A DNA stretch of 64,000 nucleotides, taken from assembly GCF_000150275.1 (NCBI RefSeq), contig NW_002060961.1:1272569-1336568 (forward strand). Reading direction: 5' to 3'. This DNA is from Trichoplax adhaerens. Its lineage: Eukaryota; Animalia; Placozoa. Shown here one piece after another: positions 1 to 64,000 of this stretch. The notes under the pieces are model-generated. The model saw nothing but the letters and a program-made list of their open reading frames with translations, was not told the DNA's origin and made no database searches. Made by a program: the position numbers and the translations under genes. Position 1 is the first letter of the stretch. Every line of letters begins with the position of its first letter.

Positions 1-1289
1 ATCCCATCATAATGCATTCCTTGATTTTCAGCAGGATGGGTAATATGACTAGACATATCTAATGTTTCTCGAAAACTTACATTTGGTAATAAAAAATTAA
101 AGTCATTATCTTTGATCTCTGGTAGTTTCTGGACAGAACTGAAGTATCCTACAGAAAGTATATTAGAATTACGAAAACTCTCAGCAATTACTTCAGGATT
201 AACCTCATCCCATGCATCCTTAATCCATTTCATGGCCGATAATTGATCGACTTTATAGATATCTACGTCGCCATCTTTATCTCTTTCTAGAGCATTTGTT
301 ACCTGTAAGCAGCGGTAATGCTTTCTAAAATTAGTCATAATACCACACTCCATTGGCTGATATTTAGCTGGTGTATTAGAAGAAAGGATCAAAATCTTGA
401 CATGGCTTAATAGCGTTTCATCATATTTATGTGATGGAGAGTTATCTACTATCAGTAATGCATGTCTATTTTGACGTTTAAAATGATCATTTATTTCCAT
501 TAGCCATTCAGTAAATATCGATGTAGTCATCCATGCTTTAGCATTAGATCTATACTTGAAGCCGAATTGCTCAGCTGATTTCTTTCGGAAGCAACGAGGC
601 TTCTGGGAACATCCAATAACAAGAGGAAGTAATTTATCGGTACCGTCAGCATTTACGGTTAGAGCGATGGTTAATTTTGTCTTTCCTTTACGTTCTTTAT
701 CATCAAGCTTAAGAAAATGTGCCTGATCAGGAGTTATTTGATAAAATAAACCTGTTTCATCCATATTGTAGATATCTTGTAGTTCATAACGGCTAATAAT
801 CTGCGCAAATTCTGGATTATCTTCTACTGGTGATAGAATTGGAAATGCAGATCCATTATTTAATTTTCGTAATTTGATTCCATGTCTTTTTTTAAAGCAG
901 TACAACCATCCATTGGAAAAGGCTAAATTGGTAATATTAAGGGAATCTGCTAGTAGTCTACCTTTATTTTTAATTAAGTCATCAGTGAGTAAGATCCCAC
1001 GACTTGCGCATTGCTTCACCCAATTTGCCAACTGCTGATCAAGTTGATCACTTTTGCCTCCCGCTCGAGTTTTCCGCCTGTTGCCAATCATACCCTCATG
1101 GTCATTAAGGTAAATATCTTTCTTCTTTAACATTCGTGAGATTGTTCCTTGACATGGCCTATAAGGTAGGGAGAACCTTCTTCTTGCCCATTCTCCAATT
1201 TCTTTTTGTTGTAATGTGGGATTTTGCACCGAATATTGACAAATGAGCCTTTTCTGCTTATAACTCAAGTTGGATTTCAGGCGAGACAT
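1..1289 (-). CDS. pogo/Tigger transposase-derived (CENP-B/TIGD-like) protein; intronless, truncated by the left window edge
   Basis: Hand translation from ATG at 1289: MSRLKSNLSYKQKRLICQYSVQNPTLQQKEIGEWARRRF...QGTISRMLK (HTH), FSNGWLYCFKKRHGI (CENP-B-type HTH), DIYNMDETGLF, NADGTDKL, NAKAWMT, LIVDNSPSH, QPMECG (DDE_1 domain motifs). Still open at base 1, which explains its absence from the ORF track. Confidence 0.9.
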   Translation of the reverse strand, partial: MSRLKSNLSYKQKRLICQYSVQNPTLQQKEIGEWARRRFSLPYRPCQGTISRMLKKKDIYLNDHEGMIGNRRKTRAGGKSDQLDQQLANWVKQCASRGILLTDDLIKNKGRLLADSLNITNLAFSNGWLYCFKKRHGIKLRKLNNGSAFPILSPVEDNPEFAQIISRYELQDIYNMDETGLFYQITPDQAHFLKLDDKERKGKTKLTIALTVNADGTDKLLPLVIGCSQKPRCFRKKSAEQFGFKYRSNAKAWMTTSIFTEWLMEINDHFKRQNRHALLIVDNSPSHKYDETLLSHVKILILSSNTPAKYQPMECGIMTNFRKHYRCLQVTNALERDKDGDVDIYKVDQLSAMKWIKDAWDEVNPEVIAESFRNSNILSVGYFSSVQKLPEIKDNDFNFLLPNVSFRETLDMSSHITHPAENQGMHYDG

Positions 1290-2334
1290 TTTAAGTATGA
1301 TATAAATAGAAAAGAGTTTTAACTTGGAATATGTTTGATTCGAAATATTTTTTTCAGTATGATATCAGTGCATCAAGGAAAGTAATCGATATAGTTTCAT
1401 ACTTTGCATTTTATACTATAGGATTGTTTAATAATTATTGATAATCTGTCTTGTATTTTACGGTGCAACATACTGTAATAATTTTAACCTTACTCTGTTG
1501 CAATGATTGACTTTCGTAATTCTTTAGCCGATGAGAAGGTTTATGCGCAATAATCAAGTAGGTGCATATTTATTAAATAATTAAATTAATTAATCATGTC
1601 ATACAAGTCAGTTTTAGTACATTTTCCATAAATATCGTAATTAATTAGTTTAAAAGGTTGCATAGGTGCAGTGCAGAGTATTGCATGTTAGAAAGATACC
1701 ATCTAATTACTTTATAATAGTATTGCAGCTAATTTCTAGAATTCCTTTCTGTTTTAATTGGTGCTTTAAAAACCTTATTATTGCAAGTGGAGGCTAACAA
1801 ATAGTGAATATGTTACCCAAATATGTAACAAAATATCGTCACACTGGATTAGAAATCAATCAATCACATAGTTGAGGTTATATTTTAAGAATTTGGTATT
1901 ACTCATAAATTAGAAGGCACAATAGCTCAAGCAGGAAATATGGCGATTATGGCTGGTCACTCATACCAACACATTTCTACTACAAAGATAACCGGAGATA
2001 TTTCTCGGTCTTCTTCTATCCCGAATTACCTGTCAAGATTAGCTCTCTGTGGTAACTTTGAATTTTTTCTTTAACTTTTACGATAACAGCGATATAGACC
2101 TTCTTCTTACGCATAAATGATAAATTAACAAACTCTCTTCTCAGCAAACAAAAGTAATTCGCTCTTGAGCTTTCTAACCATATTTTTAAGCAGTTACAGA
2201 GTTTACATACATGGGAATTAATACTAATAAATGGCATGACTATCATTTATGCCGAGTCCTAAGTCTGTATGATTTTAAGCTGTACCTTAAATTGATAGAG
2301 ATGTATTTAATATGAGGCCACCATGATCAGAACT

Positions 2335-2470
2335 AGATCTAACGTTTGAGCTCTGTTATAAATTATGTATGTAGATACCAGTACATGAGCTCTAAACCCT
2401 AATAATATAATCGACACTTACTTTATTAAGACATACAGTACAGTTCTACACTGTACTATTACTGAATTTC
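2335..2470. repeat. left arm of a diverged inverted repeat (partner ~6797-6935)
   Basis: Reverse complement of gacatacagtacagttctacactgtactattactgaa resembles 6800-6840 ttcaatgatagtatatagtgtagaactgtacccgaatgtc; weaker similarity continues to the agctcaaa anchor. Confidence 0.5.
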
Positions 2471-4458
2471 CGAACACATAACTATTGTAATTAGACCGAA
2501 ATCATTACACTAATTCACTTGCTCTTACGAGAAAATGAAATATATATGTTTTGTTATAATCTGTAACCTAATAGCAAGCTATAAATCATGAACTTCTACT
2601 TAATGCTAGTCTTTAACGCCGTGACATGCCTGAAAATATTGTTGACCTTAACTAGGGAACTAATCAAATTTATATAATACAAAATAGCGTTGTAAATCTA
2701 CTTGATTTTAAGTTTGACCATTTATTATGAAGAAAGTAGTACTATGATACCTTGATTGTCTAACTAAATGAGACAATTAGGAACTTGTTTCTATCATGGA
2801 TGATTATTTACCTCTATTAGAGGTTCAGCCGAGAGTTTATAATACATTACTATAGAGCCTTACATTCCAGCTCTGACGTAAATTTACGTTGTCAATCAAA
2901 GCAGTTATTGTGTTAGATTTTAGTTACGTATATATGAGGAATAAATGAAGATAGAGCTTAGAATGGAGGTGAGCAAATAATATAAAAATTATATTTTATA
3001 AGAGATTCTCAAAGAAGCAATAAAAATGCTCTTTATCCTTGCATAAATTAGAGAAGGCACATTCTAGAGTAATGCACTAGAATAATTAAAAAATGACACG
3101 GTCATAGCATGTAATATTAAATAGCCTTAAAATTTGAAATTGTGTGCCATCATTATTGCTGCATAAGAACGACTGGTCAATTTGCTAACAAATTTTAAGC
3201 TTAATAGAAATTTAGAGAATTTGGTTGTTGGCCACTGAATTTAACTACTTGGATCTTATATGTATATTACTACGCTAGAATGGCTGAACTATTAAGTAGG
3301 TCCGGCTTGATTAGGAATTAGGAGTTTGTGACGTAACTTATTATTGAGATTGTAGACTATTAGCCATATTCCGTATGATCATGATAGCGTGAATTTCTAT
3401 ATTTATCTTCGGGTATACTTTAGTAGCTTATGAATGTAGACTGTAGTGGAAGATCCTATGCTAGAGTACTACTGAGTATGTACAGTTGCGTGTCGAGGTA
3501 CTATTAAGGTTAAGGTTAGAGGTAAACATAGAACTGTAATTCAAGTACTCTAAATAGCAGAAATAATGTCTACACAAATACTGTAGCTGTATCCGTATTG
3601 GATTAATGATGGTGCACCGTAAAATGTTGTTATTAATTAATAATAATTTAAATTTGTATAAAATACAGTAGAATGTTGTTATGCCGATTGTAGCTCCGAG
3701 TGCTATGCAAAATACATAAGCTGGCTGCTTCGATTATTCTAGTAGCTCGTTCTAGAAGTGTTTAGTAGTTGTACGCGGCTGGAGTAGAACTGTAGTTATA
3801 TTATCTTTGTATAAAGATGTAATGAGATTCTAATTGTCTATAAATTTCGAATTGGTGTGATCGGCTATATCAAGGAGCGTAACTAAAATACTTCATCATC
3901 GTCTATTTAATCCATCGAATTAGATTGACTAGCCATAGTCTATCTCTTACTTTATAAATGGAAAGATTATACAATATTTTTAATCACGTTGTCATATAGT
4001 TGTCAATCATGTGTGTAATGATTCTGTTAATGGGATCCATTAATAAAAGAGAGAAAATAATGTTGCAATTGTTTTTTGATTATTGCCTAAATAACTTCTT
4101 TGCATATTTACAATCATTGCACTACACGTAATAGGTTGTTTGCTTCGTAGAATTGTAAATAGAATTATTTACCGAGTTGCAAATTTCATACTTTTTTTGA
4201 AATAATTCTTATACGATTACTGTAGATATCCTTAATACCTTAATTATAATAATGTGCTATCATTATAATTATATTATATATTCATTTACACTGAAATGAC
4301 GTACGCCTAAAAATAGGTTCAGTCTATTATGATTACATTAATAAAGATGAATTTTAATTCTATACAGTACTATACTTGGAGGCTATTGGCAATTTTGGCA
4401 TAAGTAAATAACAGTATTAGCAACAAAAACAACAACAAATAAACAAACATCACGTCAA

Positions 4459-5392
4459 GCTATCAATCATTTCTGGCTACCCACAGTGATGAGTTGAAGG
4501 CCTGAAGCCTATCTGCTGGCACAGAGTGGTATCGTAATATTAGAAGCCAGCATAAGGAAGGCTTCCATAAAGGCACGATAGTAACTAAAATTATTTAATT
4601 ACCGATAATAAGCTTGAAGGTATTCTTCCATGATGATTTGAACCTTGATAGAAGACCTTTCGCCCCCCCCCCCCAATTTAGATTACTGTATGGCCTCCTA
4701 ATTACTTCAATCCAATTATTATCTACACGAAATTTATTCTTTTGGCTAATTGAGAAAAGGAAATAAGGTATAGTATTGAGCTATCAATTATTTCTGGTTG
4801 GCAGCCATTATAGAATAAAAATCTAATGGCGGTCTACCAGTGAAGAAGAAAGACATAATAATAGAAACCAGTTTAAGAAAAATTATCAGATGTACTCGAT
4901 AGTACCTGAAATTAATTCATAGTGGCTGATAAGTTTGAACGTATTCTCCCATGATGTTAGGAGACTTGATTAAAGACTTTTCAACCTAAATTTAGATTGG
5001 CTTTCATTCAACAATTACTAATGCTATTCATTTGTATAATTAAGAAAAACCAGTAAAGCATGATCGAGAGCCTCAAAAATATTTTGTCTTTACGACTTTT
5101 CTCGAAAGGACCAAAAATGCGAAAAACGTAAGGTCCCGTGGTCCCTAATATAATAATAAGCAATTAATCATTTCTGGCTAACAATAATGATGAATTGATG
5201 AGCTATTTAAAGCAAGATTACCATGGGTATACGATAGCATCGAACTATTTGAATGTGGCTAATAATTAAGCTTGGGGGTATTCTGCCCTTGAAACAAGTG
5301 TCTAGAAGACTTTCCATCCTATACTTCCTTTACTGTAATTATTACGAATTACATTCATTTATCTAATTAAGAAAAGTAGGTAAGGCACAGTC
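4459..5392. repeat. diverged tandem repeat, 3 copies starting at 4459, 4780 and 5160
   Basis: Each copy begins gc(t/a)at(c/t)aat(c/t)atttctgg and carries ordered anchors cgatag, taag(c/t)ttg..gtattct, aagac(c/t)tt and taatt(g/a)agaaaa. Confidence 0.75.
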
Positions 5393-6182
5393 CTAAATTG
5401 ATTTGGGAGAGACAGTGGATCGTAAATTGAGTGAAGTAGTAATATCATTTTCATGATTAGAAAGATAACAAGTTTAATTGCTAGTATGAAGGCTTGCCAT
5501 ACAAGTAAATCTGTTAACTCCCTTTTATTAAAAATAGAGTTTGTCTCATATTTAATTACTGTCTATATTTGAGGACACTTTAATATTTGTTGTCAAGTAC
5601 GTTATCGAATTAAAGCTATAAATTTTATCCTTTAATATTATTATCTTAAATCTTTCCGAAAGGTCTATCGACAATGTACTTCGCTGGCGAATCGAAAGAA
5701 GCAATAATGGTCTCGAGACCATGAAAGAAAGGACCATGCTGGTACTAGGATTGTCGCTTTGGAAATAGAACAGTAGGGATAGCTAGGACTTCGGATATCG
5801 TTCTGTTTCATGTTCGTATCATTGCACGTCTATTTATCTGCTAAGGTCATGGCCAATAAATTTCCTGATAGGGAAGTGATTGCTAGTGTTGAAATCGTCA
5901 GAAGAGATATCAAAGTTTTAGCTAGTGTTGGAAGAAAAGGAATGTTGCCTCAATAATTGTTTCTGTTCGTTATTTTTGTAAGTAATGAAGGCATCGTATG
6001 ATTGCTATTGGTGGAATCGTGGAAATGTAGTTTTATGTTTAGCAGCAATCTGAACGCAAATGGACTAGCGAATACTACTATAGTAAATTTGACACTGCAT
6101 GATGTGGTAGCACATGTACCTGGGACTGTTGCATATCATCATGTCTAGCAAACTGTATAGAATGAACTGCGTTTTCGACATG

Positions 6183-6745
6183 TTCAGACGATCGTGTAAT
6201 CGTATTAGATTGGCTTAAGGACTATATTTAACTCTCGTCAGATTACGTGATTATGTTCGTATTAATGAAAGTTGCTGGTTAAGTTGTAATGTAAAAATTT
6301 GATAAAAAAAAAGGAGACATGACGATGCTTGCTGTCGTATTTTAATCTATCGTATAGTACGTCACTGCGTTATCTATGCCTCATAAAGATTATATCTAAC
6401 TTAGATTAGATTAGATTAGATTAGCATTAACTAATGGATTTAGCTGGTTAACTTGTAACAACTTGTAAATTGTAGATAATGTAAAATTTGATATAAAGGG
6501 AGAGGTGACAGTAAGTCACTGTGCTATCTATGCCTCAGCATTTTCAGATGGTCGTATAATCGTATTAAAAATATATAAGGACTATATTTAATTTTCATTA
6601 GATTAAGTTAGTATTAATGAATGCTACTGGCTAAATTAGACAAAGTAGATAAAGCCAGATTTTAGATAAAAAGGCAGATATGACAGTATATTATTGGGAT
6701 ATCGATGCCTCGTTCTGTTCAGATGGTCATATAATCATGTTAGGA
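6183..6745. repeat. diverged tandem repeat (~175-bp unit, ~3 copies) containing a (TTAGA)n run at 6401-6424
   Basis: Recurring anchors ttcaga(c/t)g(a/g)tc(g/a)t(g/a)taatc, aaggactatatttaa, gctggttaa and atc(t/g)atgcctc. Confidence 0.75.
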
Positions 6746-6796
6746 TGCTACTGCAATATTACGATTTCAGTACATTTCAGCAGTTCTATGCTAAGG

Positions 6797-6935
6797 ATAT
6801 TCAATGATAGTATATAGTGTAGAACTGTACCCGAATGTCTTGATGAAATATGTTTTAATTACGGCCAATATGGTGAAAAGGCTCTTATGTATAGTACTAT
6901 GCGTTACAAAAGTATTTGAATAGCTCAAATTTTGA
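6797..6935. repeat. right arm of a diverged inverted repeat (partner ~2335-2470)
   Basis: Shared anchor agtgtagaactgtac / gtacagttctacact. Confidence 0.5.
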
Positions 6936-8484
6936 ATTATCGATTGGAAACCTAAGGTTTACAATCCATGCACTACAGGTACTAAGGATAGATAACGCAG
7001 TAAGATAGTATTTAATCTATAACTGCATCAAGTAAGCCATATTGATGATTGTAAACTTGTAGTTCATGCTAAATTGCAAAGTAGGTGAGTAGTATAAATA
7101 AAGACTTATGAAAAGCTTTCAACCATTGCAGTGAAAGCATTAATTAAACAAAAACTGCAAAACAGTACAAGACGACGTTTCGCTGTTTACTGGCATTTTA
7201 CCCATCATTTTGCCTCGTATTAAATCATAAATCATTCACTTGCTATTCACCTCCTACAGGTTTACTGTACGCATATATGTCAGCATAATCTATTACTATC
7301 TTTAGTTTCCATTCGCTGTTGGATTCAGCTGAATGGCGAAAAGATGATCAATATGAAATAATCCATAGTTCTAGTTCTATTGCGTTATACTTGGTTGCTT
7401 GTATTTAAGTCAAGAAATGAAATTACTTGCATACTTTTATAATTTATACGTAGCACCACTTGGCATCTTACAAATTACTGATTAATAATGTGAATGTATT
7501 ACTATTATAGAGCTATTGAATAGGGAGAGATTTCCATGCTTTTCATTCATGCAGAACAAAGATTGCTATTCTCCTGCAAATTGCTATTACCCTCCGGTAC
7601 AGTAGTTTACTGTTATAAATCTTGTCATGATGGCTGGCTTATTTCGATTTAAATGAAAAAGACTATTGTCATTGGGTGCTGAAGGCTACTTGAAGGCTGC
7701 AAGTAAATTTATGATATCTAGTGAAATATAACAAAGAAAAGGAATCAATCTCAATGTCTGGATTTATTTGCCAAGCGCTATGTGCAGTATCTTGAATGAC
7801 TCCTTAACATAAATAATTTCCATTGGTGGTCTTAGTATGGGGTCCTGCATTAATATCATTTGACCTTACTAGAATAATAATAAATAACATGCTTATGAAA
7901 TTACTTTTGCTCAAATTCTCTAGAGATCCTTGAATGTAATTTAGGGTAATGTGATGATAGCAATTGATTTCACTGAATGATATCACCTTTGCACGCCTTC
8001 AATAATTTTCGATATAATTAAAGTTACTATGATACCGGCAAAGGCTGCTTGTTTTACGCGGAGATTGGATCGTCCTCCTTACAAGGATACTATTACAGCA
8101 AAGCAGCGGAAGGCTTCAGTTGAAGGTATATATACAAGAAAAATAGTGGCAAAGGTTAGGTGCTAGAATAACAGAACATTTACATCAAGGATCATGATTA
8201 CCATATTGTACCAATAATTTAGTCTAGATCGATGATCCGACAGTTTCTAGTTACGTATTGTTTATAAATTTGACCCAAGTTGACTTTTGAATGTAAGGGG
8301 TAATAGGGCAATCATTTTGACTGGATGTTATTCTTTTTGCTTTCAATCGTTGGGCAGATCGAAATTGCATTCATTTCCAAGCTAAAGAAAGGAAAGACTT
8401 TGCAACGAATTACTCATCTTTGGACGGAAACTATTTTCGAATAAAAGCGCTACTGATTATTTTCTTGATCATTGGTAAGTCATC

Positions 8485-10442
8485 ATGTTCCACTATCGGC
8501 TAAGTTCAGAAAGAATGTATAGGGTTTTTCGTTTTGCCTGTCAAAATGAATTCATGCGGACAGGATCATTAATAAAGCTATTACACCCTCTATCGACGAC
8601 TGCACAACTTTTCGATAACATGAATCGAGATGATTCATTCGCTAGAGGAATATTTAGCGGCAAAGTAAAAACCAAACGATTCCATCCTTATCTTGATACA
8701 TTAAATGACGAAGCGAGAGAGACATTAAGGATAATGTTAAATAATTTCGAAAAGTATTTTGCTGAAGTTCATGATGCCAAACAGAACGATACCGATGAAA
8801 CTACTCTAGAAAAACCATTTGCTATGTTTAAGGAAATTGGAGGACTGGGACTTAAAGCTCCAGAGAAATACGGTGGACTTGAGTTCAATTATGCCCAATT
8901 TAGTCGAGTGGTAGAAGTATTTGGAAAGTATGATTTATCATTTACGATTACTGCGGGTGTACATCAATCTATTGGATATCAAGGCCTTGTGTTATTTGGT
9001 ACTGAAGAGCAGAAGCAAAAATATCTACCTGATCTGGCTGCAGGTAAAAAGATAGCAGCTTTTGCCCTAACGGAACCTACAGCAGGTTCAGATGCTGCTG
9101 CTTTACGGACTAAGGCAGTTCTGGATAACGATGGTAAGCATTACATATTAAATGGTAATAAATTGTGGACTACCAATGGTGGCATTGCCGGTATCATCAC
9201 TGTTTTTGCACGAGTTGAACGTAGAAAAGAAGATCCTGAAGACACGGCTGAAGGCATAACAGCTTTCATTATAGAAAAAGATTTTCCTGGCGTATCCAAT
9301 GGTCCTCCAGAAAAGAAAATGGGTTTGAGGTCGTGTAATACTGCAGCTCTTTATTTTGATAATGTCAAAGTTCCAGTCGAGAATGTAATAGGGAAAGTAG
9401 GAGAAGGTTTTAAAATTGCTCTGAGTATTGTCAATACTGGTCGATTTGGAATAAATGCATCTTTAGTGGGCACAACTCGGGAGTTAGTTCGCCGGGCTAG
9501 TGATCACGTCAACACTAGGGTTCAATTTAATCAAAAATTAATCGAATTTCAAGCGATTCAAGAAAAATTAGCCAAAATGGCCATGTTTCATTATGCGATT
9601 GAATCGATTACACTTTTCCTTTGCAATAATATGGATGGAGGTATAACGGATATTCAGCTAGAAACCGCCATGAGTAAAATATTTACAACAGAAGCTGCTT
9701 GGTATTGTATCGATGAATGTATTCAAGTTTTAGGTGGGAATGGATATATGAGAGATAATGACATTGAACGCCATTTACGAGATGCTCGGGTATTTCGTAT
9801 TTTTGAGGGAGCTAACGATACTTTAAGATTATTTGTTGCGTCTACTGGTATTCAAGCAGCCGCTAAGAGAATGAGAGAGAGTCAGAAATCAATGAAAGAC
9901 TGTGGATCGCAAGAATCAGATAAAGAGCAAGGTAATAGTGATTTAGTTGAAGCCGTTGCCACTCCTTTACGTGATTCTGCATTGAAAGTTACACAACGTG
10001 TTGAAGAATTTTCATCAGCAGTCAAACTATTGCTACACAAGCATGGCAAAGATATTGGCAATCAGCAATTTTTATTGACACGTTTGGCTAATTCTGCTGT
10101 CGATTTATTTGCTATGACTGCTGTACTTACTAGAGCTACTGGTGCCATTAATAAAGGCTTGGCAAGCTCTAATCACGAGCAGCTATTAGCTAAGACATTT
10201 GTAGTTGAGGTGATTTTATAGTACAAGACTTGATTTCCTTTTTACTACTCTTTTATATCATCTGCATTTTTACAATACCATTCTTGCTTTTATTTTTACT
10301 ATAGGGCTGTACACGCGTAAAAAGAGATCTTCAAGCAATTAAAGATCCGGAAAATTTAACCACTTTTGCAGCTTTCTCTCAAATAGCAAGCGACATTAGT
10401 CAAAACGACGCCATAGTAGCTACTCGGCCGTTAGGTTTCTAG
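8485..10442 (+). CDS. ACADVL: very-long-chain acyl-CoA dehydrogenase-like (VLCAD/ACAD9 family), paralog 1; exons 8485-10209 and 10305-10442 (620 aa from first ATG; aligned start probably ATG 8515)
   Basis: Motifs HQSIG, FALTEPTAGSD, KMGLRSCNT, LGGNG, RDARVFRIFEGAND (catalytic Glu). GT-AG intron 10210-10304 restores the C-terminus GCTRVKRDL...ATRPLGF*, matching the VLCAD PLGF terminus. Confidence 0.93.
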
Positions 10443-13400
10443 TTGGCAATACGATTGTCCACTTTCTGATTTAGCCTATTCAGTTCTCGGATATTGTCAC
10501 TAGTCGAGTACTAATGTCTGCAACGTGCGCGCAATTACATTAATAACATGCATAAATCAATTTTAATTTACTAATGGTATTTTGTGTGCATGATTTGCTA
10601 CTAAATATACGTAGTAATTAGGTTATTCGTCGATGTAAATCTCGATTGGTAATAATGGATTAGAGTTTTAAATAAACTTTATACTATAGTAAAAGTATCT
10701 GAAGCATCATCAATTAATACTATTGCATATTGATTTATATCAGCACTAGAAATAATTCACAGTTACATAAACGAGAATAGTATTGTTTTGATCCATTTTG
10801 TTTTAAAAAATTTATTACAAAAATAGCATCGATAAAATTAGACGACTTCGTAATTTTTACTTAGGAAAGTCACACGATAGCCCTTCAGATAATTTCATAA
10901 GAGGTAGAGAACTAACACGAATTTTCACTTTCCTTACTAATTCGTATATAAATGACTATAACATCACAGGCTAGGTAGAGGCATGCTCTAATTACAAATA
11001 TCGACGTAGACGATAGCTATTTCTTACGATAAAGTAATCAGCTGATGACAGTTAAAATGGGCCTATAAAATAAATAGATCGAGGTCAATAATCTTATCGA
11101 TACCCTCATTTGCATACGATTTATTCCAAACTTTGTTCTTAAATTATTACGCTACTATAATCATCAGTAGGATATATCATACGCAATGTATGCGATAATT
11201 CACGGCTGCATACCGTCTGGATTTCTAAATACTACTATTGTAATGACATCTTGCTGGTAATACTTCATGCATTTGACGTAAAATATGGCCATTAAGTTCT
11301 CCTTTGTATTTGTATAATATTACTGCTCAAAATCTTCCACCATGTACAGGTGTATAGCGTACAGTATAATTATGCTTCAAAAGTAGACTGATAACTATTT
11401 AATGATATTTACATAATAAGAAACTTGAACTGTAAACAAGATATATTGTTCGTCTTTAAATGCTAGAAGAAATAGAAAACTTAACTAGAACTGATCTTTA
11501 AACTAAATAGGTTAAGAATCACCAGATTTAATCGAAAGTTTTCAGGGTAATAATAACATATATGGCATAATTCGCTGTTAATAAATACTGTATTTATATG
11601 TACTTCTAATATACATTTAAAGTATAATAAAGAGTATAACATTATTTTTCATAGAGTAATTGGTTAGTTATAATAACTTGATAATGACCTTAATGTTAAC
11701 TTTTATTAGATAAATATTTAGTTAAGCGATTGATTTATTTTTATAATTTTAAATTTGGAGCTACGGTATTATTTTGTTATGATTATCACAGTAGTTAATA
11801 TTAATGGATATTGGACTTTATTACTGCACAGGTAGATGAATATGTAAGGAGATAATCTTTGCATTCTATAGAATTTATAATAGTTTTCCAAATTAATATG
11901 ATACGAATTTAGAGTATAGCTGATGATTGAACTTTGCTTCGGTACATGCATAGTTTATTTAGATAAGACTTTAGTTCGATTATAATTATGGATATATTGA
12001 AGCTTGTAGAATGACTGCAGTAGGGCCTTATTACTTACCATACTATCTATTCGCTTGAGATATAACTTCCACTAGGTAAGTTTAAATCAGAAAGGATAAA
12101 AGAAGATGTAGTAGATGAAAGTACTGAATTAATTACCAATCTAATGCGAAAACTTGACTAGAAAAGAAAAAGTTAGCCCGTACGTTCTGTTATATTATGC
12201 CAGTATAAATGTTATGAATGGGTAATGATGGCTGAGACTAGGCTATGTATCTTAGCCCGTTATATTATTTCATGTACTTTTCTTGATGTTTGACAGGATT
12301 TGAGTCTAGACGTTGAATCTTGGACCGATGAAATTTAAATTTACTATTTTCTTTTAGAAAATTTCGATTAATTTGATAGAATATTAGAGTCTAATACTAT
12401 CATTTAGAACTGATCTGGTTGAATTGACTGCATGTTAAACGATGTAATTGAAAAGTTTCCGCCTATTGAGGTCGTAGAGTATAGAAAGGGCATTACTTTG
12501 CTAGTGGGTGTGTACTGTGAAGAGCTTAGAACATTCGAAGTTTATGATAATCATAGGTAGAAAATAGGAACAGATAAACCCAGCCTAATTTTGATTCAGA
12601 TAATTAAACTGTAAATTATAATATGGATCAATTAAATATCTGAATTTGACTAGAAATGAAGAAAGAGATTAATTGGATAAATATATGCTTTATGTTACCA
12701 TCGGTGTGATATACTTGGCAATTAGGCCACTCTTACTTAGAAGAAATTTGGAATGCGATTGCTATGTGATCTTATATCACTTCAATGGATCCCTGATAAC
12801 TAATAGTAAAGGGCTATTTAATTAGCTAAACAAGGCCAAGAAATGGCCTAGGTTAATGGAATGGCCAAAATAGACATTCATATCATCTAAATAGGGTCAG
12901 CCCATGGGGCAAGGTTATATTATCAAATATTTGTATAGAATATTTCATAATTAATTAACAGTAAACTATCTTCTTAATTTCCACGGCCTTGGAGTTACAA
13001 AGGTTGATGGCCGTGTGAACCATTTAGAGAGCTAGAAAGAGACCAACCATATTCTAGAACTGATATCATAGGCTACTAGAACAGACCACATACTAGGCCA
13101 TGAATTACAGTAGAAAATGATACTTATTTATCTAGACAATTCGCGTAGACTGCTAGAAAGCTCCACCTACTAGATCATGGTTTACTCAAATAGCATTTGA
13201 CGATAGGAGGTCACAATATCCGATCGATCAAGTCAAGTGCCAGTCTAGAAGTTTATATAGACAAAACATATACTACTCCTGAAAGAGCCTAAAATTGAAC
13301 TTTATACCTATGGTGTATAGCGTTTTATTCAATAAAAATGATTTCACATATGATAAGATAATTAATTAGTCATTTCAATTCAACAGTCGACTACAAAACT

Positions 13401-16115
13401 GCAAGCTTGAACCGTGCAATAAAAGTACAAATACGAGTATATACAGGCCGTATATTATACGGGAAGTATAACGAGCGTGAATGAGTTCTACTGCATTACT
13501 AATTTTGAGGTAAAAGTTGCTCCGGCAGGATAAGATTTTCAACTGATATTTGAATATTATGAGTGATTATTTATTTAGTAAATCCTTCGACTATTTGGCG
13601 AACTTAAGGGGCATGTTTATTATTGAATTGCTATCATTACGGCACCATAGCTTTTTAATAAAGTCGGCAAATGCTATAATAATAAGAAGGAATGAACGGC
13701 GGCCTTAATTTAAGGGTATCACTAAATAATAATTCTAGCTAGTCTAATCAATGCATATAGGAGTGATATTTTATTTATAACCTCTTCTACTTATCTCCAA
13801 TTTTAAGCTTTTTGGCAATTTTGCTGTCATCATTATGAATTGGCTACCATTGCAATTAACTTATATGATGTACTAGTGTCGCACACCACTAGTGACAAAG
13901 TAGTCTACACACCCTAATCCTTGCGGAGAACGCCACTTACTGACATAAAGAGGCGAAATTAGCTATATCACCAAATAATTTAGTTCCAATGACCGAATGC
14001 TATAGTATAAATATAGCGTCACAGATAGTGTAGACGAGGTAGTCAGAGATTTACTACCATTTATTATTACTGAAAGAATCTTGACATCCAAGATTATAGT
14101 CTTTACAATTCAATAGCAATTGATAAACTAGTTGGCTATCTAACCGACTAACTAACTAAAAAGTGATCTTCAGGCACCAGCCTTTTATAGTCTCGTCAGA
14201 AACTCCTGGTGCACATAAAATAAAACTATCCTTTTAAAGTTACGCATCGTAACAACTAGATTAATTAAAATTTAAACCATAGATATGTTCTATTACTTGA
14301 CTTTAAATGTTATAACAAATAGATAAACTCCATCAAATCTGATCTAAAGATTGAACACTTAAAGATATACAGTGTGAGATGTGCATGAAAGCTTTTCCTG
14401 GTAACAAGAACGCGGGCATTATCGACATTGGCCATAACATATATTCACTACTAATGTTTAAAGTAATCGACGGCTTAAAATGATATGAAATTATCTTACA
14501 TATTAAATGATGATTGATTTTGATAATTGATGCAATTAATCTCTTAATAGCGATACCAGAAGTAGCAGCAACTATCAAGGTGCAATGATTGAGTTTTGTA
14601 ATTACCCCCTAATTGCAACATACCAGCCATCACCCTATCATTACTTGCTTATTAAGAATAGCGACTAGTTTACATTTTCTCGTGTTTCCCTTAGTATTGC
14701 TAGTGCACTTTCTACATACATTAATGTTGTAAAAAGCTGAAATGACAACACAAGGTTTAATACTGTATTTGAGTTCTTGGAATGCCTTTAATTTAACTAG
14801 CATAATAGTAATGTTGGTAAATATTAGATGCACTTGAACATATCAATAGCACCTGATCCACTAATCCGATTTTAAACGTCCTGCAATACTACATTGCCCT
14901 TAAAGCTGATATTCATAGCAAATGCTATCAAGATTGATGTTTCTTATTGGTACGGTATTACATGGATGCTTTTAACTTTAGGTACTAATAGTATGTAGGA
15001 TTCGAGTGATGCTGTAATCCAATCTCTGCAAATATTGATTTGCCAATTGAAATATTGACAATATCTATGGGGAATTCAAACTAAAAGTAATTTATAGTGT
15101 AGTGTAAATGATTGCCTCTTGTAATAAAATTGTAGAATTAAACGTACTGCAATCAAACATTTCGGTGTACTTAATACTCAGGAAACTGTTTCATCAATGT
15201 AAAATATACGGAGCAAGCAATTACTGACAGTAAAGAAATGAAATAAGAGATTGTTTTTCCTGAAAAGGTGTTGGCAAACTTACTGCTAACAATTTACTCA
15301 TAATGAACATATGGCATTTGAAAGCAAAACTATTGTCAATAATATCATGGCTTGACTATAAAGATTAAAGATTTATCGTTGAGTTCGTTGACGACATCAA
15401 GTAGAAACGAAAGAATATTAACATATTTACAATTTAACCGCTGCCTGTCGTGTATAGGATGTAAACTAGTAAATATTAAAACTATTTCTCACAGAATCAA
15501 TACTTTGAGTGATATTCAAGAAACGGAATTACTTGATTGCTCTGGAATGGAACCCCAATGATGCAGCAATACTTTGAAACCTATGTCTGCGTTTTTGAAC
15601 AGCCAATGGCTATAAAAGTAATTTATACAAATATGTCCATTTTTGAATAAAACAATATCCTATTTTTGGCTTCAGGGCTATTTCTGGTAAACTGCATTGT
15701 TTGCTTACAAATTTAGTTCGATTGATTCTAGAATGCAAGCGGCGATGATTCAAAAGGACCCAATGACATAACAATAAATAGCGATGAGAAAAATGAGACA
15801 AATGCCTTAATTCTTTAACATAAATAATATCTTATTATAGATTCGCGACTACTTTTAGAAAATCATATTGTTTCTAAATTTGATCTAATTTAGTATGAAC
15901 TATTTACGATGATACGATAGAACACTTTACTATCTTTTTAGTTTTCATTCTAACGGGGCAAACTGATCTACACGTTTCAGAAAGAGAAGCGCTTTCAACT
16001 ACTCGAGATTCATTACTAACTTATTACTAACTTATTCTTCGACGAAAATTGTTTTATATTCACGGTTACTGGCTATTTTCTTCGTCATTTGTAATTCTTT
16101 ACGATCAATTGCTGA

Positions 16116-18065
16116 ATGAACTCAGTAAGAATGAATAAATTTTATCGTTCTGTTTGTCAATGCCGCCATTTGCCAAGGCAATTATTGGCCAAACCTTTGC
16201 GTCTTCTATCGACAACACAGAATTTACGTTACAAGGATCAGAGTGATACATTCACTAGAGGAATATTTAGCGGTAAACTTAAACTTAATCAACTATTTCC
16301 TTATCCAGATGCCTTAAATGATGAATCGAAAGAAACATTAAAGATCATGTTGGATCCATTTGAAAAATACTTTTCTGAAGTTCACGATGCCAAACAGAAT
16401 GATATCGCTGAGACCACATTAGAAAAAGCTTTTTCTGTATTTAAAGAAATTGGAGGAATGGGATTTCTAGCTCCAGAGCAATACGGCGGACTAGGACTTA
16501 AGAATACACAATATGCTCGCATATTAGAAATATTTGGAAAATACGATTTATCATTCAGTGTCACCGTAGGTGGACATCAATCGATTGGATATAAAGGTCT
16601 TGTACTATTTGGCACCGATGAACAGAAGCAAAAGTATCTACCTGATCTAGCTACGGGTAAAAAGATAGCAGCTTTTTGCCTAACGGAACCTATGGCGGGC
16701 TCAGATGCTGCTTCTCTACGAACTAAAGCAGTTCTTGATGACGATGGTAAACATTATATATTAAATGGTAATAAAATATGGATTACTAATGGTGGCTTTG
16801 CGGATATCATGACTGTTTTCGCTCGAGTTGTACGTAGAAAAGAAGATTCCGATGAGACTACTGAAGGCATAACAGCTTTTATTGTAGAAAGAGATTTTCC
16901 CGGTGTGACAAGCGGTCCAGCGGAAAAGAAAATGGGATTAAAATCGTCTAATACTGCGTCTATTTATTTTGATAATGTCAAAGTTCCGGTCGAGAATATG
17001 ATAGGAAAAGTTGGAGAAGGATTTAAAGTTGCTATGAATATACTTAATAACGGTCGATTTGGATTAATTGCAGTATCATCAGGATTAATTAGGATGTTAG
17101 TTAGCAAAACTAGCGAGCACGCTAACAATCGGATTCAATTTAATCAAAAATTAATCGAATTTCAAGTAGTTCAAGAAAAACTAGCCAAAATGGCCATGGC
17201 TCATTACGCAGTTGAATCGATTGCTTACATTCTTTGCAATAACATGGATCGAGGTATAACCAATTTTCAGCTCGAAGCCTCAATGAGTAAAATATTTGCA
17301 ACAGAAGCGGCATGGCACTGTTGCGATGAATGTATTCAAGTTTTAGGTGGAAATGGATATATGAGAGATAATGAAATTGAACGCCATCTACGAGATATTC
17401 GGGTATATCGTATTTTTGAGGGAGCCAACGATACTTTAAGAGTACATATTGCGTCTGATGGTATCTATTCTGCCGCTAAGAATATGAGAGAGAATCAGAA
17501 ATTACTAAATGAGTTTGGATCTCAAAAATCGGTTACAGAGCCTCATGGCAAAAAATTAATTGAAGCTGTTGCCCCTTCTTTACGTGATTCTGCAATAAAA
17601 GTAACAGGATGCGTTGAAGAGTTTGCATCAGCAGTACGAATTTTACTACTTAAGCATGGCAAGAATATTGGCAATCAACAATTTTTGTTGACACGTTTGG
17701 CAGATACCGCAATCGATTTATATGTCATGACTGCTGTACTAGCAAGAGCTACCAGCGCTATTAATCAGGGCTTGTCGACTTCAAATCATGAACAACTATT
17801 AGCGACTACATATGTAACTGAGGTTAGCGCAGATTGCATTACCGGTTCTTCATGCTGTTTTAAGTTAAGATATTAGTTTTATTAAAATTTTCCTATCCTC
17901 ATTTTGGCAATTGTAACGTTATTTCAGGGCTGTAGCCGCGTAGAAAGAAATCTTCTAAAAGTTAAAAATCCCGAAAATTTGACGACTTATGCAGCTTTTA
18001 CTCAAATTGCCAGCGAAGTTAGTCAAGACGATACCGTAGTAACCGCTCGTCCGTTAGGTTTCTAG
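16116..18065 (+). CDS. ACADVL: VLCAD/ACAD9-family acyl-CoA dehydrogenase, paralog 2; exons 16116-17822 and 17928-18065 (614 aa; aligned start probably ATG 16131)
   Basis: Same motif set (FCLTEPMAGSD, NGNKIWITNGG, RIFEGAND). Intron 17823-17927 at the identical position; 138-nt last exon ends ARPLGF*. Confidence 0.93.
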
Positions 18066-21000
18066 TTGACAGTGTAATTGTCCATTATATATTATATTCG
18101 TACATTTATTGCACAGCACATTTTTAAATTTCGCCGGTAGTTTGGTGCTAAAGTGTACTACCCATAAAATTTGATGGAGTAAAAGGAGCTTGGTTATTCG
18201 TATCAATCTGATGCATTCCCTATCGTCATAGTTTGCTTGTACAGTGACAAAAAATACGCTTGAAAAGTTCTTGTACAATATATATCATTTTTAATATGGG
18301 TGAAATAACTTTACGTTAGAATATCGTAATTTTCCTGAAAATTAGTGTTGCTCTCTTAATATTTCCCACTACATTATATTATCATACAATAACTACGTCA
18401 AATACTGTAATAGTAATCATGTCAGAATCATAAACATTAGATCAGTATGATATAATGTAAGTGCCGTGCAATAGGCTGTAGCTCTAGTGAGGAATTGATC
18501 ACATCTGACTACAATGCATGGTCAAAGAGCGACAAATTAGTTTTTTGTCCTACCTTAACATGCTATGCCTGAAGTCACTTTTAAAGTAATAAAGCCATGA
18601 TTTCTCTGTATTTACTTAGTTGTCGATTAAAAATAATATAGTCTATTTATATGAGTACAAAACTACATGACAGAAGGTAAAATTTAATTGTTTGGTTATC
18701 AAAAATATTTTGTCCACTCATTGGAACGAAACAATACTAGGTGAATCTGTTGATCAAGCAATTTAGATGATCGCCTTCGAATTTTTATATCTGAAGGTCC
18801 ATCTTGGTTGAATAGCAACACACGATATAGAACGTTTTATACAGTTGAGTTTGGATTTTTGATTTCAATTTCCCGTTAATGAATAGATTTGGTTCGATGC
18901 CATAGATGGCACTAGACGTAGAATTTCTGTCCACTGTATATTTTCTACACATGTCTGAACGATTACTATGGCTTCTAAAATGAGTCAATTATGTTAATGA
19001 ATAAATTTTCGAACTTCGTTCTCAATAGTTTTGTTTTAAATCAAATTCAATTAAGTCTGATCCATTTAGAGATAGTTATTCTAATATTAATGATTTGATC
19101 AGCATTGTATCAGGCTTTTCCCTAAATTTATCCACAGTACAACACTTACTCCTGATGGTCTCCCTGTAGTAATTTCAGCAAAGTACAACAGTAAATGTGT
19201 TAACAGTTCTTCATTCATTTAAAGTAAGCTTTCGCTGTATATCGTCAATTCGATTGCTATCGTCAGGTGTTCATAGTAAAGTACACATTTCTGCCAGACT
19301 TTAAAGCCAAATTTTGTTACAAAATTTGGTCAGTTTATACTGTAGTACGTTTACATAAACATTAACTAGCTACAGTACATAGCTTGTTCTACGAGCGAAT
19401 TATTAATTCCCTTAAATTATGTCGCTTAATGCTATATCGAGATATACATAAAGTAAAAGCCGATTTTTTGGGAAAAGCCATCACGGCCAAACGGAGAGTG
19501 AGGTTATTATGAACAAATCAGCTTCTAGTTTATATGCACAGATTAACTTGCTATACCACCTGTTCTACAAACGAATCATTGATCTCTCTTAAATTGTATA
19601 GCGTAGAGTAATTCAATTTCGATCAATGCTTCAATTATAATTAAAATTAATGCCAGGTATATTTATTTAATAAGTCTAGCAGAGTGAAATATGTTAATAC
19701 TGAAGAAAGCGTAAGATACTGTCGATGACTTTTGAAAAAAATAGCATAGTACAAAGCACGGGTACTCAATTTTGAAATTGTATAGACAGCTCGTTATAAT
19801 AGTGTATGAACTATAATTATCGAAGCGGCAGACACTATACTTAGGGGTGTTTAAACACTGGTTCCTTCAGATATTTAAAAATACAGTAATAGTATGAGAA
19901 TCATTTGCTTTTATTGAAGCTGCAGTTACTATGTTGTCGTAATTTATTGTTGTCCGATGATTTAGTGGTATAATTAGTAACTAAGTAGCTGACTATGGTG
20001 TATATCACATACTGTTAGGCATTTCGACTGAAAAATGTATACTCGCATGCTGCTTTGTATATTAAGTACCGTGTTCGGTAGAAGTTTTGTTATGTTATTA
20101 TTACAACTTACAATAATCATATACTGAGCTCACGCTAACAATATGGCAGCATATGTACTGCTTGACTATAGAGTTTAGAGGGTTTTCGCGAAATTATCTG
20201 GTAATATTAAGACTTAGGCAGTTCCAAAAGTCGACGACGAGTTTCCACAGTTACAGTCGCACATATTAAATTGACTATATTTGGGTTAGTGATTCCTTTC
20301 AGCTTCTAATTTTATAGTCGTCATGGGAAAGACCTTCTTAAAAGTCTTTATAGCTTTAAGGGTATTATAGAACTGAGAAGTTTCCTGAAATAGCTTATTA
20401 TATCAAGATTTTAGCGGTACTGAAGTCGATAACGATCTTCTTGCTGCGCTATTAAATACGAAAAAGAAATGTTTTCGTTAACTATTCCTGTCAGTTTAGA
20501 TTCTACCGCCTTCTTATCAAAAACCTCTTTTATAGTATAAAAGAACGATATAATGTCTGACATCTATACATAAAGTACTTTACAACTTAAGATATATGTA
20601 GTACAGAACTTCTCTCATATACTTAAATTCATAATTGGATGCATCGTGTAAACTCGCACGTGCATGTTTCTCGTAAATTCTCTATCTTCCCGTATTTTCT
20701 AGTAACTTAATTAGATTAGTGTGAGGTTCGAACCTGAAGGGCTAGTATTAAAGTTTACCACTAATGCATAACAACATCTAATAAGATTTCGAACATATTG
20801 GAGCTAATCCACTATAAATTAAGCCTTCTATAGGCTGCTAAGTCTACAATCATCAATTAATACCTACAAATCTCTCTAAGCGTTACTTTTTCACGATTTA
20901 TTTTCCTTGTACTATTAGAAGAATTAATTAAGTTAGACAACTATAATTTAATAATTTTAGTATATCAATTACCTTCCTTCTAATCAAGTTCTATACCGAT

Positions 21001-21442
21001 AAGGATAGTAGAATTTTTAGATTCCAATTAAGAAACACATGAGTCAAGTTTGGCTATCCTAGGAACTTTTAGTGTAATAGTACATTTAGAGATGGAATAC
21101 TACTATGGAGTAGCATTTAGGCAAGTAATATAACTGTCAGCTACCTTCTGGTTATTCCTAATCGGGCCTTACGTTTTTTAGTTTAAAAGCTTGTTCAACT
21201 AGAATTCTGGAAATATGTCGGTGCTTCATAATGTGTAAAGATAATGTAAATTAAATGGTAGGATTCGAGAAATCCAGTCGGCTATACAAACGATTTCTTT
21301 CATTTAAAGCCAACCAGATCATTCTTTTGGTCTATCGCACTAAAAAAGAGGACATAAGTATATTCTTTAATAATTGAGAAACGAAATTTAATGAGACAAT
21401 GCTGTACAGTAATTGTTGACGTATCAATCCGTTTATAGATGG

Positions 21443-21736
21443 AATTCACAACCAGCTGTTGATTTAAGTTTAGCATCCTTCTATTACAGATCTATTCAAG
21501 ATGAAGTGAATGGCTATAATTTAATTATATGATCTGCTAGCTTTCAATTGCTGCTACAATTCACAACTAATTGTTGATTCAAGTTTGGTTTGCATGTAAA
21601 ATTATAAATAATTATTTTATGTATTGTATGACCAAAAAATGATAGTAGCAATAGATCATAGTTATTAATATTTCAGTTGCAGATCTATTCAAGATAAAGC
21701 TGAGGATTATAATGTAATTATATATGATATGCTAGC
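21443..21736. repeat. diverged direct duplication (2 copies, second with an internal insertion)
   Basis: aattcacaac..tgttgatt.aagttt and cagatctattcaagat..tataat.taattatat..gctagc each occur twice in the same order. Confidence 0.7.
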
Positions 21737-24201
21737 CTATGATTACAGCATTGCAGTAATTAGTAAAGGATGTTTCTGTCACGAGAATTACATGTTAAAA
21801 AATGGGTGTGATCGTAATCTTTCTTCTCAGCATTTTATCATTTAGATATAAAATTTCAATCTAAAACAATACTGCAAGGTTTCTTTGTATTACATACTAA
21901 ATAGACCAATAAAATGATTTATTACCTCATCATGATTCTAAAAATGGTGACTGTCTTAATGTCTATTCTAGTTTTAGAATAATACCACGGCATAGTTCTG
22001 CAATATCATCCCATCTTTATACTCAAGTCTGATTAGTAATATTTGTTTCAGCGAAAGTATTTTTGATTCATATTAGTGGAGGATTATCATTACCATAATT
22101 ACGGCATCAAATATTTTCAGATTTCACATAAATTCGCTTTCAAAAATAGTAGATAAAATTAACGATTGATCCTTTGTGCAAAAGCTTTTTCCTATAGTAC
22201 GGTAGTTACATATTATTAAAATTTTCAAACGCTTAATAATCTGCAATGAAGTGAATAAAACATAACATAGATTAATTTATTACAATTTAAGCCCACGTCT
22301 ATTAACAATTTCCAGTATGGATGTCTTTCAATAAATTTCGAAAGAATGAAATACAAACTGTAATTTGGGATTTAAATACTATTTAATTATCGTTTAATTA
22401 TGATATGTTCCGATAAAATAGGGCAAGTCTCTGATAATCATGTTATTGTTCCAATTAGTTATAAGTTCAGTTTCTCCTTACCGTATCCACAATCAATCCT
22501 ATTCTTGAGTCAGTATAACTATCGTTTACGTTACAGGACGTAGGATGACTATCATGTATTTGAACGGGGTTTATAGGATCTAGTGGAGAAAGCTGCTGCT
22601 AGATTTGATAATGTTTTAATTCAACCTATGCACGTATTTATTAGTTATTTGAAATCCAATCATGATTCAATATCAGAGATAAATCCCAACAGCCATTCTG
22701 CTTTTATACTACAATGATCTCTTTATCACCTGTTGATAAATAGTCACTAAAACGCCTAACAATGTCGTATGTGTTCAGTTTGTCTGCTCAATTTGAAAAT
22801 GCTTATAAAATTTACTGGTAAAACATGAAAACTATTGTATTAATTTTATTTTATGGCCAGACAAACATGTTTACTACACTTAGATACGTTTCATGACTGA
22901 AATAACTGTATGCATAATCTAGAAAAGTCTTTTTATTTCATTATGAGTGACCAGCATTGGCCTTTCTTATGGCTTTCAACTAACTGATCAGTATGTAATA
23001 GTAGTTATTGTTATGCAAATCAAGCGGTTTAGTGTATCATCAAAGTATACAAGGATAGCACACTTAATTAGACAAATACATTAGATAAACAATTTGCTCA
23101 AATATTAGGTAAAATTTTTATCAAAGATTTCATTGTTTTTGTACACTGAATAGAGTTCGCACCAGGTCCACAAATTACCATTTACTGTGGTAGTAAATCT
23201 ATTCCAGTAAATTAGTCGGAACCTTTATATATCAACGTTATTTGGCTTAGTCACGCATTTTTCAAGTCCACTCGTAGTTTTTAGACTCCGGTGAAGGTCG
23301 ATTGTCTTCCATTAGGAAGGTAAAATTATAATTTAATTTACGTCAAAAGCCAGGAGAATAACGAGCCGGCTGATCGATTTCGAAATTGGTTAGTTTTAAA
23401 TTCAGGTACGATATAATTACCTTTGCGAGTATTTGCCTTATTACATTGAACTAAATAGTTTTGGATACAAAGTACTAGTGATTACGTAAGTTTATTGAAT
23501 ACAAAGATTAATGCAAGAAGGATAGATTACTTAGCGGTTATCTCAAGCAGCATATTGGTAATATAGCAGATGGAAAATTACATTTGTTTCGACGATTTAT
23601 GCAAGTAGTATTCAAGTAAACAATTCAATTGCCTCCAGTCTCCAGTAGGTGCCAGCTATCCGCTTTCATACCATCGCAACTGATAATATTCGTATGAATT
23701 GGATTTAATAAAATACTGTAGTTCCATTTTAGCTATAAATAATCTCATTTGATGATAATTATGGAACTAACTGAAAAAATTACCGCTCAAAGTAGTTATG
23801 ATATATTACCATTGAACTGACTTACGTATAATCGCGTTTATGAGCTTGTTTATGTGGGAAGCCAGAGATTATCAGAATACGATCAAATTGTAACAATTAT
23901 TGAGAACTGGTGACATTACCATGGCTGGAATATAATAATACGCTAGTCTTGTTCTAAGAAAAATATTCATAGATTGTAGCCATGTCACAATTCAAATATC
24001 GTAGACCTTAAGTCTACAAGACAGCGTCAGAAGCATTCATTCTTACCCCTTTCCGTACGCTGTAAAGTTTCAGTTAAATTCTTAATTGTAGTTTATAGCT
24101 AAGTAATGCATTGATGACTGTTTTTAAAGCGGCGTCGCCTTAGCTTTAGCTGTGCTACTGCTAATATTTAATTTTTGCTGTATTTTTTTAATTAAAGCAA
24201 T

Positions 24202-24271
24202 ATGCGTATCGTGACAACACTGCTGCTGTTCGCTGTTTTGGTTGGTACTCTACCTGAACAACTCCAAGCAG
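24202..24271 (+). CDS. adhesion GPCR exon 1: signal peptide
   Basis: MRIVTTLLLFAVLVGTLPEQLQA followed by a phase-1 donor (g|gtgaaa). Confidence 0.8.
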
Positions 24272-27200
24272 GTGAAATTGATTATGATTACATTAGTTAA
24301 AATATCAGTTTATCAACCTGTAGCTGAAGGGAATGTTTTCAGCTAGTTGTTCTGAATTTATCTATATTGTCTGTATTTTATATTATAGCTCTTCCAACAA
24401 TCACCTTACATCCTAAAAGTACGACTGTTATTCAAGATGCCAGAGTTACAATATCATGCCAAGCTTTCGGTGCTTCAAGTACTGTCATAAAATGGTTTAA
24501 GGATGGATCTCTTATGCCGAGTTCAAGCTTCACCAAAAGTTATTCTTTTGGCCGTCTTTCAAGTCAACTTACTCTGTCAAAGGCCAGTAACAGTGATCAG
24601 GGTTCTTATCGCTGCGAATTCAGCAATACTAATGAAGCAGTCCGTAGTCGTTCGGCCACATAATCGTTTACGGTATGCTATGCACGATGTAAAGTTAATG
24701 AAATAGTTGGATCTTATGACATCCATGTACAGTAGAAGAATCAAATATCTTTCGCCACATCTAGCATATTATTCGAGTAACTCATTTTTAAATGCCTGTT
24801 CTAATTATGGATTAACGCCATTTCAGTTCAAACTGACAAATCGTACTTAATTCTATTACTTTAGGTTATGATAATATAAAATCATGAATAGAGTACTAAG
24901 TCTATAATATCACTGATTGCTGCAATTAAAGTATTTTCTACTATGCTTAAGATTCACAGTTACAGATATTGAATCAAAGCCAATTATATCTTTGACTGCT
25001 ATTCTTGCATAAAAATACATTCTTTATTTAAGGATGCTCAATAAGGAATTAAGTTATAGAAAAACTCCAGACAAATACTACATTGTATTAATTGATTTAT
25101 ATTGTCACAAAGCTATAATAATTCATACTGCCTTGAAAAGCTATTTCTGTTTCTTAGCATAAATGTGAATGAATTAATTTTAAATACTATGTAAGGTTTT
25201 TGAAATGTACTCTTGTTTAAAATCCGACGGCTTTACTTTTGATAGAAGTCCTTAAAGAGCCCAGCAATCGAGGTCGAGAATTTTACATCTCATTTCCTAG
25301 GCAGTATTCAAATTTTACCGTTAATCCTTATTTCCTGATAACCGCATCTGGTAAATCTGCAACAGTAAACGTGTTCAATTATCATTTGAACAAGAGTAAG
25401 CGATATTCCGTTGAATCAAACGAGACACTCGCAATTAACTATACTGGTATGACCGAAAGCAAAGGCATAGGATTAACTTCCGAAATTATCCGCATTGTAT
25501 CTGATCAAGAAATCAAAGTAACAGCTTACCAGCCGTATCTAAATCGCTCTGAAGCTTCTTTAATATTTCCGATTCCACTTTATGGCAAAAAATATGTTAT
25601 TGCAACCTATAAGCCAACTGTCAAAGCCAAATTTCTCATTCTGTCTCATCGAGAACATACTCACGTCAATATTACATTCCCTAAAAATACCTTGTATAAC
25701 GGTAGAATTTATAATAGAAGCTATCCACTGAATATAACATTGCAGAGACATCAAGTGTTTCAATTCCACAGCAAAAGCGATTTAACTGGAACAATCATGC
25801 AGTCTAATGAAACTGTCGGTATTTTCTCGGGTAATGAGTGCGCTAATATTCCTAGCCAAAGTAGTGTTTGCAATACTATGTTTGAACAATTTTTGCCAGC
25901 GTCAAAGTTGGGCCAAAGTTACGTTCTCTCTACCGTGTCTGCCAGAAATTCCGGTAATATCTATCGTGTCGTAGCGGCCTATGATAATACCACCGTTGAT
26001 ATTCCATCTCTATCTCAGACGCATACCTTAAATCAGGGTTATTATACAGAATTTGAGTTGTTTTATAACGAAGAAACAGTTTTAGTTTGTGATCTGCCAT
26101 GTTTGCTTGTTCAGTTTACCATTGGAGGAGGCTCAGATAGTCAACGATCTGATCCATTCCTGACTCTTGTACCGGCCATAGAACACTATAAATCCAATTA
26201 CATCGTCCATATTCCATCCATAGCGACAAGTCAATATCAAATTTATCATAACTACCTTGTGGTGATGATACCAGCAAGCTATCGTGATGGATTACTCGTG
26301 AATGGTAATAATTTAACTGGAATAACATGGCATACAGTTTTTACCAACGGAAGTCTCGACTATGCTTGCGCATCCATTGCTATTACCAATGCTACATATA
26401 CAGTCAGCCATGTCAGTGATCAAGTATCGTTTGGATTAATTCAGTATGGCTGGAGCAGTCAAGGGATAGCCTATGGATTTATGGGTGGTATACGAGAAAA
26501 CACCACGATAACTACATGTAAGCAGAAGATATTATCGTAATTTAAAAGCGTATTTGTCACTTCTGTACTTTAATGTAGTAATACAGTACTATATATATAA
26601 TGTATATATATATATAAAATAATGCTGTATCAGTTGATTGCTTACGAAAGAAACTGTTAATTTATAGATGTAAATCATTCCATTTCGATAACGTAGATGT
26701 GAGTAGTTCATGAAGATTAATAAGTAGCAATGATCAAATAAATGCAAAGACTCAGTATACATGTTTATATGATGCTTTCCCTTATAGCATATCAACTAAT
26801 CAATTATAGCAGACAGTTGGTATTATTTAGTGTATAACAAAACTGCTGAGTATTCTATTTCCATTTCTTGACTTAGTGATATTAATAACAGGTCAGATAT
26901 CTTTAATCTCTTGAGTGCAAATGTACCACGCGGTGTGTGACCGTGTCAAAATTGCTTATTCTCTACTATTAACTTCATAAGTGGAATTCTTATAATTTTA
27001 AATTCTTATTTTTAGTTTTTCCTCCGGTAATTACCCTTCAGCCAGACGATCAAAATAATACTCTTGGACAAACTATACAATTAGAGTGTACAGGAATCAG
27101 TAATCCTGCATCAACTTTAGTTTGGTTAAAGAATGGAATCCCCATAGCAAATACTGATGGTACAGCAACGATTCAGGGAAATCTTACCCATGGCAGTTTG

Positions 27201-30200
27201 ACGATATCGGCAGCTACGATAAATGATTTTGGCACCTACCAATGCCAATTTAGTAACTCAAGAGGAATAACTCTGAGCCGCAATGCATCCATCAGGATTT
27301 TTGGTAAAGTCTAATGAATATTTATGCGAATTTAATATATTACTATTGGTACTTTATATCAATTGTGGTTTTTTTAGCTTTACGTATGGCCTACTGTAGA
27401 TCGAAATGAGATGTAAAGCCCTATTTCATCTAGTTTAATTGAGCTACTATGCCAATTATTGTTGATATTTACAGCTATAAGAAATTTCGATACTTTCTTC
27501 GTTAATTACAAAGTAGAATATTTATTTTAAAGCTTAATGTTATGCTGCTATGCTCCAATATTAAGGTAATAGGGTCTAATTAGGATCACCTGCCAAAATA
27601 CCTCGTTTAGTGTTGCATAGAAAAAACTGCTCTTGTTTCGTACTTCAGAACCCTACCATATCTTATACAACCATTATTCGTTGTAAAAATATTTTGACCT
27701 TCGTTATGATCATCAGCAAACAGTTAAAATTTAAGTTAGTATGACTCAGTATATCGCATCTTTAGCAGCTTTTTAGTAATTAGCAACGCTCATTTTGCAC
27801 AATAACATCTAGTCTAACGTTTTGGCTTTCTCTCATCTAGCAGAAAGGCAATTTCTATAATCCCATTTTAGTCTTATTGAATCAACTTCTACTCCTTCTA
27901 TTATGATATCTACTTACGTTGACCTATATTTCAGTGCTGCATTGCTTCATGTAACGATATCTCCTACTACTAAATCAATTGCAAAGAGCTATTTATTTAT
28001 TCTGTTAAATTTTATATAACAGCGCTGTTGTCATTGCTGCTTTTTCGCTCTCATTAAGAACAAATATTGACTCACATTAGGAGAACAAACTTCTTTATTT
28101 TAGTTACGAAATATCATTGCTTTACTTATACTAAAAGGAGTAGAATGGCTTTCTGACATTTTGCACACAATTCGTCATGAATATTGGAGCACAGTTTATT
28201 ATTGTATAAATATCGACTCATTTGTTTATCATTTTTGATTGAATATTTGCTTCGAATAGATTTCAAGCAAGTTTCGAGTCGTGGTCGGGATTTCTGTCTC
28301 GGAATTTATAGCCAACATCCTTCAGCAAATACTCCAATACCTTATATCCTTCTAACGGCATATAATCAAACTGCTAACGTTATTATTTTCAACAATTACT
28401 TTAAAAGCACCGTTAGACGTACTCTTGCTCCATATGAAACGGTAGCAATTAGTATAAGTAACTTCATGGTAAATGATGCTACAGGAAAAACATCCAAAGT
28501 GTTCCATGTTCTATCGGATCATGATATAACAGTCAAATTATACACAATATTTAAATTCACTACTGACGCAAGTCTAATTCTACCTTCTTCATTTTATGGT
28601 AAGAAATACGTAGCAGCAACTTATGTACCAGCCCTTAATGCAAGAATTTTAATCTTAGCCCATCAAAATGATACAACGGTTAGCATTCGCTTTCCTCGCG
28701 GTACCTATTACAATGGTCAACTTTATACTCGCGATCGACCATTATCTATCAAATTAGAACAATTTCAAGGCTTTTTATATCAAATAAATTATGATTTGAC
28801 TGGAACAGTAATTGAATCGGACAAAGGTGTTGCAGTTATAACCGGCAATAAGTGTGCTAACGTCCCAGTTGGGGTAACTTTCTGTGATGTTTTAGTCCAA
28901 CATCTCCCTCCTATCGAGGCGTTAGGTCGAAATTATATCTTAAAGGCGTTAGATGGTAGAAAGGCTTACACAGTCTATCGTGTCATAGCAGCGTATGATA
29001 ATACTGTAGTGACGAAATCCTATCCATTCCAGACCTTTATCTTGCAACGCCAAGGCTCATTTTACGAATTTCAATTGCTAAGCGGTCAAGGAACTAATCT
29101 TGTATGTGATAGGCCATGTTTGGTTGTTAAGTATGGAGTAGGAATCACTGCAGACAGCATCACTGGCGATCCTTTTATAATTGCTGTTCCATCAGTGGAT
29201 GATTTTGATTCTAATTATATTGCCAATGTTCCACGGGATATATCCAACTTTTTATCTTTGTTTCCGGTTAATTATTTGCAAGTTATCGTAGAGGAAAGTT
29301 TTAAAGAGGGGCTAACACTGAATGGGACTGCATTTCCTAAAGTCAATTGGCTACCAATACGGACACTTAGGAATAAAAACTACATGGTAGCTTCCATTCC
29401 TGTAGGTATTGGTACCTATAAGCTGGCTAATAACAATAGTAATGCCACTTTTGGACTACTCCAATATGCTTGGAACAGTCAATCGACATCTTATGGTTTA
29501 TCAGCTGGTATTAAGGCAAAGATATTCATTTCATGTAAGTTTAAAAATTCCTCATTTATTTTCTAAGCTTTATCGTTAAATTATCTAGACTCCTATTAGT
29601 AGATACTTCCTCTAAATTGAGCTTTTCTGGTTAATAGTGCATTTTAATTTTGGAAGATTATCATTCTATTCAAATTTTTTATTGATGCCATAATTTTTTA
29701 ATCATTAATACTAATCTAGCTTGTGCAATGCCACCAATAATTTCGGTTAGGGAAACGACAGACCTAAATAACTAATATCTTACTCTGTGAGATAACAGTT
29801 TCCGAGAGGAGTCAAAACTATTTAATGAAGTATACTGCCTTCAAAATTCTGATTTAATTACCCCTATACAAAATAGGGGGGGGGGCTGTAAAAATTTAAT
29901 TCATAGAGAAAATATGTTTAAAGCATTCATCAGCGAATAGTATTTCAAGTATTATGCTCTTTTCTTAAACTTCGATCACTGCATCCACAGCTATCCAAAC
30001 TTGACAACTATAATTCCAAATAAACTATCGATTTTTGCTAGCAAATGTCTTGTAATGAAGCATCAAATTGAAATATTATTACTTTTGATAGCTATATTTC
30101 AAATATTGAACAGTGTACAGAAATCTTTCTGATTCGACTTTAACATCTTCCTATATATATCCTTATAAGTCATAGAAATCGCTATAATATTAAGTGTAAA

Positions 30201-33200
30201 AAGTAATTAATCATTTCAATGAGTAATTTATGATTATTGTTTTAGTGGATTATCCAAAGATTACGCAACATCCTGAAAGTGCAAATTTGCTGAATGGCAG
30301 TACAGCCNNNNNNNNNNNNNNNNNNNNNNNNNNNNNNNNNNNNNNNNNNNNNNNNNNGGAGAGCCGTTAGAAAATTATGATAACATAACGAATATTGATT
30401 ATTCAACTGTGAATAGTCTTTTATATCTACCAACTTCGGAGTTAAGCAGTGCAGATAATTACCAATGTCGGTATTCAAACTCTAAAGGAATAGCCATTAG
30501 TAATAAAGCCAACCTTTATGTTTACGGTATATATATATTTATGCTAAAATATTGGCATAGAATTGATTTTAAGACATGTAGTTAGCAATATTCTATTTAT
30601 TTTCATGATAATATGCATGCCTTAAATTAATTTCATTTACCGCATACTTTATCCGCAGAAATATTTTCAACAGCGTCCCTTAAGACTGCTGTAGGAGGAA
30701 ACATAACTCTATCTTGCTATGCTATTGGTTCGCCATTACCGACAATTACTTGGATGAAATCCGGTGAAATATTGTTGGAGTTTAATGATACAGAGTTGCT
30801 TGTTCGTTGAAAATGTAACATTGGAAGACAGTGGAGATTATCGTTGTACATTATCAAACCATATAGGCATGATATCAAGTAAAATTTCCAATATAATTGT
30901 TTATGGTAAGTCTTTTATTATTAATTAAAAATGTCAAGGTTTAATCTCTTAAACCTCAATGACAATGTACTGGAAACTTTGATTCATTTAAGATTCATCC
31001 AAGGATGAGTGATTAAGCTCTAATGAATTAATAGTTGAAGTAGATAATAAACAATTAATAGTTCTTACCGTAATTATTTAATACCGCTTGTTAATAGCCT
31101 AAACTGAAAGTCTTTTTTGGAAATTTCTATAGCGTACCCCATAATTGAAAATCTTACTGAGAGTGTTATGGTACCAAGAGGAAAAGTAATCGACTTACAG
31201 TGCCAAGGTTCTAGTTTGACGAAACCAGTGATGATATCATGGCTCAAAAACAATCTAATTTTAAGCCCTAACCAGTATATCATAACGCAGATAAATATTA
31301 CCGAAAATACAGTAGCGAGCCAATTAATGATAAATCCAGCAACCTATAATCATTCGGATATTTATCGATGTCGAGTTTATAACCCACATGCGGCCGTTCT
31401 ATCATCGAATATCGCAATTGTAATTCAAGGTATGGTACAGCAATGTGCCTAGTAGCGATAATAATTTATGTCCCCAAAAAGTTGGCCTAGATTTAGTTCT
31501 TTCTCAATCATTTGTATATATTTGTCATTCTCGCAGATCCGCCAAATCCAGTTCGTAATCTATCGATTAGCAACATAACAGCAGACAGCATTTCAGTCTC
31601 ATGGCTTCCACCTAAACATGATGGCTACTCGCCTATCATGAATTATACCGTCGAACTATTAAATGATCAGTCTTTACTGGTCATTAAGAATTGCTCATCT
31701 AGCCTGATTCCTACTCAGTGTCTTACTTTGACTACATCAGCAACTTTTCAAGGTCTTAAACCATTTACCGTGTATTACTTAAGAACATGGGCTAATAACG
31801 TGATAGGAAACAGTACAGCAAGCACACTTCAAGTTAAAACTGATGAGGCTGGTAAGATTACTAAATTTACTATGATAATTTTCAATATGCCGCTGTGCAT
31901 TAAAAATTTCTTGGCAAACTGTTACGTAGAAAAATAGTGATTAATTAAAAGTTCTAAATCAGAAATTTAAAAGTGTACATAAAAATATAATCAGATCTAA
32001 GATATATTGTATGCTAGTATTATCGTTATGCGAATATTGCCTAATTAGTTCTCAATTTACGTTACAGCCCCATCTCTTCCGATTCGCGCAGGTATAGCGT
32101 TAGGCTATAACTCGTCTAGTATTCAAATTAATTGGAAACCACCTGTAATAACCAATGGTATTTTGGGCTATCGAGTCTATCAATGGCGATCAAATCAAAC
32201 TATCAAAACATTAAAGAACTCTGTTTTAGTTTATGATGGCAGAAGCTTTCAAGCTAGTGCGACCAACTTAGAAGCAGATCATCTCTACTACTATCAAATA
32301 ATTCCTTATAACATAAAGTATGGCTACTTGGGTATAGCGAGTGAATTCATGAATGGAACAAGCCACGAGGATGGTAAATATATCGTAGTTACCGAATGAG
32401 TTTTATTATAAATATCTGCTCGATGGTAACTGACTAAATTGGGAAATTAATTGAGCGATACTACATAATAATATTAAGTGCCCTAAAATGCAGTGGTTCA
32501 AGTTACGGATATTACAAGGAAAAGATTACTTTGTATGTCCGTGCAATTATCTTCCAAAAAGTAATTAATATTTTAATCTTATAGAATCTTTAGTGAAAAG
32601 CAACAAAATTTAGGTCTTAGTCATATAAATGAAAGCGTTATAGCATTTAGTTGTTTATTTAACAATTTTTTTAGTTTTTGGTGCTATACTTATCTCTGTC
32701 AGGAGAGTATCAGTAGAATCCTCAGTTAGTTAAATCTTGTCGATTTGTAAGTCAGAAATTGTAAAGAAATACTAGGGAAAAATCCTTCAAGATGTTTGAT
32801 GTAACGATTCTGTCTGGGAATGTATTATTATTACTATTTATTAATGGCACTATACAACCAAAGGATTACTACATAGTATCATTAAATAAATTTTAGTAAA
32901 TGAAAATGTTTCATACAACATTGGGGATACCAGTATATTTTGTGAATTTATACAGTATATACACGATCACTATCCTATATACACGTATGACAAGTTTGCT
33001 TATAGCAATTGAAATTTATGATAAAGTACATTTATTATACCTAATTTAAATCAAATATCATCATTGAAATTTACTATACTTCACAATCCAAGGATTATTA
33101 TATAGTATCATTAATCGAAATTTAGTAAACGAAAATTATTCAATATGGGGAATATTGGTAAGCATTATAAATTTAGACACCGTAAACGCGATCGGAATTC

Positions 33201-36200
33201 AAACTATTAATTGTTTGCTTATTATAATTGCAACATAGAGTAAAGTGTATTTCTTAATTATGCCAAATTAGATATCGCAGGAATTGCTGATGATAAATCA
33301 ACAAATTTATTTTGGATAGCCTATAATAATATTTTACTGCTAACAGTTTCCTCTCTTGATTATGATTATATAGCACCAACAGCATACCCACGTAATATAA
33401 CTCTAATCAATTCATCATCAACTTCACTTTCTCTTCTTTGGCATACCATTCCTTTATCTGACCATAATGGTGTCATTATTCAATATCGAATTCGTTATAA
33501 TGCTACTCAGTGGAACCATTATGGAGAAGTTTATATCAGCGGAACAGCCAATATGACAACACTAACCAATTTAATGGCTTATACAACTTATAAAATTATA
33601 ATGAGTGCTGCCACTTTCGTCGGATACGGACCCGAAAGTCCGATAATATCAATGACTACGAATCAATCGGGTTAGATAACCTCTTTTTAATGGTATTTTT
33701 ATGATCGTAGGGGTGCTTTATGATATTATTAGTTTAGATTACTTTACCAGTAACTTATCAATCAGATAAATACTAGAATTAAAAACAGTTATATAATACT
33801 ATAAAAGTCTAGTCTTTAAGTTAGTACATTGTACTTACTGCATATACTTCACTAAATGGACTGCTTGCTAAAAAAACGGCGTAATATTTTATGTTGATTA
33901 GGCATTGCAGTAATTCGTAAAATAAAAAAAGTTTATGCCTAGTCAATCCTATACTACCATTTAAACTAAATATCTTTTTATATCGTCTCAATAATTACCA
34001 TTTAAATTGCATATAGTATTTCTTTTTTGTTACAATAACTAAGCATCTAAATTATTTTACCTGTAAAATTATAAGGTTATATCCGCCTTCTCATACTTTA
34101 AAAAATAACTTTGATTTAATATACTCATATACTGTCGTTTTCGTCATCAGTACCAAGTTTCTATCCTTTGGAAGTAAATGCTACGGCTATATCAGCTACT
34201 GCAATAAATGTGACGTGGAAGCCGCCACCCATGCTACATAGAAATGGAATTATAACCAGATATAGTGTACAGTACAATTCTAGTCTTGGCAATAGTGGAG
34301 GAATTATTTTCCTGAACGGGTCTTTAATGGCCGCAACTTTGAGAAATCTGCTTCCTTTTACTAATTATTCAATCACCTTGAAGGCCGCTACTATAATTGG
34401 GTTTGGACCTCAAAGTCCTAATATTACAGTAAATACGTGGGAAGCAGGTTAGCATGTAATTTGATTTTATATTTTCAAATCTGTTGTTATATAGATCAAA
34501 TGTATTATTTATTCTACTTTATCGATTTAACATCATGTTAGTACCTCAATCTTATCATCGAAATATTAGCGGCAAACCATTATCTGCTAAAGCTCTCTAA
34601 TTAGCTAGCTGCCACTTTCTTTAACCGATCGAAATGGCATTATAATAAGTTATAGAATACATTATAATTCAACTAGAGACAGTCATCACGGATCCCTTCT
34701 AGTTACGGCTCCAGCATTATTAACAATTATCAAAAATATGAAGCCATATACACAGTACTTCTCAACAGTAGAAGCAGTGACTAGCGTTGGATTTAGTCCC
34801 AGGTGTCCAACTTTAGTATTAACAAAAAGTCAAGCAGGTTGCTTTATGACTTATACATTATAAAAGCCTTTGCAATGAATATTCACCTCATTTGATGTAC
34901 AAATGGCTTTAGTTATACAGTATATCTCAGATAACCATATACCTTTTACTGATTCATGCTTAAATCTTATTGAACGATTGTACGCTCATTTATACTTCCA
35001 AAACTCTCTCTATGCTTCATATTTTAATTATATTGATTCATCATCGTGCATTATTGATTATAATTATGGCACGCAAAAATCTCAGTAAATTGTTCTAAAT
35101 CTACTTTTCGACTTTAAATGTTGCCGCAAATATCAACTTAAAGCTAAGACTATAATTTCCGCTGATTTTAATTAGCGATATTTATCATACTCAAATTTCT
35201 TCAGTTCGAGTTACTAGTAGTAGGATCGTTGGAGTCATAGTAGATCTAAATCTTGCATGAAAATTGCTCACTTTAATTTGATTTTAATTTACTTGATTTA
35301 TCAGCACCTACGTCATATCCTCAAAATCTTACCTTGTTGGCAGCATCCTCTTCCACCATTTACGTCAATTGGCAACCACTGGCCTTTTCTGATCGCAATG
35401 GTTATATAATTAATTATAGTCTAAGATATAATTCAATAAAGTTGAACTCCAGCGATACAATTTTTGTCAATGGCAGTATGAATTCAACAGCCTTAACCAA
35501 TTTATCCCCATTCACTACCTATAATATCGTCATTCGAGCTGCAACTGTCATTGGATATGGTCCTCCCAGTCCAAGTAAAGCAGCTACGACTCATCAAGCA
35601 GGTTTGAAGGAGGCATTGACTTAATAGAAATACTTTACGCGTGCTTTTACTTCCATTTAGAGACTTAATATTAGTAAATTGACGAAAATTTATAGTTCAT
35701 GTCATTGCAACTAAATTTATCTAATGTTACAGTACCTAGCTCCTATCCAACAAAGAGTAATGTCGTAGCAACATCAGCTACAAGTCTGGTCGTTTCTTGG
35801 CAAGCTCTTTCAGAGAGAGATTGGAACGGTGTAATAACTTCCTTTACCGTAACCTATTGGCATACTTCTGACATGTGGGATTATCATGGCTCTATTCAGG
35901 TTAATACAGCAACAAAAAATACGTTAATAAAATCGTTATCACCATATACTGTGTATAATGTTACTATCAAAGCTGCTACAAAAGTCGGCTATGGGCCTGA
36001 AAGCCCTATAATCTCTGCAAAAACTCATCAAGCAGGTAATGAAAGTGTACAAAGCTATTTCGAATCATTTACATCTAGCATATCCTTGTTGCCGCAGTAT
36101 TTATGGAGTTAAAACTTACTTATCATATTTAGCGCCTACTACAAGTCCTCAAATACGAATTTTATTCCGTGTATCGAATAACAGTGTTCAGATCCAATGG

Positions 36201-39200
36201 CAGGTTGCAATTAATATGAATACCGACCATCTCTGACTAAACTCACCTACTCATGTATGCCATTCTAATTAGTTTTATGCTTTTTAAAATTTGTATTACT
36301 AGGTTATCCAAGAAAGGAATAGAAATGGAGTTATATTGGGATATTATTTATTCCTGAATAACATGAAATTTAATATTATCGAAAATCGTACACTTTATTT
36401 AAATGAAACAACTTTCGACGGTGGCTTGAGAAACTGTACAGCGCGTAATTTGAAATATTTCTCTCGGTATCAAATTTCGTTGCAAGCATTTACGGTTGCT
36501 GGCGTTGGCCCTACTAGTAAAGGATATACCATAGATACATTAGAATCAGGTAAGACTCATTTCACTTAAAAATAATGCTTAAGTAATTTAACTCCGCTGA
36601 AAAGGTATGCTTATTGATATATACTTAATCTCTAAACTATTTGTTAACAATTTGAACAGTGCCTACTGCTCCTCCTCAGGTAGTTAATATAGCACCCACT
36701 ATACTCGGAGTTACTACAGCCAACGTTTCATGGACTATGCCACCAGTCATCCATCATAATGGTATAATTAGAGGTTACTATCTGAAATATTTTCGAATTA
36801 AATTTCCAATTAATCAGACCGTGATCAAGATTGGAAACAATACTCAGCATACACTTCTGAATCTTCAACCGAAGCAAAATTACTCTATACAAATTGCTGC
36901 CTCAACCTCGGTTGGAATTGGACCGTATACCAGAGCTCTTATTTACCAAACTCGTGAAGCAGGTATCTATCTTCTATTCAATTTACTAGCTAACTAAACT
37001 ATTTATGTTTTCTCATCTATCTGCAATTTTTTTAGTGGGGCCTGTTGTTACTCTATCACCTCAAAGCGTTACTGTAGTAGCCGGTAATGATGTCAATTTA
37101 GAATGCAGAGCAACGAGCGATCCCTACCCAACTGTGCAATGGAAAAAAGATGGTTTACCAGCTAGTTCAGTATACACAGTTATCTCCAATTTAGGATATA
37201 GCAGATTAAGAATTAAGTACAGCAATACTGGAGATAGTGGTTCCTATCAATGTCAGTTTACCAACGTTAAGGGCTCAGTGTTATCTTCCATTGCTAAAGT
37301 ATTAGTCGAAGGTGAGAATTAATTTTCTGCTGAAATAAAGATTTGCACAATTTTGATTTTAGATAATCGATTTGACAATATCCCACCCCTAGATAAAAAC
37401 ACTACTGGATTTTGTTTGGGCGAGGTATTAAATAATATGCGATGGGCAAAGACTGGTGCCGGTCAAATTGCAACAGCAGCCTGTCCAATAAGTATACAAG
37501 GTGATTCTAGAAACAATTTTCTCCAAATTTTCTGTAGATGTTGTAGCTATTATCGCTAATTATCATCAATAAGAGCAATGCTGAACTTAAAATACATATT
37601 TAATTTGAAATTGCGACATCAGATAAACGTTTACATATTCATATAAATGGTTTAAATACATTGGTTTATTATCCTAGGAAATGCAACGCGCTTATGCAAG
37701 CTTGGCAGTAACGGAATATCATCTTGGGAACCAGTAGATACGACTGGATGTAAGACTCCCTTCGTCTCCGCTATAGTCAGTTTGGTAAATTTATTCGTCT
37801 ATTATAAGTTCTAATTTCATTTATTTCATTCAGCATGATTGAAATTTTCTAAAATAACTGAAAAAATTTCTGGATAATAGGAGGATATATTAGACAAACA
37901 GGGCAAAAATGCTACAAGTCAAGTCATGACTGAATTGGATGTGGTAACTGCAAATAGAACTTTATTTGGAGGAGATATTGTAGCTACGATATCAGCACTT
38001 GAAAAAATTAACCGAGTTTCACAAATAGTAGATAAACCGTTATTAGAGGTTAGCGTTCTTTGATGTTGATTGTTGAGAAGCCATTTCTCTCATCTCAAAA
38101 ATTAGACGTGCGCATGTGAACTATTTGATAAGCAGAAGATTGCATTTTTACTAAAAATTTATATTATTATTAAAGAGCAAGTGATGTTGTTAAAAATGTC
38201 ATTGTAAGAAAGTTTCTGCCGTATCGTACTTTGACTCATCCTCTAACTTTTCACAACTACTGTTTTCTGGTTTTACTGCACCACAGAAATTTATTAAGAT
38301 TCAAAGTAATTTATTCAATGTCCGAAATAAAGAAGGTTGGAAATTTGCAAAGAAAGTGAGTAAAAGATTTCTTATACGCTTTCGTGAGTGAACAGAGATT
38401 CTGTTACTTAATCCGATAAATGCATAATTGTTAATAGCCATGAATTTTATCGCTATCTTTTATTATTTTCAGTAACATTTAATACAATTTAACTGGTATT
38501 TAATAGTTTTGCGGAGATTCAAATGGCAAAAAGTTGTCTATAATGGATAATTTAGAAGACTATGCCAGTAAATTTGATACTGCCGCTGGCAAATCCAATA
38601 TCTCTTCCTTGATCGGTGATATAGGTATAATTAAATTGTGGTCATATCAGCTTAAAATTTCATTTAAACCTGCATTAGAGCAAATAACGCCTTATTATTA
38701 AAATTTCTCACGTGTAACTCTTAAGAATTAAAATGTGGGGTAACTAAAAGTGTTACTGCATGTATAAATGTTAAATGTTGGAGGACGGTCGGTAATGGAT
38801 AGGTCATACTTCAATTATGGAAGATTCACGAGTAAATTGATTGATTCATTTAAATTTTTTAGGCGTGTTTATTTACAACATTAGTAGCTCCTTTGAAATT
38901 CATGCTAACATTTCGTTTTCGGATGAATCAAATTTGGCCACTGGTATTGAATTAGTCATACCAGGATTAGCTGTCCAAAAGCATCAATGTAATAGCAAAA
39001 ATTTTAATTATACTCGTATAATGAGTTAGAATGTGTTATCAGTGCAAGTAGTAGATTGTATTAACTTTTTTCACGAGATGGCTTTTAAATTTCAGTTACC
39101 AAATTGGTCATCGTCGTCTATCAAACTTTGAAAGATCTCATGCCGGCAACACTTTCGACGGATAGGTAATAAAACGCAACTACATAAGAATTAACATAGA

Positions 39201-42200
39201 TACACTAATTTCCTTTGACTGGTGTGATAGATATTGTGAGGACTTTTATGTACAATAATAAAACATTCACGACTCATCAATGACAGCCACTTTTATTTAA
39301 ATTTTAATATATTTTGATTGGTAATTTATTAACGTAGCAGCAATAGCTCAGATAAAGCCGTCAGAGTCGTCAATTCTCATGTGTTCTCTGCATCATTGTA
39401 TCCGAAAATATCGCAAAGCTTGTCCTTTCCAATTCGAATGACATTTATAAATGGAAATGTAAGACTATCATTAACAAATTTATACCTTCTTTAATTCGCT
39501 TTACCGCTATAAATTGTACATCTTGCAAAATAGTATAAAAAGTATGTGCGATATGCCTTATTCGGTATTTTTAATGTATTTAGAAGATAAATAGCTGCTT
39601 AATATTTATATCTCAGATATGAATTATTAGTAGTTTCGTATAAATTGATTGCAAATATTTTAGAAATGCTTATGTTGACCTTCGTTACATGAATTTTAAA
39701 ATACTTTATTTGTTGTAATTCTATTTTGTTATTGCCAAATTTGTCATTTTGAAATTTTATTACTTTATGTAACGTATAAAGGAAGCCCGTTTTAAATATT
39801 AAATTCCATTTACCTTTAAAATATAGCCAATTGAAGCTGGAAATACTTCAATTCAACGCTCATGTTCATTTTGGCAACCAAAATCAAGGTAGTATACTAG
39901 ATTCATAAGCTTCAGCGACGATATAATAGAAATAAAATTGTGATAATATTGACTTTGTCAGTGATTTATGATAGCAAACTTCGATCTTCTTAATGCTAAA
40001 AGTATTGGTGATATGTGTGAGTTACTACTCTTACAATATCTCGTAATGGAAATAGTTATATTACTTATTATTTAACAAGAGCTACCTATCATTATTTGGG
40101 ACATTTAGTATTCGTGCATATTTATAATAACGTAGTTAGTATCCACATTCATAGCTTGCTTGTCCTAAAATAATTGATGTGAAATTACCTTCATAGCCAA
40201 TGCGGTTGGTCCCCATCAGGTTGCTGGATGGGTTCGGAATCGAATTCGACGCATACCGTTTGCTATTGCAACCATACAACTACTTTTGCCAGCCTATACC
40301 ATGATGTACAGGTAGTTCTTCAAGCAGTAAAGAATACGATTTTAAATAAATATTGAAATTTCAATTTTGCATAAAATTAATTAATTAAAAAGGTATTACT
40401 TAAGAAACTTTCTTTTAAAATGATGATTAATTTAACATAATTAATACTTAATGAAAATGTAGGTAGTAAATTAAGTACTTGAATTTTTTAAATATACAAG
40501 TATTTAGATATATAAATTCTCTTGCCTGATCAAATTACTAGATTTCGAAGTTCCAATTTGAAGTTATTACCTACGTTGGATGTGGTATTTCGTGTTTACT
40601 TCTAACTATTACAGCTGTCATATATCTTATTTTCTGGAGGTATGATCCGTAAATTCTTGCAAGATAAATCTTTTGTTAATAGATTAAATTCAATCCTAAA
40701 CGAGTCATAAGAATGGAAGCTACTTAAAAATTATTATTTTCCTAACTTAAAACTTTATATTATCCTATTTGTGAAAGATGGATGAAAGTAATATAGCACT
40801 GCATTTAAACGTTGTATATCATTAGCGCTAACAGATTAATAAATTTTTTTAGATCAACCGTTACATCTAGATCGTTTCAGTGGTATATAAATATTGATTC
40901 TTCTATACTTACTTGCTAGCTACTGCTATTTAATGCATTATGTACTTAACTTTAATTGCTCAATTATATTAATTATAGGAAAAATAGGAAAACGCTTACA
41001 TTTATAAATCTCAATATCTTTGTCTGGCTTTTGCTTGCTAATATAATTACCATTATTGGCCTACCGCATACTCAGCCAGCGGTAAATGAATCAGTGCGAG
41101 AAAGTTTCTGATATTAAAATATCGAAAATATTATTATAGACATCATGCCTGATGTACGATGAAATTAATAGCCATAAAATTCAATAATGATTACCAAATA
41201 ATATTCTTTTTAGCAACTGTGCGCCGGAATTGCAACACTCCTTCATTTTACCATACTGGCAGCTTTTGCTTGGATGATGTGCCAGGCCATCCATCTAGTA
41301 ATGCAATCAACTCGTAGATTAACGAAAAAGATGTACAAGCTGTACAGTTGCATTGGCTATAGTAAGTGTACTAGATCGAAATTGTACTTATTTTTGATAC
41401 AGATATTTACAGTGCCATAACGCACAGTAGCTTAAAATTTTCATATTGCAATAGAGAATGATATAGATTGACCAATGAAATTTATAACCTGTTTTTTCTC
41501 ACTAATAAACGCGTTCTTGTTCCCTAACTAGTTTTGCCATTAGTGGCAGCCGTTGCAACTGCTGTGGTGACAATTGTTCTGACGGGGATTAAGAATTATC
41601 TTACAGATAATGTGTAAGAATGTAAAATGTATAGCTCCTGATTGTTGTTCAATTATAATTTATCTTTTAAGTAGCAGTAATTGCATATAATGCTTGAAAT
41701 TCAATCATTACTATTTAGCTCATTTCACTATCGTATTTATATTGTTAAAAATGCCTAGGTGTTGGTTAAGAAGTAAACCGCTCATAATTTCTGGATTTAT
41801 TGGCTTGACTCTGTCTATGACGCTCGTAAGAAATATTCTATTCTTTCAGTTATAGTATTTGATAAAAACCTCCTTTAATTTTTCTGTTTAGCTAAGTAAC
41901 TGCCATACTTTAAAAACCATTTTTGAAAATAATAGCTGTGTATCAGAGGCTATAATCTAATATAAGCAAACATTTTTAAGTCATCCATTTTAATTGCTTA
42001 TACAATATTATTACTTAAAAGTTCAATTAGTGATGTTATCAAAATAAACAAAAGATCTAGTACTAAACGTACTGGAAATTTTTGATATAAAAATAGCCAA
42101 TTGTAAGTCCATAGGTTGGACGTACTGATTTATCCATTCTAAGACTGGATGTCCTTTGAATTTTTGTAAAACTTAAGAAATTATTTTTTTTCTATGACCA

Positions 42201-43774
42201 AATATCAAATAGATAACTATAATGGCAATTATACTTGCCAGTAAGAATTTTACAAATGCGAAAAGTGAAAATCTAGAGAAGGGACAGGAAGAGTTTTCTA
42301 TTTATAAGTCAGTATCGCGAGTGCTTGCTGTTTTATAGTTTATACTAAGATTCAATGAATTATTAAGATTAACTAGTATCCTAATATATTCGCTTCATTT
42401 ATTTGGGTTCATAGGCATTATCTGATCAGGGCCTTTTTTCTGCTCTTATTGATAGCTGTTGGTTGGACTTTATTTGTTTTGTTCATCATATATAATCATA
42501 TCATATTGCAATATGCCTTCGCAATTCTTAGTTTTCTACAGGTATTGGATTAATTTGGAACTTTTCTTTTTCTTTATTGATTTCTTTAACTAATTTAAAG
42601 CTGACTATTATTATGAATGCCATACATAGATATTTAGACTTTCGGAGTTGTAAATATGTAGACAATTTAATTCACGTACTAGATTACTTCACAATATATT
42701 AACAATATTTTATCAATTAGGGACTGTATGTATTTGTATTTTATGGCATTCAAAAGATAATTCTGAAAAATGATGATTGGGTAAATGCAGCACTTAAACG
42801 TAGCAAATAGTTTTATTTCTTAAATTGAAATTTACTAAAACTACGACAATAATAAAGTATTGAAATACTACGTACTAAAATTATGCTGAGCATGAATTAA
42901 TTTTTATTAAAATTCATCAAATAGGAGAAATCATCAGTAAAGACAATGGATACAGGTCGCGGTGATTCTTTTACATCCAGAAGGTATTGCGATTTATTCT
43001 GACTCATTAAAATAAATTGGAGTTATTTTCATACGGTGCAAGGCTTTCGCTTCAGCTATTCCTTAAAATGTGATAACTATTCATCGTACGAATGGTTACA
43101 TTATTTTAGTAGTAGTAATAAACAATAACATTATTCTATAGTCTGTACAAAGCATTTATTACTGTTTGATGTTGTAATCACGTTAGCTTAGCTTGTATTC
43201 TTACTGGCGAAGTTCATGTATTCGATAAATGTCTACAGTTTTAAGAGGATCATTCAGCTAACTAAATAATTTTAAACTTAGCTGTGCGGTACTCTTATGA
43301 CTTATATTACAGTACTTGATAGTAGTTACCTAAATAAGGATTAGCCCATTAAAAGATGGAATAACCTATTAAAGTGCTTCTAAATTAGTTTAGGATATAC
43401 TTCATAGCGGCATAAATATTTCCTTTCTAAGCTACTTTATAATGCAGTTAATAATTACTACTCGAATACCTTTATGATTAGAAAAACTGGGCCACCAGAG
43501 CCAGATTCTATTAATGTTTACGAAGATACTGATGTAAATAACGTTGCTTACGAGGAAGTAATGGCAAGTAGAAACATTAGACACATTCATGATGTAATTT
43601 ATTCATTATAAATTCGCTCACTACCTAAATTTTCCTATTTTACAAATGGAGTGTAAATATATGCACTGTATGTTTACAATTAATTTATACGCACTTTATC
43701 ATAACCATGATTTTTTACCACTGATACAGATTGAAACTCCACCATCAAGTATGGAAGATTCGGTCCGGTTTTAA
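24202..43774 (+). CDS. giant adhesion GPCR (~41 exons, ~3000 aa): SP-Ig-IgGFc-Ig-IgGFc-Ig-Ig-Ig-FN3x9-Ig-HRM-GAIN/GPS-7TM-tail; three ectodomain exons carry frame lesions
   Basis: Hand-spliced, phase-consistent GT-AG exons (* = lesion): 24202-24271, 24389-24672*, 25246-26517, 27016-27303, 28260-29534, 30246-30526 (gap), 30659-30905*, 31133-31429, 31537-31851, 32068-32373, 33374-33670, 34151-34447, 34542-34837*, 35305-35601, 35733-36035, 36133-36203, 36303-36549, 36660-36962, 37036-37311, 37393-37500, 37678-37784, 37881-38048, 38287-38355, 38507-38624, 38863-38988, 39096-39165, 39338-39458, 39827-39888, 40197-40311, 40542-40639, 40853-40882, 40979-41081, 41214-41361, 41532-41613, 41759-41825, 42213-42307, 42415-42541, 42721-42780, 42925-42983, 43482-43593, 43730-43774. 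GPS CSFW...WSPSGC...CYCNHTTTFASL and class B2 TM motifs TYVGCGIS, LLHF..LAAFAWM, CWL, QYAFAILSFLQG. Confidence 0.85.
25246..26517 (+). CDS. adhesion GPCR exon: IgGFc-binding (FCGBP N-terminal-like) domain 1
   Basis: GREFYISF, YGKKYVI, DLTGTIMQSNETVGIFSGNECANIP, EQFLPASKLGQSY, DPFLTLVPAIEHY; 1272-nt phase 1-1 exon. Confidence 0.8.
28260..29534 (+). CDS. adhesion GPCR exon: IgGFc-binding domain 2
   Basis: GRDFCLG, YGKKYVA, DLTGTVIESDKGVAVITGNKCANVP, QHLPPIEALGRNY, GDPFIIAVP; 1275-nt phase 1-1 exon collinear with domain 1. Confidence 0.8.
30308..30357. other. assembly gap (50 N) inside an Ig exon
   Basis: N run. Both flanks translate as one Ig domain (YPKITQHPES...GSTA / GEPL...DNYQCRYSN), so the true gap is probably a multiple of 3. 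Confidence 0.95.
31537..36962 (+). CDS. adhesion GPCR: array of nine fibronectin type III domains (one dead exon at 34542-34837; one domain split over two exons)
   Basis: Repeating P..P.N.T...S.TS..V.W.P....NG.I..Y...L.P(F/Y)T.Y.I.I.A.T..G.GP pattern in 297-315 nt phase-1 exons. Confidence 0.9.
32854..33270. repeat. intronic diverged direct duplication (~229-bp period)
   Basis: acaa.c.aaggatta.ta.atagtatcattaa....atttagtaaa.gaaaat-like block begins at 32854 and at 33083. Confidence 0.7.
37393..40311 (+). CDS. adhesion GPCR: hormone-receptor (HRM) domain plus GAIN domain with GPS
   Basis: C-LGE...W-AKT..G..A...CP|GNATRLC......W..VDTTGC (HRM); LFGGDI, SNLF....W, VVYQTL, VNSHVFSAS, CSFW, WSPSGC, CYCNHTTTFASL (GAIN/GPS). 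Confidence 0.88.
40542..43774 (+). CDS. adhesion GPCR: class B2 7TM domain and cytoplasmic tail
   Basis: Seven hydrophobic segments over 9 exons, including a 30-nt micro-exon at 40853-40882; the tail (3 further exons) ends ...NVYEDTDVNNVAYEEV...MEDSVRF* (TAA 43772-43774). Confidence 0.85.
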
Positions 43775-46700
43775 TATTTTGTTTCACCTGAAATCGTATG
43801 ATAGCAAAATTGACGGAGAAAGTGTTTGTCTTTATTAAAATTTTTTGCTACTCCTTCTCTCATAAATGTTATAAATCAAACTAAATTTTTTAAATAGAAT
43901 TTTTCTTATCGTAAACTAAAAATTTCATTCATACATTCTAATAACAATTATTATTATAGCGCTGTATAAATTCGATATCATTTGTTCGCACCTACAATTT
44001 TCCTAAAACAGTATGTCTTAATATGTAAACGTAAATATTTTTACCCGACGTATTTTTCTGTAGTTAATCTGTATTTCTAAAATAGCAATATTAAGCTTCC
44101 ATTACTCTATCACCATTTACTAGTATGCTTTTACCTGCTTACTCTGGTTATTTTTACTAATAGCTATTCTTGGGGGGGGAATATTTCTGCCATAGCATTA
44201 TTAAATGGTTGTAGTAACGTAACCATTAGCTTTTGATGGTATCATGATTACTTATAATACTGAAATGGGCTTCTTAATAATTACGTCCCGTAGTGGCATC
44301 GATCTTAGTGACACAGTTTATAATATTATTAGCAATCCTCGCTCTAATCGTGATGTATTTCAATTCCAAGTGTTTAGCTTTATGAAATTTTAAGTCTGAA
44401 CATAATTATGAGTAGTTTTAAAATATACACTTATGCTCTTATGTATGTGCATCGATACTTTTATGGAATAAAAATTTTTAATATCCAGGGTAATGATTAA
44501 GATTCATAATTTTGTTATCGAAATAATGGTTCTTATTAGGCATTCATCAGACATGAAAATTTCTAAATTTTTAGGTAAAAGTTTTTCAAGTAATTTTGTA
44601 TTTCTGAGACATTTTAGGAAACTTTTACGTTATTTAATTCTTTGTTTTGTTGATGACTGAACTATTAATCCTCAAATTTATATAAATAATGAGTATGATT
44701 GCTAATCATTTCAGAACAATTCTCAGGCATAAGGCATCTTTTTATTCGAACATAAACTTTAGATAAAGAATTCTTATTACGCTGTCGTATTCGATATTAA
44801 GTACTGAAATATAAGTAGGCATAAATAGCTACAGTACCCTATGCCCTCACTTCTTCAATAGAATGGTTAATTTATTTTACTAATTCCGTTAATCTATCAT
44901 TATAATCAGGTTCAACATTTCTAAGGTAATGCCATGACTTGAACTATATCGCGTGAATATAGTAATCTGTATTTATATTTATCACATTCATTGCACAACT
45001 AATTTCGCACATTTTAAGACGCATGAAAATTGATTATAATAATAAAGGAATTTGTGATCGTTAGTTGGAATTGATCCAGGTTTAAATGTCATATGAACAT
45101 GAAAAACTAATTACCATACTTTGCGACTAGTCGTTTATTGCTATTATTTCTATCTCATCTGCGTAGACTTAGTTCAGTACCGTTTTTAGCACAGGTCTTT
45201 AGTTACGTTTAACGCTATTTCAGTTTAAATTATATTGTAAATTCTAAATACTTAAAAGTGGAAATTTAATTTGATCTTAACTATATGCATGATGAATATG
45301 TTGTGTGCAACTTTTTAGTACTTATTAATATAATCCCATGGCTTTAATTTAATTACTTGTAGTTGGCGTTAATTCCATTACCTATGTAGTCGTATTGCTT
45401 TTCGTACGAATTTGTACGGTATTAGTTGCTAGGATATCGCAAATTTAAGAAGGTTTAGTTTTAATTCTAACTATGTAAATAAATACAATCCCTCTAAAGT
45501 TTCTTAGAACTTTTATCATATCTATATAGCATAACAAAATCTATTCTGTCTAGTTTACTCAACATGTAAATCACAGAGTAAATTTTATAGTAGCAGATTT
45601 TTTAAATAGTTTCCTTTCGGTTTGAAATGCTATGTAATAGGATAATAAACTCTGGTAGACTAGTAAATTTCTTTACAACAACAACAGATCTTACAAATCA
45701 AGGACTATGAACTAATTCTATAGATACAACGTAATTAATGAAAGAATAAGTAGCCTAACACGTTGAAAAATAAGATTGCGAACATAATCATTTACACTTA
45801 TTCAATTTAGAATGCAACCGACATTTTGTAATTAGACTTACCTTCACGTAAACGCAACACAGATATTATTAGCTTTTTTAAGCTTAAAAGTATAGTGAAT
45901 TTCTCACATTGGCTTAGAAGATAATTGTATTTCAAACCTAAACGTGTAATAAGTTATTTTAATTGTGATACTGTCTTCTAATTTACTTACATGTAACATG
46001 AAACAGTTTTTGTTCTCATATCTCTCTGATGTACCATGGACTGCTAAAATAAAATCTATGTACTTTTAGAATTGATGTAAATCTTATAATAGAAGCGAAT
46101 CTACGCTAGTTTTACTCAGAATTGAGACTGCTCATATGCTGTTACCAACTTATTAGGTAATGAAAAATTCTAATCTTGCTTATTGCATTCTCATTCCATG
46201 TAAAAACTGTATTGCTGACTATTTTTAATATAATATCTTTTCAGAATTTATTGTTTAAATGCTAATAAAATAGAATATTTTTATAGGGTGCCTTAACGCT
46301 ATCATAAGTTTTAAGTGTTAAGAAAATTAAGTACTCGCATGAAAGTGTGACTTAATCAGGTTTCACTAAGTTTATGTTAGATATGTATTCCATGGATATT
46401 ACCTAATGGAAAAAATTACCACGCTGTAAATACAACTGATTTAAGGTGCTGATGCTATAGATTTTTAAAACGAAAGAAAGATTTCTATATAGCACAGTAT
46501 TTAATTAAAGATGTCTATAGCTGAGGAAAGTATTGGAAAGATCGTGAATATAAAAATTTTAGGATTTTTATTTTGGATAACGGCATGATGGAAATGGATG
46601 ATGATGACCGTTAACTTGCATATTCCAACATATTACCGAAATTGCACTTATTTTTTTAATAGCCATTGTAATTCATGCGGTGTGTTTATTCATGAAGAAA

Positions 46701-47034
46701 AAATCAAACGTAATATCGTGCACATTAACATAAAACATCGCCATAATTAATTGTTGGTATGATGTAATAGTCTTGTTTCTATAGGGAATGGTTCGCTATC
46801 TGCTGCCACTGGGTTTGCTGGATTAGCACAACAGAAATTTAAGCTAATATTGTACTTGTACAGTAGCCCTGACCATTTTGCAAAAATTACTTAAATTGAC
46901 GGATATAGGCGTTATAATTAAAAGAACTTTATTGTTTTATATGGATAGTCTAAGTCAAAATAAAACACGAAAATATACAGATGTGGATATTACTAAATTA
47001 TCCTACGGTTCTTTTGTTGCGATCTTTATTTTAG

Positions 47035-47290
47035 AAATATTGCCGAAATGACATTACCGTTACTCATGCTGACAAATCTCTTACTTGAATAATTATAATT
47101 TTACCTACACGGATCATGTCGCTCCACAAATTGGTTATTCTTGTCACCAATGTCCAGTAGGCTATATAGTTGATGGCTCAAATGTTATGATTATGATGAA
47201 TATGAAAATAGTACGCATTAATGTAGACAATCATGTTTTCATAAAGACGGCAGTTATACGTTTAGCTGTTTACTTGGATATCAACCCGAT
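47035..47290 (+). pseudogene. decayed EGF / calcium-binding EGF repeat fragment
   Basis: TDHVAPQIGYSCHQCPVGYIVDGS, then after a frameshift CYDYDEYENSTH*CRQSCFHKDGSYTFSCLLGYQ: the EGF-Ca pattern DxDEC...C...C.N..GSY.C.C..GY with Cys losses and a stop. Confidence 0.7.
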
Positions 47291-48282
47291 AGGCATTATT
47301 TTTGGGGTAGATCTTTTCAAATCATCAGTGCTGGATCTATCAACGGAAATAAGGTAGGTAATCCCACTAATTTTGCCTTCTGCGATCAAACCACAAGATA
47401 CCTCAAAATTGATGCAAAAAATGACGGAAGATATGGTTCTAACCGCTTCATTGAGTTGAGATCTGTTAAAATTGTTTCACAATTAATAATAATTAGAAAA
47501 ACAAGTTGGTACCTTGCTTTTCTGTAATTTTCAAATCAAAAAACCGAAGAAATTAATCATTTTACAATTGAATGCAGTTATGAGGAAACTATATCAATGG
47601 CATTATCGGATATCATAATGAGAACTTATTTGACGAAAACAAGAGCCCTTTATTGTAATAAAGCGCTTTTTTTTACTCAAGTGTAGAGTAATTCTTGTGT
47701 ATAAGCTGGCTCAGATAGTATAACTCTAACCCTAGACCATCCCATTTTATCCAAAACTGTTTTAATACTTGCGATCAAATGTCCTAATGAGTTTCCAAAT
47801 ACTTGTCGATCCGTAACATACTTGAAATATTCAAAAAGAACTTTAGGGTCCATTTGATCGCAGTATTGAAACAATTGTTGATAGAATGGGATGGCCTACC
47901 TAAGCCTAATCTAATCCTAAGGCTGTAAGTAATTGAAACCTTGATTGCTCCAAATCATATTGGCCTAGCATACTGTGGCATAAAAGCGCCAGAGGTTGAA
48001 CTACCGTATCGTGCCGACTGTTGGTAAAAGCCAGATTCGCTCTAACTTCGTTGTCATGTTCTTGATTTTCTCGTAATGTACACAATTGACTCTAATTACC
48101 GATAGATGATTCGTTTACGAAAGACATGCTCATTTCCCCAATTTAGTTATTGGTGAAATTAATCCAATATAAAGCTCAAAGTTTTACCAAGAACGATAGC
48201 TATCAATTGATTCATTGATTCATGTGCAGTAGTCGTCCATGACAACAGCATTAGACCGTACGGCACAATAATGCTTGTTGTC

Positions 48283-48295
48283 AGTTCAAAGTCCA
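48283..48295 (+). promoter_or_regulatory. DR1 element containing the HNF4-type core CAAAGTCCA
   Basis: AGTTCA-A-AGTCCA, ~555 bp upstream of the paralog-3 ATG. Motif match only. Confidence 0.4.
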
Positions 48296-48570
48296 ACTTT
48301 GTTGACAGATTTGCCATCACATGCTCCATCTACTTTTCTCTACTGATTTAAAGTATTATAGTGGATAGCATACTATCGTCTTATTGTATCTGAAAGAGGT
48401 CCAAAAATGCTATAGGCTCTGCTCCTTACTCCATGTTGTCTTCTACCCGATCGACTACTATCATGGCTAATAAAGCGAACATACGTAGGCAAGGGTGGCC
48501 GGCTAGCGTATGCGCACAACAATTACTGTACAGGACTTACGATGAAAATTATTGACGTAGTCTAATTAAC

Positions 48571-48583
48571 GGTTCAGAGGTCA
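48571..48583 (+). promoter_or_regulatory. DR1 nuclear-receptor response element
   Basis: GGTTCA-G-AGGTCA, ~265 bp upstream of the paralog-3 ATG, near a TGACGT core at 48553. Motif match only. Confidence 0.45.
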
Positions 48584-48848
48584 TCGAGAAAGCCAAGCGG
48601 TCAAGCGATTAGCGTGTTCTTTCATCGTTCTACTTCTACTTGAGAGAGAAACGATATTGCTATCCTATTTCTTGTGGTAAATCTTGTTGAAATCTATTGC
48701 TAAGTAGTAAAAATTGGTTCAGGGAAAATCGTTAGGTTAACTGATCTAGAGGAGAGCTTTTACTTTGTATGTTTACAGTTGGAAATTGATTCGCATTTCG
48801 TCTTGATTACTACAGTACAGACAGAATCGATCGTTAATCACAACAGTC

Positions 48849-50934
48849 ATGTCTCAACTTCGATTTATTCTGAATTCAACACCAAGAATTGGACGCTACT
48901 GTTATCATAACATTAAAATTCATCATCATGCTATGACAATCAATCGTGTACGTCTTCTATCAGACCAGCCACCATCAAGCCGTGATAGAGATGATTCATT
49001 TGCTTTAGGGCTGTATCGTGGCAAGGTCAAAACACAACAGCTATTCCCTTACCCTGATGCATTAGATGATGAATCCAAAGATACAGTCAAACTAATGATT
49101 GATCCCTTTGAGAAATATTTTCGTGAAATTCACGACCCTTCACAATGTGATCTAGATGAAAAACTACCTGATAAATCGCTGCAAGCACTCAAAGAACTTG
49201 GTGGTTTCGGTATACAGGCACCTCAAGAATATGGGGGGATGCAATTAAAGAATACACAATATGCACGATTAGCTGAAATTGTAGGATCCTTTGATTTATC
49301 CATTGCCGTATTTATGGCCGGCCATCAAGCCATCGGTTATAAAGGGATCGTACTCTTCGGTAACGAGCAACAAAAACAAAAGTATTTACCAAGTTTAACG
49401 ACTGGCGAGAAAATTGCTGCATTTTGTTTAACCGAACCTTCAGCTGGATCGGATGCCAATTCTATTCGTAGCACGGCTGTTCTTGATGAGGATGGCAAGC
49501 ATTATATATTAAATGGGAACAAAATATGGATTAGCAATGGTGGTATAGCCGACGTGATGACTGTATTCGCTCAGGTTCCTTTCAAGAAGGACGATTCCGA
49601 TAAACAATCTCAAGCTGTAACAGCTTTTATAGTCGAGAGAGATTTCGGCGGTGTTACTAGCGGTCTTCCCGAGAAAAAGATGGGAATAAGATCATCCAAT
49701 ACGGCTGCAGTCTATTTCGATAATGTAAAAATACCAGTAGAGAACGTGATAGGTAAAGTCGGTGAGGGTTTTAAAGTAGCTATGAATATACTCAATGAAG
49801 GTCGATTTGCTATGGGAGCCGCCATGTCTGGTGTAATTCGAATGCTAGTGACTAAAACTATTGAACATGCTAAAAATCGGGTTCAATTTGGCCAGCATTT
49901 AATCGAATATCAATCGATACAAGAAAAAATTGCTCAAATGGGTCTTACTCATTATGCTGTCGAATCGGTCGCCTATGCTGTTAGCAATAATATGGATAGA
50001 GGCATTAAAGAATTCCAGGTGGAAGCTGCTATAAGTAAAGTATTAAGTTCTGAATCAGCTTGGAATGTATGCGACGAATGCATACAAATATTAGCCGGTA
50101 TGGGATTTATGAGAGAAAATCAAGTAGAGCGTTTCATGAGAGACGTACGAATTTATCGTATATTTGAAGGTGCCAACGATACATTGCGCCTATTTATTGC
50201 CTTAAATGGTATTCAGTATGCTGGAAAGAATATGAAAGAACTACAGAAAGCGTTACAACAGCCAATCTCCAATTTGGGTACATTATGGAACCAAGGTGTT
50301 AAACGATCGAAACGTCTTATAGGTATTGCTGACAGTCAAGAGCTACTCGAAGTAACTGCACCTGAACTTAGCGATTGTGCTAAGATGATTACACAACGCG
50401 TTGAAGAATTTGGTGCTACGATAGAAAGGATACTACTTAAACATGGTCGTAATATCATCGATCAGCAGTTTATATTAAACCGCATAGCCAACGCTACAAT
50501 TGACATTTACTCAATGGCTGCAGTTTTATCTAGAGCAAGTACAGCAATCAGTAGTAATTTACCGACCGCAGATCATGAAAGAGTATTAGCGTCTACATTT
50601 ATTGACGAGGTTTGCTTATTATATTATACACTGTTAATTGTTGAATTGTTGCTAGTCGTTACTTCATGTCTACATTTATTGACGAGGTTTGCTTATTACA
50701 TTATATACTGTTAATTATTGAATTTTTGCTAGTCGTTACTTCATGGAAGCAAATATAAAATCGAGCTTGAATTATGAAATATTTTTATTATATTAGGGTT
50801 GTCAAAGAGTTGAACATAATCTAGCAGAGGTACTCAGGAAACGAAATTTGGAGCGCTTTTCCGCTTACTCAAGTATAACCAATGAAATTAGTGAAAATGA
50901 AGGAGTGGCAACAACTCGGCCTTTAAGATTCTAG
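48849..50934 (+). CDS. ACADVL: VLCAD/ACAD9-family acyl-CoA dehydrogenase, paralog 3 (most canonical); exons 48849-50609 and 50797-50934 (632 aa)
   Basis: Arg-rich mitochondrial-type presequence, HQAIGYKG, FCLTEPSAGSD, RIFEGANDTLRLFIAL, full KELQKALQQPISNLG... segment; same intron position; ends TRPLRF*. Confidence 0.93.
50591..50744. repeat. 77-bp tandem duplication spanning the exon 1 splice donor of paralog 3
   Basis: gtctacatttattgacgaggtttgcttatta...gctagtcgttacttcat at 50591-50667 and 50668-50744, with a few mismatches. Confidence 0.95.
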
Positions 50935-52368
50935 GATTGGTATGATTAAATAGCATTTGTATAGATAGATTTTATTGCATTACGCGACATTACCATATTG
51001 TAGGCGTATGAAAAGATTTTAAATTGAACCTAAGAGCTCTCTACAAGACATTGGTATAGTTACTACATAGTGACTAATATAGTATCAAATCCAATTAGTT
51101 TAATCAGTTTACCTATTATTATTATTGTATTCGGGATATGAGCGCATTTAAAATAAATTACATAACCGAATTTCTTGTCATCGTAATGTTTAAAGTTATC
51201 TTATGATATATCAATATTGCTATTTATTGAGTTTATAACCTAGAACATTTATATTTACTTGGATTTACAATTGTGCACCGTTGCATTGAGATAGTATCAT
51301 TAAAACTTGAAACCATTTCATATTATTGTACGTGAATAAAATGAATAAAATATTATTATTTCGATGATGTAATAATACTTTTCATTGATATGATATTGTA
51401 TATATATACACACGTTCATATATGAAGTTCATATATATACACCAATCTCTTTAAATTGAATAGAAACAATAATTTTTATATTGTTAATTTCCTAGTAGTT
51501 CATTTTTGAGCATTGAATTAAAGCTTGAAGTATAAGGTCATTCACAAAGAATCAAGGATTAAAATTGAATATTTTATCTAGAGTATGCTTGTCATCAACT
51601 TATGGTGGGACCGCGCAGCGTATCGGTTACGTTCCCTTAAGTTCTACTATTGTACATTTAACAGTAATTTATCCTTAAGTAGTAAACCGTTTATTCGCTA
51701 CATTTGAGAGACGGTTTCAGAGTAGGGATAAGAGACGTATTTTTGACAAGCTCTTCGATCTAATTACTAGATGTGTGTAACGAGTGCAATTGAATATACG
51801 TTTATCATTTCCACACACAATATTGTTCAGCCTATCCGACTATGAAAATAAGCAATTAGACTATCAAATAAGAGGGGCTGCAGTATGTCAGTACCAACTG
51901 ACTAGCGTACAGAATCAATTAACAAAGTTGTTTTTCACACTAATCTATGTTGATTAAACTAGTTTTATTGAGATTATACAATTTTACGTACATTTTAATT
52001 ATTGCCTGTGTACTGGCGAACCTTGTAAAAAGTATAAAAGAGCTTAATAATTTATTAGCTAAAGATTAGATAGATGATGCTATAGTAGAAGCTCATTATT
52101 TTACTAAAGTTTTATCTTTACCGTAGCTTTTTACACCTTTGTGTTGTTTCATGATTTTATCTATGATACTATCATGATTCAAGGTGCAGTGTTACTAAAG
52201 TATATTCAAATACAGTATTTTTCCTACTGTGGTTTTTGTGATCTGTTACATTTGATAGTTCAATTTTTGGATCGATTTTACAAAATTGATCCAAAATACA
52301 TGATATAATATATGAAGGCAATGCATAGCTCTTAACGTGGATTATCTATATCTGTGATTCAGTTTTAC

Positions 52369-53200
52369 AGACCTAAGGAAAAGTTACTGCGACTTATTAA
52401 TTAATCTAGAAAATAACTTAAATTTCAATCGTTCATTGTTGGTCAGCATATAAGATAGGTTAATAAATTACGTTAAACAAAATTCTTCAATATTTATCAG
52501 TACATGAGTCAGGTCAATATTCGCTAAGATCATTTAGCTAATTACAGTATTAAAATAATAAAACAAGCATTTGTAATTACTGAGGAGTTACAGCTTATTG
52601 ATTAATTAATGACCAAGTATCCAAACTATCAATTTATTTATCCTTCAAAAACGCCAATAAAGACTTGCATGTTTATTAGTATAAGATACACAAGAACTAC
52701 TTTAAAATACTTTATTCAAGATATATTCCTATTATCCGAAAACGATTATCTAATTACTAATTTGCTATCAAATGTTGTTAGATTTGCATATGGATTACAT
52801 TAATTCATCTATAGTAAAACAAATCTTCAACATTTTTTGTCATTAGATTACAATTATTTCGCGTATGGATAACACAGTACCTCGGTAAGGTCCTTGGATC
52901 ATCTGAGCTAATCCAGATTGTCCTAGTCATTTATCTAATACAATTTATTTTATTTGTGGAGGTCTGCTCGATTCATGTACGCCTTCTATTCAATCTAAAA
53001 CTTTATAGGATGGTTATTCGAAAATTTTACAAAAATTAAAAAATTTCTTTTGATCATGCGTCGCTTCTTTTAATCATAATGAGATCTATCGAGATTATAT
53101 TCAAGTAGATACATCTTTACATCCGAATGAGATAAATGGAAATCAGAAGAATGCTTTAGATGACATTTGCGCAAAGTCTTGGATGTTAGAAAGCAAGTAA
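52369..53200 (+). pseudogene. FUT8: FUT8-like alpha-1,6-fucosyltransferase pseudogene fragment (copy A)
   Basis: RPKEKLLRLIN*SRK*LKFQSFIVGQHIR*VNK...FVITEELQLID*LMTKYP...DIFLLSENDYL...RFAYGLH*; collinear with copies B and C, many in-frame stops. Confidence 0.85.
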
Positions 53201-53364
53201 TAAGTAAAAATTGTCATATATTGTCTAAAGGTATAATTGAATAATAAATAAATCAATTATACATATGAATTTTATTATATTTGACCCTTTCAATTTATTG
53301 TACAATTAGGAATCATATTATTTGACATTCCCTAGGATAGGGGAGATAATTTTTTTTTCTACAG

Positions 53365-54463
53365 ACTATACTGAATTATACATGAAATTGACGTTGGCAT
53401 TTCGGCTCGCAGGTATAAATCGCGAAGAAAAAATCTTAAATTAATTGCAGAATATCTTATAGTATTGGTATCGGCTGTTAATTGTTTTTCCGGAGGATGA
53501 ATAAATTCATAATGTGGATACTTTGTAATTAATCGATCAATAAGCCATGGTTCATCAGTAACTACAAATATTCGTCTTTTAATAATGATTTTGCGCTTAG
53601 ATAAACCATTAAAATATGCATTCACTTTAATCATATATCGATCAATATCGAATATTTCGTTCTCCGTTTTTTTATCAGAACGCCTAATATGTAGACCAAC
53701 AATAGGTGATTGAAATTTGAATTCTTTTCGAGATTGATCTATCAATTGTTTTAAGTCACTACTAGGTTGTATTATGTATTGGGCTAGAACACCTATCCAC
53801 CAAGCTACAGGATCACATTTATATTGAACAACATCGTAAAATAGTTTTCTCGGCATACCATATCGGCAAATTGCAGGTGCTTTACCAAAATTTTGATATA
53901 GCAACCCAACTCTTTGCAATCTTATAATCTGAGGAATCTTATCAGAATTATTTTTAGCCAAGTTGTTGTCATAAATACGACTTGTCCATTTGACAGCCTT
54001 TTTGGCATTAGTTGTCACAATGTCATCTAACGTCGGTAGACTTGCATACGAATTACATGAAGTTATTTATAGTCAATCTCGAGGTCGACATTTTGCATCG
54101 CTTGATTTAGATTATCATGTTTTCGGATTTACTGCTAGCGGTGAAGGTCCATGGATTATGCAAGCCAAGAAAGATTGCGCTAGCAATGGGTCTGGTACTA
54201 TTGATTTACTCAAGGGAGATTTGTTAGATTCGTGTGTATCCATAAAGGAAAAGAAAAACATAGTCTATGGTTATTCTAAACGTTTAAAAAAGTTCGGACA
54301 CTTCCATCAATCATGTCTTTATTACCTTGCAGATAATCAAGACTATCCAGATTATAGCAAATCAGACGGATGGTATCAACAGCATATACCTGATATGAAA
54401 AGAATATCTACATTAGGGAATATTTGCATGAAATCGTCGATAACTGACATTGGTGTAATATAA
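53365..54463 (+). pseudogene. FUT8: FUT8-like copy B with an inverted catalytic segment (~53401-54009) and a missing block
   Basis: Minus-strand ORF carries WWIG, VGLHIRRSDK, IFVVTDE, DLYLRAE; its direct continuation LVVTMSSNVGRLAYE plus the SH3-like domain lies on the plus strand from ~54008; plus-strand acceptor ttttctacag ends at 53364. Confidence 0.85.
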
Positions 54464-56413
54464 ATTTACTCTATAAAAAGTATCCCATAAGTGAGGTACT
54501 ACGTTTGTTAAAATGAGAATTTTTTATAGTCATTTAATAGTTACTTACTGTTCAAGGGGCTATTCCAGTTTTAAACTAGATGTGCATTAATTTCTTTATT
54601 TTATAATTATAATTGACATCATTTGAAAATGCATTAGCGTTGTATATTGTAAACCAGACTTTTATATTTCAGGTTAGAATTCATGATAATCAGTACCATA
54701 ATTTTTTGTTAAGATACTGTGAGTTTGTAATTCAAGCGATGTACTCGCATTTAGTCAATCGAATAAATATGTGCTAATTTTGATCATTAATTACAGTAGA
54801 ACATAAAAGTTACTTTATAATTCCATATAGCATGAACCCAAACGTTTAATCTGGGTTCTAACTTAAGATTGTTTTTCTGTCTTAGTATTCAATGTAGAAA
54901 TCTAGAATTTTCAACTGAAATATGATTAAATTAATTCAGTAATTTCGGAAATCTAGGGTATAATCTATTTACATCATGTGTGTTTGATTGCTAGTTTAAT
55001 TTTGAGCAGTTTAGAATGATAATTGGATATTCTAATATCACCAAAAGCTCTGCATGGCATGTAAAAGGTGGCGTAGTTCGATAGTTTAGTACAGTTGAAA
55101 ATAGATAAGACAAAAAGCCTAGGATAATTGTGAGTTATCTCTTTAATTAATATTGTAGTTTTTGGAGTAAGTAGTCCGGCACATATTTTGTTACTCCTTA
55201 AAGAATTTTGCTAAGATTGCTATTAAAGTATAATAGAATGATAGTTGCCCCCTTATTTACTTCGTTTGGACTTCAGTCGTTGGTATTTTAACTTAGTTTT
55301 TTGTCCAACATTACTTATAAATCGCATGGAGACCGACTGATTGAATATATAAGTATTTAGTAAATTCAAATCAAGATGAATCGTCAAAGTTAGCAAAAAT
55401 TATGGTAGTATGTTCGTATGTAAGTATTTGTCAGCTGTTATTTTACAGTAGTAACTTCAATAATACGAGTGATAATTTGGTGGGGGTCAGTATTCAGTAA
55501 TATATTTGATATTGAACCTACTTGTTACGGTTTAAGATATTATGTGATAATGTTATTGAAGAAGAAATACACGGTTACGATTAGATAATCATAAATATTA
55601 TGATCTGTTAATATTGTGAGATTCAATCGTTAATGGACTTCCATTAACGAATGTGTAGAAGTAAGGTACTTAATATGCCAATGACATGTAATAACCAAAA
55701 TGGCGGTTGTCACACTTGTAGGGAATCTGTTAGATCTTAAATTGTTAATTGGCGCTATAATATTATTAGCGCATAATAATATCAATTATCACATATTTGT
55801 TCGATAGTAATTAATAGGATTACAAAGTTATAGAAAAGACTAAGTTATGCATAAGAATAATTAATAGGTGGAAAAGGTGTAGATTTGATACAAGTATATA
55901 AGAGGTTGTAATTTACCTCGCTAGGGAGGAGGAAAATACGGAGACCTAATAAAGTTAGTTTAGTAAATTTATCCAAACGCTTCTAGTCCGCCTTTACTGT
56001 TGACTGAGGTCCTTCGCTGAAGTGGAGCGAGTAGTGACGCCTGGTGGCAGTTTTACGGTAGGACAGAGGAGAGTAGGATAAGTGTGGAACTGGAATCCGA
56101 TTGTTGCAAACGACGTTGTGACACTACTATAAAATTTATATCACCTGATGCTCCACGTACTGTACAGTAGTTGGGAAAAAGTTGGTAAAGAATACCTATA
56201 TAGAATGCTCCACATTATAGTTAGAGACTGTCCACATAGAATGATTGGTAAAGAATATTCCTGAAAGTTTATAAAACAAATTAGGCAATACCACATAACT
56301 TTAACCCCAAATTTGCTCACTTAATTAAGGCAAACGATCAATCTAAATGATTAGACAATATAACACAAATTAAACCACGAAATTTGTAGCTCAATTGATC
56401 AAATCCTATCAGA

Positions 56414-56540
56414 NNNNNNNNNNNNNNNNNNNNNNNNNNNNNNNNNNNNNNNNNNNNNNNNNNNNNNNNNNNNNNNNNNNNNNNNNNNNNNNNNNNNNNN
56501 NNNNNNNNNNNNNNNNNNNNNNNNNNNNNNNNNNNNNNNN
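56414..56540. other. assembly gap (127 N)
   Basis: N run. Confidence 0.95.
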
Positions 56541-56544
56541 AGCA

Positions 56545-56771
56545 ATTTCATTAACCGTTCATATTATTTGTTGTAAATTACAAAGTGCAANGTTTTCTAC
56601 AAATCTAGTGTACATAAGCATATTCAAAAGCAAACTATATCGCTTTATTATTTTCGTGAAGAGATTTACGATATCTGTAGATTATATTAAGCAATTTAGA
56701 TTATTTTATGCAGAAATTAGCAAATAGACTATCATTAACTTTCACATTACGACCTGATGATCGGATTAAGA
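56545..56771. repeat. left arm of a ~226-bp inverted repeat (partner 59502-59727)
   Basis: atttcattaaccgttcatattatttgttgta...ctgatgatcggattaaga is the reverse complement, with scattered mismatches, of 59502-59727. Confidence 0.9.
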
Positions 56772-58960
56772 GTAAATCCCTTGCAATAAACTATAAAAAG
56801 CTTTTAATTTCTTTAATAGAAAACAATATGGCTAATTCCATGCGGTGATACGAGTAATTATTAGATCAAAGGCAGCAGAGACAACGAATAAAATACTCCT
56901 CGTTCATTCTTTATAGAGCAATGTTACGTTTTCGAAGATCTTCTTTTACTCAGTAACAAGGAAGATTTCGTAATATCTTCTGATGAGTCTAGTAGAGCTA
57001 GAGTATTAAACTAAACTTTATTGTTTTAAAACAACGTTTAATAAATGAAGAGAACCGCCGCTAGCGTACCTTGTTTTCGTCCTTTTGACTTTTGTTTTGA
57101 CTTTTTAGAGCCAATCAAGTTCGCTATTGGCTCTTAGCTTCATCTCCTACTAAGTAGGTAATCCTCGGCTTGTGCTGTAACCAATCTAAATCAATCAACA
57201 CGGGCAAACCATGATCTCGCAACCGGTCCAATATAGCGCTAACATTAAATTTAAAAATATCTAATTCCGATGCAGATCGTAATATTACAATACGATAAAA
57301 CTGCTGCTGACGATATAATTTAATAACTCTTGACAGACGTAAATTTTACCGTCGAAAAATTCCCAGTTAGTATTATATGGTCTTCGCAAAGGATAGGATG
57401 TGTGTTATAGTACGTGTATAAGTTTTCCTATTGTGTTATTTCATCCGGGGAAGATGGTTAAGGACAGGGTATTAGTCGATTTATCCCGTGATATTTCGAA
57501 TACTATTGTAATGAAATTTAAAGTGTAGAAACCAAGCTACTAAATTTCTAACAAACTATGATTCTACTTTCTTAGCATTCTGGTCGACTTTACAAAACTT
57601 TGACTCCAAATAAAATTGGGGAAACAACCGATCCATAATTTACTAAGAAAATATCAGAGAGTCTGATCAAACAACCTTCCAAATACTTAATTATATGTAT
57701 TATAAGTAACGAATTAAAAAATGACAGAACTAAAACTGTCATCAACCAAACAACCTAACAAGAAGGAGAATGCTTTGACTTAAAACAGTTCGACCCCAAA
57801 GGCCTTTAAATTTCAAAAAATTCCTTAAAAGAATCTTCTTTTGCTCTCTGCTCTAAATCTTCTGATTGCACTATCATTTTTAGGCTTCGCAGAGCCCTTA
57901 AAGGTACTTAAATCGAAATATTTACTAACCAATCACTCTTAAGATCCATTTTAGAAAACTACTTTGAACCACTTAAGAAAATAAAAATCATTCAAAGTTC
58001 AGACACAAATTGCCTTATGATTCCCTTAAACTACGGTGAGACGCAAGCTATCTACAAGGAATCAGAGCAAAGAATCTGTGTTATCAAAAATCTGACGCAA
58101 TTACTGTAGATAGAAGTCTTCGATGATATGTTAAAGCCCATAGTGTTATCGATCATGGTAGAGATTGTATAGAGTATATATTACATTTTCTTATAATTTT
58201 CTTTTAATAAATAAATTGTTTTGTCGTTTCTAACTGATGAGATAAGAAGACGATACGATAATATAAAGTCTGTTATAAGAGAATCGTAAACAATTCTATC
58301 GGAATCTTGCTGTAATAATATTTGAACATTTATGATAGCACATCATAATCCAATACTAACAGGCGATCTTAGTTCACGCCATCCTTTTTTCATTATACGA
58401 ATTAGAAATTTCTATTGCAAAATTGAACATATGATTTTATTCTAGAAGTTGACAATGATTTGCAGGGAAATCAATTTATTTTACAGATAACGATAGCTAC
58501 ACTTAATACGGAGCCTACCCGAGACCTATATTCTACCGGTGAGAATCATCTTAATAAGAGATGTAGAACACAATGTGTTCGAAACGTCCATCATGAAATA
58601 AAAGTATCACTATTATATATAAATCAACACTTAAGGTATTAAATTTAAATAGTTGATGTTAATACATGTATACTTAACTACGCACTAGTTAGGCTCGATT
58701 TTTCTACAATTAATAAAAAGATCTTTTGTTGTATATTTACGGAAGAAAATCAGCAATACTTATATATGAGAAGAAGAGTTTATTAACTAAATGAATAATT
58801 TAATGTTTCAATGATTGATTAAAGTATCTTATACCTTAATTGATGGAATAGTTACTAATAAATAAATTTAAAATTATATCCAGTCACTTAATAAACTATC
58901 GTAAAAATTAAAAGATTAAATTTAGCGAATTTAACATTTGTATATGGTGATTGCAATTAA

Positions 58961-59326
58961 TTACTGACAGTAGGAATCACTAAAGTTATAATATATTCAA
59001 GTGAATTGTATGATGTACTGTAATAAATAGAATGCAATTTTACTGAAATGATTCTGTGAATATACATACTGTAATTTAACTTTTTAAAATTAGTCTATAG
59101 ACGTCCATATCTAGAAGTGCTATTGCAAGATGACTTATCAATGTAAGCTACCACCGAAGAAACTTTAAGCTCGGCAAACAGTTAAGTAAAATTAGTTCTT
59201 TAGTTGTGCAACAAAGAATCAAAGGCATTCAAGTTTTTATGAATAGTCAAGGGATAATGTATTTCAGAGACTTTAGAAATGTAGTGATTTTTTTATGTGA
59301 ATATCGTCATAAAGCTGGTTTGTGAC
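58961..59326. repeat. diverged direct repeat of 62984-63343 (intron 1 of FUT8-like copy C)
   Basis: Shared ordered anchors tactgaaatgattctgtgaat, aagatgactt, agaatcaaaggc, aagggata, aagctggtttgtgac. Confidence 0.8.
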
Positions 59327-59501
59327 GTATGTGCTCACTCTATAAAGAATAAAAGAGGAATATTTTATTTGTTGTCTCTACTGTCTTGATCTATTATTTA
59401 TCACTGCATGGAATAAGTTATGTTTTTTTCTATTGAGGAAGCTATATTGTTAACTATTAAAGAAAACAAAAGCGTTCTATAGTTTAATTATGCGAGATTT
59501 A

Positions 59502-59727
59502 TCTTAATCCGATCATCAGTTCGTAATGTAACAGCTAATGATAATCTGTTTGCAACTATCTGCATAAAATAATCTAAATTGGTTAATATAATCTACAGGC
59601 ATCGTAAATCTCTCTAGGGAAATAGTAAAGCGATATAGTTTGCCTTCGAAAATGCTTATATACTCTAGATTCGTAGAAAATTTGCATTTTGAAATCTACA
59701 ACAAATAATATGAACGGTTAATGAAAT
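59502..59727. repeat. right arm of the ~226-bp inverted repeat (partner 56545-56771)
   Basis: tcttaatccgatcatcag...tacaacaaataatatgaacggttaatgaaat. Confidence 0.9.
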
Positions 59728-60332
59728 ATGAAAACTTTAATTGATAGCTGCAATAGCGCCATCTTATACTTATGTTATGTGCTCCATTTCCCTGAATAAT
59801 TGAAGATATAACTTCAGTCGAGCATGTTCAGCTCACCCATTTAGATTTTTACATCCGTATATCCAATCACGAAAGATTATAGAACAATTTCTTATCTCAG
59901 ACAATTAACGTAGAAATATTTGTTTTTATCATTTATTGATTTGCTAATAGAGAAGCATTACAGCTAATAAATTTAAGGTTTAGTGAGTGATTAATATCAA
60001 AAGGAGCTTCCAAGATGTTTAAAATTGCGAAGTTAAGGTTAGCTATCCGTCGTCAAGTTATCTATATATAGACTTGAATTACTTACATAATATTATGTAG
60101 TACATGCGAAATAAATATGATTCATTTATGCCAAAATGTAATAAAGCGTCTTCTCAAAAATAAAGTAAGAACTATCATTTCTTGTAATCTTAACTTTATT
60201 ACATAAGTTAGGCTCATCTAACCAATTACAGTACTTCTAAGGTAGAATGCGTGTAAAGAGGGTAGAAATGCGAACTATAATTATTAGGAGGGAGGGTGGA
60301 ATACTAGTAACCATGGATGGTATCTTTATATA

Positions 60333-63300
60333 TTATACTTGATAATTACGGTCTATAATCAAAGATTTTGAACAAACGTTATCCATAATATATGTCTGGT
60401 TTCTATCTATCTCATCCCAATGTAGAGATTTATCTACTTCTTTATAATCTGGATAGTTCTCGTTGTCAATTAAATAAGTGACACACGATCGTAGAAAATA
60501 TCCTGATTTCTGTAAACGTTTAGAATAACCATAGTACATCGTTTTAGATTGCGTAGAAGGTATACATGAATCGAGTAGATCACCATTAACAAGATTAATA
60601 CTATTAGTTGAAGCACTAGCACAACTTTGATTAGCGCGCATAATCCATGGACCATGATAACTAGTAAATTGCCCAAATATAAAATACTTATCATCAAGCG
60701 AGACAAAATGTTGACTCTTTGTCTGACTATAAATGACTTCGTGTAATTCATATGCAAGTCTACCAATATTTGATGACATAGTAACAACTAAATAATCATA
60801 AATTTAATTGATTTTTTGGAGGCTAGTAGAAATACATCTCGAATAAAGTATTTTAACGGATGAACAAATTGATAGTTTGGATACTTTGCTATTAGTTGAT
60901 CAACAAGTTGTGGCTCATCAGTGACTACAAATATTCGCTTTTTAAAATTGACTTTTTGACTAACTAAACGATCATAGAATGCTTTGACTTTGATGATGTA
61001 TTTGTCAATATTGAAGAGCCTTGTCTCAAGCTTTTTATCAGTATGTCTAATATGGAGACCAACAATCGGCGATTGAAATCGTAATTTTTTCCTAGATTGA
61101 TCGATAAATTGCTTAAACTTATCATTTGGTCGTACAATGTATTTAGATAATAATCCTATCCACCAAGCTATAGGCTTATATTTAAAGTTGATAGCGTTAT
61201 AAAAGAGTTCAGAAGGCATCGTATTATGACAAATTTTGGGAATATGTTGTTTCTGTCGCTCTATCAGAACATTATGCATTAATCGAATAATGGATATATT
61301 GTGGCTATAAATTGATTCATTTTTAAATTTAGGCCATGTTACTGCAATCTTAGAATCATAATCTGTAAGTTTACACTTTGAAATAGGTTGAAATAAATCT
61401 TCAAATCCATTTACACCTTCTGAGCTCATAGGTCTAACACCTTTCAAATACTCCCATTTCTTGAGATCAATCACCATAGTACGATTAGTATTATAGGCAA
61501 AATTTAAGCAATAAGACCAGTGATGAATTGTCGACCCCATTCCAGCACCCCATGCATCACAAATAACTTTTTTAGTAGTCGAACAATCGATAGGATACTG
61601 TAAATAATCGAGATGATTACGAACAGTTTCGGAGAGATCCAAGCATTTTATTTTCAGCAAGAATAATAAAAACTGCATTAATAATGTAATCAAATACATA
61701 ACTATTTCTCTTATCGTATCTACAAGTATTGATTTAAAATCAAGCCACAATATTCTTACCCAATTCGTACTTGCTTTCGAAGGTTGATGAGGTTTGTCTT
61801 TTGACTTTTCATTTAACTTTGGTGTATTCTGAATCGATGTATTTGAAACAGGTTCTAATTGAATCTTTAATGTTGGATGAATTGTGTTTTGGACAATAAC
61901 AGATCCCTTTTTTGATGTTTGCATCGGTTTATGCTTAAAAGTAGATGATTGCATTTCATATGTCGATATTCGATTAATAAGTGAATTAGGCTGAGTATTC
62001 AGTTTACTATTAGTTTTACTTCTAGATTTATGTTGCGAAGTAGAAGCCGATGAAGAAATGCTATTATAGTCGAGAAAAGAGGTGGGATTGACAATAGTTT
62101 TAGCTGTAGCTTTGGATGTTCGAGATGAGCGTAATATTTTGGCGATGCTAGATGTAGATTTAGCAATCATTTTTGTCATCAATCGAAAAGTTTTAGGATC
62201 GATAGACGTTCTAATTTTATTATTAGATTTAGTAGCTAATGTAGAAATTGGAGCATTTCTGGATATCGATTTCGAAACTAACTTTGATAGATAACTTTTA
62301 GTAGGATTTAGTTTTCCTTTTAATAGACGACAGCTTGTGATAATAGAAACTGAAGTAATACCTGCTTTCGATTTTGAATTTTGGCGAATTGTTACACGAT
62401 ATTTTGTAGACGCAGCAACCACACTTCGAGCAGTGTTAAATTTACGAATTGATCGGAGATAAGAAGCGATAGTCGGCTTAGGGTGACGAACTGATTTAAG
62501 ATTTTTCGATATTGAATTTATTTTGGAACCAGTTACATTATTCACAATAAGCTTTAATGTCGATTTCGATTTGGATATAGGATTAGATGCAGGTTTTTTG
62601 TCTTTATAAGCTGAAGCATTCCTATCCTTATCTAGTAAATTATACCAGAGAGAGATTAGACATCGTTGAATAGATTAACGGTGTGCAATCTTAATTTGCT
62701 GTACTTAATTTCGACAATTTTTACTGTATTCTCGTTTATATTAGTATAACACAAAATATTATATTTTATTAGCATTTGACAAATTGATAAATGTGATAAC
62801 TAGACAATGATTTTATATTGATAGTAATGAATTATTATGTTTTGATCTGCGGATTAAAATGATTTCGTAAAGAGGGCGAATTCGAAACAGTATGGGATAT
62901 GCTTGTCACGGTACGAACTACCGTGAAGAAATAGATATCTAAATTTGGTTAATATAATATAGTGATATTATATTACAACTAGTCACTTACAATAGGAATT
63001 ACTCTAATTATAAATGTGTTACAGTAAATTTATTGCTGTGCTGTAATGTATACTGAAATGATTCTGTGAATGGACATATTGTAGTCCGACTGTGAAAAAC
63101 TAGTTAGTAGATGTTCTCATCCAAGTATTTTTATAAGATGACTTGTGAATGTTAGCTGCTGTAGAAGGGTATATAAGCCCGTCAGATAGTTGAATAAAGC
63201 AGTTCTCAATTGTATAGTTATTTTAACGTAGAATCAAAGGCGTCTAAATTCTTGTGAGGTAGTTAAGGGATACTGAATCCCGGAGACTATAGTAATTTAG

Positions 63301-63968
63301 AGATTTGTTTTACGTTATCCTTGTCACGAAGCTGGTTTGTGACAATGCTATACTTATATTCATATTTGATGCAATAATGGATCCTACCATTGAACTAATG
63401 ATTTATGATACCAACATGTAGCACTAGATAATGATTGAGAGTGAAAATCAAGTGAATAACAGTTAACATGTTAACTAATGAATAGTAGTCATTATTGCAA
63501 AATTACAATTTTAATATTTTAGTGATAGTTATCGATTGCAAAAGTTAAGAGGTAATTTACAATAGTATTACGTAAGGCTATATGAAATATTTTCGAACGC
63601 TGTGAAGCTATCTAAATGGAACATGTTTATTAGCTTGCTTATAAATCTGTGGAAATATCCAACTGTGATAAATCTGTTATAACCCCAGAGTTAGGTGCAG
63701 ATAGAAGTAATCTATGATAAATCAACGAATACAGTATATTGTATTATAGTAAAACCTAACCAGACATTGAGAACATGATGATATTATTTTTGAAATGTTG
63801 TATCCTACCGAATTGCTTAGAATTACCGGAATTTAGATCGATTTTCTTCCATTGAATATTTCCAATTTGTAAATAGTTTTGATATTCTTCCATGTGGCAA
63901 TAGATTGTCCACAGTAAAATGATACAAGCCAAGGAGATTGCATACTTACAGAGTTTTCTTAGCTTCAT
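60333..63968 (-). pseudogene. FUT8: FUT8-like alpha-1,6-fucosyltransferase copy C: type II membrane anchor, long Ser/Thr/Lys stem, GT23 domain, SH3-like domain; frameshifted in motif III
   Basis: Exon 1 63968-63761 (MKLRKLCKYAISLACIILLWTIY, phase-1 donor). Exon 2 from 62631 is in frame with ORF 62545-60788 (YLQYPIDC, GSTIHH, FEDLFQPIS, WWIG, VGLHIRHTDK, IFVVTDE). Possible 87-nt in-frame intron 61759-61673. Continuation YDYLVVTMSSNIGRLAYE...YPDY is in another frame from 60800 to the stop at 60333. Confidence 0.85.
62984..63343. repeat. diverged direct repeat of 58961-59326
   Basis: Same anchors as the 58961 copy; ends in a short hairpin ttgtcacgaa-gctgg-tttgtgacaa. Confidence 0.8.
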
Positions 63969-64000
63969 GGTTAAGAAGAATCTTTAAGATTCGGACTTAA

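What the first reader, a model, noticed from the sequence alone, without database searches (positions are those of the whole stretch)
24202..43774. ~3000-aa adhesion GPCR with two IgGFc-binding domains, six Ig and nine FN3 domains
Seen: about 41 GT-AG exons join with consistent phases from a signal peptide to a 7TM and stop, apart from three lesioned exons. Known: adhesion GPCRs are defined by GAIN/GPS plus a class B2 7TM; IgGFc_binding domains occur in the mucus protein FCGBP and in bacterial surface proteins; Ig+FN3 arrays are typical of receptor tyrosine phosphatases and DSCAM/L1-type molecules. I know of no characterised adhesion GPCR that combines these. Inference: an exon-shuffled chimera coupling a mucus-, glycan- or microbe-contacting ectodomain to GPCR signalling, possibly for immunity, feeding or substrate sensing. 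Automated annotation would probably split it into several genes.
Basis: partly seen in the sequence, partly recalled or inferred. Interest (0 to 1): 0.85.

Follow-up and report, generated by a model that had tools for sequence, protein, structure and literature searches.

The report
Placozoan adhesion GPCR with IgGFc-binding heads
This is a real, transcribed Trichoplax gene for a receptor of about 2,900 residues that carries two IgGFc-binding-type domains on a long Ig/FN3 stalk attached to an adhesion-GPCR core; it is one of about nine such genes in this genome, so it is an undescribed lineage-specific variant of a known receptor class, not a new kind of system.

Summary
On the + strand, 24202-42810 (or 43774), 36-38 GT-AG exons encode a signal peptide, Ig, IgGFc_binding, Ig, IgGFc_binding, three Ig, nine FN3, Ig, HRM, GAIN/GPS and a 7tm_2 seven-helix domain.

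- **Source:** Trichoplax adhaerens. The public model TRIADDRAFT_61038 (1135 aa) covers only 25449-32396.
- **Assembly gap:** it lies inside one Ig exon. Independent DNA and RNA contigs cross it with 57 letters instead of 50, which leaves the exon in frame.
- **One transcript:** an RNA contig joins IgGFc2 to Ig3, Ig4, Ig5, FN3-1, FN3-2 and FN3-3. The IgGFc and FN3 parts are therefore not separate genes.
- **Three "lesions":**
  - Ig4 is an assembly error. Every independent contig lacks one reference base.
  - FN3-5 is truly decayed (a frameshift plus TAG at the conserved Trp) and is skipped in RNA.
  - Ig1 was not tested.
- **Family:** five paralogous loci are collinear with this one from IgGFc to 7TM. 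About nine loci show IgGFc followed by GPS on the same strand. This scan found a sibling before on other DNA of this genome (s1-734989, with an EGF stalk).
- **Literature:** no paper in the library links IgGFc_binding to adhesion GPCRs.
- **Ligand and function:** untested.

The parts
24202..24271 (+). Exon 1: ATG and signal peptide (MRIVTTLLLFAVLVGTLPEQLQA), ends in phase 1
   Evidence: Sequence read; translation; donor CAG|GTGAAA
24389..24672 (+). Ig1 exon with a lesion: 284 nt (one short of phase 1-1), in-frame TAA at 24661-24663
   Evidence: Pfam Ig_3 3e-16. Not covered by reads, so an assembly error and a real lesion are both possible
25246..26517 (+). IgGFc_binding domain 1, one 1272-nt exon, phase 1-1
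   Evidence: PF17517 2e-64; donor CAT|GTAAGC; AlphaFold model pLDDT 92
27016..27303 (+). Ig2 exon, 288 nt, phase 1-1
   Evidence: Pfam Ig_3 5e-17
28260..29534 (+). IgGFc_binding domain 2, one 1275-nt exon, phase 1-1
   Evidence: PF17517 1e-57; the RNA contig covers its 3' part and joins 29534 to 30246
30246..30526 (+). Ig3 exon containing the assembly gap 30308-30357; true length 288 nt
   Evidence: Both flanks read as halves of one Ig domain; DNA contigs of X1 and X3 and RNA contig X17 cross the gap with +7 letters
30659..30905 (+). Ig4 exon; the reference carries one extra base near 30802-30805; true length 246 nt, in frame
   Evidence: All contigs of X1 and X3 and the RNA contig leave out 1 nt at 30802 or 30805; RNA joints 30526|30659 and 30905|31133
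31133..31429 (+). Ig5 exon, 297 nt
   Evidence: Pfam Ig_3 7e-10; RNA joints
31537..31851 (+). FN3-1 exon
   Evidence: fn3 1e-14; RNA joints
32068..32373 (+). FN3-2 exon
   Evidence: fn3 2e-6; RNA joints
33374..33670 (+). FN3-3 exon
   Evidence: fn3 8e-12; RNA joint from 32373 to about 33374
34151..34447 (+). FN3-4 exon
   Evidence: fn3 2e-15; RNA joint 34447|35305
34542..34837 (+). FN3-5 pseudo-exon: 296 nt (frameshift) and TAG at the conserved Trp codon 34606-34608; skipped in RNA
   Evidence: DNA contigs of X1 and X3 show no indel here; there is no RNA depth over 34600-35199 and the RNA joint bypasses it
35305..35601 (+). FN3-6 exon
   Evidence: fn3 8e-15
35733..36035 (+). FN3-7 exon, donor CAG|GTAATG
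   Evidence: fn3 2e-14
36133..36203 (+). FN3-8, first exon (phase 1 in, phase 0 out)
36303..36549 (+). FN3-8, second exon
   Evidence: fn3 1e-4; conserved in all five paralogs
36660..36962 (+). FN3-9 exon
   Evidence: fn3 5e-11
37036..37311 (+). Ig6 exon, membrane-proximal Ig
   Evidence: Ig_3 5e-18
37363..37784 (+). HRM domain on two exons (37363-37500, 37678-37784)
   Evidence: PF02793 7e-4 and 2e-3, partial; the Cys/Trp pattern continues in the second exon
37881..39888 (+). GAIN region, seven exons: 37881-38054 (or 37902-38048), 38287-38355, 38507-38624, 38863-38988, 39096-39165, 39338-39458, 39827-39888
   Evidence: PF16489 3e-3 at the start; collinear conservation in paralogs; phases
40197..40326 (+). 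GPS exon: ...CYCNHT|TTFASLYHDVQ, carrying the cleavage triad H-x-T and the tethered-agonist sequence
   Evidence: PF01825 4e-10; alignment to ADGRG6 and ADGRL3
40542..42810 (+). 7TM domain on seven exons (40542-40639, 40979-41081, 41214-41361, 41532-41613, 41759-41825, 42377-42541, 42721-42810), with seven hydrophobic helices and a stop at 42808-42810
   Evidence: 7tm_2 hits (37.3 bits); translations; adhesion-GPCR-only PDB matches
43432..43774 (+). Optional C-terminal tail exons (43432-43557, 43730-43774), used only if the donor at 42781 is spliced; uncertain
   Evidence: First gene-finder run only; no paralog conservation

Best explanation
This is one expressed Trichoplax adhaerens gene for a class B2 (adhesion) GPCR of about 2,870-3,010 residues.

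**Layout:** signal peptide, Ig, IgGFc_binding, Ig, IgGFc_binding, Ig x3, FN3 x8 (a ninth, FN3-5, is a decayed exon that splicing skips), Ig, HRM, GAIN/GPS, 7TM and a short tail.

**Likely mechanism (inferred from the family, not shown here):**
- The two all-beta IgGFc_binding heads sit at the tip of a stalk of about 14 Ig/FN3 domains and bind an extracellular ligand.
- That ligand is most plausibly a glycan-rich surface such as matrix, mucus, algae or bacteria.
- The GAIN domain is cut at H-T|T.
- Pulling on the N-terminal fragment exposes the tethered agonist TTFASLY..., which activates the 7TM and a G protein.

**Origin:** the gene arose by shuffling of symmetric phase 1-1 domain exons. It is one of about nine paralogous 'IgGFc-headed' adhesion GPCR loci in this genome.
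For: - **Domains in order:**
- **Exon chain:** consistent phases and GT-AG borders.
- **RNA:** contig X17 joins 29534|30246, 30526|30659, 30905|31133, 31429|31537, 31851|32068 and 32373|about 33374, and a second contig joins 34447|35305. There is no RNA depth in the introns.
- **Gap and Ig4 lesion:** both resolved as reference artefacts.
- **Paralogs:** five loci are collinear from IgGFc through 7TM.
- **Family size:** 23 IgGFc_binding hits and 58 GPS hits in the genome, with nine same-strand IgGFc-then-GPS loci. 7tm_2 lies downstream in the window and in paralogs A, C and E.
- **PDB matches:** the GPS and TM3 exons match only adhesion GPCRs.
- **Selection:** 24 listed RNA differences give 10 synonymous to 14 non-synonymous, against 23% synonymous expected by chance, with no stops.
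- **IgGFc head:** it folds confidently (pLDDT 92). Its first subdomain resembles TM1070, the Anabaena sensory rhodopsin transducer (ASRT) and carbohydrate-binding-module sandwiches (Z 11.3 and 8.1).
Against: - No RNA evidence was obtained for exon 1 to IgGFc2, or for FN3-6 to the 3' end.
- The RNA comes from a closely related organism (coded B), not certainly from the window's strain.
- The Ig1 exon carries an untested stop and frameshift.
- GAIN subdomain A and HRM give only weak, partial Pfam hits.
- Position -1 of the cleavage site is Thr instead of the usual Leu, so cleavage is not assured.
- The 3' end is ambiguous.
- Ligand, cleavage and G-protein coupling are all inferred.
- The SNP list is incomplete.
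Confidence: 0.8

Rival explanations
1. It is a decaying paralog, that is a transcribed pseudogene. Lesions in the Ig1 and FN3-5 exons would show that this copy of a nine-member family is losing function, and the RNA would be residual transcription.
For: - FN3-5 has a real frameshift plus a nonsense codon, shared by both organisms' DNA.
- Ig1 has a stop and a 1-nt frame defect in the reference.
- Amino-acid variation is fairly high, 14 of 24 listed differences.
Against: - The FN3-5 exon is cleanly skipped, and being phase 1-1 its loss keeps the frame.
- The third 'lesion' was a reference error, so Ig1 may be one too.
- Ig1 is also phase 1-1 and skippable.
- All other 34 exons are open with intact splice sites.
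- Synonymous changes are enriched over chance.
Confidence: 0.1
2. There are two or more adjacent genes: a secreted Ig/IgGFc (plus some FN3) protein, and a separate FN3-HRM-GAIN-7TM receptor. They would be duplicated together as a block in the paralogs.
For: - Public annotation ends a model at 32396.
- No RNA joint was obtained between FN3-6 and the 7TM, or across 33670|34151.
Against:
- The downstream exons are all phase 1-1 domain exons, with no start codon or signal peptide of their own.
- Introns from FN3-6 to HRM are 51-131 nt, which leaves no room for a terminator and promoter.
- Collinearity holds in five paralogs.
Confidence: 0.06
3. The gene is intact, but the IgGFc_binding heads serve homophilic or cell-to-cell adhesion or matrix assembly between Trichoplax cells, not sensing of food, microbes or glycans.
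For: - Ig/FN3 arrays are typical of cell-adhesion molecules (established knowledge).
- No ligand data exist.
- The fold matches are only generic beta-sandwiches beyond the first subdomain.
Against: - PF17517 relatives are mostly bacterial surface proteins and secreted invertebrate proteins.
- The first subdomain resembles carbohydrate-binding-type sandwiches.

Neither point is decisive.
Confidence: 0.25

Closest known systems
Adhesion GPCRs with an Ig-HRM-GAIN-7TM base (vertebrate ADGRA2/ADGRA3, i.e. GPR124/125; named from my own knowledge)
   Same: A membrane-proximal Ig domain is followed by HRM, GAIN/GPS and a 7tm_2 core. The N-terminal fragment is long and modular.
   Different: ADGRA receptors carry LRR heads. 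This gene carries two IgGFc_binding domains, five further Ig domains and eight or nine FN3 domains. No orthology was tested.
Sponge (Amphimedon) adhesion GPCRs with Ig, fn3, HRM and GPS domains (PMC4302439, Fig. 4 legend)
   Same: Ig and FN3 repeats are combined with HRM, GPS and 7TM in an early-branching animal, as a lineage-specific expansion.
   Different: No IgGFc_binding domain is reported there. The relationship of the 7TM cores was not tested.
FCGBP and other PF17517 (IgGFc_binding) proteins
   Same: The PF17517 domain matches over its full length (profile positions 1-297), twice.
   Different: There are no VWD/C8/TIL mucin-type repeats, and the protein is membrane-anchored through a 7TM. 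Trichoplax has no IgG, so the family name says nothing about the ligand here.
LAR-type receptor tyrosine phosphatases and DSCAM/sidekick-type Ig+FN3 molecules
   Same: An N-terminal Ig array is followed by an FN3 array. A Trichoplax sp. H2 paralog fragment is even named 'Tyrosine-protein phosphatase Lar, partial' (P0151).
   Different: No phosphatase domain was found in any scanned exon. The protein ends in GAIN plus 7TM.
Sibling locus in this genome noted by this scan (s1-734989): IgGFc-binding-like head + 27 EGF + Ig + HRM + GAIN
   Same: The head, the Ig-HRM-GAIN-7TM base, the genome and the roughly nine-locus family are all shared.
   Different: Its stalk is made of EGF repeats instead of Ig/FN3, and it has one head where this gene has two.

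Membership tests
Adhesion GPCR (class B2) | GPS motif directly N-terminal of the first TM helix | tested here: met
   PF01825 at 4e-10, 40.4 bits against a cut-off of 22.5. It aligns to the ADGRG6 and ADGRL3 GPS. The next exon holds TM1.
Adhesion GPCR (class B2) | Secretin-type seven-helix domain (7tm_2) | tested here: met
   37.3 bits over profile positions 18-126, against a cut-off of 20.6. Exon hits cover profile positions 3-29 and 76-125. Seven hydrophobic segments are present, with TM6 GW and TM7 QG motifs. TM6-7 exons alone gave no Pfam hit.
Adhesion GPCR (class B2) | Full GAIN domain (subdomains A and B, about 320 aa) upstream of the GPS | tested here: inconclusive
   Only a 3e-3 partial hit at the start. 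About 330 aa of paralog-conserved exons lie between HRM and GPS. The joined domain was not searched or folded, by rule.
Adhesion GPCR (class B2) | Autoproteolysis consensus H-(L/x)-S/T and a tethered agonist TxFAxLM | tested here: met
   The sequence is CNH-T|TTFASLY. His is at -2 and Thr at +1, and position -1 is Thr rather than Leu. Actual cleavage cannot be tested here.
Adhesion GPCR (class B2) | Single polypeptide linking the adhesive ectodomain to the 7TM | tested here: inconclusive
   RNA joints cover IgGFc2 to FN3-3 and FN3-4 to FN3-6. The rest rests on phases, short introns and paralog collinearity.
FCGBP (mucus IgGFc-binding protein) | N-terminal PF17517 domain | tested here: met
   Two full-length matches, 2e-64 and 1e-57.
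FCGBP (mucus IgGFc-binding protein) | Repeated VWD-C8-TIL mucin-type units | tested here: not met
   None was found in about 50 scanned open stretches of the gene.
LAR-type receptor tyrosine phosphatase | Cytoplasmic tyrosine phosphatase domains | tested here: not met
   No phosphatase family appeared in any scanned exon. The C-terminus is a 7TM.

The most novel reading that the evidence does not exclude
The roughly nine IgGFc-headed adhesion GPCRs of placozoans would be a dedicated family of surface sensors. Their carbohydrate-binding-like heads would recognise algal, bacterial or mucus glycans and turn contact or pulling force into G-protein signals that steer feeding or innate defence in an animal without neurons. 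That would be an independent invention of 'pattern-recognition GPCRs'.
Probability: 0.2. Interest if true: 0.7.

Novelty: new variant of a known kind. Interest (0 to 1): 0.45.

Why it matters
- **A new head on a known receptor class.** Adhesion GPCRs are defined by what their ectodomains touch, and here a domain otherwise seen in mucus proteins and bacterial surface proteins caps such a receptor. It does so repeatedly, in about nine genes, in one of the simplest animals. That gives a concrete, testable candidate for how placozoans sense biofilm, food or microbes.
- **A missed family.** Public annotation fragments these genes (a 1135-aa piece here, and a paralog named 'phosphatase Lar'), so domain-architecture surveys would miss the family.
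- **A practical warning.** Of three apparent frame lesions, one was a haplotype-merge error in the reference and one is a skipped pseudo-exon. Neither kills the gene.

Tried and rejected
- **Joined model left out.** Whole-domain tests of GAIN and 7TM are therefore missing.
- **First gene-finder runs.** They patched frame lesions with spurious mini-exons and over-extended some exons. I curated by hand against paralog conservation and RNA joints.
- **Looking for the architecture elsewhere.**
  - blastx of 37300-44000 against the 150 best IgGFc_binding cluster representatives found nothing.
  - A hydropathy and GPS-motif scan of 212 fetched proteins found no 7TM. P0146 has one long hydrophobic patch only.
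  - The search for homologous proteins with P0001 sees only proteins of 624-1986 aa. It found no PF17517+PF00002 protein and no Trichoplax sp. H2 ortholog. Longer models could not be reached, so a blank here says little.
- **The look-up of encoding contigs for P0001:** no record.
- **Literature.** Five searches pairing 'IgGFc' or PF17517 with adhesion-GPCR or Trichoplax terms, or using the gene's accessions, found nothing relevant. The eLife 2025 GPCR paper has no supplements held. The placozoan secretory-cell paper does not mention the gene.
- **Fold searches.** Foldseek against the PDB gave only tandem beta-sandwich matches with TM-scores of 0.1-0.16, so no whole-domain fold relative. A sequence search of the PDB with the IgGFc head found nothing.
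- **Run X18**, labelled 'RNA?', behaved like DNA, with contigs running through introns. It was not used as expression evidence.

Full report
**Source and public annotation**

The window is G000:C1396:1272569-1336568 of a 105.6-Mb, 1414-contig genome. The best database match to the first IgGFc exon is P0001, which is TRIADDRAFT_61038 / XP_002116964.1 / B3S9V2 of Trichoplax adhaerens, 1135 aa. tblastn places it at 25449-32396 only. It starts inside IgGFc1, cuts the second Ig exon at 27158, and jumps from 29533 to 31132 over two Ig exons and the gap.

**Observation**

Stop-free stretches on the + strand were scanned one by one, by reference. In order they gave:
- Ig
- IgGFc_binding (2e-64)
- Ig
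- IgGFc_binding (1e-57)
- Ig, Ig
- nine FN3
- Ig
- HRM (partial, split over two exons)
- the start of GAIN (3e-3)
- GPS (4e-10)
- 7tm_2 (profile positions 3-29 and 76-125; in the six-frame genome search, 37.3 bits against a cut-off of 20.6)

I built a small exon-chaining script. I then curated its output against tblastx conservation with paralogs, the raw sequence and RNA joints.

The result is 36 exons from the ATG at 24202 to the stop at 42808-42810. Two further exons would reach 43774 if the donor at 42781 is used. That tail has no paralog support. All borders are AG/GT. Every Ig, FN3 and IgGFc domain sits on its own phase 1-1 exon, except FN3-8, which is split by a phase-0 intron. From HRM onward the phases are mixed but consistent. 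The corrected coding length without FN3-5 is 8601 nt, or 2866 aa.

**The gap, tested first**

The N run at 30308-30357 lies inside one Ig exon (30246-30526). The left flank reads as the start of an Ig domain (…PKITQHPESANLLNGSTA). The right flank reads as its second half (…YQCRYSNSKGIAISNKANLYVY).

DNA contigs of two independent runs (X1, organism A; X3, organism B) and an RNA contig (X17) all cross the gap with 7 extra letters. The true gap is therefore 57 nt. The exon is then 288 nt, the same length as Ig2, and is in phase 1-1.

**Transcript evidence**

One 2648-nt RNA contig (X17, a metatranscriptome of the closely related organism B) starts inside the IgGFc2 exon. It joins 29534|30246, 30526|30659, 30905|31133, 31429|31537, 31851|32068 and 32373|about 33374. 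These are exactly the curated borders. X17 has no depth in the intron bins.

This links the IgGFc/Ig part to the FN3 array and runs past the end of the public model. A second RNA contig joins 34447|35305, which is FN3-4 directly to FN3-6.

Not covered by RNA here:
- exon 1 to IgGFc2
- the joint 33670|34151
- everything from FN3-6 to the 3' end

For those parts the evidence is indirect:
- matching phases
- introns of only 51-131 nt from FN3-6 to HRM
- no start codon or signal peptide downstream
- paralog collinearity

**The three lesions**

1. **Ig4 (30659-30905, 247 nt).** Every contig of X1 and X3 and the RNA contig lack one base, at 30802 in one haplotype and at 30805 in the other. The depths with the deletion add up to the full depth. 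The reference therefore holds an extra base, probably from merging two haplotypes, and the exon is 246 nt and open.
2. **FN3-5 (34542-34837).** It is 296 nt, with a frame change near 34590 and TAG at the conserved FN3 tryptophan codon (34606-08). DNA contigs of both organisms show no indel there, so the frameshift is real and shared. The RNA skips the exon. It is a decayed, skipped pseudo-exon, and the protein has eight working FN3 domains.
3. **Ig1 (24389-24672, 284 nt, TAA at 24661).** It could be another reference error. One missing A would give the usual …ATIIVY ending. It could also be a second skippable phase 1-1 exon.

**Family**

The genome has 23 PF17517 hits and 58 GPS hits. At nine places an IgGFc_binding exon lies 5-21 kb upstream of a GPS exon on the same strand:
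- C1396 (this gene)
- C1397 at 0.47-0.49 Mb
- C1410 at 0.71-0.73 Mb
- C1410 at 7.42 Mb
- C1402 at 1.63 Mb
- C1402 at 1.68 Mb
- C1401 at 1.38-1.40 Mb
- C1412 at 2.85 Mb
- C1414 at 11.12 Mb

I fetched five of them. tblastx chains are collinear with this gene from IgGFc through Ig, the FN3 array, Ig, HRM, the GAIN exons, GPS and the TM exons, at 35-70% identity per exon. The C1397 locus also has two IgGFc heads. 7tm_2 hits lie downstream in the C1397, C1401 and C1402 (1.63 Mb) loci among those fetched, and at the C1414 locus.

My count agrees with that.

**Receptor core**

The GPS exon reads …CYCNHT|TTFASLYHDVQ. It aligns with ADGRG6 (CLCNHL|THFGIL) and ADGRL3. His -2 and Thr +1 are kept. Position -1 is Thr instead of Leu.

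The TM3 exon matches only adhesion GPCRs in the PDB (ADGRG6, D1, L3, L4 and others). Seven hydrophobic segments follow, with the usual TM6 GW and TM7 QG motifs.

The HRM Cys/Trp pattern runs across two exons, which explains the weak partial Pfam hits.

**The head**

An AlphaFold model of IgGFc1, built with a 40-sequence alignment, is confident (pLDDT 92.3, pTM 0.92) and all-beta.
- No PDB entry matches it by sequence.
- Foldseek gives only tandem beta-sandwich matches with TM-scores of 0.1-0.16.
- VIA-align matches residues 4-111 to TM1070 (Z 11.3, 102 residues aligned, rmsd 3.9) and to the Anabaena sensory rhodopsin transducer (Z 8.1). Carbohydrate-binding modules and complement/TEP MG domains follow at Z 5-7.

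This is a hint of a sugar-binding-type sandwich and nothing more.

PF17517 relatives are mainly bacterial surface proteins, many with type IX secretion (T9SS) sorting domains, and secreted invertebrate proteins. None of the 212 proteins I fetched has a 7TM or a GPS motif.

**Selection**

Of 24 RNA-versus-reference differences listed within exons, 10 are synonymous. Chance would give 23% synonymous, and none creates a stop. This suggests moderate constraint. The list is incomplete, so the evidence is weak.

**Literature**

No paper in the library pairs IgGFc or PF17517 with adhesion GPCRs or Trichoplax, or names this gene. Sponge adhesion GPCRs with Ig, fn3, HRM and GPS domains are described (PMC4302439). 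The stalk and base are therefore not new. The IgGFc_binding head is.

**Verdict**

This is one expressed adhesion GPCR gene with an undescribed head, and a member of a lineage-specific family of about nine loci. It is a new variant of a known kind. The mechanism is inferred by analogy with other adhesion GPCRs, and none of its steps was tested: ligand capture by the heads, GAIN cleavage, and tethered-agonist activation.

**Surroundings**

- A pogo/Tc5-type transposase ORF lies at 3-1364 on the minus strand.
- Three intronless ACAD9/ACADVL-like ORFs flank the gene.
- FUT8-like genes lie at 53-63 kb on the minus strand.

Noticed in passing
window 8479-10218, 16116-17873, 48807-50711 (+): Three single-exon ORFs of 580-635 aa encode full ACAD9/ACADVL-type acyl-CoA dehydrogenases. 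Local GC is raised to 0.36-0.39. Two lie upstream and one downstream of the receptor gene. An intronless tandem family in an intron-rich genome could reflect retro-copies or recent duplication.
   Followed up: partly
window 3-1364 (-): An open 454-aa frame carries DDE_1 (1.5e-41) and the Tc5 HTH domain. It looks like a pogo/Tc5-type transposase, apparently intact, running off the window's start.
   Followed up: partly
window 53362-54066, 60336-60803, 60791-62674 (-): Two FUT8-like alpha-1,6-fucosyltransferase genes or copies lie on the minus strand, with an assembly gap (56414-56540) between them.
   Followed up: no
window 30802-30805, 34040, 34100: These are reference indel errors. All independent DNA contigs of two runs differ from the window by one base at each of these places. 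The exonic one mimics a frameshift and looks like a merge of two haplotypes.
   Followed up: yes
P0151 (Trichoplax sp. H2, 1019 aa, partial): This paralog fragment has PF17517 plus Ig and FN3 domains. It is named 'Tyrosine-protein phosphatase Lar, partial' in NCBI, probably because of Ig/FN3 similarity alone.
   Followed up: no
G000:C1412:787581-801744 (+): Four tandem IgGFc_binding hits sit in long open frames of 637-715 aa, with no GPS nearby. This is probably a secreted multi-IgGFc protein, a different use of the same domain in this genome.
   Followed up: no
IgGFc1 model, residues 4-111 (window about 25257-25580): The first subdomain of PF17517 superposes on TM1070 (1nc7, Z 11.3) and the Anabaena sensory rhodopsin transducer (2ii7, Z 8.1). 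I found no paper in the library that describes the fold of this Pfam family.
   Followed up: partly
G000:C1396:1356144-1356239 (+), about 19.6 kb beyond the window's end: Another GPS hit lies on the same strand and contig, with no IgGFc hit near it. It is probably a neighbouring adhesion GPCR of another type.
   Followed up: no
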